Below, piece by piece: positions 1 through 52,840 of a stretch of DNA of 52,840 nucleotides; within the stretch, counting starts at the first letter, position 1; each line of letters opens with the position of its first letter. The translations under genes and the position numbers were made by a program. The notes under the pieces were generated by a model. The model made no database searches. It worked only from the letters and a program-made list of their open reading frames with translations, and had not been told where the DNA came from. This DNA comes from Gaiellaceae bacterium (GTDB lineage Bacteria; Actinomycetota; Thermoleophilia; Gaiellales; Gaiellaceae). The stretch lies in contig JBOHAB010000001.1 in the NCBI GenBank assembly GCA_050697655.1, positions 1 to 52,840 on the forward strand, written 5' to 3'.

Positions 1-1
1 T

Positions 2-115
2 CGCGAGCGCGGGCGAGCCCTGCCACACTGGCTCGACCACAACAACCACGCGCGGCCGCACAGCTCGCTCGGAGGCAAGCCCCCGATCAGCCGCGTTCAC
101 AACGTCTGTGGGTAG
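2..115 (+). mobile_element. 3' end of a DDE (rve integrase-core) transposase gene, IS481/IS3-like; the element runs off the left edge
   Basis: The frame starting at nt 2 reads RERGRALPHWLDHNNHARPHSSLGGKPPISRVHNVCG, then TAG at 113-115. The WL-x-x-N-x-x-RPH-x-x-LGG-x-PP-x-SR tail is the conserved C-terminus of rve-type IS transposases. It is edge-truncated and so absent from the ORF track. Confidence 0.6.
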
Positions 116-995
116 GACACCTAGCTCGCTGGTCGGACCGGGGAGTGATATCCGCGATCAGCTCGGTCGCGCGCCAGGCGATGCCGCACTCTCGTTCCTC
201 GAGGAGTGCGTGCCATGCCGCTACGCCACGTTCGCGGATGAAGGCGTCGGGGTCTTTCGACGGGGCCAGCAAGTCGGGGTCGACGACGTCGACCGCCGGG
301 GTCTGTTCGGCTCGAGTAGCTTGCTCGACCGCACGCGCCGTGGCGGTGCGGCCGGGCTCGTCACGGTCGAAGCAAAGCGTGAGCCGCTTCATGCCGAGCC
401 GGGCGAGGCGCTCAAAGGTTCTCGGTTGGATTCCAAGACCGCCGAGCGCGACTGCGTTTTCAATCCCATGCGCTCGCAACTGGTGGACGTCCATGACGCC
501 CTCGACAAGGACGAGGTCGCGCCGTGCTTCGCCGCGGCTGGCGAGGACGTCCGAGAGGCCATACGGTGGGAGGTTGGTTCGGCTTCGGCCTCGCAGGTAG
601 AGGTAGCGGGTGTCGGCGCTATCGTCGTCCGAGAGCGTGCGCGCCCAGAGAGTGCCGACCTGTCGGTACTCGTCGCGCCAGGCGCCGCAAAGCCGTCCCG
701 GCCAGCGTGAGTCGGAGAGGACGCCAGCCTCGGTCACCTCCGCCTCTTCGTACCCTGCGCGTGTCAGGGCCTCGCGGGTGTGCTTCGGCGTGGGGACGAG
801 TCCCAGCCCCGAGTTCTCGATCATCTCGGCTGGGAGCCCGCGTCCCTCGAGGTAGGCACGCGCCTTGACGCCTCTCTCGCTGATGAGCTCCCGTTGACTG
901 AGCTCGAAGAAGTCGCCCAGGAGCTCCGCGCAACGGTCTCGTGGCTCGTTCCGGTCGAGCGGCGCAAGGTCGACCGATCGTCGCGTAGACGACAT
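87..995 (-). CDS. DnaG-like primase / TOPRIM-domain protein lacking the N-terminal zinc finger (probably a truncated plasmid/phage-type primase)
   Basis: From ORF 87..1103. It has a DnaG-like segment AYLEGRGLPAEMIENSGLGLVP, a TOPRIM Glu motif LVLVEGVMDVHQL and a DxD motif LCFDRDEPG. The first sensible in-frame ATG is at 995. The last ~10-15 codons (…CPTHRRCERG) run into the IS end and look non-native. Confidence 0.5.
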   Translation of the reverse strand: MSSTRRSVDLAPLDRNEPRDRCAELLGDFFELSQRELISERGVKARAYLEGRGLPAEMIENSGLGLVPTPKHTREALTRAGYEEAEVTEAGVLSDSRWPGRLCGAWRDEYRQVGTLWARTLSDDDSADTRYLYLRGRSRTNLPPYGLSDVLASRGEARRDLVLVEGVMDVHQLRAHGIENAVALGGLGIQPRTFERLARLGMKRLTLCFDRDEPGRTATARAVEQATRAEQTPAVDVVDPDLLAPSKDPDAFIRERGVAAWHALLEERECGIAWRATELIADITPRSDQRARCPTHRRCERG

Positions 996-1636
996 CCTCG
1001 AAGTCGAAGCCCTTGACCGCGGTCCTATCGATCGTCGCCGCCTCGCCCTGATCGAGACCGAGTCGGAAACTGAGGTCGTTGAGAAGCCGCTCGACGGCTT
1101 CACCGCGATCGCGGACCTCGCTCACGATCTCGGAGCGCCAGCGATGGAGCGGGCTGTCGCTGGTTTCGGGATCGAGTTAAGCGCCGCACCGCGGCCACCT
1201 GCTCCGCGCGCGCCGACTCGAGCAACGCCTCGAGCTTTGCGATGGCGCTCTTCTTACTCGTCTCGTCGAAGGTCGCGCCGAGAGCGTTGGTCACGTCCGT
1301 CAGCCACGTGCGCAGTGCGGCCGTGAGCTCGCCGTTCTCGTCGTCGAGCAGCGCCCGGGCGGAGTCGTCGATCCGCTGCGCGAGCGCATCGACGCTGCGG
1401 TCGAGGCTCTTCGTCATCTCCTCGAAGCGGTGCTCGACGACCTGGGTGTCGACCGTCGCGTTCGCGAGGCGCAGCACGCGCGCCCCCATCTCGACGCACC
1501 GGACGAGCGCGAGTTCTGGATCGTCGCTCGAAGCGACGAACGCGATCGCATCCGGATCGGTGATCCGAAGTTTGTCGACGACGAGCTCGTCGTCGACGAT
1601 GAGGACTGCGCTGGGCTCGGTGGCGAGGATCGTCAT
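976..1636 (-). pseudogene. Frameshifted and 3'-truncated hypothetical gene (coiled-coil N-terminus, start of a nuclease-like KGxxFE module)
   Basis: ORF 1100..1636 reads sensibly to …ARAEQVAAVRRL. The protein-like sequence then continues in another frame (ORF 619..1125): LDPETSDSPLHRWRSEIVSEVRDRGEAVERLLNDLSFRLGLDQGEAATIDRTAVKGFDFEDVVYATIGR. This implies one extra base near the TTAA at 1177-1180. Sense is lost at about 975, where the primase-like frame takes over. Confidence 0.45.
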
Positions 1637-1669
1637 GCACCTTCTCGTCGTCGACGATCGGCTCTCGTC

Positions 1670-2662
1670 TTATGTGCCTCCCGCGAGGCGCGCTAGATGT
1701 TGCTCGACGCGGAGTCGCTGGGCCGTCACTGCCTCGACGCTGTGTCTGTCCCCCGCCTCCTCGAGCAACTCGCAGAGGTCATCAAGCTTCGAGATCAGTG
1801 TCCTGAGCTGTCGGAGGTTGTCCCGCGCACCGGGGTCGCGCTCGGCGGCGCGAAGAAAGCAATCCTCGGCCTTCTTCGCGAGCACCACGTCTCGGTCGCG
1901 AACGGAAAGGTGAACGTAGACGGCACCTAAGGCGTTGAGGACAAAGGAGTCGTCGGGGAAGCGCCGGTCCAGCTCCTCGCCGTGGCGGCGTGCGTCGTCG
2001 AGGCGCCCTATCCGCCGCAGCGTCGCCGTCCACGACGTGTAGACGACTCTGTTCCGCTCGTAGTCCGGCTCGATCTCGATCGCACGCTCGTAGGCGGCGA
2101 GCGCGGAGGGGAGATCGCCAGCGTCCCGGTACGTGGGAGCAAGCACGGCGAGCACGGAGAGCGTCTCCTCCCACGTTGCTGCAACCTTCAGGCCTCGCTC
2201 CAGGAACGCGATGGCGAGCTCGTTGTCCTTGCCTCGGTACGCCGCGCCGAGAGCCTGCGCCTCTTGCGCGCTTGGGATGGTGCGCGCCGACGCGAGGATC
2301 TCCCGTCGCTCTTGCAGCGCGGTTCTCTCGCGCTCCCAACGGCCTCGGTCCTCGGCAGCCTTCGCGACTGCCTCGGCACGAAAGCGGTCGACGTACGCCC
2401 GATCTGAATCGTCGAGCCCGAGCGCGTCGAGGCGCTCGACGAGATCGGCTGCCTGGAAGTATTCGGAGCGATGCATGCGGCAGCGCAGAAGGCGCAAGAG
2501 GGCATCGACGTTCTCGGGGTCGACGTCGAGGACGGCTTGGTTGGCACGCACAGCCTCGTCGCTGAAGACCCCGCGCTTGGCAAGCTCGACTGCGGCCCGG
2601 CCGAGTTTCGAGAGGTCGGGGTCAACGGTTTCGCGGAAGGTCACTCTAGTTCTCTTCGGCAT
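1670..2662 (-). CDS. TPR-repeat protein, function unknown
   Basis: A 330-aa ORF with repeated helical-pair TPR-like units (e.g. LAIAFLERGLKV…, ALAAYERAIEIEPDY…, LNALGAVYVHL…). It is the only long ORF here with coherent composition. Confidence 0.6.
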   Translation of the reverse strand: MPKRTRVTFRETVDPDLSKLGRAAVELAKRGVFSDEAVRANQAVLDVDPENVDALLRLLRCRMHRSEYFQAADLVERLDALGLDDSDRAYVDRFRAEAVAKAAEDRGRWERERTALQERREILASARTIPSAQEAQALGAAYRGKDNELAIAFLERGLKVAATWEETLSVLAVLAPTYRDAGDLPSALAAYERAIEIEPDYERNRVVYTSWTATLRRIGRLDDARRHGEELDRRFPDDSFVLNALGAVYVHLSVRDRDVVLAKKAEDCFLRAAERDPGARDNLRQLRTLISKLDDLCELLEEAGDRHSVEAVTAQRLRVEQHLARLAGGT

Positions 2663-2897
2663 CCGTGCAGTTCGTCCTCAGGGCGTTCGCGGTCGGCCCG
2701 CCTGAACACCACGAGGGAGCGGCTCGGCTCCTCGTATGAAGGCGTCTCTCCCGAGGGCGGCCGAGCGACGCCCACCGGCGCGAGGAACGGTCGCAAGCAG
2801 CTCCGCCGGCCGTACGGCGACAGGCTGCTCCTCGTTATCCGTCCGACATTCACACGCGCCCGATGAACCGTTGGGCCGCTCGTGATTTGATTGCGCT

Positions 2898-3419
2898 ATG
2901 GATGCCCGCGCCCAATCCTTCGATGCGATATTCCGTAGAGACGTCCGGTACATGGTGCCTGTGTTCCAGCGTCGCTACGCGTGGGAGCGAGACCGGCAAT
3001 GGGATCCGTTCTGGCGGGATGTGCTCGAAGTCGTCGAGGCCTACGTACATGCCGCACGATCAAGTCAGACGGCGCCGCGCGGCGACGAGCTGCCTGTCCA
3101 CTTTCTCGGTGCCATTGTTGTCAAGCTCATGCCTTTCGGCGCCGGTCAGCTCGAACTCCGAGAAGTCATCGACGGGCAACAACGCCTCACCACGATCCAG
3201 CTGCTCATCGCGGCGGCGTCATCTGCCCTCGCGAACCTTGGTGCTTCCGAGCAGGCTGAGGTCTTGCGCGATCTCATTGAGAACCGCCCATATCTCACGA
3301 AGGGCCAGCCCGACGCCGTCCTGACAACTTGCAGTCGTCAGGACTCGCAGCCAACCCCGTCGCCCGTAGCCATCGAAGCCAACGGGATCCGGCGGACGCA
3401 CCGCGAAAGTTGCGTGTAG
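2898..3419 (+). pseudogene. N-terminal fragment of a GmrSD-type DUF262 (ParB-like NTPase) / DUF1524 protein
   Basis: It carries FRRDVRYMVPVFQRRYAWERDRQWDPFWRDV and the DUF262 signature VIDGQQRLTTIQLL. Family-like sequence ends near LIENRPYLTKGQPD (~3330). The rest, up to the stop at 3419, is non-homologous-looking filler. The second half of the DUF262 domain is missing here. Confidence 0.7.
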
Positions 3420-3474
3420 TGGTTGGTCGTCGTTGACGTGATCAGCGCTGCGAGTTATCTCGTTGTGAATGCGA

Positions 3475-4057
3475 TTACTCGTCAAGGATCGTTACACGAG
3501 GCCAGCGCTCAAATGGGCGCTTTCGCTCGAGCCGCTGGCGAAAGTCCTCGGCGGTCACGCGACGCGGGTTTCGCCGCAACACCATCCCGAGCAGGTCGCC
3601 AAGCCCGAGAGGCGCAACGACACGCAGTGAGTCGTCCGGCAGCAGGCGCACGGCGACGGCCGTCGCCGTCTCCGGCCACGTTGCGACGGCGTCTTCGATC
3701 GAGGTGAGAGGCTCTACGGGATAACCGAACTTGGCCGTGTACCACGTGTGGACGGCCGCCTGATTCTTGGCGTCCCAGTCGATCGTAGGCATCCGCGTCC
3801 GCAGGGCGGCTTGGACGTCGTAGTCTTCGTTCGGGCGCGAGATCGTCCTGGTCGAAGAAGGCGACGTCCACATCCTTCACGTCCCTGGGTTCGGCGAAGC
3901 CGTGGAGACGATCCCAGACGATGTCGCGAATGACACCGGCGCCTACTACCCACTCCGGCGGGTCGACGTCACGGACGGCTCGGAGCACCGAGACGAACCA
4001 GTCACTGGTGCGGAGGATCGACGCCAGCTGCCGTTCCTGATCAGCGGCCGGATCCAT
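3475..4057 (-). pseudogene. Nucleotidyltransferase-family protein (DUF925 / NTP_transf_6-like) interrupted by a frameshift
   Basis: The N-part comes from ORF 3509..4057 (…WVVGAGVIRDIVWDRLHGF…VKDVDVAFFDQDD). The C-part comes from ORF 3475..3873 (SRPNEDYDVQAAL…DWDAKNQAAVHTWY…WPETATAVAVRL…APLGLGDLL…RRNP). The two frames meet at about 3840. Confidence 0.6.
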
Positions 4058-4211
4058 GGCCTGACCGTAGCGGCGGTATCAGCGGTTTCGCCTCCGCCCG
4101 AATGCGTCCACGATCACTGGCAACCGGGCGTCGCCGATCATCCCGCGGTCGCCTAGTACCCACTCCGCTCGACCATGCAGCGCTAAACCGGTCGGCTTAG
4201 TCTCTGCGTCG

Positions 4212-4448
4212 ATGACGTACTCGGTGACGCTCGAGCACGGAACCGACGGGAGTTACCTTGCGTGGGTCCACGAGCTGCCCGGCTGTTTCGTGCGCGGAGA
4301 GACACGTGGCGACGTTGACGAGCGGCTGCCCGCGGCGATCCAGCATTCCACGACTGGCTGCGGATGCTGGGAGTTCGCCCGCCCAACGTCCGCCCACGGC
4401 ACTGAGATCGTCGCGTTCCCTTCCTCGTCGAGGTGCCACGCAGGGTGA
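4212..4448 (+). CDS. HicB-like (UPF0150) antitoxin-fold protein, possibly frameshifted near 4341
   Basis: YSVTLEHGTDGSYLAWVHELPGCFVRGETRGDVDERLPAAI is a typical HicB/UPF0150 N-terminus. After 4341 an alternative frame reads AFHDWLRMLGVRPPNVRPRH and stops at 4403-4405. That looks more native than the listed tail. Confidence 0.55.
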   Translation: MTYSVTLEHGTDGSYLAWVHELPGCFVRGETRGDVDERLPAAIQHSTTGCGCWEFARPTSAHGTEIVAFPSSSRCHAG

Positions 4449-4618
4449 AGGACGCGGACGCACGCGGCGAACCCAGCTGGGACGAGTGAGAGCACCGATT
4501 CGCCGAAGATCGCCAGGACTTCGACGAGCCAATCCCCCGCACTCACGTCATGCGCCGGTGTTAGTTGCGTGACCCTCTTCCTGCGACCGCCCCACATGAT
4601 CGCGCCCGAGTCTTCCAT
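4379..4618 (-). pseudogene. N-terminal fragment of a hypothetical protein, truncated where it collides with the HicB-like gene
   Basis: ORF 4253..4618 reads DWLVEVLAIFGESVLSLVPAGFAACVRVLHPAWHLDEEGNATISVPWADVGRA and looks protein-like. The remainder is low-complexity and overlaps the convergent HicB-like ORF. Confidence 0.3.
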
Positions 4619-4750
4619 GCATACAAGGCAGGCCGAGGTGCTACCGGCGTGGAGTATGGGATCAAGTCAGAGGTGGGAGCACAACCGCCGCGCACTGGTG
4701 GCCGCGCTTGAGTTCATCGTCCAGTCACGCTGCGCCACCTAAATAGACGG

Positions 4751-5221
4751 TCAATGCTCGACGCCCTCAGGGAAGCGGTCACGGACTAGGTTGAGTTCGA
4801 TGCCGTGCTCGAGCCACGCCTTCAGTCCGGCGAGCACGAGGGTGAAGCCACCGGTCGCCTCGATCGCCTGCTTCGCGATCGATTCCTGATCGCCCGTGAA
4901 GCCGGTGTTGGTGACGGTGATGAAGGTGTTGTCGCCTCTAGGCGCGAACGCCCATGCAACCGCGGTCTGGCCACCTCCACGGTAGGCAGGCCACCGCATC
5001 ACGATCCGCTCGTTCTCCTCAATCAGATCGACGTCGACGTCGACGGACTGGTCGTACATCTCCCACTCCCAGCGCACGCGCTTACCGGGTTTGAGCTTCC
5101 CGCTGCTGCGCGTGAACCAGAACTTGGTCGTGACTTCCGGATCAACGACAGCCCTGAACACCTCGGCCACCGGCCGGCGAATAAGCATTCCTGCCTCAGC
5201 CGCAGTAACGTCTTCATTCAT
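4751..5221 (-). CDS. SRPBCC / AHSA1 (Activator of Hsp90 ATPase homolog 1-like) family protein
   Basis: MNEDVTAAEAGMLIRRPVAEVFRAVVDPEVTTKFWFTRSSG…VDVDLIEENERIVMRWP. The ATG at 5221 is preceded by AGGAGG, so the longer listed ORF (to 5317) is probably upstream read-through. Confidence 0.75.
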   Translation of the reverse strand: MNEDVTAAEAGMLIRRPVAEVFRAVVDPEVTTKFWFTRSSGKLKPGKRVRWEWEMYDQSVDVDVDLIEENERIVMRWPAYRGGGQTAVAWAFAPRGDNTFITVTNTGFTGDQESIAKQAIEATGGFTLVLAGLKAWLEHGIELNLVRDRFPEGVEH

Positions 5222-5409
5222 CGCCGTGTACCTCCTGATCGGAGTTTCATCGCGTCGTGGGGCCTGAGCCTCGCGCTTGGCGGCCTCGATGCCTCGCTCG
5301 AGGAACCTCGCGACCATCCGCCGGCCGACCTCGGGATCGAGTGCGAAACGCTCGGCATCGCGCTCGTGCCAGTCGGCGACCGGCTCGTAGGCCTTCTCCT
5401 CGGGGCAGG

Positions 5410-5525
5410 GTGGCCGTAGTGGTGGTCGATCATCGCGATGCTCGAACCCGTGAAGCGCGAGACCGCGAAGACGGGGATCCCGGCGCGTCCACGCGTGAAT
5501 GGCCCCACGCGAGGCAGGTCAGCTG
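5410..5525 (-). pseudogene. Remnant of the C-terminus of a tyrosine recombinase / phage-type integrase
   Basis: ORF 5218..5631 contains …RAGIPVFAVSRFTGSSIAMIDHHYGH. This matches the conserved integrase C-terminal box (…aG.p…vs..lGHss..mt..hYgH) that carries the catalytic Tyr. Only ~35-40 codons survive, and the frame decays on both sides. Confidence 0.55.
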
Positions 5526-5531
5526 CATTCG

Positions 5532-6416
5532 CTATCGCCGACGGCTTGTCTGGCCGAGAACGTGCGCGAGGAGCGCCGAGTAGTCGTGTTCGCCCCAGCC
5601 GGAGTCGGCTGCATCGCGCAGCCAGGCGCACGAAGCCGTTGCAAGCCGCATGTCGACGTTCGTGAGAGCGGCCGCTCGGACGATGAGCTCTGCATCCTTA
5701 CGGGCCAGGGAGAGCGTGAACCGGGCTGGATAGCGACCGCTCTCGATCATGGTCCAGCGCCGTGCCGCCTGGGCGGCGAGCGGAGTCCGTTCGAGGACAG
5801 ACTTCGTCGCTTCCCGCGACAACCCGAGCCCGTCTGCGAGGGCGATCGCCTCGGCCAGTACGGCCAGAGCGCCGATGAGCGTCGAGTTCGCGACCAGCTT
5901 CGCCGACGCCCCTGTGCCGAGAGGACCGACGTGCTCGACCGTTCCGAGCGTGGAGAGCAGAGGTCGATGCTTCGACATGAGCCACTCCGGTCCGCCGACG
6001 AACATGACGAGAGTGCCCGCCTCAGCCTCGCGAATGCTGCCCAGCACTGGAGCATCGAGCACGTGTACGCCTCGAGGCACGTTGACGCTCAGCCGGGCGA
6101 TTCCCGCCGGTCCGACGGTGGACAGTTCGATGATCGTCGTTGCGTTGCGCACTCCGGCCACGAGTCCCGTCGGGCCGTCAGTTACCGCCTCCAGGGCGGC
6201 CTCGTTCTCGACCATCGTCAGTACGACTTCCGCGTTGGCTGCTGCTGCCGCCGGAGTGTCTGCCACGGCAGCACCGAGCGCCTTCAGGGGAGTGGCCTTT
6301 TCCCGCGACCGATTCCAGACGACGACAGCATGCCCGGTGCTGAGCAGGCGAGTGGCGATACGGCTGCCCATCGCACCAAGGCCGATCACGGCGACGGGTG
6401 CTGCGTCGGCGGGCAT
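5532..6416 (-). CDS. NAD(P)-dependent oxidoreductase, 3-hydroxyisobutyrate/6-phosphogluconate dehydrogenase family
   Basis: It has an N-terminal Rossmann motif VAVIGLGAMGSRIATRLLSTGHAVVVWNRS and family-typical length. The likely start is the ATG at 6416 (MPADAAP…). Confidence 0.8.
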   Translation of the reverse strand: MPADAAPVAVIGLGAMGSRIATRLLSTGHAVVVWNRSREKATPLKALGAAVADTPAAAAANAEVVLTMVENEAALEAVTDGPTGLVAGVRNATTIIELSTVGPAGIARLSVNVPRGVHVLDAPVLGSIREAEAGTLVMFVGGPEWLMSKHRPLLSTLGTVEHVGPLGTGASAKLVANSTLIGALAVLAEAIALADGLGLSREATKSVLERTPLAAQAARRWTMIESGRYPARFTLSLARKDAELIVRAAALTNVDMRLATASCAWLRDAADSGWGEHDYSALLAHVLGQTSRRR

Positions 6417-6946
6417 CACGCAGCGTCGTTCGCGTCGGACCTCAGCCAAGCCAGAACCTCGGCGCCGTGCGTCTCCGGCTTGGCCACGGGATGGAAGATC
6501 TTCGTGATGCTGCCGTCGCTGATGATCGTCAGGCGCTCGTAGAAGCGCCGGCCGGCGACCTCGAGTGTCGGTAGCCCAAGCGCCCCGGCCAGGAGGAACC
6601 CGGGGTCGCTGAGCAGTGGGTACGGGATCGACGCACGAGTGGCGAACCGGCGCTGCTGCTCAAGCACCTGTGAGCTCAGCCCCATGACGCGCGCGCCAAG
6701 CTTGCTCAGCTCCCGTTCGTGGTCACGGAACGAACAAGCCTCGGCGGTACACCCGCGCGCTCCCGGGATGCGATCCCAGCCGCGAGGGTCCCGCTCGCCC
6801 GCGACCGCCGTTCGCGGGTAGACGTAGAGGACGACGTATCTGCCGGGCCTCTCCGTTAGGTGCACGACACCTCGGGAGGACGGAAATTGCAGCGCCGGAA
6901 GCGGCTCGCCTTCGAGCCTGGCCGCCAAAGAAGGGCCCACCCGCAC
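6416..6946 (-). CDS. Peroxiredoxin (Bcp / AhpC-TSA family)
   Basis: It carries the motif PGARGCTAEACSFRD (peroxidatic Cys context) plus IPYPLLSDPG. The upstream part of listed ORF 6416..7138 overlaps the MocR gene and is Arg/Ser junk. The likely start is GTG at 6946 or 6940. Confidence 0.7.
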   Translation of the reverse strand: MRVGPSLAARLEGEPLPALQFPSSRGVVHLTERPGRYVVLYVYPRTAVAGERDPRGWDRIPGARGCTAEACSFRDHERELSKLGARVMGLSSQVLEQQRRFATRASIPYPLLSDPGFLLAGALGLPTLEVAGRRFYERLTIISDGSITKIFHPVAKPETHGAEVLAWLRSDANDAA

Positions 6947-7001
6947 GAACCTAGGACTCGGCCCGGCGCCAATCAAGCGCGCATTGGCGGCGCCGCTGAG
7001 G

Positions 7002-8507
7002 CTAGACCACGACGTCGAGCCGGCTCGAGTCGATGGAGGCCAGCGCCCGCCGATAGGCCTTCCACGCGCCTGCCAGCCGCCGGATCGCCTCCTCGAGCAC
7101 GACCTCCTCGTGATCGAAAGACAAGCGAACGAACTCATCGAACCGTCCCGTGGTGGACATCACCGAACCCGGTGCGATGGAGACGCCGCGGCGATGCGCG
7201 ATCTGCGCGAGCTCTGTCGAGCTCCCATCCGGGAGGCGCACCCAGAGCGAGAGACCACCTTGCGGTCGCCGCCACTCCCATTCAGGGAGATACCGCCCGA
7301 GGAGCTCCTCTAGGAGCGTCAAGCGTGTCTCGAGCTCGCGGCAACGGCACGCGCGGACGTACTCGGAACGAACGAGCAGATTCACAGCTATCGCCTGGCT
7401 CGGAAGGGAAGTACCGAGATCCGCCACCGCCTTGAGTCGTCCGAGTTGGACGATGGTAGGCCGTGGCGCCCGTACCCAGCCCACCCGCAGGCCGGCCCAA
7501 CAGATCTTGCTGAAAGAGCCGATCGAGACGATCGTCGTGTTGCGCGCGTAGGCTGCGAGCGGCCGTGGAGGCTCGGGACCCAGCACGAGCTCGGCGAGTG
7601 TGTCGTCCTCGACGATCGGAAGCTCGGTCGCTCGCGCGAACCGGACCAGCTCGCGTCTTGCCTGATCCGGCATGACCGAGCCCGTGGGATTGTGGAACGT
7701 GGGCATCAGGTAGACGGCACTGACGCGATTCTCGACGACGGTTCGCTCAAGCAGTTCCACGTCAGCGTCAGACCGGCAAACCGGGACGGGCAGAATCCGG
7801 GCCCCGACCGTTCGGAAGACGTCGATTGCGCCGGGGTAGGTGGGGTCCTCCATCACCACTACGCCTCGGTGGCTCGCGCAGCTTCGGGCGAACAGGCTGA
7901 TCCCTTGCTGGGCACCGCCGGTGACGAGGATCTCCTCGCCGCTGGATGGAAGACCATGCGCCGTCAGGTGATCAGCGATCGCCTGACGGAGTGGTGGATA
8001 GCCGAGCGGAAAATAGCCGTGCGAGAGAGTCAGTTCGCGGATGTCAACTGTGGCGGCCGCTTCCGCCAGCGCCTCCCTGATTGCCGGGCTCGGCGGTGCC
8101 GAGCTCCCGAGGAGGTCGATCGTGTCCGGCGACGGTTCGCCTAGACGGCGAAAGAGGAGGTTCCGCTGGAGCGAGGTGGCGAGCGCGGCCGCACGCGCAT
8201 CGACACCGACCGTGTCGCCGCGTATGACGTGCGTTCCTCGCCCCTGCCGACGGTCGACGAGCCCTCTGCGCTGGAGTAGCTCGTAGGCGGCAGAGACCGT
8301 CCCTCTCGCAATGCCGAGCTCCGTCGCGAGGACGCGCTCCGGGGGAAGACGGGTGCCAGCGGGCAAATCGTCGCGCTCGACGGCGTCTGCGAGCGATGTC
8401 CCGAGCCGTTCATGGAGGGAGCCGTCACCCTCGTCCCAGCCGTCCAGGGCTTGCCAGAGATCGAGCGAAAGAGCCCTGCCGAGTGATGCTCGACTGCCTT
8501 TGCGCAT
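7002..8507 (-). CDS. MocR/GntR-family regulator with a fold-type I aminotransferase-like domain; PdxR-like by context
   Basis: It has an N-terminal wHTH (LPPERVLATELGIARGTVSAAYELLQRRGLVDRRQGRGTHV) and a C-terminal AAT-like domain with SFSKICWAGLRVGW. It is divergent from pdxS. The start is taken as ATG 8507 (MRKGSRAS). Confidence 0.8.
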   Translation of the reverse strand: MRKGSRASLGRALSLDLWQALDGWDEGDGSLHERLGTSLADAVERDDLPAGTRLPPERVLATELGIARGTVSAAYELLQRRGLVDRRQGRGTHVIRGDTVGVDARAAALATSLQRNLLFRRLGEPSPDTIDLLGSSAPPSPAIREALAEAAATVDIRELTLSHGYFPLGYPPLRQAIADHLTAHGLPSSGEEILVTGGAQQGISLFARSCASHRGVVVMEDPTYPGAIDVFRTVGARILPVPVCRSDADVELLERTVVENRVSAVYLMPTFHNPTGSVMPDQARRELVRFARATELPIVEDDTLAELVLGPEPPRPLAAYARNTTIVSIGSFSKICWAGLRVGWVRAPRPTIVQLGRLKAVADLGTSLPSQAIAVNLLVRSEYVRACRCRELETRLTLLEELLGRYLPEWEWRRPQGGLSLWVRLPDGSSTELAQIAHRRGVSIAPGSVMSTTGRFDEFVRLSFDHEEVVLEEAIRRLAGAWKAYRRALASIDSSRLDVVV

Positions 8508-8660
8508 TGGCCTCAGCGTTGCCACGAGAGCGCTCCATTGGCATGTACGCCCCGGGCTTCCAATGCATGAGACCAAACGCTCTTCAAACGACTAGAGTAT
8601 CTCGCCACGCTACGAGGGTACCAATGCCCGCTTGATTGGCCTTGCTGCATTGGCTCAATG
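8505..8660. promoter_or_regulatory. Divergent PdxR-like/pdxS control region with a repeated CATTGG/CCAATG hexamer (candidate MocR operator set)
   Basis: CATTGG occurs at 8505-8510, 8536-8541 and 8648-8653. GATTGG occurs at 8634-8639. The reverse complement CCAATG occurs at 8560-8565 and 8621-8626. A TAGAGT -10-like box lies at 8593-8598. Confidence 0.45.
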
Positions 8661-8670
8661 TCGCACTCGT

Positions 8671-9585
8671 ATGAGCGGAGCACAAGGTGGGGGCTCAGGT
8701 GGTGCCCTGACCGGCACGATGCGGGTGAAGAGCGGTCTCGCCGAGATGCTCAAGGGCGGCGTGATCATGGACGTCGTCAACGCCGAGCAGGCGAAGATCG
8801 CCGAGGACGCCGGGGCCGTCGCCGTGATGGCGCTCGAGCGCGTCCCGGCCGACATCCGTCGCGACGGCGATGTCTCCCGCATGTCCGACCCGGCGATGGT
8901 CGCCGAGATCCAGGAGGCGGTCACGATCCCCGTGATGGCCAAGTGCCGGATCGGCCACGTCGTCGAGGCGCAGATCCTGCAGGCGCTCGAGGTCGACTAC
9001 ATCGACGAGTCCGAAGTGCTCACCCCGGCCGATGTCGCGCACCACGTGGACAAGTGGGCGTTCGAGATCCCGTTCGTGTGCGGCGCGACCAACCTCGGCG
9101 AGGCGCTCCGGCGGATCAGCGAGGGCGCGGCCATGATCCGGACGAAGGGCGAGGCCGGCACCGGCGACGTCGTCAACGCCGTCACGCACATGCGCGCCGT
9201 CTTCGGAGGCATCCGGCGGCTCGGCGCGCTGCGCAGCGAGGAGCTCTACGCCGAGGCGAAGGAGCTGCGCGCGCCATACGAGCTCGTCCGCTGGGTGGCC
9301 GAGAACGGTCGGCTGCCGGTCGTCACGTTCACCGCCGGCGGGATCGCGACCCCTGCCGACGCCGCTCTCTGCATGCAGCTCGGTGCGGATGGCGTCTTCG
9401 TCGGCTCCGGGATCTTCAAGTCCGGCGACCCGGCGCTGCGCGCGAAGGCGATCGTCGAGGCGACGACGCACTACCGCGACGCCGAGATCCTCGCCCGCGT
9501 CTCGGCGGGCCTCGGCGAGCCGATGGTCGGCATCTCGGCGGCCTCCCTTCTCGAGCCCGAGCGGCTCGAGGTCCGGGGCTGGTAG
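8671..9585 (+). CDS. pdxS: Pyridoxal 5'-phosphate synthase, lyase subunit PdxS
   Basis: The sequence is near-canonical: [44 protein letters not shown]…[11 protein letters not shown]…[10 protein letters not shown]…TKGEAGTG…[10 protein letters not shown]…[11 protein letters not shown]. The start is taken at ATG 8671. Confidence 0.95.
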
Positions 9586-9590
9586 CACGC

Positions 9591-10481
9591 ATGAGCGAAC
9601 TGCCTTGCACTCGCTTCAGGCTCGGAGTCGTCGCGGACATCCACCTGGCGCCGGCGGGCACGCCCGCAACGTCATGGCACGGACCCATCCACGGGGCCCT
9701 GATGCGCAGCCGACTGGGCGCGGCGCTCGCTCGCCTCGACGACGAGACGGTCGGTGCGATCGTGCTCCTCGGTGACCTCATCGAGCATGCAGATCACGAG
9801 TCGCTGGACATCGTGCTTCGCGGCTGCGCCGCCCTGGGCCGTCCGATCTTCGTCGCCTCAGGCAATCACGACCTCGGAGCGGATGAATCGATGCTCGCAC
9901 GTGCCTGTGAGGACGCGGGCGGCTCGGTTGAGCTCCTCAGCTCGCGGGGCGTGCCGCTCGGCAGAGGCCTCCGCATCGCCGGGCAGCCGATCGCACACGC
10001 GGCAGGCGAGGTCAGGGCCTCGGCTCTGCCCGATACCGCGAGCTGGAATGGAGAGACGGCCATCTGGCTCAGCCACTACCCGCCTCTTTCGAGGCGACGG
10101 CAGGCGGTTGCGGCAGGAGTCCTCCACTCAGGCGACCTGACGAACTCGAACGCAGTCGCAGAAGCCCTGCGCGAGCGACGCGCTCCGACCATCGCAGTCC
10201 ACGGCCATCTGCACTTCCGCGACGCCACCTCGGACGGGCACTTGCTCCAGATCGGCACGCCCGCTCTCGCCGAGGCGCCGCACGGGCTCGTCGTCGTCGA
10301 CATCCAACTCGGCAACGAGCTTGTCGTGGAGCTGCGAACGCACGCACTAGAGGCACGAGCAGCGATGACAGCGCGCGCGCCTGCATTCGCTCCCGCTGAC
10401 AGCCGCTGGTCGTATCGCGGCGGCACCTGGTGGTCCGGGTCAGCCGCCGACCACGCCCTCTCAGCCGACGTCGCGAGATGA
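9591..10481 (+). CDS. Metallophosphoesterase (calcineurin-like phosphoesterase)
   Basis: It has the motifs GVVADIHL, LLGDLIEH, ASGNHD and VHGHLH. It is the C-terminal part of listed ORF 8658..10481. The ATG at 9591 lies 5 nt after the pdxS stop. Confidence 0.7.
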   Translation: MSELPCTRFRLGVVADIHLAPAGTPATSWHGPIHGALMRSRLGAALARLDDETVGAIVLLGDLIEHADHESLDIVLRGCAALGRPIFVASGNHDLGADESMLARACEDAGGSVELLSSRGVPLGRGLRIAGQPIAHAAGEVRASALPDTASWNGETAIWLSHYPPLSRRRQAVAAGVLHSGDLTNSNAVAEALRERRAPTIAVHGHLHFRDATSDGHLLQIGTPALAEAPHGLVVVDIQLGNELVVELRTHALEARAAMTARAPAFAPADSRWSYRGGTWWSGSAADHALSADVAR

Positions 10482-11347
10482 ATGTCGACGCGACGGGAGA
10501 GCGGCGGCCGCTCGCGCACGCGGTGGCGCCTGCCTTCGACGGGCTCATCCTCGATCTCGACGGTGTCGTGTGGCTCGGTCTGGTTCCCGTGCCCGGATCG
10601 GTCGACGCGATTGCCGGCCTCCGCGAGTCCGGCGTGCAGATCGTCTTCCTGACGAACGATCCGCGTAGCTCGCGTGCCGACTATGCCGCTCGGTTGACGC
10701 AGCTCGGCATCCCAGCCGAGTCGATCCAGATCGTCACGTCCGGCAGCGCCCTCGCCCGGTACGTCGGGGAGCGCGAAGGGCCGGGTGCTCACGTATTCGC
10801 CATCGGATCGCCGATGTTCAAGGCCGAGCTGGCTGCAAGCGGCCTCAGCCTCTGCGAGGGTCTCGCGGCGCGCGCAGCCAGGGTCGTCGCAGTCGGCGGT
10901 CACGACAGTTTCGACTACGACGAGCTTCGCACCGCCGCGCAAGCCTTGCGACGGGGCGCGACCCTCTACGCCGCAGGGCGCGACGCGGCGTTTCCGATGC
11001 CCGACGGCCCCTGGCCAGGTACGGGCTCGATCGTCGCCGCGGTCGAAGTGGCGGGCGGCACGCGTGCGATCACCGTCGGGAAGCCCGAGCCCTTCGTCTT
11101 CGACCTTGCTCGATCAGCTCTTCGCAAATGCCACCGCATTGCAGTCGTCGGTGACAGCCTCGAGTCCGACATCGTCGGCGGGAAACACGCCGGTCTCGCG
11201 ACCGTCCTCGTCCTGACCGGCACCTGCACGGCCGATGATGTCGCGGTTTCCCCCGTCCAACCAGACATCGTGCTCCCCGATCTCGCCGCCCTGCTCCCCA
11301 AACCGTCCGCGACGCCCGCACCCACGAAACAAGAGCCATGCAGCTGA
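10478..11347 (+). CDS. HAD-superfamily subfamily IIA hydrolase (NagD-like phosphatase)
   Basis: It has LILDLDGVVWLG, FLTNDPRSS, GKPEP and VGDSLESDIVGG. ATG 10478 overlaps the preceding stop (ATGA). Confidence 0.75.
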   Translation: MNVDATGERRPLAHAVAPAFDGLILDLDGVVWLGLVPVPGSVDAIAGLRESGVQIVFLTNDPRSSRADYAARLTQLGIPAESIQIVTSGSALARYVGEREGPGAHVFAIGSPMFKAELAASGLSLCEGLAARAARVVAVGGHDSFDYDELRTAAQALRRGATLYAAGRDAAFPMPDGPWPGTGSIVAAVEVAGGTRAITVGKPEPFVFDLARSALRKCHRIAVVGDSLESDIVGGKHAGLATVLVLTGTCTADDVAVSPVQPDIVLPDLAALLPKPSATPAPTKQEPCS

Positions 11348-12483
11348 GCCCAGATGGGCTGAACGCCTGGCTGAACGAGCATCACTTCGCTGCTCCCCCG
11401 ATCGAATTCGACCTGGGCGCGAGCACTGGGCCGATCTGGACGGTGCGGGACCTGCTCGCGCGCGGCAAGCCGGACGAACAACGTCGGCTGCTGGACCTGC
11501 CGATCTCGTATGCCCACAGCCGCGGAAGCCACGCGCTCAGAACCGCCATTGCCGCCCACGCCTCAGTGGAGCCGGACCAAGTGCAAGTGACGACGGGTGG
11601 AGCCGAAGCGCTCTGGATCATCTTCCTGCTAGCAGCGGAGCCGTCCGCGAACGTCGTCGTGCCCGAGCGCCCGAGCTTCCCCACATTCAACGAGGCGCCG
11701 CGCGCCCTCGGCATGGAGGTTCGCAACTATCGGCTTCGGCGCAAGGACGACTATGACCTCGACGTCGGCGAAATCCGGGGGCTCATCGACGGGAACACGA
11801 AGCTCCTGGTGGTCAACAGACCGCAGAATCCGACGGGAGCCGTCGTCACCGACTCGCAGCTCGCCGAGCTCCATCGGCTGACCGTCGAGCGGGGCGTGCA
11901 GCTCGTCGTCGACGAGGTGTTCCACCCGATCTACCACGGGCCGCCGGTCACGTCAGCCGCACGCCTTCCCGGAACAACCGTCGTCGGCGACTTCTCGAAA
12001 GCCCTGTGCCTCAGCGGCTTGCGACTCGGCTGGATCATCGAGCGAGACTCCGAGCGGATCGAACGCTATGAGCACGCTCGCTCCTACTTCACCGTCTCCA
12101 GCTCGCCGGTCAGCGAAGCGCTCGGCGTACTGGCACTCCGCCAAAGCGACCAAATCTACGCGCGCGCCCGAAGCGTCACGCGAAAAAACTTGGCCCTGCT
12201 GGGCGAGTTCATCGACCGGCACTCGGAACAGCTCGCCTGGGTCCGGCCCGCGGGTGGCTGCACGGCGTTCCCTTGGCTCGTCTCGGGCCGTAGCTCGCGA
12301 GACTTCTGCCGCCAAGCGGCAGCCGCAGGCGTGCTGCTCGCACCCGGCGACCTGTTCGGTGCGCCGGAGCACTTCCGCATCGGCTTCGGGGCTTGCGACC
12401 GGTTCAGCGAAGGCATCGAGCGGTTGTCGGAACTCGTGACGAACTCCGCGTCCTTGGGTCGAGCAAGTCACGCGGTGCCGTAA
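11338..12483 (+). CDS. Class I/II PLP-dependent aminotransferase
   Basis: It has NRPQNPTGAV, VVDEVF and the lysine box FSKALCLSGLRLGWII. It overlaps the previous gene by 10 nt. Confidence 0.8.
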   Translation: MQLSPDGLNAWLNEHHFAAPPIEFDLGASTGPIWTVRDLLARGKPDEQRRLLDLPISYAHSRGSHALRTAIAAHASVEPDQVQVTTGGAEALWIIFLLAAEPSANVVVPERPSFPTFNEAPRALGMEVRNYRLRRKDDYDLDVGEIRGLIDGNTKLLVVNRPQNPTGAVVTDSQLAELHRLTVERGVQLVVDEVFHPIYHGPPVTSAARLPGTTVVGDFSKALCLSGLRLGWIIERDSERIERYEHARSYFTVSSSPVSEALGVLALRQSDQIYARARSVTRKNLALLGEFIDRHSEQLAWVRPAGGCTAFPWLVSGRSSRDFCRQAAAAGVLLAPGDLFGAPEHFRIGFGACDRFSEGIERLSELVTNSASLGRASHAVP

Positions 12484-12572
12484 TCGGGTCCCGGAAAACA
12501 GCGGCTGCGCCTTCGCGCATCCGGACGATCGACCGGCGCGGCCCCGGCGAGCTCACACCGTAGAAGCACGAC

Positions 12573-13436
12573 ATGACGCCGCTCGCCCTCGCGCTCGTCC
12601 TCGCTGCGGCTACAGGTCACGCCACCTGGAACATGCTCCTCAAGCGTGCCGGCGGCGGGCCAGTCTTTCTCTGGCTGACCTTCGCGCTGGGGCTGGCCCT
12701 CTACGCTCCGCTAGCCGCGGGTCTCGTCCTGATCGAGCGGCCGCCCATCGGTCTTCGCGAGCTGACGTTCATGCTCGGCAGCGGCGGCCTCCACCTCGGG
12801 TACTTCTTGCTTCTGGAGCGCGGCTACCGTGCCGGTGACCTCTCGCTCGTCTACCCACTGGCGCGCGGCACCGGTCCTGCCCTGGCCACCGTCGCCGCAA
12901 TTGTCTTCTTCGCCGAGCGCCCGTCGCCGCTCGCTCTCTTCGGCGCGATCCTCGTCGCGTGCGGACTCCTCGTCTTGAGCGGGCCGCGCCGCCTCGTCGA
13001 CCTCGACGCTCCGCGCGCCGCGGCCGCGGTCGGCTACGCCCTGGCGACCGGTTCCTTCATCGCCGCTTACACGCTCTGGGATGCCCATGCCGTCGCCGTC
13101 GTGGCGATCTCTCCCCTGCTGCTGGAGTGGGCTTCGAACGCGGTACGAACGGCGCTGCTTGCGCCGCTCGTGGCTCGCCGCCCGGGCGACGTGGCTTCAA
13201 TCTGGCGCGAGCACCGGACGGAGGTGCTGGGCGTCGCCGCCCTCTCGCCGCTCGCGTACATCCTCGTGCTGTCGGCGCTCGTCTCAACGCCCGTCAGCTA
13301 CGTCTCGCCCGCGCGCGAGCTCAGCATCGTCATCGGTGTCGCGATGGGCTCGTGGCTGCTCGGGGAGGCGGCCGCACGACGTCTCCCCGCGGCGGCAATG
13401 ATCGTCGTCGGCGTCACCGCCCTCGCACTCGGGTGA
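12573..13436 (+). CDS. EamA/DMT-family membrane transporter
   Basis: A 287-aa, highly hydrophobic protein with ~10 predicted helices and a duplicated EamA-like architecture. Confidence 0.7.
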   Translation: MTPLALALVLAAATGHATWNMLLKRAGGGPVFLWLTFALGLALYAPLAAGLVLIERPPIGLRELTFMLGSGGLHLGYFLLLERGYRAGDLSLVYPLARGTGPALATVAAIVFFAERPSPLALFGAILVACGLLVLSGPRRLVDLDAPRAAAAVGYALATGSFIAAYTLWDAHAVAVVAISPLLLEWASNAVRTALLAPLVARRPGDVASIWREHRTEVLGVAALSPLAYILVLSALVSTPVSYVSPARELSIVIGVAMGSWLLGEAAARRLPAAAMIVVGVTALALG

Positions 13437-13613
13437 TCTCTTCCCCGACGCCGTGCTCGGCGAAGGCCGCCGGGCTCGGTCGGAGCCGGACTCGGGTCAA
13501 TACGCGGCCGGGAACGTGGATGACCGACAGTCAGCGCCCACCCGGGCTCTATCACGACGTCATCTCACCACGGTTCGCGGGAGCAGGTGAGGAGCGGCGC
13601 TCAATAAGTAGTT

Positions 13614-13635
13614 TATGGGTGACTGGTCACCCATA
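13614..13635. promoter_or_regulatory. 22-bp perfect palindrome (TATGGGTGAC-TG-GTCACCCATA), candidate TetR operator overlapping a TATAGT -10 box
   Basis: The arms 13614-13623 and 13626-13635 are exact reverse complements. TATAGT at 13634-13639 sits immediately upstream of the TetR start region. Confidence 0.55.
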
Positions 13636-13637
13636 TA

Positions 13638-14258
13638 GTGTTTCGGATAGTGGCAAGGGTTTCAGCGGACACTAAGCAGGTGACCCGGGCGAGGTTGCTC
13701 GTTGCCGCGGCGGAGGAGTTCGGGCGGGTCGGCCTTGCACGGGCCAATGTCGATGCGATCTCGCTCGCGGCAGGTTGCGGCAAGGGCACGATCTACAACT
13801 ACTTCCCCTCCAAGGAGGAACTGTTTCTGGCCGTGGTCGGGGAGGCATCGGCGCAGGCTGCCGCGTCCGGCTCGGCACCGGACGCGGCCCCGGCCAGGGA
13901 ACGGCTCGCGGCGACGCTCGCCGGATTCTGCGCCTGGGCGGGCGAGCACGACCCCTTCGCCCGGGTGCTCGTACGAGAGTGCCTAATGGGCACGCCCGAG
14001 CTGCAGGGACGCGTGGCCAGGGCTGAAGAGCCGCTCCTGGCAGCGATCGAAGCGATCTTGCACGAAGGAGCGCGACGCGGGGAGCTTCGAGACGACATGC
14101 CGGCCGAACTTCTTGCCCTCGCGATCGCGGGCCTCACCGATCTCGCGCTCGCCCAGCATTGGGCCTCCGGCGGCACGAGCCCTGCGCTCGCCGACATCCC
14201 CGAGCTCGTGCTCGGCCTGCTGCTCGGGCCACCGTCGCCGGCCACAGCCCGGGCGTGA
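13638..14258 (+). CDS. TetR-family transcriptional regulator
   Basis: It has the HTH TRARLLVAAAEEFGRVGLARANVDAISLAAGCGKGTIYNYFPSKEELF. If TATAGT (13634-13639) is the -10, the real start is more likely GTG 13650 (near-leaderless). Confidence 0.85.
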   Translation: MFRIVARVSADTKQVTRARLLVAAAEEFGRVGLARANVDAISLAAGCGKGTIYNYFPSKEELFLAVVGEASAQAAASGSAPDAAPARERLAATLAGFCAWAGEHDPFARVLVRECLMGTPELQGRVARAEEPLLAAIEAILHEGARRGELRDDMPAELLALAIAGLTDLALAQHWASGGTSPALADIPELVLGLLLGPPSPATARA

Positions 14259-15877
14259 CTGCCGACACGGACGTGCTCGTCGTCGGCGCCGGCCCGACCG
14301 GCCTCACCCTCGCCGCGCAGCTCAGCGCCTACGGCGTCACGGCTCGGATCGTCGATCGCCAGCTCGACCGCGTGCACGAATCGCGCGCACTGGTCATGCA
14401 GCCGCGCTCGCTCGAGGTCCTGCGCGGGCTCGGCATCGCCCAGAGGTTGGTCGAGCGCGGAAACGACTCCGTCCAGCTGCGCGTGCACTTCGGCAACCGC
14501 GTCGTCGGCACGCGGCTCTTCGATATCGGGCTCGAGGACACGGCGTACCCGTTCCTGCTCTTCATCTCGCAAGCAGAGACGGAGGCGATCCTGAACGAGC
14601 ATCTCGCCGCGCGGGGCATGCCGGTCGAGCGTGGGGTCGAGCTGATTGCCTTCTCGACGAGCGCTGAGGAGATCACCTGCACGCTTCGGCACGCGGATGG
14701 AAGGATCGAGCGTGCGCGCTGCCGCTATCTCGTCGGCTGCGACGGCGCCCACAGCACCGTTCGCGAGGGAGCGGGGATCGCGTTCGAGGGCGGTACCTAC
14801 CCACAGACGTTCGTGCTCGCCGACCTCGAGGTCGACGGCGAGCTCGAGCCTGGCGCCGGGCACGCCTTCCTCGGCGACCGAGGCATCCTGCTCTTCTTTC
14901 CGCTCGGGGTCCCGGCGACCTGGCGGATCGTGGGGATGCGCCCGAGCAAGGACGCCCACGACCTCGGGCAAGAGACGGAGCAGCTCTCGCTCGAAGAACT
15001 GCAACGGATCTGCGACGGCTTCACCGGCGGCACGCTGAGCCTGCGCGATCCGGTCTGGCTGACCTACTTCCGGCTCCACCACCGCCAGGCCGCCCGCTAC
15101 CGGACCGGGCGCACCTTCCTCGCCGGCGACGCAGCCCACGTCCACAGCCCCGCCGGCGCCCAAGGCATGAACACCGGCATCCAGGACGCCTGGAACCTCG
15201 GCTGGAAACTCGCGCTCGTCGCGCGTGGAATCGCCGATCCGGCGCTGCTCGACTCCTACGATCCGGAGCGCCTCCCCGTCGGCCGCTTCGTGCTCCGCTT
15301 CACCGACCGCGCCTCGACGATCGCGACGTCCGACAGCGCCGTCGTCCGCCTGACGCGCACCCGGATCGCGCCACTGCTGCTACCCCCACTCCTCCGCTTC
15401 CGCAAGGGACGGACGTTCGGCTTCCGGACGATCGCGCAGCTCGCCATCAGCTACCGGAACAGCCCCGCCGTTGAGGAGGATCCGAGCGCGCCACGAATCG
15501 GTCCCAAAGCCGGTGACCGGCTCCCGGACTCCCGCATCATCTCGGGCGGTCGAGAATGCTGGCTCCACGACGCTCTCGCAGCGCCCGCCTTCCACCTGCT
15601 CCTCTGCGGGCCCGTTGCCGACTGGCCCGCAGACCAGCTCGTCGCCATGCAAGAACGATACGGCGACCTGCTGGCCGTACACCGGCTAACGCGCGAGCCC
15701 GGCCCTGGGATCCTGCTCGACCCGAGCGGCAAGACGCTCGCCCGCCTCGGCGCCCAGCAGGCCGTGCAGTACCTCGTCCGCCCCGACGGCCACATCGGCT
15801 TCCGGTCCGGTGGACGCGACACGCTCGCCACAGCGCGCTATCTCGACCGCTGGCTACCCCGCTTCGGCCGGCGATGA
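14255..15877 (+). CDS. FAD-dependent aromatic-ring monooxygenase/hydroxylase (PheA/TfdB-like)
   Basis: It has DVLVVGAGPTGLTLA (GxGxxG), GCDGAHSTVRE and LAGDAAHVHSPAGAQGMNTGIQDA. GTG 14255 overlaps the TetR stop (GTGA). Confidence 0.85.
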   Translation: MTADTDVLVVGAGPTGLTLAAQLSAYGVTARIVDRQLDRVHESRALVMQPRSLEVLRGLGIAQRLVERGNDSVQLRVHFGNRVVGTRLFDIGLEDTAYPFLLFISQAETEAILNEHLAARGMPVERGVELIAFSTSAEEITCTLRHADGRIERARCRYLVGCDGAHSTVREGAGIAFEGGTYPQTFVLADLEVDGELEPGAGHAFLGDRGILLFFPLGVPATWRIVGMRPSKDAHDLGQETEQLSLEELQRICDGFTGGTLSLRDPVWLTYFRLHHRQAARYRTGRTFLAGDAAHVHSPAGAQGMNTGIQDAWNLGWKLALVARGIADPALLDSYDPERLPVGRFVLRFTDRASTIATSDSAVVRLTRTRIAPLLLPPLLRFRKGRTFGFRTIAQLAISYRNSPAVEEDPSAPRIGPKAGDRLPDSRIISGGRECWLHDALAAPAFHLLLCGPVADWPADQLVAMQERYGDLLAVHRLTREPGPGILLDPSGKTLARLGAQQAVQYLVRPDGHIGFRSGGRDTLATARYLDRWLPRFGRR

Positions 15878-15880
15878 CTC

Positions 15881-15910
15881 GCCGTAGCGAACTAGGGCCT
15901 GCGCTACGGC
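15881..15910 (+). terminator. Stem-loop after the monooxygenase stop (GCCGTAGCG-12 nt-CGCTACGGC), no U-tract
   Basis: Perfect 9-bp inverted repeat at 15881-15889 / 15902-15910. It is bracketed by a 15-nt direct repeat CGGCGATGACTCGCC (15869-15883 and 15907-15921). Confidence 0.3.
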
Positions 15911-15970
15911 GATGACTCGCCTGCGGGGTGCACAAACTCGATTTCCCTGCAAGACAGCCACTCAGCCTTT

Positions 15971-17431
15971 ATGGCTGACGTCACCGCGGCACGGGACGGA
16001 TCACGCCGAAAAACTCAGAGACTGACCGTGTTCAAGGTGTGGCCGACCAAGCACGATCGAGAGGCGTTTCGCGCGGTGATGAGTGGAGACGGTGTTGGGA
16101 GCTCGCTCGAGAAACATCGCGTCGTTCACGCGTTTCGCTTCTTCGAGGAAGCCGTCTCGGAGTGGGGTTCCGCGATACCGGAGGCTGAGCGCGGTCTCCA
16201 TTTCCAAGCATTCGAAGCCGTTGTTCGATCACAACTGCACATCGTGTGGATTGACCTCGACGGTCGCGACAACGCCCAGGTCATCTTCGAGACGCTCAAC
16301 GATCGAGGTGCGCCACTGAACGCAATCGACCTGGTCAAGAACCTCGTCTTTCAGCACCAGTACGGCGGCGACCAGGCCGAAGAGCTGTACGAACAGCACT
16401 GGTCGTGGATAGAGGACGACTGGTGGCAGCGGAAGATTCGGCTTGGCCGGCTTGACCGCGTCCAAGCGGACGTCTTCCTGCAGCACTGGCTCCAGATGGA
16501 ACTCGGCCGAGAAGTCAATTCCGACTTCCTGTTCAAGTCCTTCGCGCAGATGCTCGAGGCCGAGGCGCCGGATGTGAAGGCGCTGATCCCGCAGTTCGCT
16601 GAGGACGCCCGCCTCTATCGCTCATTCTCGTCGCAGCTCCAGGGATCGGCCAGACAAGAGTTCTTTTCGCGCTTGAACGTCCTGAACACGACCACGCCGT
16701 TCCCGCTGGTGCTCTTCCTGTTCAAGCAACCACAAGACGTCTTGAACTCTGAGGACGTCGACAGATGCCTGGAGACGATCGAGGACTACCTCGTGCGTCG
16801 GATGCTTTGGCGTGGAACCGCCCAGGGATACAACCGACTGTTCACCGAGCTCGTGAAGGAGGTCAAGCAGGCTCCGCGGGACGCGCCGGAGATCATCGCG
16901 CGACAGCTCGCTGACGCGGAGGGGAGCTCGCGACTGTGGCCACGCGACTCCGACTTGTTTCCCGTCCTGAGCGAAAGCCGAGCATATGGGTCGGAAGCCA
17001 TCGCGAGAAACCGACTTCTCGACGTTCTCTGGGAGGTGGAGCGACGCCGCCTCCGCTCCGCCAAGCACGAGCAGCTCGACAGGCCGCCGGGTTTGCAGAT
17101 CGAGCACGTGATGCCGCAGTCGTGGAAGAAGAACTGGCCCCTGCCAGACGTCACGGGAGAATCTGCTGAGTTGCTTGAGGGCCAGCGGAACGTCGCGATC
17201 AACCGGCTCGGAAACCTCACACTTGTGACCGGCGCACTGAATCCCGCGCTCTCCAACGCGGCTTGGCCGACAAAGCGCCCGGGTCTTGCTCAACATAGCC
17301 TCCTCGCGATGAATCAGCAGCTGGTCGAGATGTACCCCGAGACGTTCGACGAGGCCGCGATAGCCGCTTGCAGTAACGAGTTAGCGAGACACGTGCTGGC
17401 GGTATGGCCGGGACCGCCGTCTGACCCCTAG
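15971..17431 (+). pseudogene. C-terminal two-thirds of a GmrSD-type protein: second half of DUF262 plus the DUF1524 His-Me-finger nuclease domain
   Basis: The frame is open from 15896. It has TVFKVWPTKHDREAF and NAQVIFETLNDRGAPLNAIDLVKNLVF (second conserved DUF262 block). It also has the DUF1524 motifs LQIEHVMPQSW and NRLGNLTLVTGALNPALSN. It lacks the DGQQR N-terminal block, which sits at 2898-3330. Confidence 0.75.
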
Positions 17432-17722
17432 ATTCCTCGCGTCGCTCACCTGTGCGCAACCGTGCCCCGCGGGCCAGCGGACTGGCGACAAAGTTCATCG
17501 GGGAGGCTCAGAGCTCTTCGGGGATGGATTCGCGGGCGTCGGCCCCGTCGTGCTACGCGTTTCTCGCGCCGGGGAGCCTACTGGCGAATCGCCCGGCGAA
17601 GCCAAGGACGAGGACGGCTCGTCCCTGCCACCACCATGACACCACCAGGACGCGACAAGGCGGCCTGCACGACCTTGGCGAACCGCATGGTTGAGCCAAA
17701 TCGGCTCAGCCAGAGACGCGCT

Positions 17723-18499
17723 CTACATGCCCATGGCGTGGTAGCCGGAATCCACGTAAAGGATCGTGCCGGTGATGTTCGCAGCCTCGTCCGAGAGGAG
17801 GAACGCGCCCGCGACTCCGACGTCGGCGGCGTCGATGGGGCGGTGGAGCGGTGCGCGCTCCTCGACGATCGCCTCCATCGTCGGGAAGCCGGCGATCGAG
17901 CGCGCGGCCAGCGTCCGCACCGGGCCGGCGGAGACGGCGTTCACGCGGATGTTCTTCTGCCCGAGGTCCCAGGCGAGGTAGCGAACCGACGAGTCGAGCG
18001 TCGCCTTGGCGACGCCCATGACGTTGTAGTGCGGAACGGCCCGCTCGCCGCCGAGGTAGGTCATGGTCATGATCGCGCCGCCGCCGGCGGCCTCCATCAG
18101 CGGTTCCGCGAGCCGCGCGCAGGCGACGAGCGAGTAGGCGGAGACGTCGAGCGCGAGCCAGAAGCGGTCGCGCGGCGTGTCCGTGAAGCGGCCCTCGAGA
18201 TCGCGGGCGTCGGCGAACGCGACCGAGTGGACGAGTAGGTCGAGCCTACCGTCGAAGGCCTCGGCGACCTCGGCGAAGAGGCGGTCGAGGTCCTCGTCGG
18301 AGCGGACGTCGCAGGACGTGATCAGAGGCGAGCCGACGGACTCGGCCAGCCCGCGCACGTTCTTCTCGATGCGCTCGCCCTGGAAGGTGAAGGCGAGCTG
18401 GGCGCCGCCGTCGGCCAGCTCCTGGGCGATCGCCCAGGCGATCGACCGTCGGTTGGCGACGCCGAGCACGAGCCCTTTCTTGCCTTCGAAGCGACTCAC
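17723..18499 (-). CDS. fabI: Enoyl-[acyl-carrier-protein] reductase (NADH), FabI
   Basis: It has KKGLVLGVANRRSIAWAIAQEL, LLVHSVAFA, the Y-x6-K context YNVMGVAKATLDS, and VNAVSAGPVRTLAA. Confidence 0.9.
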   Translation of the reverse strand: MSRFEGKKGLVLGVANRRSIAWAIAQELADGGAQLAFTFQGERIEKNVRGLAESVGSPLITSCDVRSDEDLDRLFAEVAEAFDGRLDLLVHSVAFADARDLEGRFTDTPRDRFWLALDVSAYSLVACARLAEPLMEAAGGGAIMTMTYLGGERAVPHYNVMGVAKATLDSSVRYLAWDLGQKNIRVNAVSAGPVRTLAARSIAGFPTMEAIVEERAPLHRPIDAADVGVAGAFLLSDEAANITGTILYVDSGYHAMGM

Positions 18500-18528
18500 A
18501 GCGCGGGGAGTCTAATCTGGCCCCGGGC

Positions 18529-19416
18529 ATGAAGGCGTTCACCCACGACGTCTACACCTACCCGCTCCCGCCGGGGCATCGCTTCCCGCTCGGGAAGTAC
18601 CGGCTCGTCCGAGAGGGAGCCGACGCCGCTACGGAGATCGAGGTGGAGGACGCGCGGGCTGCGACCGACGAGGAGCTCGGGCTTGCGCACGAGGGCGAGT
18701 ACCTCGACCGGGTAGCGCGTGGGACGCTTTCGAGGCGCGAGGAGCTCGCGCTCGGGCTGCCCTGGTCGCCGGCGCTCGTCGAGCGGGCGCGCAGGTCGGT
18801 CGGCGCGACACTCCAGGCCGTCGACGCAGCGCTCGCAGACGGCGTCGCCGCCAACCTCGGCGGCGGCACGCACCACGCTTTCCCGAACGGCGGGCGCGGC
18901 TTCTGCGTCTTCAACGACGTCGTCGTCGCGGTGAGGACGTTGCGTCGCGCCGGCCGCGTGGCGCGCGTGCTCGTGGTCGACCTCGACGTCCACCAGGGCG
19001 ACGGAACGCACTTGGCGTTCATGGACGACCCGGAGACCTTCACGTTCTCGGTGAACGGCTTCCGCAACTATCCGTTCCGGCGAGTGCCGGGCGACCTCGA
19101 GCTCGACCTGGCGGACGGCACCGCGGACGAGGCCTACCTGGACGGGCTCGCTCGGCTGCTGCCGCAGGCTCTGGCCCGGTCCCGTCCCGACGTCTGCTGC
19201 TACCTCGGCGGCGCCGACCCGTACGAGCGCGACCGCCTGGGGCGGCTGGCGCTCAGCACCGGCGGCCTGGCCGCCCGTGACACGCTTGTTCGCGACACGC
19301 TCGCCCGGGCCGGCGTCCCGGTCTGCGTCACCCTGGCGGGCGGCTACGCCGACCCGATCGAGGACACCGTCGGGATCAACCTCACTACGCTGCGCCTATT
19401 CGCGTCGCGGTCGTAA
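18529..19416 (+). CDS. Histone deacetylase-family (arginase/deacetylase fold) protein
   Basis: It has GGGTHHAFPNGGRGFCVFNDV and VVDLDVHQGDGT. Confidence 0.85.
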   Translation: MKAFTHDVYTYPLPPGHRFPLGKYRLVREGADAATEIEVEDARAATDEELGLAHEGEYLDRVARGTLSRREELALGLPWSPALVERARRSVGATLQAVDAALADGVAANLGGGTHHAFPNGGRGFCVFNDVVVAVRTLRRAGRVARVLVVDLDVHQGDGTHLAFMDDPETFTFSVNGFRNYPFRRVPGDLELDLADGTADEAYLDGLARLLPQALARSRPDVCCYLGGADPYERDRLGRLALSTGGLAARDTLVRDTLARAGVPVCVTLAGGYADPIEDTVGINLTTLRLFASRS

Positions 19417-20150
19417 CCGGAGGGTCGAGCGGGATCGGCGCGGCCACGGCCCGCCTCCTGACGACGCGCGGCTGGAAGTGTGTCTTGCTCGCGCGGGGAA
19501 CCGAGCGCCTGGAACGAGTGGCGGACGAACTCGGCGGCGAGGCCGAGTCCTGCGACGTCTCCGACCGCGCGGACATCGATGCTGCTGCCGCGCGGGTCGG
19601 GGAGCGCCACCCCGCCGTGCACCTGCTCGTCGCCAGCGCCGGGATCCCCGGCGGCGGTGGCTTCCTCGACCTGCCGCCGGAGCGGATCGAGCAGGTGATG
19701 GCCACGAACTACCTCGGCGGCGTCTGGACGCTGCGCGCCTTCCTGCCGCTCCTGGAGGCGGGCGCGCCCTCGGACGTCGTCAACGTCGCCTCGATCGCCG
19801 GCGTGTACTCGGTGGGCGGCTCCTCAGGGCCCTACGCCGCCTCGAAGCACGCCCAGCTCGCCTTCTCGCGCGGAGTCGCCGCGGAGCTCGCCCCGCGCGG
19901 GATCCGGGTGCACTCCGTCAACCCCGGTCCGGTTTGGACGGAGGGCTTCCCCCAGCACCGGTTCCAGGGAACCCCGTTCGAGCGGTTCGTGCTCGAGCCC
20001 GACCGCGTGGCCGAGTCGATCCTCCGCGCGGTGGAGCGCGGCAAGCCTGAGGCGTTCGTCTTCGGCGTGTACCGCGTCTTCGGCCTGCTCCAGGCGGCGA
20101 TCCCGGGGACGCTCGTCCGCCTCAACGCCCGTCGTGCCCGTCGCAAGTAA
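19398..20150 (+). CDS. Short-chain dehydrogenase/reductase (SDR); start codon uncertain
   Basis: In-frame upstream of listed ORF 19485..20150 lies IRVAVVTGGSSGIGAATARLL (Rossmann TGxxxGxG). It also has NVASIAG and YAASK. No ATG/GTG/TTG precedes the glycine motif after the in-frame stop at 19278-19280; ATT 19398 is the nearest candidate. Confidence 0.75.
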   Translation: MRVAVVTGGSSGIGAATARLLTTRGWKCVLLARGTERLERVADELGGEAESCDVSDRADIDAAAARVGERHPAVHLLVASAGIPGGGGFLDLPPERIEQVMATNYLGGVWTLRAFLPLLEAGAPSDVVNVASIAGVYSVGGSSGPYAASKHAQLAFSRGVAAELAPRGIRVHSVNPGPVWTEGFPQHRFQGTPFERFVLEPDRVAESILRAVERGKPEAFVFGVYRVFGLLQAAIPGTLVRLNARRARRK

Positions 20151-20157
20151 CAGTGTG

Positions 20158-20520
20158 TTACTCGAGCTGGACGCCCAGCCGCTTGGGAGCGACGCGGAGG
20201 TAGCTGCCGGTGACGAGGTCGGTCACCTCGCCCCAGTCGATCGCGCCGACGTCGAGGCGGAGCCCGATCCAGCCTCTCGGGCCCAGGTACGCAGGGAGGT
20301 AGAAGCGCTCCGGGTCGCCCGCGACAAGAGCGCCCGGCTCACCCCACGGCGCGCGGCAGGTGAGGCCGACGATGCCGTCGCCGTGGTGGTCGTCGAGGAA
20401 GTACGCGAACGTCTTTCCCCGGATGCGGAAGGTGGCGTGCTTGCCCGTGAGCTCCCGAGTCGCCTCGGGGAGGGCCAGGCAGATCGCCGACAGCCGCGCG
20501 AGCCGTGGGTCCTGGCTCAC
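20158..20520 (-). CDS. MmcQ/YjbR-family protein
   Basis: Typical family layout: LSAICLALPEATRE…GKHATFRIRGKTFAYF… and WIGLRLD…DWGEV..LV..SY..VAPK. Confidence 0.7.
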   Translation of the reverse strand: MSQDPRLARLSAICLALPEATRELTGKHATFRIRGKTFAYFLDDHHGDGIVGLTCRAPWGEPGALVAGDPERFYLPAYLGPRGWIGLRLDVGAIDWGEVTDLVTGSYLRVAPKRLGVQLE

Positions 20521-21221
20521 CGGGTGAGCCGAAGTGCCGCGGCGGCGATCGCCGCGCCGGCGACGGCGTCGAGGACGTAGTGGTTCGCGGTGACGAAGAC
20601 GACGGTCGCCACCAGCGGCGGGTAGGCCGGTGCGAGCGAGCGGAGGACCGAGCTTTCGCTCGTCTGCGCGACGCCGGCCGCCGTCACGACCGCGTACGCC
20701 ACGTGGATGCTCGGCATCGCGGCGAGCGGGTCGTAGAGCTGCGCGACCGCCCCCGAGTCGAGGTCGATGCCGCTGACGTCGGCGATCGTGTCGACGAAGT
20801 GGTCAAGCGAGCGGGGCGGCGCGCAAGGGAAGAAGTAGAAGACCGGCTGGCACGCGAGCGTCGTCAGGACGGCGGCGCGCCGGAAGCGGTGGAACGCGGG
20901 ATGGCGCCGAGCGTAGAGGCGCATCAGAAAGCCGACGGTGAACGCGGCGTTCGAGACGACGTAGGCCACGTTCAAGATCCCGAGCAACCGCCGATGCCCG
21001 AGCAGCGGCTCCTGAAGCCGGGGCTCGACGTGGATGCCCAGCCGGCGCTCGAGGGAGACCACCCGCTCGGCGTTCTTCGCCGCCTGGAGCCGCCCCGCCT
21101 CGCCGCGCTTGCGACGGCTCGCGAGCAGGTAGAGCGCGTAGACGCCGAGGCCGATCGCGACCTCGCGCCGGCCGGAGAAGCGCCCGCGTTGCCCTCTCCG
21201 AAGTCCCACTCCAGCGCGCAT
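20517..21221 (-). CDS. PAP2-superfamily membrane protein (phosphatase / phosphoinositol-transferase-like)
   Basis: It has multiple TM helices and PAP2 C-terminal motifs AMPSIHVAYAV and TANHYVLDAVAG. The start is taken at ATG 21221 (MRAGVG…); upstream listed sequence is Arg/Ser-rich. Confidence 0.65.
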   Translation of the reverse strand: MRAGVGLRRGQRGRFSGRREVAIGLGVYALYLLASRRKRGEAGRLQAAKNAERVVSLERRLGIHVEPRLQEPLLGHRRLLGILNVAYVVSNAAFTVGFLMRLYARRHPAFHRFRRAAVLTTLACQPVFYFFPCAPPRSLDHFVDTIADVSGIDLDSGAVAQLYDPLAAMPSIHVAYAVVTAAGVAQTSESSVLRSLAPAYPPLVATVVFVTANHYVLDAVAGAAIAAAALRLTR

Positions 21222-21234
21222 ACTTACCACCCAT

Positions 21235-22239
21235 ATGCGTAGGTGGCGCCGGAACCTCGTCCGCATCGGCATCGGCACGGCCGCGACCGGCGCGTTCCTG
21301 TGGCTCTTCCTGCGCGAGGTCGACCTCGGCGAGGCGTGGCGTGAGATCACCGCGCTCCCCGGGTGGACGATGGTCGCGGCGCTGGCGCTCGTCATCGCCA
21401 ACGTCGTGATCATGTCGATCCGCTGGGGCTACCTCTTGAGCGGCGCCGGCTACCGGATCGGCCTCTGGAAGCTCGTCTCGACGGTCTCCGTCGGCCGCGG
21501 CGCCAACAACATCCTCCCTGCGCGTGGCGGCGACCTCCTTCGCATCGAGGCGCTCCGGGAGCGGCGTGTGCCCGTGTTCGTGAGCGCCGGCACGCTCTTC
21601 GCCGAGCGACTGCTCGACGCCGTCATCCTCTCGACCTGGATCCTTTTCGGCGCGCTCGCGATCGGCGAGGGAGGGCCAATGCTCCTCACAGGCGTCGCGC
21701 TCTCCTCCGGAGCCGCGCTCGGCGTCGGGCTAGTCGCGCTCGCCGCCCGCGACCCTGATCAGGCGGAGCGTTTCGCCTGGCGAGCGACGCGCAGGCTGCC
21801 GCCCCGCTGGCACACCCGCTTCACCCGCGCGGCGGCGCACTTCGTGGACGGGCTGGGCGCCTTCCGCGGCCGCGCGCGGCTCGTCGCCATCTTCGCGACC
21901 TCGGCCGCGATGTGGCTCGCCGACGTGATCATGTACTGGGTGGTCGGCGAGTTCGCGTTCGGGCTCGACCTGCCGATCGGCGCCTACTTCCTGCTCGAGG
22001 GCATCGGCAACCTCGCGCTGGCGGTGCCCGCCACGGCGGCGGGGATCGGGACGTTCGACTACCTGACCCTCCTCGCCGCGAAGGGCATCGACGTCAACCC
22101 GGACAAGGCAACGGCGTACGTGCTGACGATGCACGCCCTCGCAGTCCTTCCCGTCACGATCATGGGCGCCTTGCTCGTCAGCCCAGCCTTCCCCCGCCTC
22201 CTGGGCAGGCGGCGCGAGCCCGCTCAGGAATCCGGCTGA
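21235..22239 (+). CDS. UPF0104 / lysylphosphatidylglycerol-synthase-TM-region (flippase-like) membrane protein
   Basis: A 334-aa polytopic protein with a family-typical N-terminus (RRNLVRIGIGTAATGAFLWLFLREVDLGEAW) and NNILPARGGDLLRI. Confidence 0.7.
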   Translation: MRRWRRNLVRIGIGTAATGAFLWLFLREVDLGEAWREITALPGWTMVAALALVIANVVIMSIRWGYLLSGAGYRIGLWKLVSTVSVGRGANNILPARGGDLLRIEALRERRVPVFVSAGTLFAERLLDAVILSTWILFGALAIGEGGPMLLTGVALSSGAALGVGLVALAARDPDQAERFAWRATRRLPPRWHTRFTRAAAHFVDGLGAFRGRARLVAIFATSAAMWLADVIMYWVVGEFAFGLDLPIGAYFLLEGIGNLALAVPATAAGIGTFDYLTLLAAKGIDVNPDKATAYVLTMHALAVLPVTIMGALLVSPAFPRLLGRRREPAQESG

Positions 22240-23349
22240 CTAAGTCTCCCGCGCGCTCGCGTACTCGCGGGCGAGGAAGGGAAGCTCGCGCGCCCGGCGC
22301 GGCGCGACGGCCAGCGCCTCGGCCAGCCGGCGGCGGCGACCCTCGGGCGTCTCCAGGTCGGGCTCCACCGGCCTCCTCTCATCCCGGGCGGATGCGACGG
22401 CGTCGGCCAGCGTGCGCTCGAGCGCGGGGACTTCGGCCTCGGCGCCGTCTTCGAGCAGCGCGGCGACGACCTGGCCGCAGGTCAGCGGCATCGCCCGCCG
22501 GAGGAGCGCGAGTAGGGCCCCCTCGACGTCGTCCTTCGGGAGCTGGGCCGGCGGGCCGTGCGCGAGATGGATCCGGGTGCGGCCCTTGACGAGGGGGTCG
22601 TAGGCGATCGCAAAGGGGCGAACCGCAGCCGGCCTTCCCCGACGAACGAGCGCGCCGATGCCCGGCTTGATCGGCCCGATCTCCCCGTCGGGCGAGGGGC
22701 GTCCTTCCGGGAACACGAGCAGGACGTTGCCGTCGCGGACGACCTCCACCAAGGCCCGGAAGTCCCCGGCCGCCTGCGCCGCCCTGGCGCTCCAGAACTC
22801 GTCGAGGCCGCCACGGTCATCGGGCGTGAACGGCTTCCAGAGGAGGTCCGCGTACTCGCCGCGGAGGACGTCGCCGGCCCGCGCCGGGGAGGCCCCCGCT
22901 CGCTCGGCGAACGCCGCGACCTCCTCTTCCGGCAGGAGCTCGGCGAGGGGCCGGTCTGCGTGGGTGGCCAGCACCTCCCCCACCCGCGCCACCTGCGCGC
23001 TCCGGATGGGGAAGACGTTGACGCGCGGAAGCCAGCGGCCGACCCCGATCCGGTAGAGGAGCCGACGCGCGGGCCGGGGCAGGTCCGGCGGGAACCCGGC
23101 GAAGAATCCCGGGAGGAACATGTCGTCTCGCGCGGCGAAGTGCATGCGCCCCGTCGTGTTCCGCCGTCCTCCCATGGTGAAGTAGAGCGCCGGGGCGACC
23201 ACCGGCACGTCGCTCTCCCGCCGGTGCGTGATAGCGATGAGCGTTCCGGGCTCCGGAGCAAAGCCGTCGGGGTCGAGCAGGCTCACGCGGAAGGCCGCAT
23301 GGGAGTAGGCCCACATCCCGTGTCCGACGGCGTCGTAGAGATCAGGCAC
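22240..23349 (-). CDS. Lysophospholipid/glycerol-3-phosphate acyltransferase-family protein (PlsC-like)
   Basis: It has the HX4D box ITHRRESD and the FPEGRPSPDG box. Confidence 0.7.
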   Translation of the reverse strand: MPDLYDAVGHGMWAYSHAAFRVSLLDPDGFAPEPGTLIAITHRRESDVPVVAPALYFTMGGRRNTTGRMHFAARDDMFLPGFFAGFPPDLPRPARRLLYRIGVGRWLPRVNVFPIRSAQVARVGEVLATHADRPLAELLPEEEVAAFAERAGASPARAGDVLRGEYADLLWKPFTPDDRGGLDEFWSARAAQAAGDFRALVEVVRDGNVLLVFPEGRPSPDGEIGPIKPGIGALVRRGRPAAVRPFAIAYDPLVKGRTRIHLAHGPPAQLPKDDVEGALLALLRRAMPLTCGQVVAALLEDGAEAEVPALERTLADAVASARDERRPVEPDLETPEGRRRRLAEALAVAPRRARELPFLAREYASARET

Positions 23350-23366
23350 GTCTATATCCTGGCGGC

Positions 23367-23885
23367 GTGGCCGCGCTTCGGCTCGGAGACCCCGCTCCCG
23401 CCTTCTCCCTCCCCGGCTTGGACGGAGCGACGCACAGCCTCTCGGAGTACGAGGGGAAGCCCGTGGCCGTCGTCTTCTCCTGCTGTCACTGCCCGTACGT
23501 GGTCGCGTGGGAGGACCGGCTGAACGAGGTGGCGCGCGAGGTGGACGGCCACGCCGGCTTCCTGGCGATCAACGCGAACGCGGGCTACCTCGGCGATTCG
23601 CCCGACGACATGCGCCGCCGCGCCGACGAGAAGGGGTTCGTCTTCCCGTTTCTCTACGACGAGTCGCAGGAGACGGCCACTGCCTACGGCGCCGTGCGGA
23701 CACCCGAGGTCTTCGTCTTCGACTCCGATCACCGGCTCGTCTACCACGGCGCGCCGGACTCCGACTACCGGGATCCGAGCGCCGCCGAGCCGTACCTGCG
23801 CCCGGCGCTGGACGCGGCGCTCGCAGGAACGCCGCCCGAAGTGCAGGAGACGCCGCCCGTCGGCTGCACCGTCAAGTGGCGCTAG
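23367..23885 (+). CDS. Thioredoxin-fold redoxin (AhpC/TSA-type thiol-disulfide oxidoreductase)
   Basis: It has GDPAPAFSLPGLDG…GKPVAVVFSCCHCPYV and RTPEVFVFD. Confidence 0.75.
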   Translation: MAALRLGDPAPAFSLPGLDGATHSLSEYEGKPVAVVFSCCHCPYVVAWEDRLNEVAREVDGHAGFLAINANAGYLGDSPDDMRRRADEKGFVFPFLYDESQETATAYGAVRTPEVFVFDSDHRLVYHGAPDSDYRDPSAAEPYLRPALDAALAGTPPEVQETPPVGCTVKWR

Positions 23886-24919
23886 CCCTCTAGCTCGCGG
23901 CGGACGAGGTCGAGCGCCTCCTCGCGGGTGGCGATCGTGCCGACGGCGCGTTCCTCGGCGACGAGCTCCAGCAGGCGGCCGACTTCCGGGCCCGGCTCAA
24001 GGCCGAGGGCAAGCACGTCCTCGCCGCGGAGAAGGGGCTCGGGGTGGTCGGCCGCACGTGCCGCGCGAACCGCCTCGTAGAGGTCGCCCGCCCCGAGATA
24101 GGCGAGTGCGGACACGGCCCAAGGCTCGGTGCACCTGCGGAAGCGGTGGATCTCACGCGCTGAGTCGTCCGCCGGCCGCTCCGCCGCGAGCAGCGTCGAG
24201 GCGAGCTTGCGAAGGTCGTTGGAGATGGGCAGGCGCCGCAGGCGCTCGCCGAAGACTGCGACCAGAAGGAAGCCGGGCGCGCCGTCCGGGTCGACGCGCT
24301 CTAGGCCCTCGCTCGAGCCGCCCAGTGGCTCGAGCAGGCTCAGCTCGCCGGCTCGGCGTAAGCCGTCCGGCGAGAGGCGCTCCAGCTCACCGAGGATCCG
24401 CTCGCCGGCCGGCTCGCCCACGCGAGGTGCCCCTGCGCGAACGAGCTGCTCGGTCGCCTCGTCGAGCCGGAACCCGAGCTCGTCCTCGAGACGCACCGCC
24501 CTCAGGAGCCGGAGCGGATCGTCCTCGAAGACGGCCGGGGAGACCGCGCGAAGGCGACGCGCCTCGAGATCGGCTTCGCCGCCGAACGGGTCGACGAGCG
24601 ATCCGCCGTCCAGCGGGCGCGCGAGCGCGTTGACCGTGAAGTCGCGGGTGACGAGATCCTCCTCGATGCCCTTTGCGTGAAGCGGCGTGAAGTCGACGGT
24701 CTTGCCGTCGCGGAACGCGACCCTCCAGGCGCCGTGCCGCTCGGAAAGCGGGAAGACAGCGCCGCCCGCCAGGCCCGCGAAGCGACGGGCGGCCTGTTCC
24801 GGGCTCGGGCCAGCGACGTCGACGTCGACGACCTCCCGGCCGAGGAGCTCGTCGCGGAGGGCGCCGCCGACCACCCACGCGGGCGCCTCGCCGACGGCCT
24901 CGCGGATGCGGTCATCCAT
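23882..24919 (-). CDS. tRNA nucleotidyltransferase / poly(A) polymerase-family protein (CCA-adding enzyme-like, short form)
   Basis: It has the head-domain motifs VVGGALRDELLGREVVDVDV and RDFTVNAL. Confidence 0.75.
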   Translation of the reverse strand: MDDRIREAVGEAPAWVVGGALRDELLGREVVDVDVAGPSPEQAARRFAGLAGGAVFPLSERHGAWRVAFRDGKTVDFTPLHAKGIEEDLVTRDFTVNALARPLDGGSLVDPFGGEADLEARRLRAVSPAVFEDDPLRLLRAVRLEDELGFRLDEATEQLVRAGAPRVGEPAGERILGELERLSPDGLRRAGELSLLEPLGGSSEGLERVDPDGAPGFLLVAVFGERLRRLPISNDLRKLASTLLAAERPADDSAREIHRFRRCTEPWAVSALAYLGAGDLYEAVRAARAADHPEPLLRGEDVLALGLEPGPEVGRLLELVAEERAVGTIATREEALDLVRRELEG

Positions 24920-25940
24920 CGACGGTCCGTCGCTCGGCTCGGGTGCCGTCCCGGTTCAGCCCGCAGGTGATCTCGTAGTTGATCGTGCCGAGCACCCGCG
25001 CGTGCTCCTCTGCGAGGACACCGTCGCCGATCAGCGTCACCTCCGTGCCTGCCGGCTCGTCCTCGAGCTCGACGGCGAGGGCGTCCATGGAGATCGTGCC
25101 GACGACGCGGCGCCTGGTGGCCCCGACGAGCACCTCCGTCCCGGTGAAGCCCCGGCGGAAGCCGTCGGCGTAACCGACCGGGACGATGCCGACGCGCGCC
25201 GGGGCCTCGGCGACGTAACGGCGGCCGTATCCGGTGCTCTCGCCCGGGGCGAGCTCGCGCACCTGCGCCACGTAGCTCCGCCAGGAGAGCGCCGGCTCGA
25301 GCCCGTGGGCGGCCGGGTCGTCGCCGAACGGCGAGAGCCCGTAGAGGGCGATGCCGCAGCGGACTGCGTCGAAGCGCGCCTCGGGAAAGCGGAGGGCGCC
25401 GGCGCTGTTGGCCAGGTGGGCGGTGACGCCGGGGAAGGAGGCGGCGACCTCACGGAAGCGCTCGATCTGGGCTCGTGTGAACGACTCGTCGGGCTCGTCC
25501 GCCGCGGCGAGATGGCTCATGACGCCGACGACCCGGCCGCGCGGCACGGCCAGCGCTTCTTCCGGCGTCAACCCCCAGCGGCCCATGCCGGTGTCGACCT
25601 TCAGGTGCACGTCGACGCCGGCGGGAACGTCCGGGGAGGAGAGCGCGAGCTCGAGCCGGGCGTCGCGCGCGGCCGCTTCCTCGCCGGAAGCGAGCGGGCT
25701 CATGACGAGGATCCGCTGCGACGGAAACGCCTCGCGCAGGTCCTCCCCCTCCCTGGCGGTCGCAACGCAGAGGACGGAGGCGGCGCCTTCGAGCGCCGCG
25801 CGCGCCGCGCCGACGGCACCGTGGCCGTAGGCGTCGGCCTTGACGACCGCCCAGAGCTCGGCGGGTGAGACGGTCTCGTGGAGCAGCGCCGCGTTCCGTC
25901 GGATCGCGGCGAGGTCGACGGTGATCCGGGAGCGCGTCAC
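24912..25940 (-). CDS. alr: Alanine racemase
   Basis: It has the PLP-lysine motif AVVKADAYGHGA and family-typical length and C-terminal beta domain (ISMDALAV…). Confidence 0.9.
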   Translation of the reverse strand: MTRSRITVDLAAIRRNAALLHETVSPAELWAVVKADAYGHGAVGAARAALEGAASVLCVATAREGEDLREAFPSQRILVMSPLASGEEAAARDARLELALSSPDVPAGVDVHLKVDTGMGRWGLTPEEALAVPRGRVVGVMSHLAAADEPDESFTRAQIERFREVAASFPGVTAHLANSAGALRFPEARFDAVRCGIALYGLSPFGDDPAAHGLEPALSWRSYVAQVRELAPGESTGYGRRYVAEAPARVGIVPVGYADGFRRGFTGTEVLVGATRRRVVGTISMDALAVELEDEPAGTEVTLIGDGVLAEEHARVLGTINYEITCGLNRDGTRAERRTVDG

Positions 25941-27412
25941 GCGGAGAGCGCCGGCGAGAGCGACTCGACGACGTCACGCGCGATCATCCCGGCCGGCCCG
26001 TGGCGCTCGGCTGCGAGGTGCGAGGCGACACCGCACGCGGCGGCCGCGGCGGCCGCCGCGGCGCCTGCCTCCATCCCCTTCGCGAGGAACGCGCCGACGA
26101 CTCCGGTGAGGACGTCCCCGCTGCCTGCGGTCGCGAGGCCCGGGCTGCCCAGGTCGGCGACGACCGGTTGCTGGCCCGGCCCGGCGACCAGGGTGTCTGC
26201 GCCCTTGAGGAGAACGACGGTGCCGGTGTCGTCCGCCCCCGCCTGGACCGCGTCCAGCCGGTTGGCGCTCACCCAGGCCGAGGAACGGTCGAGGAGCCGC
26301 CCGAGCTCGCCTGCGTGCGGCGTGAGCACGGTCGCAGCATCGCGGGAGAAGACCCAGTCGAGATGCCCGGCGAGCGCCCAGAGGCCGTCGGCGTCGAGCA
26401 CGAGCGGCTTGTCGAGGCGGTCGAGGAGGAAGCCGACCAGCGCCCGGGTCCCGTCCGTCCTGCCCAGCCCGGGCCCGAGAGCCACCGCACGTACGCGCTC
26501 GGCGGCGAGCTGGATCTCGTCGGCGGCGTCGGGTGTGAGCACGCCCTCCTCGTCGGGGCACGGCCGCGTCATCACCTCGACCAGGCGCTGCTCGAAGACG
26601 AGGTTGAGCGAGGCGGGGACGCAGGCGGTGACGATGCCCGCCCCCGCTCGGAGCGCGGCCTCCGACGTCAGCGAGGGAGCCCCGGTCAGGCCGCGCGAGC
26701 CGCCGACGACCAGCACGGAGCCCGCCGAATACTTGTTGTCGCGCTCCGTTCGGCGCGGCACGTGCTCGAGGATCTCCGCCGTCGCGCGCGCAAGCCTCGT
26801 CTCGATCCCGGAGAGGCCGATGTCCGCGACGACGAGCTCCCCGACGTGGAAGCGGCCCGGCGCGATCACGTGGCCGACCTTGGGCGCGTGAAAGGTAACG
26901 GTCACGGTCGCCTCGACGGCGCTGTCCGCGACACGTCCCGTCGACGCGTCGACACCCGAGGGCAGATCGACTGCGACGATCGGGACGCTGCCGGCGTTCA
27001 GCTCGGCGATTGCCTGCTCGGCCTCGGGCCGGGGCTTCCCGCTGAAGCCCGTGCCGAAGAGGGCGTCGACCGCGAGGTCGGCCGGGCCGATCTCGCTCTC
27101 GAAGGGAACGCCTGCCTCCTTCGCCCGTTGCAGCACCACGGCTGCGTCCCCGGCGAACTTGTCCTCGGGCCCGAGCAGGCGAACCGACGCCTCTCGCCTT
27201 GCGCGCGCGAGCTCCCTCGCGACCACGAGCCCGTCGCCTCCGTTCGCCCCCGCGCCGCACCAGACGGCGACCCGGCGGGCGTCGGGGAAGCGGCGGAGGA
27301 TCTCCTCGACGACGCTTCCGCCGGCCCGCTCCATCAGCTCGAGGGTCGGCCCCGGGTAGGCCGCCTCGGCGGCGCGCATCTCTTCCGCCGAATAGAGCCG
27401 CTCGTAAGCCAT
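25937..27412 (-). CDS. nnr: Bifunctional NAD(P)H-hydrate epimerase / ADP-dependent dehydratase (Nnr, YjeF-type)
   Basis: The N-terminal YjeF_N part reads VWCGAGANGGDG. The C-terminal carbohydrate-kinase part reads VLLKGADT…ATAGSGDVLTG. Confidence 0.85.
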   Translation of the reverse strand: MAYERLYSAEEMRAAEAAYPGPTLELMERAGGSVVEEILRRFPDARRVAVWCGAGANGGDGLVVARELARARREASVRLLGPEDKFAGDAAVVLQRAKEAGVPFESEIGPADLAVDALFGTGFSGKPRPEAEQAIAELNAGSVPIVAVDLPSGVDASTGRVADSAVEATVTVTFHAPKVGHVIAPGRFHVGELVVADIGLSGIETRLARATAEILEHVPRRTERDNKYSAGSVLVVGGSRGLTGAPSLTSEAALRAGAGIVTACVPASLNLVFEQRLVEVMTRPCPDEEGVLTPDAADEIQLAAERVRAVALGPGLGRTDGTRALVGFLLDRLDKPLVLDADGLWALAGHLDWVFSRDAATVLTPHAGELGRLLDRSSAWVSANRLDAVQAGADDTGTVVLLKGADTLVAGPGQQPVVADLGSPGLATAGSGDVLTGVVGAFLAKGMEAGAAAAAAAAACGVASHLAAERHGPAGMIARDVVESLSPALSA

Positions 27413-27777
27413 CAGGGCGCCGCGACGACAGCGACGGCGGCGGCCATGCCCTTCGAGTGCGTCATCGAAAGGTCGATCTCCCCCGCGCCGACGCGCTCAG
27501 ACCACTCCTCCACCTGGCCGAGGAGCCGGACGGCAGGCTTGGGGCGCCCTGCGATCTCGACGTCCTTCCACGCAAACGCCCGCGCGACGCCGAACCCCAG
27601 CGCCTTCCCCACGGCCTCCTTGCCGGCGAAGCGGGCGGCGTAGTGCTGGGCGGGATTCGCCCGCGAGTCGCAGTACTCGCGCTCGGCCTCGGTGAAGCAG
27701 CGCTCCCGGAAGCCCGGATAGCGCTCGAGCGCGTCATGGATCCGCTGGATCTCGATCAGGTCGAGCCCGACCTTCAC
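27412..27777 (-). CDS. acpS: Holo-[acyl-carrier-protein] synthase
   Basis: It has VGLDLIEIQRI, FTEAEREYC, AARFAGKEAVGKALG and SMTHS. Confidence 0.85.
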   Translation of the reverse strand: MKVGLDLIEIQRIHDALERYPGFRERCFTEAEREYCDSRANPAQHYAARFAGKEAVGKALGFGVARAFAWKDVEIAGRPKPAVRLLGQVEEWSERVGAGEIDLSMTHSKGMAAAVAVVAAP

Positions 27778-28556
27778 GCGGCCTCTCCCCGGAGGAAGGC
27801 GGGCACGTCCGCGATCGACCCGACGACTCCGTCCGGCTCGACCTCTGCGGCCGCGAGGGTCTCCTCCCGGAACTTGCCGGTGCGAACGAGGACGGCGCGC
27901 AGGCCGGCCGCCTTGGCGCCGCCGATGTCGGACTCGACGTCGTCGCCGACCATCACGGCCTCGGCCGGTCCGGCGCCGAGATCGGCAAGCGCGGCGTCGA
28001 AGTACGCGCGCGTCGGCTTGCCGATCACCTCAGCGTCGACGCCCGCGGCGTACTCGAGCCCGGCGACGTAGGCGCCGGCGTCGAGGAGCGGCCCCCGCGC
28101 GGTCTGCCACCAGCGATTCCGGTGCAGGCAGACGAGGTGCGCCCCTGCCTCGAGCTCCGCGAACGCGCGATTCAGGTTCTCGTAGCTGAAAACGCGTCCC
28201 GTCTCCTCGCTCTCGTCGGCGCCGCCGAGGAGGACGACCTCGGCGTCCTTCTCGACCAGCTCGGTCTCGGCGGCGAGATCGCCCTTGACGGCGGCCATCG
28301 TCAGCGCGAGCACGCGCTTACCCGCGAGCAGCCGAGCCGCGGCCACCGGGGTCGTCGTCAGCTCGTCGGCGTCCAGCTCGACGCCGAGCTCCCGGAGCTC
28401 ACCGACGAGCTGCTCGCGGGCCCTCGTCGTGTTGTTCGTGACGAAGCGAAGGCGGTGCCCGTCGGCCCTGAGCGCCCGAACTGCATCGCCGCCGCCCGGC
28501 ACGGCCTTGCCCGACACGTGCAGGACGCCGTCGATGTCGAGCAGAATCGCCGTCAT
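27774..28556 (-). CDS. HAD-superfamily subfamily IIA hydrolase (second NagD-like paralog in the window)
   Basis: It has ILLDIDGVLH, FVTNNTTR, GKPT and VGDDVESDIGG. Confidence 0.75.
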   Translation of the reverse strand: MTAILLDIDGVLHVSGKAVPGGGDAVRALRADGHRLRFVTNNTTRAREQLVGELRELGVELDADELTTTPVAAARLLAGKRVLALTMAAVKGDLAAETELVEKDAEVVLLGGADESEETGRVFSYENLNRAFAELEAGAHLVCLHRNRWWQTARGPLLDAGAYVAGLEYAAGVDAEVIGKPTRAYFDAALADLGAGPAEAVMVGDDVESDIGGAKAAGLRAVLVRTGKFREETLAAAEVEPDGVVGSIADVPAFLRGEAA

Positions 28557-28968
28557 GCGCTCCGAGTCTATTCACGTGCGCCGCGGGCTTGCGATCCCGC
28601 TGGACGAGATCACGCTCCGCACCTCGCGCTCGAGCGGGCCCGGCGGCCAGCACGCCCAGAAGACCGAAACCCGGGTCGAAGCGATCTTCGACGTCGACGC
28701 GTCGGCAATCCTCGACGAGGCGCAGAAGGAGCGCGTTCGCTCGAGGCTTGGACCGGTGGTGCGAGCGGTCGCGCAGGACGAACGAAGCCAGTCCCGCAAC
28801 CGAGAGCTCGCGCTCGAGCGCCTCGCGGCCGCGCTCCGCGGCGCCCTCCGGACGAGGCGTCCGCGGCGTCCGACCAGGCCGACCCAGGGGGCGAAGGAGC
28901 GTCGCCTCTCGCAGAAACGTGTCCGCAGCCGCACGAAGCGGCTCCGCCGGCCTCCCGAGGACGACTAA
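28555..28968 (+). CDS. arfB: Alternative ribosome-rescue factor ArfB (peptidyl-tRNA hydrolase, GGQ protein)
   Basis: It has RSSGPGGQHAQKTETRVE and a basic tail (RRPRRPTRPTQGAKERRLSQKRVRSRTKRLR), as in ArfB/YaeJ. The ATG at 28555 overlaps the divergent HAD start (CATG). Confidence 0.85.
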   Translation: MRSESIHVRRGLAIPLDEITLRTSRSSGPGGQHAQKTETRVEAIFDVDASAILDEAQKERVRSRLGPVVRAVAQDERSQSRNRELALERLAAALRGALRTRRPRRPTRPTQGAKERRLSQKRVRSRTKRLRRPPEDD

Positions 28969-28974
28969 TCCCGG

Positions 28975-29003
28975 TTGTCATCCCGGGCGCGCGGCTCTAC
29001 GAT
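28975..29003 (+). promoter_or_regulatory. Candidate sigma-70-type promoter for a leaderless transcript of membrane-protein paralog 1
   Basis: TTGTCA (28975-28980), 17-nt spacer, TACGAT (28998-29003). The ATG at 29010 lies 6 nt after the -10. Confidence 0.45.
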
Positions 29004-29009
29004 CGCTCC

Positions 29010-29594
29010 ATGCTGCCCTGGCGTCGAGTGGCAGTGCCTGCCTTCCTGGGTGTGCTCGGCCTGATCTGGGTGGCGGCTCACGCGCTGGCGCACGACGTCG
29101 TCGCGCAGCCGTCGACGGGCGGGCATTCCGCTCACGGGGCCACGGCTGAGACGTACGTCGCCTACCTCCCCACGTCCCTGGCGCTCTGCCTCACCTTGGC
29201 GGTCGCGATCGCGGCCTGCCTGGCCCTCGGGAAGCGCTGGGCAGGGAGGTTCGGCAGGTCGCTCTGGCTCTTCGGCGTCGTCCCCGTGCTCGGATTTGCC
29301 GCGGACACGCTGGTCGAGCTGGGAGCCAATGGACCGACCGTCGCCGCCGGAGGCGAGCTCGTGCCGGCGTTCCTGGTCGGCCTCCTCGTCCAGCTTCCCT
29401 TCGCGCTGGTCGCCGTCGGGCTCGGAGGCAAGCTCCTGTGGCTCGCCGAGCGCCTGGCGTGGGCGCTCCGGGCCGCGATCGTCGGGCTGCCCGTCGCGCT
29501 CTTCGCTCCCGCCTCGGCGCCCGCTGCCGGGCCGAGTGCGCTGCGCCTCGCGGGCTCCTGTCGCTCGCGCGCCCCTCCGGGCGCCCTCTCCTAG
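29010..29594 (+). CDS. Four-TM membrane protein, paralog 1 of a tandem triplet upstream of the copper cluster
   Basis: This is the C-terminal part of listed ORF 28122..29594. It shares with paralogs 2/3 an N-terminal helix with WxAAHALAH, the blocks SLWLFGVVPVLGF, GLLVQLPFALVAVGL and LWLAERLA, and a tail ending R-A-P-P. Confidence 0.6.
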   Translation: MLPWRRVAVPAFLGVLGLIWVAAHALAHDVVAQPSTGGHSAHGATAETYVAYLPTSLALCLTLAVAIAACLALGKRWAGRFGRSLWLFGVVPVLGFAADTLVELGANGPTVAAGGELVPAFLVGLLVQLPFALVAVGLGGKLLWLAERLAWALRAAIVGLPVALFAPASAPAAGPSALRLAGSCRSRAPPGALS

Positions 29595-29620
29595 CTTCCG
29601 GAGCAACGGCGCCGAGCCCG

Positions 29621-29649
29621 GGCCTCGTGCCCCCACCACCCACGAGGCC
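29621..29649 (+). terminator. Stem-loop after paralog 1 (GGCCTCGTG-11 nt-CACGAGGCC), no U-tract
   Basis: Perfect 9-bp inverted repeat starting 27 nt after the stop. Confidence 0.3.
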
Positions 29650-29809
29650 GAAGCGGCCCGAAGCCCGCGTGCTCCGGAACGAGGCTCTCGCCACGACGCC
29701 GGCCGTCGCCGAGCACCCCAAGGCTCGTCTACTCAGCCGTCGTCGGAGAGCCTTGGTGCGAGCCGGCGCCGTCGTTGCCTGACACCTCCGCGACGGCGCC
29801 GGCTCTATG

Positions 29810-29838
29810 CTGTCAGACAAGCAGATGGCCTCTACCAT
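29810..29838 (+). promoter_or_regulatory. Candidate promoter for paralog 2, paralogous to the paralog 1 promoter
   Basis: CTGTCA (29810-29815), 17-nt spacer, TACCAT (29833-29838), with GTG at 29848. The -10 context GGCCTCTACCATTGCTCT resembles GGCTCTACGATCGCTCC upstream of paralog 1. Confidence 0.4.
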
Positions 29839-29847
29839 TGCTCTGCT

Positions 29848-30420
29848 GTGAGGCGTCGCCGGCTCGCCGTCCCGGTACTTCTCGCTCTGTCCGGCCTCGG
29901 TTGGGCAGCTGCGCACGCCGTCGCGCACAGGACGGCGATGGCCGACGACGGGATGGCCGCCGGGGTCCTGGATCGGTACGTGGCGTACCTGACCACGTCG
30001 GTGGCGCTCTGCCTGGCGCTGGCGCTCCCGCTTGCCGCCGGCGCGCTCGTCGGCAGGCGCTGGAAGGGCGCCTCCATGCGCTCGCTCTGGCTCTTCGGCG
30101 TCGTCCCCGTTCTCGGCTTCGTCGGTCACACGGCCGCAGATCCGCTCTTCTCAGAAGCAGGGAACGGCGTGAGCCTCGCTTCGCTGGCGCAGGTCGCCCT
30201 GATCGGCCTGCTCGTCCAACTTCCCTTTGCGCTCGTCGCGGTCGGTCTCGCACGTCAGGCCTTGTGGCTCGCTGAGCGGCTCGCCAGGACCGAGATCGTG
30301 CCCGCTCGCACCGTCCAGGCTCCGACGCCCAGCCACCCACGGCCGCGCGGGCGTCGCGCGCCGGCCTTCCGGCTCGACTTCGCCCGGACCGAGCGCGGCC
30401 CGCCTCTTCTCGTGGCCTGA
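29848..30420 (+). CDS. Four-TM membrane protein, paralog 2
   Basis: This is the C-terminal part of listed ORF 29296..30420. It has GWAAAHAVAH, SLWLFGVVPVLGF, GLLVQLPFALVAVGL, LWLAERLA and a tail with ERGPP. A ~40-nt stretch is nearly identical to paralog 1 (29259-29300 vs 30083-30124). Confidence 0.6.
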   Translation: MRRRRLAVPVLLALSGLGWAAAHAVAHRTAMADDGMAAGVLDRYVAYLTTSVALCLALALPLAAGALVGRRWKGASMRSLWLFGVVPVLGFVGHTAADPLFSEAGNGVSLASLAQVALIGLLVQLPFALVAVGLARQALWLAERLARTEIVPARTVQAPTPSHPRPRGRRAPAFRLDFARTERGPPLLVA

Positions 30421-30481
30421 CACGGGCAAACCGAAGACACGCCGACCGGCGTAGTTTCGGCGAGAGGAGAGGGGGAAAGCT

Positions 30482-30601
30482 ATGGACCAGGTCGCAGGGA
30501 CGACCTGGCAGAAAACTGGGGAGGTGGAGCACGCTGGCGTTCGGGTGCGCCCGAACGGCTGCGCCGCTTTCCGCGTGGAGACCTCCGTGAAGAGGGCATG
30601 A
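30482..30601 (+). CDS. 39-codon ORF with strong SD, translationally coupled (ATGA) to paralog 3
   Basis: GAGAGGAGAGGGGGAAAG ends 3 nt before ATG 30482. It encodes MDQVAGTTWQKTGEVEHAGVRVRPNGCAAFRVETSVKRA. The stop TGA at 30599-30601 overlaps ATG 30598. It is below the ORF-track size cut-off. Confidence 0.35.
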   Translation: MDQVAGTTWQKTGEVEHAGVRVRPNGCAAFRVETSVKRA

Positions 30602-31185
30602 GGAGCGCCGGCGATCGCCTGGCCTGGCTGCTCTCGCTCGCGCTGGCCGCAGCGGGAGCGCTGGCCTCGCACGGGCTCGCGTACCGGATCGCCGAGCCGG
30701 ACCCCGAGCTTCGACGCCACCTGCTCGAGGAGACGGGCCACGGCTACCTGAGCCTGGACTTGATCGGCTCCCTCCTCGCAGCGCTGGTCATCGTCGGCTT
30801 CGCAGGCTGCGTCCTGGCGGGCGGGAATCGCCGCGACGCGCCGCCGCTCTGGATCTTCGCACTCGCCCCGCCGGTCGGGTTCACGCTGCAGGAGCACGCT
30901 GAGCGTTTGCTCCACGACGGCTCCCTGAGCATCAGCTCGATGCTCGGCCCGGCCTTCCTCGTCGGGCTCGGCCTTCAGATTCCGTTCGCCCTGATCGCGC
31001 TCTTCGTAGCCAGGGCACTCCTCTTTGCCGCAGGCGCGCTGGCCGAGCGGCTCGGCGTTCCGCCGCCGCTTTGGCTCGCCCCTGACGCGAGCCTCGCTCT
31101 TCCCATCACCGACTCGCTGCCCCCCGCGCGCGTCCTGCTCGGCGCCCGTGGGCAGCGCGCGCCTCCGGATCTCCTCGCGTTCTAA
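30598..31185 (+). CDS. Four-TM membrane protein, paralog 3 (more diverged)
   Basis: It has ALASHGLAY, PLWIFALAPPVGF, GLGLQIPFALIALFV and a tail with GQRAPP, in the same architecture as paralogs 1 and 2. Confidence 0.6.
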   Translation: MRSAGDRLAWLLSLALAAAGALASHGLAYRIAEPDPELRRHLLEETGHGYLSLDLIGSLLAALVIVGFAGCVLAGGNRRDAPPLWIFALAPPVGFTLQEHAERLLHDGSLSISSMLGPAFLVGLGLQIPFALIALFVARALLFAAGALAERLGVPPPLWLAPDASLALPITDSLPPARVLLGARGQRAPPDLLAF

Positions 31186-31235
31186 CGGATCGGTCGCGCC
31201 CCAGCGACCCGAAGCCAGGGGAGGAGGAGAGGAAG

Positions 31236-32966
31236 ATCCGTCAACACAATCCAGCTCAGCGACATCGCCTGCTCGCGGCGCTGGTAGCGGCGCTCGCGGT
31301 GGCAGCCGCATTCGCGCCGACCGCCTCCGCGCACTCGGTGCTCATCGGTACCCAGCCGGGGAACGACGTGGTCGTCCCCGAGTCGCCCGACGAGGTGGTC
31401 CTCGAGTTCAACGAACCGGTGGACACCTCGCTCGGCTCGCTGCGCGTGTTCGACGGGCAGGGCCAACAAGTGGACGACGGCGAGGTAACCCAGCCTGTCG
31501 CCACCGAGGTGATGGTCGGGCTCGATTCCGAGCTCCAGCCCGGCACCTACACGGTTGCCTGGCGCGCGGTCTCGGCAGACTCCGATCCCATCTCGGGCGC
31601 CTTCGTGTTCCACGTCCTCGAGCGCGGGGTCGGAGCGGCGGTCTCGATCGACGCCCTGACCGGCTCCTCGCAGGCCGTGGACGTCCTCTTCACCGCAGGG
31701 CGGTTCTTCGACCTCGCCTTGTTGCTCCTGGCCGTGGGCGGCTCGGCGGTTCTCGTCGTCGCGCTTCCCTCCGCCGAGTGGCGGCTCCGACGGCGCCTGT
31801 ACGGCGTCCTGGCCGTCGTGGCGGGGGCGCTGGCGCTGGTTGCGCTCGTGAACATCCTGCTCCAGGGCGCCGCCGCGGGCGGCTTGACGCTCGTGGACGC
31901 GTTCTCGTGGGATCTCTTCACGACGGTCATCGGCACGCGGTACGGGACGGTCATCTTGATCCAGTCGGTCCTGGCTGCGACGCTGGCGCTCACGGCGCTG
32001 GCGCTCCGGCACTCGGAGAGCCGAGACCGCAGGCCGCTGGTAGCGCTCACGCTCGCGCTCAGCGCGGGCCTGGCGCTGACGCCCTCGTTCTCGGGCCACG
32101 CAAGCACGCTGAACGCGCTCGGGCTTGCGTCCGACGTCGTTCACGTGATCTCGGTGGCGATGTGGACGGGCGGTCTGGCCTTCCTCGTGCTCGCGCTCAT
32201 GCTCGCGGGCGCCGATCGCTGGCCCTTGGCGACCCGCGCGGTGCCGCGATTCTCGACGATGGCCGTCCTCTCGGTCGTCGCGCTGATCACGGCCGGCATC
32301 GTCTCGGGGTACCTCCAGGTCCGCACCTGGAGCGGGCTCTGGGAGACCGAGTACGGGCTTCTCCTGCTGGCGAAGATCCTGCTCGTCCTCCCGCTTCTCG
32401 CTCTCGGCGCGTACAACAACCGCTACGCGGTGCCGCGCCTCCGGGCGGGGATCGCATCGGTGCTCGAGCGGCGGCGCTTCCTCCGGGCGACCGGGGTGGA
32501 GCTCGGGATCATGGTCGTCATCGTCGGGATCACGGCGGTGCTCATCAACGCCGAGCCCGCGCGGACGGAGCTCGAGATGGAGGGCATGGCCGCCGAGGAA
32601 GACCACGCGACGATGACCGACACCATGGCCGGAGAGCACCAGCCGTTCGAGGGCTCGGTCCAGCTCGGCGACATGGAGGCCATGGTCATCGTCGACCCGG
32701 CGATGCCGGGCGAGAACACGATCACGATCATGTTCATGGAAACCGCGGAGCCACCGACCGAGGTGAGCGTCTCCGCGTCCCTGCCCAGCCAGGAGATCGG
32801 GCCGCTCGACTTGCCGGCGGAGCCCGATCCGGCGGAGCCCGGTAGCTACGTGATCGAGGGCGCGTCCCTCACGATCCCGGGCGACTGGGAGCTTCGTATC
32901 GAAGCCCTGCTGGGTGAGTTCGACCTACTGACAGAAACGATCACCGTTCCCATCCAGAGGAGATAA
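31236..32966 (+). CDS. CopC-CopD fusion copper-resistance/uptake membrane protein (YcnJ-like) with an extra C-terminal extracytoplasmic domain; start codon uncertain
   Basis: The CopC domain follows a predicted ASA|HS cleavage (HSVLIGTQPGND…EFNEPV…YTVAWRAVSADSDPISGAFVFHV). The CopD part has 8-10 TM helices. Listed ORF 31299..32966 begins inside the signal peptide. The frame is open back to ATC 31236, just after a GGAGGAGGAGAGG SD. Confidence 0.8.
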   Translation: MRQHNPAQRHRLLAALVAALAVAAAFAPTASAHSVLIGTQPGNDVVVPESPDEVVLEFNEPVDTSLGSLRVFDGQGQQVDDGEVTQPVATEVMVGLDSELQPGTYTVAWRAVSADSDPISGAFVFHVLERGVGAAVSIDALTGSSQAVDVLFTAGRFFDLALLLLAVGGSAVLVVALPSAEWRLRRRLYGVLAVVAGALALVALVNILLQGAAAGGLTLVDAFSWDLFTTVIGTRYGTVILIQSVLAATLALTALALRHSESRDRRPLVALTLALSAGLALTPSFSGHASTLNALGLASDVVHVISVAMWTGGLAFLVLALMLAGADRWPLATRAVPRFSTMAVLSVVALITAGIVSGYLQVRTWSGLWETEYGLLLLAKILLVLPLLALGAYNNRYAVPRLRAGIASVLERRRFLRATGVELGIMVVIVGITAVLINAEPARTELEMEGMAAEEDHATMTDTMAGEHQPFEGSVQLGDMEAMVIVDPAMPGENTITIMFMETAEPPTEVSVSASLPSQEIGPLDLPAEPDPAEPGSYVIEGASLTIPGDWELRIEALLGEFDLLTETITVPIQRR

Positions 32967-32969
32967 CGA

Positions 32970-33653
32970 GTGCTACGACGACTACTGATCTGTGTCGGGC
33001 TGGCCGCCGTCGTGTTTCCCGCGGCGGCGGTCGCCCACGTCACGATCCAGCCGGGCGAGTGGGAGGCCGGTGCCTTCGCGGCCATGGCCGTCCGGGTCCC
33101 GAACGAGCGCGACGACGCGGAGACGACGCGCGTCACCGTGCAGTTCCCGGAGAACGTCCTCACCGCCCGCTTCCAGGCGAACCCGTTCTGCGAGCGCGAG
33201 GTCGAGCGGGAGGAGCTCGACCAGCCCGTCGAGGAGATCACCGAGCGGATCGTCAGCGTCACCTGGACCTGCGATCCCCCGATCGCCTCGGACGGCTTCG
33301 AGGATTTCGGGCTGAGCTTCCAGGTCCCGGAGGATGCCCAGCCGGGAGACGAGATCCTCTTCCCCACCGTCCAGGTCTACTCGAGCGGCGAGAGGGTCAG
33401 GTGGGTCGACCCGGATCCCGAGGGGGACACGCCCGCTCCGCGGATCGTGGTCGTGGCGCCCGAGGAGGAGGAAGCTGAGCCGGCGCCGGCGGCGACGACC
33501 ACCGAGGCGGAGGCCGCCCCGGCCGTGGCCGCGGATGACGACGACGACTCGAGCTCGACCATGGCGATGGTCTTCGGAATCGCGGGCCTCGCCGCGGGCC
33601 TGATCGCCCTCGGCGTGGCGCTCTTCCGCAAGCCGAAGGCGACGACTACGTAG
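32970..33653 (+). CDS. ycnI: YcnI-like (DUF1775) copper-binding protein with a C-terminal membrane anchor
   Basis: The signal peptide ends AAAVA|HVTIQPGEW. It has VRVPNERDDAETTRVTVQFPE typical of DUF1775, an acidic linker and a terminal TM helix. Confidence 0.8.
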   Translation: MLRRLLICVGLAAVVFPAAAVAHVTIQPGEWEAGAFAAMAVRVPNERDDAETTRVTVQFPENVLTARFQANPFCEREVEREELDQPVEEITERIVSVTWTCDPPIASDGFEDFGLSFQVPEDAQPGDEILFPTVQVYSSGERVRWVDPDPEGDTPAPRIVVVAPEEEEAEPAPAATTTEAEAAPAVAADDDDDSSSTMAMVFGIAGLAAGLIALGVALFRKPKATTT

Positions 33654-33680
33654 CGCCCATCACCGCAGGCCGCTTCCGCG

Positions 33681-35510
33681 CTATTCCACGGTGACGGTCT
33701 TCGCCAGGTTCCGGGGCTGATCGACGTTCATGCCTCGGAGCCTGGCGATGCGGTACGCGATCAGCTGGAGCGGAATCACGGCGAGAGTGGCCTGGAGGAA
33801 GGGATGCGTCCGCGGCACGAAGACGACGTCGTCGGCGTGGTGCTGGATGTCCTCGTTGCCGTCGGTAGCAACCGCGACCACCTCCGCGCCGCGTGCCCTG
33901 ACCTCCTGGATGTTGGAGACCACCTTGTCGTAGACGTGCGAGTCGGTGGCGACGACGACGACCGGCGTCTCCTCGTCGAGAAGGGCGATCGGGCCGTGCT
34001 TCATCTCGCCGGCCGAGTAGGCCTCGGTAGGGATGTAGGAGATCTCCTTCAGCTTGAGCGCGCCCTCGAGGCACACGGGCAGGCCGATGTGGCGGCCGAG
34101 GTAGAGGAAGAACGGCTTCTGGTAGTGGCGCCGGGCGATCTCCTCGATGGGATGGTCGGCGTCGAGGTACGTGGCGATCTTGGCGGGCAGGGCCTGGACC
34201 TCCGCGAGCAGGCGGTCGATCTCCTCGGGCGGAAGCGTCTTCCGGATCTGGGCGAGCCTGAGCGCCAGCAGGTAGAGGAGCGTCACCTGCGAGGTGAAGG
34301 TCTTCGTGGCGGCGACGCCCGTCTCCATCCCGGCGCGCGTGTAGAGGACGCGGTCGACCTCGCGCGTGATCTGGGTGCCCATCAGGTTCGTGATCGCGAG
34401 CGTCCGCGCCCCGCTCTCGCGCGCGAGCCTGACGGCCTGGACGGTGTCGCGCGTCTCGCCGGACTGGGAGATCCCGACGACGAGCGTGTCCTTCGCGAGC
34501 ACGGGGTTGCGGTAGATCCACTCGCTGGCGATGTCCGGCTCGCACGGGATCCGGGCCCATTCCTCGATCACGTAGCGGCCGATGACGCCCGCGTGGTACG
34601 CCGTGCCGCAGGCGAGGATGACCATGCGCCGCAGGTTCTGGATCTCGACCTCGTTGAGGCCGATCTCCTCGAGGTCGAGCCGGCCGCCGCGCACGCGGTC
34701 GCCGATCGTGTCGGCGACGGCCTGTGGCTGCTCGTAGATCTCCTTGAGCATGAACGTCTCGTAGCCCTGCTTCTCGGCTGCCTCGTCGTCCCAGTCGACC
34801 TCCATGTACTCGCGGTTCCGCGGGAGCCCGCCGTCGACCGGGAGGAACCGGACTCCGTCGGGCGTGATCTCGACGATCTCGCCGTCCTCGATCAGCTTGA
34901 CTCGACGCGTCTCGCGCAGGAACGCGGCGATCGAGGAAGCGAGGAACATCTCCCCGTCGCCGTCACCCACGACGAGCGGGCACTGGAGCCGGGCCCCCAC
35001 CAGCACGTTGGGATGGTCCCGGTGGATGACGACGAAGGCGAAGTGCCCTTCGAGCTCTGCATACGTGGCGCGCACCGCCTCGGCGAGATCGCCCTCGTAG
35101 TGGCGCTCGACGAGGTGGGCGACGACCTCGGCGTCGGTTTCGGAGGAGAAGGTGTGCCCCTCGGCGGCAAGCGAGTCGCGCAGCTCGCGGAAGTTCTCGA
35201 CGATGCCGTTCAGGACAACGGCAACCTCGGCGGCGGCGCAGCCGGTCAGCGGGTGCGCGTTCTCGTAGGAGACCTTGCCGTGCGTCGCCCAGCGCGTGTG
35301 GCCGACCCCGGTCGTCGAGAGCGAGCCGTTCGACCCGGCGGCCGCCTTCAGCTGGTCGAGGTTGCCGACCGCCCGAACGTACTCGAGCCCGTCTGGCTCG
35401 AGGAGGCAGAGACCGGCCGAGTCATAGCCCCTGTACTCGAGTCGTTCCAGCCCCTGGAGCAGGAGATCCTTCGCGGTCCTCGAGCCTACGTATCCGATGA
35501 TCCCGCACAC
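33681..35510 (-). CDS. glmS: Glutamine--fructose-6-phosphate aminotransferase (isomerizing)
   Basis: It has MCGIIGYVG (N-terminal nucleophile Cys), two SIS domains and the C-terminal …NLAKTVTVE. Confidence 0.95.
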   Translation of the reverse strand: MCGIIGYVGSRTAKDLLLQGLERLEYRGYDSAGLCLLEPDGLEYVRAVGNLDQLKAAAGSNGSLSTTGVGHTRWATHGKVSYENAHPLTGCAAAEVAVVLNGIVENFRELRDSLAAEGHTFSSETDAEVVAHLVERHYEGDLAEAVRATYAELEGHFAFVVIHRDHPNVLVGARLQCPLVVGDGDGEMFLASSIAAFLRETRRVKLIEDGEIVEITPDGVRFLPVDGGLPRNREYMEVDWDDEAAEKQGYETFMLKEIYEQPQAVADTIGDRVRGGRLDLEEIGLNEVEIQNLRRMVILACGTAYHAGVIGRYVIEEWARIPCEPDIASEWIYRNPVLAKDTLVVGISQSGETRDTVQAVRLARESGARTLAITNLMGTQITREVDRVLYTRAGMETGVAATKTFTSQVTLLYLLALRLAQIRKTLPPEEIDRLLAEVQALPAKIATYLDADHPIEEIARRHYQKPFFLYLGRHIGLPVCLEGALKLKEISYIPTEAYSAGEMKHGPIALLDEETPVVVVATDSHVYDKVVSNIQEVRARGAEVVAVATDGNEDIQHHADDVVFVPRTHPFLQATLAVIPLQLIAYRIARLRGMNVDQPRNLAKTVTVE

Positions 35511-35629
35511 CCGAAAACCCCCTTCCGACCGCTGCCGGGGCTTCCCCGACTGTCCAGTTTTTGACGTTCGCTAGAGCCTGATGGTTCCCGAAAATCGAGT
35601 CGAAAAAACGCGAGCCCGGCCTGCGTCTT

Positions 35630-36898
35630 CTAGCCGAGCTCTCTCGTGACGAGAGAGCGGATGGTACCACAGAGACGGCGCGCTTCCTCTTCGGTTTCGG
35701 CCTCCGTGAGGATCCTCACGACCGGCTCCGTCCCCGAGGGGCGCACGAGCGCGCGCCCACGGCCGTCCAGCTCGCCGACGAGGCGGGCAACCTCGGCGTC
35801 GACGCTTGCCGGGAGCGCCTTGCCGCGCAGCGGCACGTTTGCCTTCATCTGGGGGAAACGCGGCATCGCCGCCGCCAGCTCGGCGAGCGCGCTCTCCCCT
35901 TCGCGGACCGCCCGGCAGAGCAGGAGGCCGGCGACCAAGCCGTCGCCGGTCGTGTGGCCGTCGAGGTAGAGCACGTGCCCCGACTGCTCGCCTCCCAGCA
36001 CCCCTCGCTCGGCGCGCAGGGCCTCGAGCACGTAGCGGTCGCCGACCTCCGTCGTCAACACCCGCACGCCGCGCTCGGACATCAGCCGGTGAAACCCCAG
36101 GTTGGTCATCTGGGTGACAGCGACCAGGTCGACGCGAAGGTGGAGAGCGAGGATCGCCAGGATCTGGTCGCCGTCCACCTCCTTGCCTTCCGCGTCGACG
36201 GCGAGCATGCGGTCGCCGTCCCCGTCGAAGGCGAGGCCGAGGTCCGCCGCGGTGCACGGGACGACACTCGCTAGCAGCGACAGGTCGGTGGCGCCGCAGC
36301 CGTCGTTGATGTTCGTCCCGTCGGGTGCGTCTCCGACGACGGTGATCTCGGCGCCGAGCCGCGCGAAGGCGGCCGGGGCGGCTTCGACCATGGCGCCGTT
36401 CGCGCAATCCAAGACGACGCGCAGGCCGGCGAGCGGCGCGCCGAAGCGCTCGCAGACGAGGTCGACGTAGCGCTTGGTCAGGCCGCCGGCTTCCGCGACC
36501 GCGCCGGGCGACCCTGCCTCGCCCTCGTCGTCGAGCAGCGCCTCGATCGCCTCCTCGTCGGCATCCTCGAGCTTCCAGCCCCGGTCGAAGAGCTTGACGC
36601 CGTTGTAGGCGGCCGGGTTGTGGGAGGCGGAGACGACGGCGCCGCCCTCGTCGGCAAGGAGCGCCACAGCGGGAGTGGGGAGCACCCCGCCGAGCGCGAC
36701 GTCCGAGCCGCCCGAGGCGAGCCCGCTCGCGAGTGCCCGCTCGAGCGTGGGCCCGGACGCGCGCGTGTCCCGGCCGACCAGGACGCCTGCACCGCTGCTC
36801 CAGCGCGCAAACGCACGGCCGAGCATCTCAACCAGCTCCTCGGTCAGCTCCTCGCCGACGACGCCCCGGACCCCGTCCGTCCCGAACAACCGCCTCAT
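35630..36898 (-). CDS. glmM: Phosphoglucosamine mutase
   Basis: It has MRRLFGTDGVRGVVG and the phosphoserine loop VVSASHNPAAYNGVK. The start is ATG 36898; the longer listed ORF to 37081 overlaps rpsI in another frame. Confidence 0.95.
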   Translation of the reverse strand: MRRLFGTDGVRGVVGEELTEELVEMLGRAFARWSSGAGVLVGRDTRASGPTLERALASGLASGGSDVALGGVLPTPAVALLADEGGAVVSASHNPAAYNGVKLFDRGWKLEDADEEAIEALLDDEGEAGSPGAVAEAGGLTKRYVDLVCERFGAPLAGLRVVLDCANGAMVEAAPAAFARLGAEITVVGDAPDGTNINDGCGATDLSLLASVVPCTAADLGLAFDGDGDRMLAVDAEGKEVDGDQILAILALHLRVDLVAVTQMTNLGFHRLMSERGVRVLTTEVGDRYVLEALRAERGVLGGEQSGHVLYLDGHTTGDGLVAGLLLCRAVREGESALAELAAAMPRFPQMKANVPLRGKALPASVDAEVARLVGELDGRGRALVRPSGTEPVVRILTEAETEEEARRLCGTIRSLVTRELG

Positions 36899-36905
36899 AG
36901 GCGAG

Positions 36906-37301
36906 TTAGCGCTTGGAGAACTGCGGCGCCTTGCGGGCCTTGTGGAGGCCAGCCTTCTTGCGCTCGACGATGCGCGCGTCGCGCGTGAGGAAGCCCTCGC
37001 GCTTGAGGACGCCGCGAAGCTCGGGATCGGCCTCGACGAGCGCGCGGGCGATGCCGTGACGGAGCGCTCCGGCTTGGCCACTCGGGCCGCCGCCGTGGAT
37101 CCTCGCGCGGATGTCGAAGCGCCCCTCGGCGCCCGCGGCGCGAAGCGGCGCCGTCGCCGTCGAGCGGTGCGCCTCGCGCGGGAAGTAGGACTCGAGCGAG
37201 CGGCCGTTGACCCAGGTCGCTCCGTCGCCCGGGCGCAGGATCACGCGCGCGACGGAGGTCTTGCGCTTGCCGGTGCCCTGGTACCGCGCGATCTCACTCA
37301 T
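36906..37301 (-). CDS. rpsI: 30S ribosomal protein S9
   Basis: It has [14 protein letters not shown] and the C-terminal …[14 protein letters not shown]. Confidence 0.95.
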
Positions 37302-37735
37302 TTGTCGAGGGGAAGCGGTTGCGGGTCCTGGGCCTCGTGCGGATGCTCCGGGCCCGCGTACACCTTGAGCTTCGTGATCTGCCGGCGGGCGAGCCTGTTG
37401 CGCGGCAGCATGCCCTTGACCGCCTTGCGGATGACCTCCGTCGGTCGCCGCTCGAGCTGCTCGGCGAGCGTCCGCGAGCGGAGGCCGCCGGGGTAGCCCG
37501 AGTGCCGGTAGTAGAGCTTCTGCTCGAGCTTGTTCCCGGTCACGGCGATCTTCTCCGCGTTGACCACGACGACGAAGTCGCCGGTGTCGACGTGCGGCGT
37601 GTACTGCGGCTTGCGCTTACCACGGAGCGTGTCGGCGATGCGCGTCGCCAGGCGCCCGAGGGTCTGACCCTCGGCGTCGACGAGATACCAGCGCTGCTCG
37701 ATCTCCTTCGGCTTGGCGGTGTAGGTCTTCATCAC
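37298..37735 (-). CDS. rplM: 50S ribosomal protein L13
   Basis: It has [36 protein letters not shown] and [10 protein letters not shown]. The start is GTG 37735 or ATG 37732. Confidence 0.95.
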
Positions 37736-37743
37736 ACAGAAAA

Positions 37744-37767
37744 TCGGCGGACAAGGCCGTCCGCCGA
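37744..37767 (-). promoter_or_regulatory. Terminator-like hairpin plus U-run in the rplM 5' leader (candidate attenuator / r-protein leader)
   Basis: The minus-strand RNA reads UCGGCGGAC-GGCCUU-GUCCGCCGA (9-bp stem), followed by UUUUCUGUGUG and AUG. A TAGAAT -10-like box (minus strand, 37774-37779) lies just upstream. There is no obvious SD. Confidence 0.4.
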
Positions 37768-37787
37768 GCGCGGATTCTAGCAGCCGT

Positions 37788-37971
37788 GCAGCGGCCGGAG
37801 GTCTGGTGGGGAAGTCCGCTGGCGCCGGGGGCGCTCCAGACTAAGCCGGGCAGCGCGGTCGGTCGCGGCGCGTAGCAGAGCTACGTGTCGCGGGCGAACG
37901 TGCTGAGCCGGCGCCGTGTCTGGGGCGTCATCCCGCCCGGCGAAATTTCACATCAGGCCTCCGGCCGCTGC
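37788..37971. repeat. 184-nt long imperfect inverted repeat forming one rod-like hairpin (about 73 pairs); candidate structured RNA or palindromic element
   Basis: The perfect 14-bp closing stem is GCAGCGGCCGGAGG (37788-37801) / CCTCCGGCCGCTGC (37958-37971). Helices continue inward to a 14-bp apical stem (37863-37876 / 37880-37893, loop AGA). Hand-folded. Confidence 0.85.
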
Positions 37972-39218
37972 TAGTCCGCGGGCGTGGGGCTCGGCTCGAC
38001 CCGGCGGCCGAAGCCCCGGCGGGCGATCCAGAGGGCCGGGACGACGACGAGCGCCGTCCCCCCGATCGCGAGGGCGGCGACGCCGATCGCGGTCAGCGCG
38101 TAGCCGCCGAGGAGGGCGAGGCTCGCGCCCGTCATCCCGGAGAGCAGGTCGTTGAAGCCGAGCAGCTTGCCGCGCTCCCACGGGAGCGTGCAGTCCGCGA
38201 GCTGGGCGGTCGCCGCCACGAAGGACAGGTTCCAGCCGAGGCCGAGTCCGAAGAGGGCGAGGGCCGTTGCCGGCACGCTTTCGATCCACAACAGGCTGAT
38301 CGTGGACAACGCCATGAGCGCGAGGCCGCCGACGAGCGCCGGCGGGCGGCCGATCCTGTCGATCAGGTCGCCGACGAAAAGCACGAGCGCGTACATCCCG
38401 AGCACATGGGCGCCGATGATCGGAAAGACCGCCTCGCCGGAGTGGTGGTGATGGTCGACGACCACGGCGCCGGTGAGGGTCATGACGCCGACCATGACCC
38501 CGAAGCTCGCCTGCGCGGCGAGGATCGACGGGATCACGCCTCTCCGGCGGAGGATCTCCTTGAGCGGCGCGGGCGGTCGCGGGTCGGCGTGGGGCGTGCC
38601 GACAGCGAGGAGCTCCGCGATCCGCTTCGGGTCGGGACGCACGAAGAGGACGAGCGCCAGCCCGACGAGCATGAAGCCCGACCCTGCGAGCCAGAGGAGC
38701 GCGAGCGAGTCGCCGTCCAGCTCTCGCCCGGAGAGGAGCGGGCTGAACACCGCGGGGCCCAGGATCGCGCCGAAGACCGCGCCGACGAGGACGAGGGCGA
38801 TGCCGCGCGCCCGACGCTCCGGCGGGTACATATCGCCGGCCGCCGTCCTGGCGAGCAGGGACGTGCCGCCGGCGGTGCCGACGCAGACCAGGCCCAGGAA
38901 GACGGGAAACGCCAGCTCGAAGGCACTGCCGAGCGCCGCCAGCACGCCGCCGAGAGCGCCGATGACGAAGCCTGAAGCGATCACGGGCACCCGGCCGAAC
39001 CGGTCCATCGCGCGTCCGGCGGGAAGCGCCGCGAGCGCCCCGGAGGCGAGCACGATCGCGGGCCCGAGCCCGAGGAGGCCGCGAACGCCGATCACGAGCA
39101 CGAACGTCAACGAGGCGACGGCGGCCGAGAGCTGGAGCATGCCCGAGTTGGCGGCGAGCGAAGCCGAGAGAAGCCCGGTGTTCCGCCGGATCGGTAGCTG
39201 CTGGGGAGTCGAGCTCAC
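37971..39218 (-). CDS. MFS transporter
   Basis: It has about 12 hydrophobic helices and MFS loop motifs (GRAMDRFGRVP; …DLIDRIGRPP). The start is taken as GTG 39218; upstream listed residues are Arg/Ser-rich overlap with the UDG-like gene. Confidence 0.75.
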   Translation of the reverse strand: MSSTPQQLPIRRNTGLLSASLAANSGMLQLSAAVASLTFVLVIGVRGLLGLGPAIVLASGALAALPAGRAMDRFGRVPVIASGFVIGALGGVLAALGSAFELAFPVFLGLVCVGTAGGTSLLARTAAGDMYPPERRARGIALVLVGAVFGAILGPAVFSPLLSGRELDGDSLALLWLAGSGFMLVGLALVLFVRPDPKRIAELLAVGTPHADPRPPAPLKEILRRRGVIPSILAAQASFGVMVGVMTLTGAVVVDHHHHSGEAVFPIIGAHVLGMYALVLFVGDLIDRIGRPPALVGGLALMALSTISLLWIESVPATALALFGLGLGWNLSFVAATAQLADCTLPWERGKLLGFNDLLSGMTGASLALLGGYALTAIGVAALAIGGTALVVVPALWIARRGFGRRVEPSPTPAD

Positions 39219-39756
39219 AAGGACGAAGCGTAGTGGAGGAGCCCGTCCCTGAAGGCCTGGGCGCGCCGCCCCGGCTGGGATGGCGCACGTGCGGCCCGAC
39301 GAGGACGTGCTGCGCCACCCGCCCGACCGCAAGCACGGCGCGGCCGCTGGCAAGCTCGCGAAGGAAGGGAGCGCCCTCCTCGATCTCGGCCGCGGTCGGC
39401 CGCCTGTTCGTGTCGGGGCGGCCGGGCAGGTGGGGATGGGTCGGGACTACGTTCCAGAGGAGGGAGTCCTCGGCGAGCCCGGCCTCGGCGAGCACGCGGT
39501 GGACGATGGTGGCCGAAGCCTCGCCGGGCGGTTCACCCGTGAGCTGACGCTCTGAGGTGAACGGGATCCCGCTCACACGCGCGCCCCGGTGGCCGGGCGC
39601 CTCGCCGACGAGGAGGACTCGCGCGCCGCGGCGCTCTTCGAGGTAGCGGACGAGCCGCGCTCGGCGGAGCCCGGCGCCGGGCCCCTCACGGTAGAAGTTG
39701 AACGTCGTCCCGATCCGCGCGGCCGCGAGATCGGCGACGAAGAGCTCGCTCCTCAT
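39215..39756 (-). CDS. Uracil-DNA glycosylase-superfamily protein with an apparent frameshift ~15-20 codons before its stop
   Basis: It has RVLLVGEAPGHRGARVSGIPFT (motif A) and VRHPS (motif B). After …HPSRGGA the listed frame never stops (615-aa ORF to 37948). A shifted frame reads AQAFRDGLLHYASSL and stops at TGA 39215-39217, overlapping the MFS GTG (GTGA). Confidence 0.6.
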
Positions 39757-39781
39757 AGGGCCGCGTAGCCTACCCGCGGCT

Positions 39782-40909
39782 GTGCGGAGGATCACCCTTC
39801 CCCTCTACGTCGGCGGCTTCCTCGGCCCGTTCGGGGGCGCGATGCTCGTCGCGCTCATCCCCAACGTCGCCGACGGGCTCGACGCCTCGGTGGCGCAGGT
39901 GGCGGCAGCGATCACGGCGTACATGATCCCGTTCGCCGTCCTCCAGCTCGTCTCCGGGACGATCGCCGAGCGCCTCGGCCCGCGGCGCGTCGTGCGGGGC
40001 GGGTACGTCGCCTTCGGCCTGGCCGCGCTCGCCTGCGCGCTCGCTCCCGACATCTGGACGTTCCTCGCCGCGCGCGCCGCAATGGGGTCCGCCAACGCCT
40101 TCTTCACCCCCGTCCTCCTGGCCGCCCTCTCGGAGGTGGCAGCGCCGGACGTGCTCGGCCGCACGGTGGGCACGTTCGCCGCGGCGCAGACGGCCGGCCT
40201 CATGCTCGCCCCGGTGCTCGGCGGGCTGCTCGGCGAAGTCTCCTGGCGGCTTGCGTTCGTGCTGGTCGCAGTCGTCGCCGTGCTGCTCGCGCTCCCAAAG
40301 CTGACGCTGGGCGCCGCAAAGCGGCAGGGAGGCGCGAACGAACGCGCCTCGCTTCGCTTGCTTCTGAACCGCTGGATCGCCCTGCTCGCGACGCAGGCGC
40401 TGCTCGGCTACCTCGGCTTCACGGCGATCGGCTTCGTCCTCGTCCTCGTCGGAGCGGAGGAGTTCGGGCTCGGCTCGACTGCGCGGGGACTGCTGATCGC
40501 CGGGTACGGGATCGGCGGCATCCTGCTCGGCCGCTACGCCGGCACGGTGGTCGACCGCGCGGGCCGCCCCGCGACCGCACTCGCAGGCTCGATCGCATGC
40601 TCCGCGGGAGTGCTCGGCCTCGTCGTCGCCCCGAGCCCATGGAGCCTCGGGCTCGTCTTCTTCGGCGTCGGCTGCGCCTCGGCATTCGTCTGGGCGGGAC
40701 TGAACACGATTGCGGTCGAGTCCTTCCCCGGAAACCGCGCAGGCGCCACCTCGGCCTACAGCGCGTTCAAGTTCGCCGGCGTGGCGATCGCGCCGCTCGT
40801 CTACGTTCCTTTTTTCGAGATGGACACACGCCTGCCGTTCCTGCTCGCCGCCGGCTTCTCGGCTCTGCTCGCCGTCTCGCTGATCCCCTGGTTCGAGCGC
40901 TACCGATGA
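39782..40909 (+). CDS. MFS transporter (start uncertain)
   Basis: It has about 12 TM helices and the motifs GTIAERLGPRRV and …VVDRAGRP. The listed ORF starts at 39698 but overlaps the divergent UDG-like gene; GTG 39782 (VRRITLPLYVGG…) is preferred. Confidence 0.7.
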   Translation: MRRITLPLYVGGFLGPFGGAMLVALIPNVADGLDASVAQVAAAITAYMIPFAVLQLVSGTIAERLGPRRVVRGGYVAFGLAALACALAPDIWTFLAARAAMGSANAFFTPVLLAALSEVAAPDVLGRTVGTFAAAQTAGLMLAPVLGGLLGEVSWRLAFVLVAVVAVLLALPKLTLGAAKRQGGANERASLRLLLNRWIALLATQALLGYLGFTAIGFVLVLVGAEEFGLGSTARGLLIAGYGIGGILLGRYAGTVVDRAGRPATALAGSIACSAGVLGLVVAPSPWSLGLVFFGVGCASAFVWAGLNTIAVESFPGNRAGATSAYSAFKFAGVAIAPLVYVPFFEMDTRLPFLLAAGFSALLAVSLIPWFERYR

Positions 40910-41169
40910 GACGCCGGGTCGTTGTCCACGGCTTCGTGCAAGGCGTCTTCTTCAGGGACACGACCCGTCGGCTCGCGCTCGAGCGGGGCGTGAGCGGCTG
41001 GGTGCAGAACACGTGGGAGGGAACCGTCGAGGCCGTCTTCGAAGGCCCGCCGGAGGCCGTCGAGCGCCTCGTCGACTTCGTCCGTCGCGGGCCGAGCGAC
41101 GCCCGCGTCGTGCGCGTGGAGGTGTTCGAGGAGCCCGAGGAAGGGCTAACGGGCTTCTCCGTTCGGTGA
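40906..41169 (+). CDS. acyP: Acylphosphatase
   Basis: It has VVHGFVQGVFFRDTTRRLALERGVSGWVQNTWEGTVEAVFEG. The ATG overlaps the MFS stop (ATGA). Confidence 0.85.
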   Translation: MRRRVVVHGFVQGVFFRDTTRRLALERGVSGWVQNTWEGTVEAVFEGPPEAVERLVDFVRRGPSDARVVRVEVFEEPEEGLTGFSVR

Positions 41170-41223
41170 GCGGGGAACCTCGCCGCGCGCACCGGTGTAG
41201 TAGCCGCGAAAGGAGGAATTCGT

Positions 41224-41790
41224 ATGAAACGAATCCTGATTGCGGCGGCTCTCGTAGGTGCGCTCGTCCAAGCGGGCGCCGCCAGCGCGGGGTGCATGGC
41301 CACCGTCGGCCTCGCTCCGCCTCCCGCACAGACCGCCCCCGGCACCGCCTGGACGGCTGAGGTGACGGTGCTCCAACACGGGGTGAACGCTCTTCCCAAC
41401 GCGAGCACGGCGCGCCCGACGCTCAAGATCGTCAACACCGAGACCGGCGCGCAGAGGACGTTCGTCGCCCGGGGCACCAAGAATCCCGAGGTCTTCGTAG
41501 CCCGGGTTGTCTTCCCGGCCGCGGGAAGCTGGCGCTACGAGGTCTACGACGACTTCTCGCCGGCCGAGTGCGCCCGGACGCACACGTTCGCCGCCGTCAC
41601 GATCGGCGGGCCCGCCGGCGGGGGCACGCCCTCCGGCCCGGCGCCGGCGGAGCCCGTCCCAGCGGCTGATTCCGGCGGCGGTGAGCCCTTCCCCGTCTGG
41701 CCGGTGCTGGGCGGCGCGCTGGCCTTGCTGGCTCTTTCGACCGGGCTCCTGTGGTGGAGCATCAAGGTTAGGCCGGAATCCGTCGCATGA
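41224..41790 (+). CDS. Secreted/membrane-anchored hypothetical protein (Ig-like beta-rich domain, Pro/Gly linker, C-terminal TM helix)
   Basis: The SD AAAGGAGG lies 7 nt upstream. It has a signal peptide (MKRILIAAALVGALVQAGAASA) and a C-terminal helix (VWPVLGGALALLALSTGLLWW). Confidence 0.5.
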   Translation: MKRILIAAALVGALVQAGAASAGCMATVGLAPPPAQTAPGTAWTAEVTVLQHGVNALPNASTARPTLKIVNTETGAQRTFVARGTKNPEVFVARVVFPAAGSWRYEVYDDFSPAECARTHTFAAVTIGGPAGGGTPSGPAPAEPVPAADSGGGEPFPVWPVLGGALALLALSTGLLWWSIKVRPESVA

Positions 41791-42919
41791 GGCCCGCTCC
41801 GGCGAGCGGCAGGGCGGCCGCGAGCGCGAAGGCGACGCTCCAGGAGGTTGACTCGACGAGCAGGGCGAACACGGGCGGCGCAAAGCCCGAGGCGATGGCC
41901 AGAGCCGTCTGCTGAAAGCCGAGCGCCGCCCCCGCGCGGCTGCGGCCGGCGAGCTCGGCGGTGGCGGTGAAGGCGAGGCCGTTCCACGACTGCGAGAGTG
42001 CTCCCGCCACGAAGAACGCCGGCACAAAGAGGGCCAGGGGCGCCGAGGTCAACGCCGCGCTGACCGCGAGCGCGACCGCGAGCCCGCAGGTGAGCTTGAG
42101 CAACGGCGAGATGCGGCTCTCCACCCGGTCCGACCAGCGGCCGGCAACGATCCTGAGCGCCGCCCCGGCCAGCTGCATGGCCGCGAAAACGCCGGCCGCG
42201 GCGGCCGTCGAGAGCCCACGTTCGCCGTGCAGGAAGAGAACGGCAAAAGCCAGGATGCTGATCTGAGCGAGCACGATCAGCCCGCTCCCACCGGCCAGCC
42301 GCCACATGCGGGCATCCCGGAGGGGGTCGATCACGTCTCCGAGCAGGGGGTCGTCGTCGGGCGGCGCCTCGCGCAGGCCTACCGCACCGGCAACGGCGGT
42401 GGCCAGGCAGGCGGCGGCGAGCACGAGAAGCCCCGCTTCCGTCCCACCGGCCGCGGCGATGGGCGGAAGCGCCACCGCCGCGGCGGCACCGCCGAGCGGC
42501 AACGCCGTCTGCCGGATCCCGAGCGCCAGCCCGCGCTGCGCGGGCGTGAACCAGCCCATGACCGCGCGCCCGCTCGCCGCGTTGACGCTTGCTCCCGCCC
42601 CGCCGGCGGCGGCGAAAAGGAGCACGAGCGACGAATAACCGGGCGCAAAGGCGGCGAGCACGAGCGCGACGCTCGCCACGGCTAGGCCCGTGGCGAGAAC
42701 GCCGCGCTCGCCAACCCGGTCGGCGAGCAGTCCCCAGGGCAGGAGCGTGAACACCGATCCGATGCTGAAGGCCGCCAGCACGACCCCGGTCTGCGTGAGC
42801 GAGAGCCCGTACTCGTCGCGGAACTGCGGCGCCATGACCGGGATTCCGAGAAAGACCGCCGAATAGCTCGCCTGCGCAACCGTCCCGAGCGCAAGAATCG
42901 TCCAGCGGTAGCTACTCAC
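41768..42919 (-). CDS. MFS transporter
   Basis: A 383-aa protein with 12 predicted helices and the motif GLLADRVGERGV. Confidence 0.8.
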   Translation of the reverse strand: MSSYRWTILALGTVAQASYSAVFLGIPVMAPQFRDEYGLSLTQTGVVLAAFSIGSVFTLLPWGLLADRVGERGVLATGLAVASVALVLAAFAPGYSSLVLLFAAAGGAGASVNAASGRAVMGWFTPAQRGLALGIRQTALPLGGAAAAVALPPIAAAGGTEAGLLVLAAACLATAVAGAVGLREAPPDDDPLLGDVIDPLRDARMWRLAGGSGLIVLAQISILAFAVLFLHGERGLSTAAAAGVFAAMQLAGAALRIVAGRWSDRVESRISPLLKLTCGLAVALAVSAALTSAPLALFVPAFFVAGALSQSWNGLAFTATAELAGRSRAGAALGFQQTALAIASGFAPPVFALLVESTSWSVAFALAAALPLAGAGLMRRIPA

Positions 42920-43049
42920 CGGGCGAGGCTATCCACCGAGGGCGTCGCGAGCAGTCGTCACCCTCTCGGCACGGTGCGACACACACGTGCGCGCCTTTCC
43001 TCGTTAGGCTCGAAAGCGGGTGGTGGCTCGGGGTGGCCCCAAGCGAGAC

Positions 43050-43205
43050 CTAGCCGCAGCAGCCTTCCTTGTAGCGGCAGGCGAGGCAGTGCCAGCTCGC
43101 CTTCGTCCAGGTCATCGCCGCGCCGCAGCGCGGGCAGATCGCCTCGGCCTCGGCCTCGTCGGCCGGGAGCCGGCACTCCGCCTGTGGGTTGGCCCTCACT
43201 CCCAT
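43050..43205 (-). CDS. Possible 51-aa zinc-ribbon protein overlapping the guaA stop
   Basis: [51 protein letters not shown] has two CxxC pairs 12 residues apart. ATG 43205 overlaps guaA by 10 nt. It is the tail of a long shadow ORF (43050..44663). Confidence 0.35.
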
Positions 43206-44776
43206 TCGATCGTCGCCGGCGGCTTCGAGGAGAGGTCGAGCGCGACTCTGTTCACCGCTGGGATCTCGTTGATGATCCGGCTCGAGATCGTCTCCAGAAG
43301 GTCGTAGGGCAGGCGGGCCCAGTCGGCGGTCATTGCGTCCTCCGAGGTGACGGCGCGAATCACGATCGGGTACGCGTACGTGCGCTCGTCTCCCTGGACG
43401 CCTACCGAACGGATCGCGGGGAGGACGGCGAAGCACTGCCAGAGCTCGCGATAGAGCCCGGCCCTGCGCACCTCTTCGAGCAGGATCGCGTCGGCCTCGC
43501 GGAGCGTCGCCAGGCGCTCCTCCGTGACCTCGCCGATGATCCGGATGGCGAGCCCCGGGCCGGGGAACGGGTGACGCCAGACCATCTGGTCGGGCAGCCC
43601 GAGCTCCTCGCCGACGCGCCTGACCTCGTCCTTGAAGAGCATGCGCAGCGGCTCGACCAGCTCGAGTTCCATCACCTCGGGAAGCCCACCGACGTTGTGA
43701 TGGGACTTGATCGTGGCGGCGACGCCGTCGCCCGAGCCGCCCGACTCGATCACGTCGGAGTAGAGCGTTCCCTGGACGAGGAAGCGCGCGTCGCCGAGCG
43801 AGCGCGCCTCCTCCTCGAAGACGCGGATGAACTCCTCGCCGATCGCCTTGCGCTTCTCCTCCGGGTCGGCAACGCCGGCGAGCCGGGCGAGGAAGCGCTC
43901 GCGCGCGTCGACATGGAGGAGCGGCACGTGGAAGTGGCGTCCGAACGTCTCCACCACCTGGGCCGCTTCGTCCTTGCGAAGGAGGCCGTGGTCGACGAAG
44001 ACGCACGTCAGCTGCTCGCCGACCGCCTTGTGCACGAGGAGCGCCGCCACCGCCGAGTCGACCCCGCCGGAGAGACCGCAGAGCACGCGCTGACGCCCCA
44101 CCTGCGAGCGGATGCGCGTCGTCTCCTCCTCGATGACCGCGGCCGCGGTCCACGACGGGGGCGCGTCGGCGACGCGGTAGAGGAAGTTCTTGAGGATCGC
44201 CGTGCCGTGCTCCGTGTGGAGGACCTCCGGATGGAACTGGATGCCGTAGACCCGGCGCCGTGGATCCTCGAAGCCGGCGATCGGCGTCGACGGCGACGAG
44301 GCCGTGACGCGCGCGCCCTCTGGCGGCGCCGTCACCGAGTCCCGGTGGCTCATCCAGCCCACCTGGTCCTCCGGAAGCCCGTCGAAGAGGGCGCTGTCCG
44401 ACTCGACGCGCACGTCCGCGCGACCGAACTCGGAGCCGCCGGTGCGCTCGACCCGACCGCCGAGGTCCCTGGCCATCAGCTGCATCCCGTAGCAGATGCC
44501 GAGCACGGGGACGTCGAGCTCGAAGACACCGGGATCGGCGAGGGGCGCGCCGTCCGCGTACACGGAGGACGGCCCGCCGGAGAGGACGAGCGCGAGCGGC
44601 CTGCGCGCGGCGATCTCCGCGGGGGAGGTCGTATGGTGGACAAGCTCCGAGTAGACGCGGCACTCGCGCACGCGGCGCGCGATCAGCTGCGAGTACTGGC
44701 CGCCGAAGTCGACGACGAGAACGGGACGGTCTTCCGGTGCGGGCTCCTGGGCGGGGAGCGGAACGACTTCGCCCAT
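43196..44776 (-). CDS. guaA: GMP synthase (glutamine-hydrolyzing)
   Basis: It has a GATase domain ([11 protein letters not shown]), the PP-loop LSGGVDSAV and the C-terminal …PPATIEWE. Confidence 0.95.
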
Positions 44777-44782
44777 CAGCCC

Positions 44783-48051
<3,269 letters not shown>

Positions 48052-48061
48052 CCGTCCTCGT

Positions 48062-49021
48062 CTAGCGCTCGTGCGGGACGGGCTCGATGTGCTCGAGCTG
48101 CACGAGCGAGGCAAGGCGGCTCGCCTCGCGCGGGTCGAAGCGTCCCGCGCCGGCCTCGAGCACCGAGGCCGCCCCGGCGGCGACGGCGGCGCGCACGGCT
48201 TCGTCGAACGGCTTCCCGGCGACCCTGCCTGCGAGGAAGCCGGCGAGGAGCGTGTCGCCCGCGCCGACCTCCGAGATGGCTTCGACTCGCGGCGCTTCGG
48301 CCCGCACGCGGAGCTCGGTGCGGTCCTCGCGCAGGAGCGCGTAGCAGCCGGTCTCCTGCGTGATCAAGACGTTGCGCGCGCCGAGGGCGGCGATCTCGTC
48401 GAGGCCGGCGGCAAGATCCTCCCGGTCGACGAACTCGTGGCCGACGAGCGCCTCCGCCTCGCGCTGGTTGGGCGAGACGAGATAGGGCTCGGCGTCGAGG
48501 GCGAGACGAAGCGGCTCGCCCTCCGAGTCGACGACCGCGAGCAGCTGGCCGCGGTTCAGCTCACGGACGAGCTCGCCGTAGAAGCCCTCGTCGACGGCCC
48601 GGGGCAGCGAGCCGGCCAGCACGACGAACTCGGCCCGCTGGGCGAGGTAGGCGATCTTCTCGCGCAGGATCTCGAGCTCCTCCTCCGTCACCTCGGGGCC
48701 CCACTCGTTGATCTCCGTGTAGGCGTTGGAGGTCGGGTCGAGGACGGCGATGGACGTGCGCGACTCCGCCCCGATCCGGACGAAGTCGTTGAGGATGCCT
48801 TCGTGCGTCAGCTCCTCGACGAGCAACGTGCCCGTGCGACCGCCGGCGAGGCCCGTGCAGACGACCGGGGCACCAAGGCGCTTGAGCGCCCGTGCGACGT
48901 TGATCCCTTTTCCGCCGGCGCTGGGAAAGCCGACGCTGGCGCGGTGTCGCTGGCCCGGCTGGAAGTTGGGAACGACGAGCGTCCGGTCGATCGCCGTGTT
49001 GAGCGTGACGGTGACGATCAT
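48062..49021 (-). CDS. PfkB-family sugar kinase (1-phosphofructokinase / tagatose-6-phosphate kinase-like)
   Basis: It has TVTLNTAIDRT, GGKGINVARAL and the C-terminal GAGDTLLAGF. Confidence 0.85.
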   Translation of the reverse strand: MIVTVTLNTAIDRTLVVPNFQPGQRHRASVGFPSAGGKGINVARALKRLGAPVVCTGLAGGRTGTLLVEELTHEGILNDFVRIGAESRTSIAVLDPTSNAYTEINEWGPEVTEEELEILREKIAYLAQRAEFVVLAGSLPRAVDEGFYGELVRELNRGQLLAVVDSEGEPLRLALDAEPYLVSPNQREAEALVGHEFVDREDLAAGLDEIAALGARNVLITQETGCYALLREDRTELRVRAEAPRVEAISEVGAGDTLLAGFLAGRVAGKPFDEAVRAAVAAGAASVLEAGAGRFDPREASRLASLVQLEHIEPVPHER

Positions 49022-49033
49022 CCGGCTGGGATG

Positions 49034-50197
49034 CTAAAGGCCCGGGATGACCGCTGCGAACATGTCGCCGGCCTCGTCGAGTGCGCGGTCGGCGTACCAG
49101 CCGACACGCTCCTGGAAGCTGGGCTCGGGAATCGACCGCGCGGCGACCAGGTCGACACGCGCGACTTCGCCGTCACCGTCGGTGACGACGATCTCGCCGA
49201 GCTTCTGGCCCTTGCTGACCGGGAGCGCGACCATCTCCGGCGCGACGACCTGCTGGACGAACCGCGTGCCGTCGCCGAGCCGGACGAGCTTGGACGCACC
49301 GGAGGCCGCGACGAGCTCGAGCCGCTCGTCCTCGGCAAAGGGAACGGCGGCGGTCGCATACCGGCGGTCCTTGCGGACGAGCGGGAAGCGCGCGTACTGG
49401 TCGAACCCCCAGTCGAGCAGTTGCGTCAGGTCGGCGTTTCGCTGCGCGCGCGAGGGGCTGCCGAGGATGACGGCGTAGACCGTCGTCGGCCCCCGCCGTG
49501 CGGCAGCCACCTCGGACCAGCCCGCCCGGCCGGTGTGCCCGGTCTTCACCCCGATCAGGCCCGGATAGGTCCAGAGGAGGTCGTTCCAGTTCCTGAGCTT
49601 CCGGTTGGACGGGATCTCGGCGGTCCGCTTGCGCACGAGCTTGCGCACGATCGGCTCCTCCATGGCGACGCGCGCGAGCTGGAAGGTGTCTCGCGCGGTG
49701 GACACGTGCCTCGCGACGTCGAGGCCGTCCGGTCGCACGTAGTTCGTGTCGTCCAGGCCGAGCTCAGCGGCCTTCGCGTTCATCATCCGAACGAAACGCC
49801 GGATGCTTCCGTCCCCGACCTCCGCGGCCAGGGCGAACGCGGAATCGTTCGCGCTCTGGATCAGCGCGGCCGCGAGCAGCTCGCGGACCCGCAGCCGCTC
49901 GCCGGGGCTGAGGAAGATCGAAGAGCCGCCCTGGCCCACTGCCTGCCGCGAGACGGTGACCAGCTCGCCGGGGCGGGAATGCTCGAGCGTCACGAGCACC
50001 GTCATCAGCTTCGTGATGCTGGCCATCGGCATCCTTTGGCCGGCGGCGCGCTCGAAGAGAACGTCGCCGGTCCGGCCGTCGGCGACCAGCACTGCCCGCG
50101 CCTCGACCGGAGGAGGGGATGACGCAGCGGCCGCCGCGCCGGAGAGGAGCGCGGCGAGCAGGGCGGCGAGGAGCGTGACCAGGACGTGCTTTCGCAC
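49034..50197 (-). CDS. D-alanyl-D-alanine carboxypeptidase (serine peptidase S11, low-MW PBP)
   Basis: The signal/anchor is VRKHVLVTLLAALLAALLSGAAAA. It has the SxxK motif ASITKLMT, the SxN motif QSANDSA and the KTG motif VKTGHTG. The start is GTG 50197; the 110 listed upstream residues are shadow sequence. Confidence 0.85.
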   Translation of the reverse strand: MRKHVLVTLLAALLAALLSGAAAAASSPPPVEARAVLVADGRTGDVLFERAAGQRMPMASITKLMTVLVTLEHSRPGELVTVSRQAVGQGGSSIFLSPGERLRVRELLAAALIQSANDSAFALAAEVGDGSIRRFVRMMNAKAAELGLDDTNYVRPDGLDVARHVSTARDTFQLARVAMEEPIVRKLVRKRTAEIPSNRKLRNWNDLLWTYPGLIGVKTGHTGRAGWSEVAAARRGPTTVYAVILGSPSRAQRNADLTQLLDWGFDQYARFPLVRKDRRYATAAVPFAEDERLELVAASGASKLVRLGDGTRFVQQVVAPEMVALPVSKGQKLGEIVVTDGDGEVARVDLVAARSIPEPSFQERVGWYADRALDEAGDMFAAVIPGL

Positions 50198-50221
50198 GCC
50201 CCTCAGGCTATCCTCGGAGGC

Positions 50222-50542
50222 ATGCAGGAGGAGCAGGCAGACACCGCGCCGGCGCGGATCCGCGGCGCCGAGCGGTCGCTCCAGGTGGAGGTCAGAGGCC
50301 TCGGCGGCTTCGAGCTCCGTCCCACTCGCGTGTTCGTCTGGGGCGGCGACGAGCGCCACGCTAGCGAGCGCATCCTCCCGCTCGGCAGCGCTCCCCGGAG
50401 CCTGACCATCCCCCGCCGCCTGCGGGAGCGCCGGGCCGGCGTGGTCGAGCTGAGGACACTCGGGAACCCGGTGCTGACGGTCGCCCTGGCCGGCGTTCAG
50501 ATGGCGCGTACGCTCCGCCGCCGTCACGACACATCGCGTTGA
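50222..50542 (+). CDS. Hypothetical protein (about 106 aa)
   Basis: This is part of listed ORF 50186..50542. Third-codon positions are almost all G/C in this frame, unlike the overlapping minus-strand extension. I recognised no family. Confidence 0.4.
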   Translation: MQEEQADTAPARIRGAERSLQVEVRGLGGFELRPTRVFVWGGDERHASERILPLGSAPRSLTIPRRLRERRAGVVELRTLGNPVLTVALAGVQMARTLRRRHDTSR

Positions 50543-50554
50543 GCTGAAGAGCTC

Positions 50555-50926
50555 CTAGAGCTCCTGCCGCGGGCGGATGCGTATGCGGTCGCCCGGGTTG
50601 AGGGCGAGCGGATCGATGTTGGGATTGAGCTCGAGCAGGACGGAGAGCGAGACCTCACACTTGGCCGCGATCGACTCGAGGGTGTCGCCGGACTTGACCG
50701 TGTAGCGAGGCCTACGGCAGCCGCGGGGCAGAGCCGCCGTCCCGTCCGGGTTCGTCGTCGTCGCCCCCGTATCTATCTCCTGAGTCGAACCGCCGTCGCT
50801 TCGAGCCTCGCCGGCGTCGGAATCGAGGGCGCGCTGCACGAGGATCACGAGCACCGTCGCCGCCGCGAAGAACGCGAGCGGCGCCGCGAACCGGGCAATC
50901 CACACCCTGATCTGATCGGCGCTCAC
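50555..50926 (-). CDS. Membrane-anchored LysM-domain protein
   Basis: It has an N-terminal TM helix (IARFAAPLAFFAAATVLVILV) and a C-terminal LysM domain (YTVKSGDTLESIAAKCEVSLSVLLELNPNI…GDRIRI). GTG 50926 overlaps the pyrF stop (GTGA). Confidence 0.7.
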   Translation of the reverse strand: MSADQIRVWIARFAAPLAFFAAATVLVILVQRALDSDAGEARSDGGSTQEIDTGATTTNPDGTAALPRGCRRPRYTVKSGDTLESIAAKCEVSLSVLLELNPNIDPLALNPGDRIRIRPRQEL

Positions 50927-51858
50927 CAGCCCGACACCGCCCAGACCTCCTTGCGGAGGCGAGCCGCCTCGGCCGCTGCTGCCTTGCGCCAGTCCGCGCC
51001 GTCCACGCGGAAGGCGTAGATGACTGCCCGGGAGACGGGAACGAGCGCGCTCGCCGGGCCGCTCGTGAAGGCGCGCGCGACGTCGGCGGGGGTCCCGCCC
51101 TGCGCGCCGATGCCGGGCAGAAGCAGGATCGCGCGCGGCATCAGCCGCCTCGCCTCGCCGACCGCGCGCGGGTACGTCGCGCCGACGACGGCGCCGACGC
51201 TCGAAAGCCCGCGCTCGCCCACGAGGTCCTCTCCCCAGACGTTCACGAGCTCGGCGACGTGCTGCCAGACGCGCCGGCCGTCCGAGAGGGCGGCGTCCTG
51301 AATGTCGGCGCTGCCGGCATTCGACGTCTTGACGAGGCAGAAGATCCCGGTGCCGTTTCGCCGGCACGCTGCCACGAAGGGCTCGATCGAGTCGCTGCCG
51401 AGGTACGGGTTGACGGTGAGGGCATCGACAGGGGCCGGCCTGTCCTCACGCTTCTCGAGGTACGCGTCGGCATAGGCGCGCGCGGTCGAGCCGATGTCAC
51501 CGCGCTTCGCGTCCGCGAGCACGAGCAGGTTGGCGGCCCGCGCGTAGTCGCAGGCATCCTCGTAGGCACGGATGCCGTCGGCGCCGAGCGTCTCGAAGTA
51601 CGCGAGTTGCGGCTTCACTCCCACGACATACGGTGCGACGGCGTCGATCAATCCCCTGCAAAAGCGTCCGACGGCGTCTGCCGCGGAGGCACGCCCGCGG
51701 TGAATGTCGCCGCGCAGCTCGACCGGCAGGAGCTCCGGGCGCGGGTCGAGCCCGACGAGCAACTGGCTCGTCTTCGCCTCGACGGCCGCGGCGACCCGGT
51801 CGCCGAACGTCAGCGCGTCGACGGCGGAGCGCACGCCAGCCTCCAGCTCCTGAGCCAT
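50923..51858 (-). CDS. pyrF: Orotidine 5'-phosphate decarboxylase (type 2, long form)
   Basis: It has LLVGLDPRPELLP, VLADAKRGDIGSTA and LLPGIGAQGG. Confidence 0.9.
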   Translation of the reverse strand: MAQELEAGVRSAVDALTFGDRVAAAVEAKTSQLLVGLDPRPELLPVELRGDIHRGRASAADAVGRFCRGLIDAVAPYVVGVKPQLAYFETLGADGIRAYEDACDYARAANLLVLADAKRGDIGSTARAYADAYLEKREDRPAPVDALTVNPYLGSDSIEPFVAACRRNGTGIFCLVKTSNAGSADIQDAALSDGRRVWQHVAELVNVWGEDLVGERGLSSVGAVVGATYPRAVGEARRLMPRAILLLPGIGAQGGTPADVARAFTSGPASALVPVSRAVIYAFRVDGADWRKAAAAEAARLRKEVWAVSGW

Positions 51859-51905
51859 GTCTCGGGAGCTTAGATCGCGCTGCGGAGTGACGCCCAGCTA
51901 CCTCA

Positions 51906-52832
51906 TCAGGCGACCGCGGCCGGCCAGCCGTGCAGAGCCGTGAGGATCGCGTGCTCGTCGAGCGGGAGCACGGCCAGCTCGGGCGGCGGCCGGCGGATGA
52001 ACGTGTCGAGGAGACGGAGCTCCTCGGCGTCCTCCGGAGCGAGCGACGGCTCCGCGCCGCGCGCGGCGGCGAGCCCCGCGCGGATCTCGAGCGTGGCGCC
52101 GGCTCCAGGTGGGAGCACGCGCGCGTCTGCGACGCGGCCGGCGGCGACGAAGACCGCCCGGGAGAATCCCTCCTCGGAGGCGGGCGTCAGCAGGCACGCC
52201 TCGAGCGCTCTCAGCCGATCGAGCGCCGTCAGCTGGCGGATCACCTGCTCGAGCGCCTGAATGCGGTCGCGCAGGCGGGCGGCCTCCTCGTAGCGGAGGC
52301 AGTCCGACAGATCGCGGAGACGGGCGCGGAGCCGCGGCAACGGTGCGCCGGTGAGAAGCCTCTCGAGCTCGTCCTCCGTGGCGTCTCCGAGCGCCCGCGC
52401 GGCGCGCTCGGCCCGGCGCCGACTCCCGATCGGCCCGAGCCTTCCGGGCTGGGAGGAGACCACGATCTGCCCGCCGCGCCGGCGGAGATAGAAGCCCCGG
52501 CCGCCCCGCTTGCCGCGCGCATTCGCAGGCGGGCGGAGCTCGCGGATGAGCCGTAGCTCTTCGAGCGCGGCCTCCAGCTCGGAGCCGAGCACCTCCCACT
52601 CGACCTGCTCGACGGCGGCCAGCGCAGCCTCGACCGCGGGCCGCAGGCGCTCGGAGCGGAAGTACGAGCGAAGCCTCGCACGCAGGTCGCGGGCGCGACC
52701 GACGTAGAGCGCCTGGCCCCGCCCGTCGCGGAAGACGTAGACGCCGGGCTGAGTCGGCGCCCCGAAGACGAGCGAGCGCTTCTCGTAGACACGGCGACGC
52801 CGCGGCGCGGCCAACTCGACGAGGTCGGACAC
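51906..52832 (-). CDS. GIY-YIG nuclease + UVR-domain protein (UvrC/Cho-homology); may extend beyond the right edge
   Basis: It has GVYVFRDGRGQALYVGRARDLRARLRSYF (GIY-YIG) and LRYEEAARLRDRIQALE (UVR). The frame is still open at nt 52840, so an upstream exonuclease-type domain cannot be excluded. Confidence 0.7.
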   Translation of the reverse strand: MSDLVELAAPRRRRVYEKRSLVFGAPTQPGVYVFRDGRGQALYVGRARDLRARLRSYFRSERLRPAVEAALAAVEQVEWEVLGSELEAALEELRLIRELRPPANARGKRGGRGFYLRRRGGQIVVSSQPGRLGPIGSRRRAERAARALGDATEDELERLLTGAPLPRLRARLRDLSDCLRYEEAARLRDRIQALEQVIRQLTALDRLRALEACLLTPASEEGFSRAVFVAAGRVADARVLPPGAGATLEIRAGLAAARGAEPSLAPEDAEELRLLDTFIRRPPPELAVLPLDEHAILTALHGWPAAVA

Positions 52833-52840
52833 CGTTCGCG

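Follow-up and report, generated by a model that had tools for sequence, protein, structure and literature searches.

Results

One GmrSD-family gene in two halves

The window analysed here, the whole 52,840-nt stretch of contig JBOHAB010000001.1 from a Gaiellaceae bacterium, contains a DUF262–DUF1524 defence nuclease gene of the GmrSD family that, with a probability we place at about 0.85, was an intact single-polypeptide gene until one insertion event interrupted it. The gene is present as two halves (2898–3319 and 16030–17431, Table 1), both on the + strand and in N-to-C order, as an earlier note made from the letters had proposed. The ORF at 2898–3419 matches positions 7–111 of the 199-position Pfam profile GmrSD_N (PF03235), while the frame at 15896–17431 matches positions 85–199 and also contains GmrSD_C (PF07510), and between them the fragments cover positions 7–199. 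When aligned with intact homologues of ∼608 aa, the N fragment tracks these proteins to ...LTKGQPDAV and the C fragment picks up at (V)FKVWPTKHDR, with zero residues lost or doubled across the split, and the two fragments are thus complementary rather than overlapping. Joining the halves yields 1824 nt and 607 codons with no internal stop, and the ∼608-aa homologues cover 100% of the joined sequence at 79% identity.

The breakpoint can be placed to the base by DNA alignment with the closest relative (L001). Window 2887–3319 aligns with L001 9990–10422 and window 16026–16883 aligns with L001 10419–11275, so that four bases (CCGT) belong to both alignments, and the same 4-bp overlap is found against two other genes, both intact. 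The cut falls at residue 141/142 of the GmrSD-family protein. The 5′ fragment is 94% identical to L001 at the amino acid level (91.5% at the nucleotide level) and the 3′ fragment is 92% identical (amino acids). Similarity of the N-fragment ORF to the family is lost after V141, and the open reading across 15896–16025, including the ATG at 15971, is insert sequence that is in frame by chance. Hence, the split stands as first described but its edges move, from ∼3330 to 3319 on the left and from 15896 to 16026/16030 on the right, and what had been given as a gap of ∼12.6 kb is an insert of 12,706 bp. Deletion in silico of the block together with one CCGT copy regenerates a perfect 607-codon ORF. 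The sequence of the intact (rejoined) GmrSD junction would be GACGCCGTGTTCAAG, also given as ...CAGCCCGACGCCGTGTTCAAGGTGTGG..., and that of a circular or excised block junction would be GAGACTGACCGTCCTGACAAC, also given as ...CTCAGAGACTGACCGTCCTGACAACTTGCAG....

Table 1. Features of the interrupted gene, its insert and the adjoining core boundary (window coordinates).
Feature	Position	Strand	Basis or remark
GmrSD 5′ fragment	2898..3319	+	codons 1–140 and first 2 nt of codon 141; VIDGQQRLTT, first conserved DUF262 block
Left CCGT copy of 4-bp duplication	3316..3319	.	window-to-L001 alignment overlap
Read-through tail of N-fragment ORF into insert	3320..3419	+	33 non-GmrSD codons, then stop
Inserted block, 12,706 bp	3320..16025	.	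not in intact homologues or L001
Nucleotidyltransferase (PF06042) pseudogene, one frameshift	3475..4057	-	two overlapping ORFs, profile 2–53 and 50–159
Possible HicB-like antitoxin fragment, weak	4212..4448	+	Pfam HicB_lk_antitox E=0.14, residues 3–43 only, sub-threshold
AHSA1/SRPBCC-family protein gene, intact	4751..5317	-	Pfam PF08327, E=1.3e-14
NAD-binding beta-hydroxyacid-dehydrogenase-like gene	5532..6416	-	precomputed Pfam on identical contigs; NCBIfam
Peroxiredoxin	6416..6865	-	precomputed Pfam on identical contigs; NCBIfam
PdxR-type GntR/aminotransferase regulator	7002..8507	-	precomputed Pfam on identical contigs; NCBIfam
PdxS	8671..9585	+	precomputed Pfam
Metallophosphoesterase	9702..10481	+	precomputed Pfam
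HAD hydrolase	10478..11347	+	precomputed Pfam
Aminotransferase	11338..12483	+	precomputed Pfam
EamA transporter	12573..13436	+	precomputed Pfam
TetR	13638..14258	+	precomputed Pfam
FAD monooxygenase	14255..15877	+	precomputed Pfam
Insert-derived start codon and 18-codon leader, in frame with 3′ fragment	15971..16025	+	translation, ORF list
Right CCGT copy	16026..16029	.	alignment overlap
GmrSD 3′ fragment	16030..17431	+	codons 141–607 and stop; second DUF262 block, DUF1524 His-Me nuclease (EHVMPQ..GNLTLV..N)
Spacer, GmrSD stop to fabI-like stop	17432..17722	.	relatives' conserved downstream element largely replaced
FabI-like enoyl-ACP reductase gene	17723..18499	-	first gene of syntenic core; 3′ end is the accessory boundary

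The window is a metagenome-type contig, which raises the question of mis-assembly. The split arrangement is also present on two Logan contigs from SRR27067760; two supporting contigs are, however, 100% identical to the window and possibly derive from the same reads. The NCBI MAG contig CDIAAS010000230.1 was assembled independently, corresponds collinearly to window 1594–22306 at 99.95% identity (no indels, ∼10 SNPs) and carries both junctions. Moreover, repeat-induced chimerism cannot yield two exactly complementary junctions that share only 4 bp, and an assembly artefact is scarcely credible as the source of the split.

The insert is foreign DNA with metabolic cargo

The insert comprises a region of decayed and small genes (3320–5531) followed by an intact metabolic gene set (5532–15877), with non-coding ends of ∼150 bp. 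The nucleotidyltransferase gene had been recognized as frameshifted in the earlier note and this is borne out, since its two overlapping ORFs repair to a protein of 194 aa that spans 97% of ∼190-aa homologues (top identity 63%). The neighbouring HicB-like gene could not be substantiated at its sub-threshold score. The supposed integrase remnant at 5218–5631 is unsupported: Pfam and NCBIfam scans relaxed to E=10 or E=1 returned nothing, BLASTP did not relate it to the L001 and L005 integrases, and tblastn against plasmids was likewise empty.

The composition profile across the block deviates from that of the core (Mann–Whitney p=6e-7). Max-frame GC3 is 0.80 for the insert versus 0.87 for the core, with per-gene values of 0.76–0.87 versus 0.91–0.94, and the tetranucleotide correlation of insert to core is 0.977 compared with a minimum of 0.994 among core windows. 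The best database relatives of insert genes are 63–76% identical, versus 90–96% for core genes, and neither close relatives nor a donor copy of the insert were found in the databases searched, where the dehydrogenase finds its best homologue at just 70% identity and the nucleotidyltransferase at 63%. The TetR–monooxygenase pair, which recurs elsewhere at 73–76% identity, is the only part of the block conserved in synteny across GTDB genomes. Composition and database identities thus indicate that the insert is accessory DNA gained by horizontal transfer, with metabolic cargo that is intact, as had been suggested for this block.

Junctions and the search for mobility genes

No recombinase or integrase was detected in the insert, either in the precomputed Pfam annotation of the block genes or in direct Pfam and NCBIfam scans of its small ORFs, and no transposase family was found among its gene products (precomputed Pfam and Pfam scan), including tnpA, tnpB or a rolling-circle Rep-type (IS91-like) transposase gene (precomputed Pfam). 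Terminal inverted repeats and long direct repeats are absent from the insert ends, and no tRNA or Rfam features that might act as att sites were found. Hairpins of the IS605 or IS91 type were considered and rejected, the terminal folds being no better than those of shuffled sequences (z −1.2 and −0.9). A pseudo-att relationship between the GmrSD target and the fabI 3′ end (12 of 20 positions by eye) was taken as chance, the block ends having no complementary att halves. The label genomic island applied to the block is therefore limited to the sense of foreign DNA, since neither mobility machinery nor att sites turned up in or around it.

The CCGT tetranucleotide is the sole sequence shared by the flanks and identity extends no further on either side. 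A longer junction similarity had been reported between 3327–3356 and 15932–15964 and read as a possible degraded duplication of a target or att segment. Its Smith–Waterman score of 20 is at chance level, being equalled or exceeded in 95 of 1000 shuffles and in 461 of 1000 pairs of segments drawn at random from the window, which leaves the 4-bp CCGT duplication as the only junction feature. CCGT at both junctions is compatible with target-site duplication, microhomology or fill-in at a staggered break. By our own estimate, 4-bp identity at the junctions would have a chance of roughly 1–2% without any mechanism, which hints at a target-site duplication but does not prove one.

The in-frame nature of the interruption invites comparison with the skin element and phage regulatory switches, in which an intervening element is excised in a regulated manner and the host gene, here the nuclease, is restored upon precise excision. 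Removal of the block with one CCGT copy does leave a perfect ORF, and both fragments are undecayed (dN/dS ∼0.09). A clean interruption that precise removal would undo is what it has in common with elements of that type, but here the block has no recombinase of any kind that could be detected, the flanks share 4 bp and nothing else resembling an att site, the cargo consists of metabolic genes and not of the backbone of a phage or element, and no intact allele at this locus, which would attest the excised state, was found among 5.8 billion clustered proteins searched. A recent event accounts equally well for the low dN/dS, and we consider an excisable element highly improbable.

Genomic surroundings

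The left ∼17.7 kb of the window (1–17714), which includes the GmrSD gene, is accessory DNA outside the conserved synteny and occupies a variable site beyond the 3′ end of the fabI-like gene. Relatives whose core genes are 90–96% identical contain nothing from this region; three of them (L090–L092) keep the order HDAC–SDR–YjbR–PAP2–LPG-synthase on one side of fabI, with the content of window 1–17714 absent on the other. The possibility that the block natively lies beside fabI was rejected on the same grounds. In relatives, the fabI 3′ end is duplicated and its copies bracket inserted DNA, and within the spacer of the window only a ∼40-nt motif (17612–17651) of the conserved downstream element is recognizable (nhmmer, 11 bits). 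The accessory region was followed leftward to the contig end, 2.9 kb to the left of the GmrSD gene. Since this gene and everything to its left lie in accessory DNA, the insertion is nested, and the core chromosome was not its target. To look for a phage origin of the left flank, viral contigs were scanned with its primase-like and TPR proteins, which gave nothing useful.

In the closest relative (L001) the gene is itself broken, as a separate event, through a frameshift and the inversion of its 3′ 500 bp. That inversion, and the rearrangement-prone character of the accessory zone, would be in keeping with a split that arose without insertion, through two successive inversions or through translocation of the 3′ fragment to a position beside fabI. 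However, strand and order are kept in both halves, the junctions are not linked by inverted repeats, and the two breakpoints meet base for base, with 4 bp duplicated and nothing lost, a coincidence that a multi-step route requires and that a single insertion supplies by itself. Rearrangement is accordingly very unlikely.

The intact homologues occupy defence islands beside type I RM, AbiE and similar systems, and the split is absent from all close homologues inspected (identity of at least 62%). Four short database proteins that resemble the C fragment (P0038, P0040, P0042 and P0043; 476–485 aa) were examined as evidence of a recurrent split at this site and rejected: all begin 9–19 residues before the breakpoint and span it, and they are gene-calling artefacts. 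The cause was traced in the contigs of two of them, in which the short product results from a 1-nt frameshift (P0038, contig L171) or a missing canonical start codon (P0042, contig L170).

The break lies within the DUF262 fold

The DUF262 motif (I/V)(I/V)DGQQRLTT (PMC4619093) is present as VIDGQQRLTT in the N fragment, and the DUF1524/GmrD His-Me (HNH-type) domain is recognized in the C fragment (PF07510, E=1.3e-20), in which E499, H500, P503, N536 and N545 do not vary across 50 homologues. A structure model of an intact homologue (P0001, pLDDT 88) places residues 141/142 between the DGQQR strand–helix (86–113) and the strands and helices that follow within that domain (210–232). The nucleotide-binding and DGQQR motifs are stranded on a 173-aa stub, while the remainder of DUF262 and the His-Me nuclease are on a 486-aa ORF whose start codon comes from the insert. 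In BrxU, point mutations in either the DGQQR or the HNH motif abolish cleavage and defence (PMC8565348). The gene should be dead, because a break inside the DUF262 fold parts DGQQR from the rest of its domain and from the nuclease; on this analysis neither fragment product should be an active enzyme, and the interrupted gene is almost certainly inactive.

Natural two-gene GmrS/GmrD systems are known (PMC4619093), both ORFs here are open and the C fragment has gained an ATG, and one might therefore regard the two products as subunits of a working enzyme encoded at separate loci. The natural splits, however, lie between DUF262 and DUF1524 (PMC4619093), whereas here the cut separates the two conserved blocks of DUF262 itself, near position 111 of the 199-position profile. 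The halves are also 12.7 kb apart with oppositely oriented genes between them, and neither the inspected homologues nor the four artefactual short proteins provide a precedent. A functional split enzyme is extremely improbable. With DUF262 cut at 141/142 and its parts separated by 12,706 bp, the complete domains are found neither in one polypeptide nor in adjacent genes, and the locus should be classed as a disrupted, non-functional member of the family.

The dN/dS between the window and L001 is 0.08–0.10, compared with a baseline of 0.08–0.13 among intact genes. Since the fragments show no further decay, the event is recent, and the predicted inactivity of the products would make the locus a recently formed pseudogene.

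Discussion

The gene before its interruption resembles the type IV (modification-dependent) GmrSD/BrxU enzymes, with the same N-terminal DUF262 ParB-like NTPase containing DGQQR and C-terminal DUF1524 His-Me nuclease, an assignment on which Pfam, the PADLOC mREase_IV model and the fold match to BrxU (7p9m/7p9k) concur. It differs from them in being interrupted inside DUF262, in its low identity to characterized members (13–17% in fold alignments) and in its nuclease motif (EHVMPQ versus DHIYP in BrxU). Foldseek with the P0001 model ranks DndI (9jfl) as the best structural match (E 2e-14, TM 0.65), followed by SspE (1e-12), which PADLOC SspE models also match, and BrxU (2e-6). DndI and SspE are phosphorothioate-sensing DUF262 nucleases. 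Unlike them, neither this gene nor the inspected intact homologues have dnd or ssp modification genes beside them, and the enzyme therefore looks solitary rather than the effector of a phosphorothioate system.

We propose that the gene would have stood in a horizontally acquired region, on the edge nearest fabI, and that a single event would have separated codons 141 and 142 by 12,706 bp of unrelated foreign DNA, leaving the CCGT duplication. The route of entry can be suggested only tentatively: a circular intermediate may have integrated through 4 bp of microhomology or a short crossover, the DNA may have been captured by end joining as a staggered break was filled in, or an element may have been transposed by an enzyme acting in trans. 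Insertional inactivation such as that of cas genes by IS elements (PMC10359306) likewise involves a defence gene, inserted DNA and a short flanking duplication. In contrast to those knock-outs, the insert here is 12.7 kb and mostly metabolic, with no transposase, inverted repeats or recognizable ends. It is also conceivable, if very improbable, that the block is a recombinase-less mobile cassette, moved in trans or integrating as a circle via very short homology, that silences a type IV restriction gene by which it or its vehicle would otherwise be attacked, in which case the insertion would be an anti-defence act rather than an accident, and possibly reversible.

On the preferred reading of a simple insertion, the loss of this nuclease may have been selectively neutral, or favoured given the costs that such nucleases impose on incoming mobile DNA (PMC8544851); loss of PFLU4242, a DUF262/DUF1524 gene, relieves conflict with such DNA (PMC8544851). 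For annotation, the 486-aa product sits in databases as a DUF262/DUF1524 protein, and several of its short homologues are gene-calling artefacts. The loss of bacterial defence genes by insertion is well documented and ordinary, and the finding leaves knowledge of defence systems unchanged. It provides a clean, base-resolved example of defence gene loss, in which captured foreign DNA disabled a recently active nuclease. The independent losses, by insertion here and by frameshift and inversion in L001, together agree with a rapid turnover of these nucleases and with the conflict documented between them and incoming mobile DNA.

Two complementary fragments of one GmrSD gene

The window is of high GC content (0.60–0.74) and actinobacterial in type, and its genes have their nearest named relatives in Solirubrobacterales and Gaiellaceae MAGs. 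The earlier note had described a GmrSD gene, of the DUF262-DUF1524 defence-nuclease family, as split into two same-strand halves. This is borne out by the complementary Pfam coverage of the halves and by the ORF obtained on joining 2898–3319 to 16030–17431, which is 1824 nt or 607 codons long without an internal stop. The joined query retrieved over 2000 homologues, and the top intact matches are 604–626 aa long with 73–79% identity over 99–100% of the query. In protein alignments the N fragment is family-like through ...LIENRPYLTKGQPDAV and divergent beyond; in the C fragment, the residues ending in ...RRKTQRLT are unrelated to the family, and similarity runs from VFKVWPTKHDR to the C-terminus. 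No family residue is absent, and the fragments overlap by a single valine codon at most.

Features of the window and of related loci
Feature	Position	Description
Operon at contig start	87–2662 (−)	TPR protein, 178-aa protein without family match, Toprim/DnaG-like protein
N-fragment ORF	2898–3419 (+)	173 aa; GmrSD_N (PF03235) profile positions 7–111 of 199
Nucleotidyltransferase gene (PF06042)	left 2.2 kb of insert	one frameshift
HicB-like ORF	left 2.2 kb of insert	weak match (E=0.14)
AHSA1/SRPBCC gene	left 2.2 kb of insert	intact
Ten intact genes	5532–15877	beta-hydroxyacid-dehydrogenase-like, peroxiredoxin, PdxR, PdxS, metallophosphoesterase, HAD hydrolase, aminotransferase, EamA, TetR, FAD monooxygenase
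pdxS	8671–9585	adjoins pdxR; no adjacent pdxT
TetR/FAD monooxygenase pair	13638–15877	two-gene module
Hairpin	15860–15930	−37.6 kcal/mol, z −2.7
C-fragment frame	open from 15896; ORF from ATG 15971 to 17431 (+)	486 aa; GmrSD_N 85–199 and GmrSD_C (PF07510)
Region of post-fabI element	17432–17741	
fabI-like gene	17723–18499 (−)	first gene of conserved core
GC3 minima in core	~30000–30600; 40800–41400	max-frame GC3 0.77–0.78
GmrSD copy, L001	10001–12010	pseudogene
fabI 3'-end copies, L090	6289–6320; 8624–8655	32 nt, 2.3 kb apart
Post-fabI elements, L092	10769–10982; 15859–16069	~210 nt, preceded by fabI 3'-end copy; 5.09 kb apart
Post-fabI element, L098	2238–2448	
Post-fabI element, L102	4399–4575	

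The breakpoint at the DNA level

Metagenomic contig L001 (JGI metagenome 3300082261) carries the gene's closest relative (92–94% amino acid identity), and its DNA similarity to the window is limited to the GmrSD ORF itself. L001 9990–10422 aligns with window 2887–3319 and L001 10419–11275 with window 16026–16883, the two alignments overlapping by exactly 4 bp. Both window junctions were also aligned with three uninterrupted genes, from which the ancestral sequence is ...CAGCCCGACGCCGT/GTTCAAGG... (slash, breakpoint); the left junction reads ...GACGCCGT/CCTGACAACTTGCAG... and the right ...CAGAGACTGACCGT/GTTCAAGG.... The overlap and the junction alignment therefore define an insert of 12,706 bp (3320–16025) with a direct CCGT duplication at its flanks, and the breakpoint is located to the residue and the base. 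No identity extends beyond CCGT to either side in the junction alignment, and the degraded att or target segment suggested earlier is not upheld, the junction regions aligning no better than random window segments. We estimate that a 4-bp junction identity would arise by chance in ∼1–2% of clean insertions in DNA of such composition; it is probably meaningful, but is no proof of any one mechanism.

Mis-assembly as the source of the arrangement is excluded by an independent NCBI MAG contig, CDIAAS010000230.1 (20.7 kb), which spans both junctions and is collinear with window 1594–22306 at 99.95% identity without indels. Each junction is also covered at 100% identity by Logan contigs (n=2) from SRR27067760.

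Consequence for the protein

The predicted structure of the intact homologue P0001 (mean pLDDT 88, pTM 0.79) matches DndI (9jfl, TM 0.65), SspE and BrxU, and the matching PADLOC models are type IV methyl-directed restriction enzymes, HEC-06 and SspE. Residue 141/142, at the break, is on a short strand of this model; the DGQQR strand-helix (86–113) precedes it, and further strands and helices of that N-terminal domain (210–232) follow. The GmrS domain has two conserved regions, and in natural two-gene systems the split falls between GmrS and GmrD (PMC4619093). In the window the break instead separates these two GmrS regions, and it is therefore another kind of split. BrxU loses both DNA cleavage and phage resistance on single mutation of its DGQQR (Q101A, R102A) or HNH motif (PMC8565348). 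From the position of the break inside GmrS and by analogy with these mutants, we infer that both fragments are inactive. A working split enzyme is unlikely, given that the break falls inside a domain and that the split is common to no relative among the homologues examined.

Four homologues of 476–485 aa (P0038, P0040, P0042 and P0043) resemble stand-alone C fragments, yet all four keep the breakpoint-spanning residues. Contigs were inspected for P0038 and P0042: in the former (L171, 1443–3214) a 1-nt frameshift lies 14 codons upstream, and in the latter (L170, 1906–3363) the ORF is intact without a canonical start, so that the gene caller picked an internal TTG. Such short entries in public protein sets resemble the C fragment in length, and those on L170 and L171 are artefacts. 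Intact homologues are found in unrelated defence islands (type I RM, AbiE, methylase-helicase clusters). Stand-alone C-fragment proteins, a split shared by relatives and overlapping fragments, any of which the earlier note held would count against its reading, were not encountered.

Age of the split and an independent loss

Compared with L001, the N part of the window's gene has a dN/dS of 0.08 and most of its C part one of 0.10 (dS ∼0.37), in the same range as between intact gene pairs (0.08–0.13), and thus nearly all divergence accrued under purifying selection. The window fragments have no secondary lesions. Judged from these sequence comparisons, the split is recent. The L001 copy is also a pseudogene: its frame shifts near codon 383 and its last ∼500 bp are inverted, with no inverted repeats found at the ends of the inversion. 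Its neighbours are an HTH gene and an integrase fragment of 168 aa. Since its lesions differ from those of the window, the two closest known copies were lost independently.

Composition and contents of the insert

GC3 is 0.91–0.94 in core genes right of 17723 and 0.76–0.87 in insert genes, PdxS (0.93) excepted, and mean max-frame GC3 is 0.80 in the insert versus 0.87 in the core (Mann–Whitney p=6e-7). The insert–core tetranucleotide correlation is 0.977, against a minimum of 0.994 for 10-kb core windows. The best database relatives are 63–76% identical for insert genes, 90–96% for core genes and 92% for GmrSD, and the TetR and FAD monooxygenase genes are the only insert genes found together elsewhere. 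Taken together, composition, distant relatives and this single recurring pair mark the insert as horizontally acquired accessory DNA, for which no donor was found. Interruption of the gene by foreign DNA, the main part of the earlier reading, thus stands; its att-like repeat does not, nor does its integrase remnant (5218–5631), which lacks profile or BLAST support, and its HicB-like gene is a weak match. After frame repair the nucleotidyltransferase covers 97% of ∼190-aa homologues, with a best identity of 63%.

The TetR-monooxygenase pairs (L008, L018, L084; 70–76% identity) occur in Gaiellaceae MAGs and one MAG labelled Vicinamibacteria, with no other neighbours in common. The core-like GC3 of pdxS differs from that of its insert neighbours (0.76–0.85). 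In a hairpin straddling the FAD monooxygenase stop codon, a 14-nt direct repeat (GGCGATGACTCGCC) encloses a 6-bp inverted repeat; the hairpin could be a terminator or repeat element. The two GC3 minima within the otherwise high-GC3 core could be further small foreign patches.

A search of the insert gave no recombinase or transposase, terminal inverted repeats, long direct repeats, tRNA or Rfam match, and hairpins at its ends were not better than shuffles. A single insertion event explains why both halves keep strand and order, why their breakpoints are complementary to the base and why 4 bp are duplicated; a multi-step rearrangement is less parsimonious. Candidate routes are a circular intermediate integrating at 4-bp microhomology or a short crossover, capture by end joining in which a 4-nt staggered break is filled in, or transposition mobilised in trans. 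That the insert is an excisable regulatory element is unlikely, as there is no recombinase, the identity is just 4 bp and no intact allele was found.

The fabI site

Scanning metagenomes with the fabI-like protein gave close relatives (L090–L092). To one side of fabI they preserve the order HDAC-SDR-YjbR-PAP2-LPG-synthase, and on the other they carry nothing of window 1–17714. Low GC3 extends throughout the left 17.7 kb of the window, as in the insert. Accessory DNA at the fabI site thus includes GmrSD, the genes to its left and the insert, which makes the 12.7-kb block an insertion nested within such DNA.

A conserved element of ∼200 nt directly follows the fabI stop, with eight copies at seven of the related loci (fabI 82–93% identical); it has strongly conserved sequence blocks, weak support for RNA structure and no Rfam match. 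In L090 and L092 the repeats flank unrelated DNA, and the fabI 3' end looks, on sequence, like an integration hotspot with such bracketing repeats as its signature. In the window the element is mostly replaced, just a ∼40-nt motif scoring (11 bits), and a second fabI 3'-end copy is absent from the contig.

At the contig start, the Toprim/DnaG-like protein matches the PADLOC model 'RTasDnaG-like' (DRT; 2e-13), and its operon is possibly another defence or mobile-element module beside GmrSD.

In Pseudomonas, loss of a DUF262/DUF1524 gene removes the fitness cost of incoming plasmids (PMC8544851), and CRISPR-Cas systems are inactivated by IS insertions (PMC10359306). By analogy, and speculatively, selection may have tolerated the loss of GmrSD in this case, or favoured it. 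The case is a new, well-resolved instance of an already known process.

Follow-up and report, generated by a model that had tools for sequence, protein, structure and literature searches.

The 184-nt hairpin at positions 37788-37971 of the window (the whole stretch of DNA analysed, 52,840 nt, from an uncultured member of Gaiellales/Thermoleophilia) is probably one copy of a non-autonomous, MITE-like mobile repeat of approximately 165-185 bp, which is palindromic over its whole length and belongs to a new family. Bacterial MITEs are small elements with TIRs and flanking direct repeats, they encode no transposase, form long RNA stem-loops and are often located at the 3' ends of genes (Delihas 2011, PMC3184786). 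The copies that were folded here are 123-184 nt long and contain no transposase gene. They are complementary over their full length, with perfect 14-bp ends in the window copy, and they occur at unrelated loci, presence and absence differing between relatives. The first-pass annotation had favoured an RNA gene and had mentioned an ERIC/MITE-like palindromic element as an alternative; it is this alternative that insertion polymorphism and dispersed copies now support, and the reading as an orphan structured RNA gene is replaced by the documented insertion of a mobile palindromic repeat.

The features of the locus are the following (coordinates in the window, strand, description).

37788..37971, + strand (the better-folding 'top' strand): whole palindromic element, from folds, pair list and arm alignment
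37788-37801/37958-37971, + strand: perfect 14-bp basal stem, from the fold
37788..37797, + strand: outer 10-nt left arm GCAGCGGCCG, pairs with 37962-37971; present only in the window copy and in contig L123
37962..37971, + strand: outer 10-nt right arm CGGCCGCTGC, pairs with 37788-37797; its last base also belongs to the MFS stop codon
37798..37961, + strand: family-homologous core GAGGTCTGGTG...CATCAGGCCTC, from blastn, nhmmer and covariance model (CM) matches to L124, L125 and L045
37836..37851, + strand: 5' half of the conserved module (CCAGAC, TAA internal loop, GCCGGGC), kept in the window, L124, L125 and L045
37908..37923, + strand: 3' half of the conserved module (CCGGC, GCCGT internal loop, GTCTGG), from cross-copy alignments
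37863..37893, + strand: apical 14-bp stem with AGA loop (37876 pairs with 37880), from the fold
37971..39218, - strand: MFS transporter gene, 415 aa, stop codon TAG at 37971-37973; from the ORF list, PF07690 in L001, and homologues
37774..37782, - strand: extended -10 box TGCTAGAAT of rplM, 5 nt from the left end of the element; putative promoter
37738..37767, - strand: conserved rplM leader outside the element, with a GC hairpin (37744-37767) and, after it, a U-run; from the terminator scan and conservation across loci
37298..37732, - strand: rplM (ribosomal protein L13), the downstream neighbour, ATG at 37732; from the ORF list and PF00572

Folded as + strand RNA, the sequence 37788-37971 forms a single rod-like hairpin with an MFE of -147.1 kcal/mol (z = -12.3, 200 dinucleotide shuffles). 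The - strand RNA reached only -107.7 kcal/mol (z = -6.4 in the shuffle control), in line with the folding advantage of the + strand predicted earlier, and with DNA folding parameters the values were -77.7 kcal/mol for the + vs. -58.5 kcal/mol for the - strand. The + strand MFE structure consists of 77 pairs (54 G-C, 12 A-U and 11 G-U) and reproduced the helices and the AGA loop listed in the first-pass annotation. As had also been remarked there, a large central bubble is missing: the rod is continuous and contains internal loops of 1-5 nt only. No inverted repeat in the window is longer than the hairpin, which occurs there once. An origin of the arms by local inverted duplication was rejected because they show no similarity to anything else within the window. 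When the 5' arm was aligned with the reverse complement of the 3' arm, 10 G/T differences were counted against one C/A, which agrees with the G-T pattern described previously for the + strand; the alignment also contains five G/A-type, one G/G and nine gap positions. The + strand carries G in 16 of 17 arm mismatches (two-sided binomial p ~3e-4 under strand symmetry). In the apical stem (37863-37893) three pairs are G-U on the + strand and turn into C-A on the - strand.

The gene order on the - strand is UDG-like gene, MFS transporter, hairpin, rplM, rpsI, glmM and glmS. The last base of the hairpin (37971) lies in the MFS stop codon, CTA on the + strand being TAG on the - strand, as stated in the first-pass annotation. 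The layout upstream of rplM is fixed across 80 related loci: an extended -10-like box, a short GC hairpin with a U-run, and the ATG. The box occurs in these loci as TGCTAGAAT, GCTACAAT or CTATCAT, at equal distance from rplM, and the MFS stop of relatives is located 0-18 nt upstream of CGGCTGC-TAGAAT. Judged from this layout, which supports the location assigned to the hairpin earlier, the element sits between the MFS stop codon and what is very probably the rplM promoter. At the MFS/rplM junction of locus L113 there is an unrelated hairpin of 60 nt.

The hairpin was absent from more than 85 orthologous MFS/rplM loci, including those of the closest relatives (94% MFS identity). In a blastn search of the hairpin against 80 related GTDB rplM loci the same organism alone was matched. 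Junctions lacking the hairpin look as follows.

L002 (94% L13 identity): MFS stop TGA, immediately followed by CGGCTGCTAGAAT
L110-L112 (88.8% nucleotide identity over 4.2 kb): junction GAATGACCCTTGCTACAAT
L116 and L117 (close relatives): MFS-rplM gaps of ~56 nt
L121 (94% MFS identity): junction GACTAG-CGAGG-ACGGCTGCTAGAAT
L122 (94% MFS identity): junction GACTAG-CAGACGCTGAC-CGCTGCTAGAAT

The corresponding junction of the window reads GACTAG-(184 nt)-ACGGCTGCTAGAAT. Comparison of the window with the junctions of the relatives indicates that stop codon and promoter are ancestral, and that ~175-184 nt were inserted in a spacer of 5-11 nt. The hairpin is present in L123, a Logan short-read contig (run SRR27067746) that is 99.3% identical to the window over 3.3 kb; the two hairpins differ by two substitutions (37901 T>G and 37934 C>G). 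Since it was found in L123 and is absent from the other relatives examined, the insertion is common to very close strains only. A second MAG assembly (L001/L114) carries the hairpin unchanged, and the same sequence is found in MAG GCA_975305615.1. An assembly artefact was ruled out by the independent L123 contig and the unchanged copy in the second MAG assembly.

A concatenated six-frame translation of the hairpin was searched against a protein collection and matched P0165, whose C-terminus is the translation of a second copy, located on contig L124. The copies found at other loci are listed below.

L124:11432-11603, on a different contig, flanked by two convergent genes; blastn, 85% identity over 164 nt (L124:11436-11599)
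L125:9019-9190, immediately downstream of an Orn/DAP-decarboxylase gene; 100.9 bits with the CM
L045:2804-2918, ~115 nt, between the guaA stop and the rplM promoter in a Solirubrobacteraceae MAG; nhmmer and fold

The nhmmer profile, which was made from the window and L124 copies and did not include L045, matched L045:2805-2908 at E = 0.025. The L045 copy folds as a rod, matches the structure of the inner module, and is diverged elsewhere. At the DNA level the family thus comprises four independent loci (window, L124, L125 and L045). The assemblies of L124 and L125 contain apparent frameshifts, and small indels in these copies may be sequencing errors.

The density of the element appears to be low. 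The 52.8-kb window contains one copy, and the 20-kb stretches of L124 and L125 contain one each. When a covariance model built on the core was run on ~0.68 Mb of related loci and 0.29 Mb of viral contigs, it detected no further copies, and scans of viral contigs with six patterns yielded no family member. The hairpin was unmatched in the plasmid and phage collections, and the 53-aa frame of the - strand matched nothing when used as a protein query. With the terminal 21-mer GCAGCGGCCGGAGGYCTGRTG as query, a metagenome scan returned 28 chance matches to single arms and no second copy; the outer 10 bp are copy-specific. Taken with the protein matches described at the end, the family is widespread, though apparently sparse. 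As far as these copies show, it would reside in uncultured soil Thermoleophilia (Gaiellales, Solirubrobacterales), a poorly studied lineage in which a repeat family is hereby defined. Thermoleophilia, Gaiella and Solirubrobacter receive no mention in a 2024 survey of prokaryotic MITEs (PMC11602168), and the family is therefore probably previously undescribed.

The copies do not have the same ends. The terminal sequence reads GCAGCGGCC... in the window copy and CTAGAGG... in the L124 and L125 copies, and GAGGNNTGATGNGAAA is found on both strands of L124 and L125. The outer 10 nt of the window copy are not homologous to the ends of the latter two, which have CTAG there. With the element in parentheses, the flanks are:

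L124: ...GGC-CTAG-(AGGTTTGATG...CATCAGGCCT)-CTAG-TCGGG
L125: ...GAGAC-CTAG-(AGGGCTGATG...CATCAGGCCTCT)-CTAG-CGGG

According to the reading frames of L124, TAG of the left CTAG ends a + strand gene, and CTA of the right one is the called stop of a - strand gene. In L125 TAG of the left CTAG is the stop codon of the upstream gene. The core of the window copy (37798-37961) is flanked by CG/CCGG plus a further complementary extension of 10 bp, and comparison with the empty sites in L121 and L122 revealed no clean target-site duplication. The CTAG...CTAG flanks would fit duplication of TA or CTAG on insertion; CTAG is itself palindromic, and these flanks may equally belong to the inverted repeat and prolong it. 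At CTAG-like sites, IS5-type elements generate duplications of 4 bp. IS630 is described as inserting at TA with a preference for CTAG and duplicating the TA (Tenzen & Ohtsubo 1991, as cited in PMC2170065). The first-pass annotation had held that numerous copies with TIRs and target-site duplications would make the hairpin a plain MITE. Dispersed copies with TIRs were indeed found, whereas the CTAG flanks are limited to L124 and L125.

The best-kept part of the element across the window, L124, L125 and L045 is the internal module CCAGAC-YAA-GCCGGGC / CCGGC-GCCGU-GUCUGG, and a 26-nt block (CCGGCGCCGTGTCTGGGGCGTCATCC) is identical between the window and L124. The module of L045 contains paired changes (CUGGAC/GUCCAG and GCUGG/CCAGC, the 3' half being CCAGC-GCCGT-GTCCAG); its apical part is unrelated in sequence and still helical. 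In the RNAalifold consensus 13 of 47 pairs were changed on both sides with pairing kept. Such paired changes in the two arms can reflect two sites for one transposase and are in themselves no proof of a single-stranded structure. Variable columns are fewer in the 3' arm (11/81) than in the 5' arm (20/78, p = 0.07).

The strand asymmetry of the fold proved to be a trait of the family. The MFE values of the top and bottom strands were (kcal/mol):

window: -147.1 / -107.7
L123: -151.6 / -111.1
L124: -114.4 / -87.0
L125: -118.3 / -95.7
L045: -86.5 / -74.5

The same (top) strand folds better in all five DNA copies. When the sequences were placed on the window structure, the top strand had 11, 10, 11 and 8 G-U pairs in the window, L123, L124 and L125, respectively, vs. 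0, 0, 2 and 2 A-C oppositions. Between copies, ~10 changes interconvert Watson-Crick pairs and top-strand G-U pairs vs. ~4 that give A-C, a difference that is suggestive and non-significant. Mutational bias was rejected as the cause of the G-U asymmetry, because no matching bias was seen among the substitutions of the window lineage in ~4.2 kb of flanking genes (+ strand: C>T 19 vs. G>A 24, C>A 10 vs. G>T 7); transcription- or replication-linked deamination of C would be expected to act on the other strand. Relative to its neighbours, the top strand runs antisense in the window and in L045 (both flanking genes) and sense in L125 (upstream gene). Selection against a hairpin on the transcribed or lagging-template strand at the rplM locus was discarded as an explanation that is not needed, the bias being common to copies oriented otherwise. 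Since all copies are biased alike, the G-U bias must have been inherited with the element and is not specific to the locus. The bias suggests that the top strand has been, or still is, under selection in single-stranded form, as RNA or as ssDNA, throughout the family. The earlier proposal of selection on a folded + strand is thus reasonable for the family, but the + strand transcript that it implied at the rplM locus is unsupported.

Searches for signals inside the element were negative. No match to the element was obtained when the whole window was searched against Rfam at gathering thresholds, and no element-length match when the surroundings of the element were searched at E values up to 10; three weak hits (E 3.9-6.2) were located inside rplM or on its leader hairpin, which was matched as a generic terminator, and none of them is a homologue of the element. 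On both strands the scan for signals was negative for sigma-70-like promoters and for U-tracts. The terminator scan gave one terminator-like match, the rplM leader hairpin at 37744-37767. An intrinsic terminator was rejected, because the GC-rich hairpin is not followed by a U-tract: the sequence following the element is TAGTCCGCGG on the + and ACGGCTGCTA on the - strand. The element was also discarded as an integron attC site, an imperfect palindrome with the core sites R'' (RYYYAAC) and R' (GTTRRRY) at its ends: no GTTRRRY is present, and the neighbours are core genes (rplM, guaA, MFS). No transposase, HUH enzyme, reverse transcriptase or integrase was detected in the window or near L124 and L125, and no full-length IS or transposase bracketed by GAGGNNTGATGNGAAA was found in the window or in related loci.

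The absence from all relatives, those with 94% MFS identity included, and the homologous copies at unrelated loci make it scarcely credible that the hairpin is a dedicated + strand small RNA gene of the rplM locus, whether for a 6S-like RNA, for an antisense RNA or for a substrate of RNase III, as the first-pass annotation had supposed. The two strands do differ in fold stability by 39 kcal/mol in favour of the + strand, and the length of ~184 nt and the largely double-stranded rod do resemble 6S RNA. Against this, the rod lacks the open-promoter-like bubble, neither 6S RNA nor any other Rfam family matched it over its length, conservation in relatives is missing, and the + strand has no promoter-like site and no terminator tail of its own. 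A locally selected terminator or insulator, which would block read-through from MFS into the rplM promoter or stop antisense transcripts, would account for a position exactly between stop codon and promoter. It would also agree with the unrelated 60-nt hairpin at the same junction in L113, with the L045 copy between guaA and rplM, and with the L124 copy between convergent genes, where a bidirectional terminator is expected. This function nevertheless appears very unlikely as the reason why the hairpin was kept: there is no U-tract on either strand, the strand transcribed with MFS is the weaker-folding one, and most relatives have no hairpin at all at this junction. Termination could be a side effect of insertion and not the reason for which the element exists.

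More weight, at a level that still leaves it unlikely, was given to the idea that the family consists of strand-specific structured elements, either mobilised as ssDNA (REPIN- or IS200/IS605-like, by an HUH enzyme) or acting as an RNA hairpin made from the top strand. The conserved asymmetric loop (CCAGAC-YAA-GCCGG / CCGGC-GCCGU-GUCUGG) would then be a recognition site for a protein, and the 5' arm would drift only by changes that keep G-U pairing with the conserved 3' arm. The better fold of the same strand in 5/5 DNA copies argues for this idea, as do the G-U and A-C counts (11/10/11/8 vs. 0/0/2/2), the ~10 Watson-Crick/G-U interconversions as compared with ~4 changes to A-C, the lack of a matching mutational bias in the flanking genes, the conserved internal loop, whose adjoining helices are likewise conserved and carry paired changes in L045, and the lower variability of the 3' arm (11/81 vs. 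20/78, p = 0.07). However, the 10 vs. 4 ratio is non-significant, many of the G-U positions are common by descent, and the paired changes of the arms can also mean two binding sites of one transposase. Moreover, neither an HUH/RAYT nor a TnpA gene was seen near any copy, the ends carry no conserved GTAG-type cleavage motif, orientation is mixed (antisense in the window and L045, sense in L125), and the scan showed no promoter. If this strand-specific reading were true, the family would represent a new class of stop-codon-targeting mobile hairpin in Actinomycetota.

The MITE-like repeat preferred here resembles several known elements. Correia/CREE (Neisseria), ERIC (Enterobacteriaceae), RUP (S. 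pneumoniae) and Chunjie (Geobacter) elements are 100-235 bp long and have complementary arms forming stem-loops of about -100 kcal/mol or stronger (PMC3184786). Like the present copies they have no transposase of their own, are intergenic and differ in presence between close strains; they are often located at the 3' ends of genes and co-transcribed with them, and Correia- and ERIC-type elements have TA-containing flanks (PMC3184786). The difference lies in the sequence, for which no similarity to these four was seen and no Rfam family matches, in the Thermoleophilia host with ~70% GC, in the apparently low density, in the internal module being the best conserved part, and in the bias of the fold to one strand in all copies. 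ERIC and Correia RNAs act orientation-dependently. The C-TA-G on both sides of L124 and L125 is reminiscent of Stowaway-like MITEs of the IS630/Tc1-mariner type, whereas in the window copy the flanks are CG/CCGG instead of TA, and L045 does not fit either. A 4-bp duplication of CTAG, of the IS5 type, fits L124 and L125 equally well. With REPIN/REP-RAYT systems the element shares the hairpin made of two inverted halves and the intergenic location, and a single-stranded form would explain the strand-specific fold. It differs from them in its much greater length, in the lack of a conserved terminal GTAG, and in that no RAYT-like gene was found in the window or around L124 and L125.

A possible course of events can be outlined for the MITE-like repeat. 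The element would insert in TA or CTAG, in the manner of IS630/Tc1-mariner or IS5-type transposases, and would be mobilised in trans by a transposase encoded elsewhere. In a genome of ~70% GC such sites would be represented mostly by stop codons and -10 boxes, which may be why the copies abut stop codons without destroying genes. Scarce TA/CTAG sites in compact, GC-rich genomes could in this way serve as harmless landing pads beside essential promoters; at the rplM locus the promoter box and the leader are intact beside the insertion. The MFS mRNA probably includes the - strand of the element at its 3' end, where the hairpin of -108 kcal/mol may stabilise or protect the transcript, or end it. 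Some properties fit a simple MITE model less well. The window copy lacks a clean target-site duplication, and its outer 10 bp are unlike those of the other copies. The peak of conservation is internal rather than terminal, L045 having the inner module only, which is unusual for a MITE, and double-stranded cut-and-paste transposition leaves the strand-specific fold unexplained, a weakness of this model.

The repeat has left traces in protein databases. In L124 and in many other copies an SD-like GAGG and an ATG open an ORF of 52 codons, and it is this arrangement that leads gene callers to turn the repeat into "proteins". A genuine small protein was rejected on the basis of three observations: the variable sites show no codon-position bias (9/11/11), there is no Pfam match, and the ORF is broken by TAA in the window copy (the stop is lost in L125). 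When the + strand translation was compared by HMMER with 1.84 billion representative proteins, at least 12 further matches with 58-85% peptide identity were obtained. One of these matches led to the L125 copy. Some of them are short ORFs, others form the beginning or the end of ORFs that run into unrelated genes; the genes fused to the repeat-derived ORFs we take to be fmt-, TrmH-, RlmN- and HhH-GPD glycosylase-like. At least 12 "proteins" of the public databases are accordingly mere translations of the repeat.

The region directly upstream of rplM, the gene for ribosomal protein L13, has the following layout.

37738-37782, - strand: rplM 5' region with an extended -10-like box, a GC hairpin and a U-run

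The extended -10-like sequence TGCTAGAAT is followed by the GC hairpin (37744-37767) and then by the U-run, 6-10 nt ahead of the ATG. Comparison of 80 Thermoleophilia rplM loci revealed the identical arrangement in nearly all of them, with stems differing by clade (CGGCGGAC/GTCCGCCG versus GCCGCGCG/CGCGCGGC). The leader, for which Rfam contained no match, is a candidate for L13 autoregulation or for attenuation.

In a close relative (locus L113) a hairpin of about 60 nt, unrelated to the palindromic repeat of the window, lies at 4249-4310, exactly at the junction between the MFS stop codon and the rplM promoter. Like the window repeat, it was more stable when folded in antisense orientation to the genes (-33.2 vs -20.5 kcal/mol).

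Elements of 130-140 nt were found in two Solirubrobacterales loci.

L053, 1457-1593: 130-140-nt element
L053, 1676-1808: 130-140-nt element
L057, 554-694: 130-140-nt element
L057, 802-942: 130-140-nt element
L057, 1669-1791: 130-140-nt element

Their outer stems are 16-31 bp long (27-31 bp in the L053 elements and the first L057 element) and their interiors are non-palindromic. They look like a repeat family distinct from the palindromic repeat of the window. Related motifs (GGCATTGCTGGCGCGGCAGTATAG) were found again upstream of rplM in several loci.

At least a dozen 'proteins' in public collections are translations of the palindromic repeat, entirely or at one end (entries P0165, P0167-P0172, P0174-P0176 and P0178-P0180), and share the peptide ...GGAPDQAGQCGRSRRVAALRAAGERADPAPCLERHPARPNFTSGL. 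These entries are annotation artefacts, and such false ORFs can become fused to real genes nearby.

Two further genes of the window are listed here.

44783-47422, - strand: guaB (IMPDH), 879 aa
15971-17431: full GmrSD-type restriction endonuclease

The IMPDH domain of guaB is in two parts, separated by about 360 aa of inserted sequence, which gave Hint/intein-splicing matches, all under the Pfam cut-offs. The IMPDH of a close relative (L121) has 520 aa and does not contain the insert.

At the left end of the contig (1-8600) the GC content is reduced (0.66 vs 0.69-0.74). Genes for a toprim/primase-like protein, a GmrSD_N fragment and an NTP_transf_6 protein lie in this segment, and together with the GmrSD-type gene they may be the sign of an island or defence region.

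A stretch of about 2 kb (28557-30597), around which the AT skew is -0.16 in a 4-kb bin, contains no ORF with coding-like GC3. Its translations are Arg-rich nonsense except for a membrane-protein-like C-terminal stretch which, on visual inspection, is similar to the product of the following gene.
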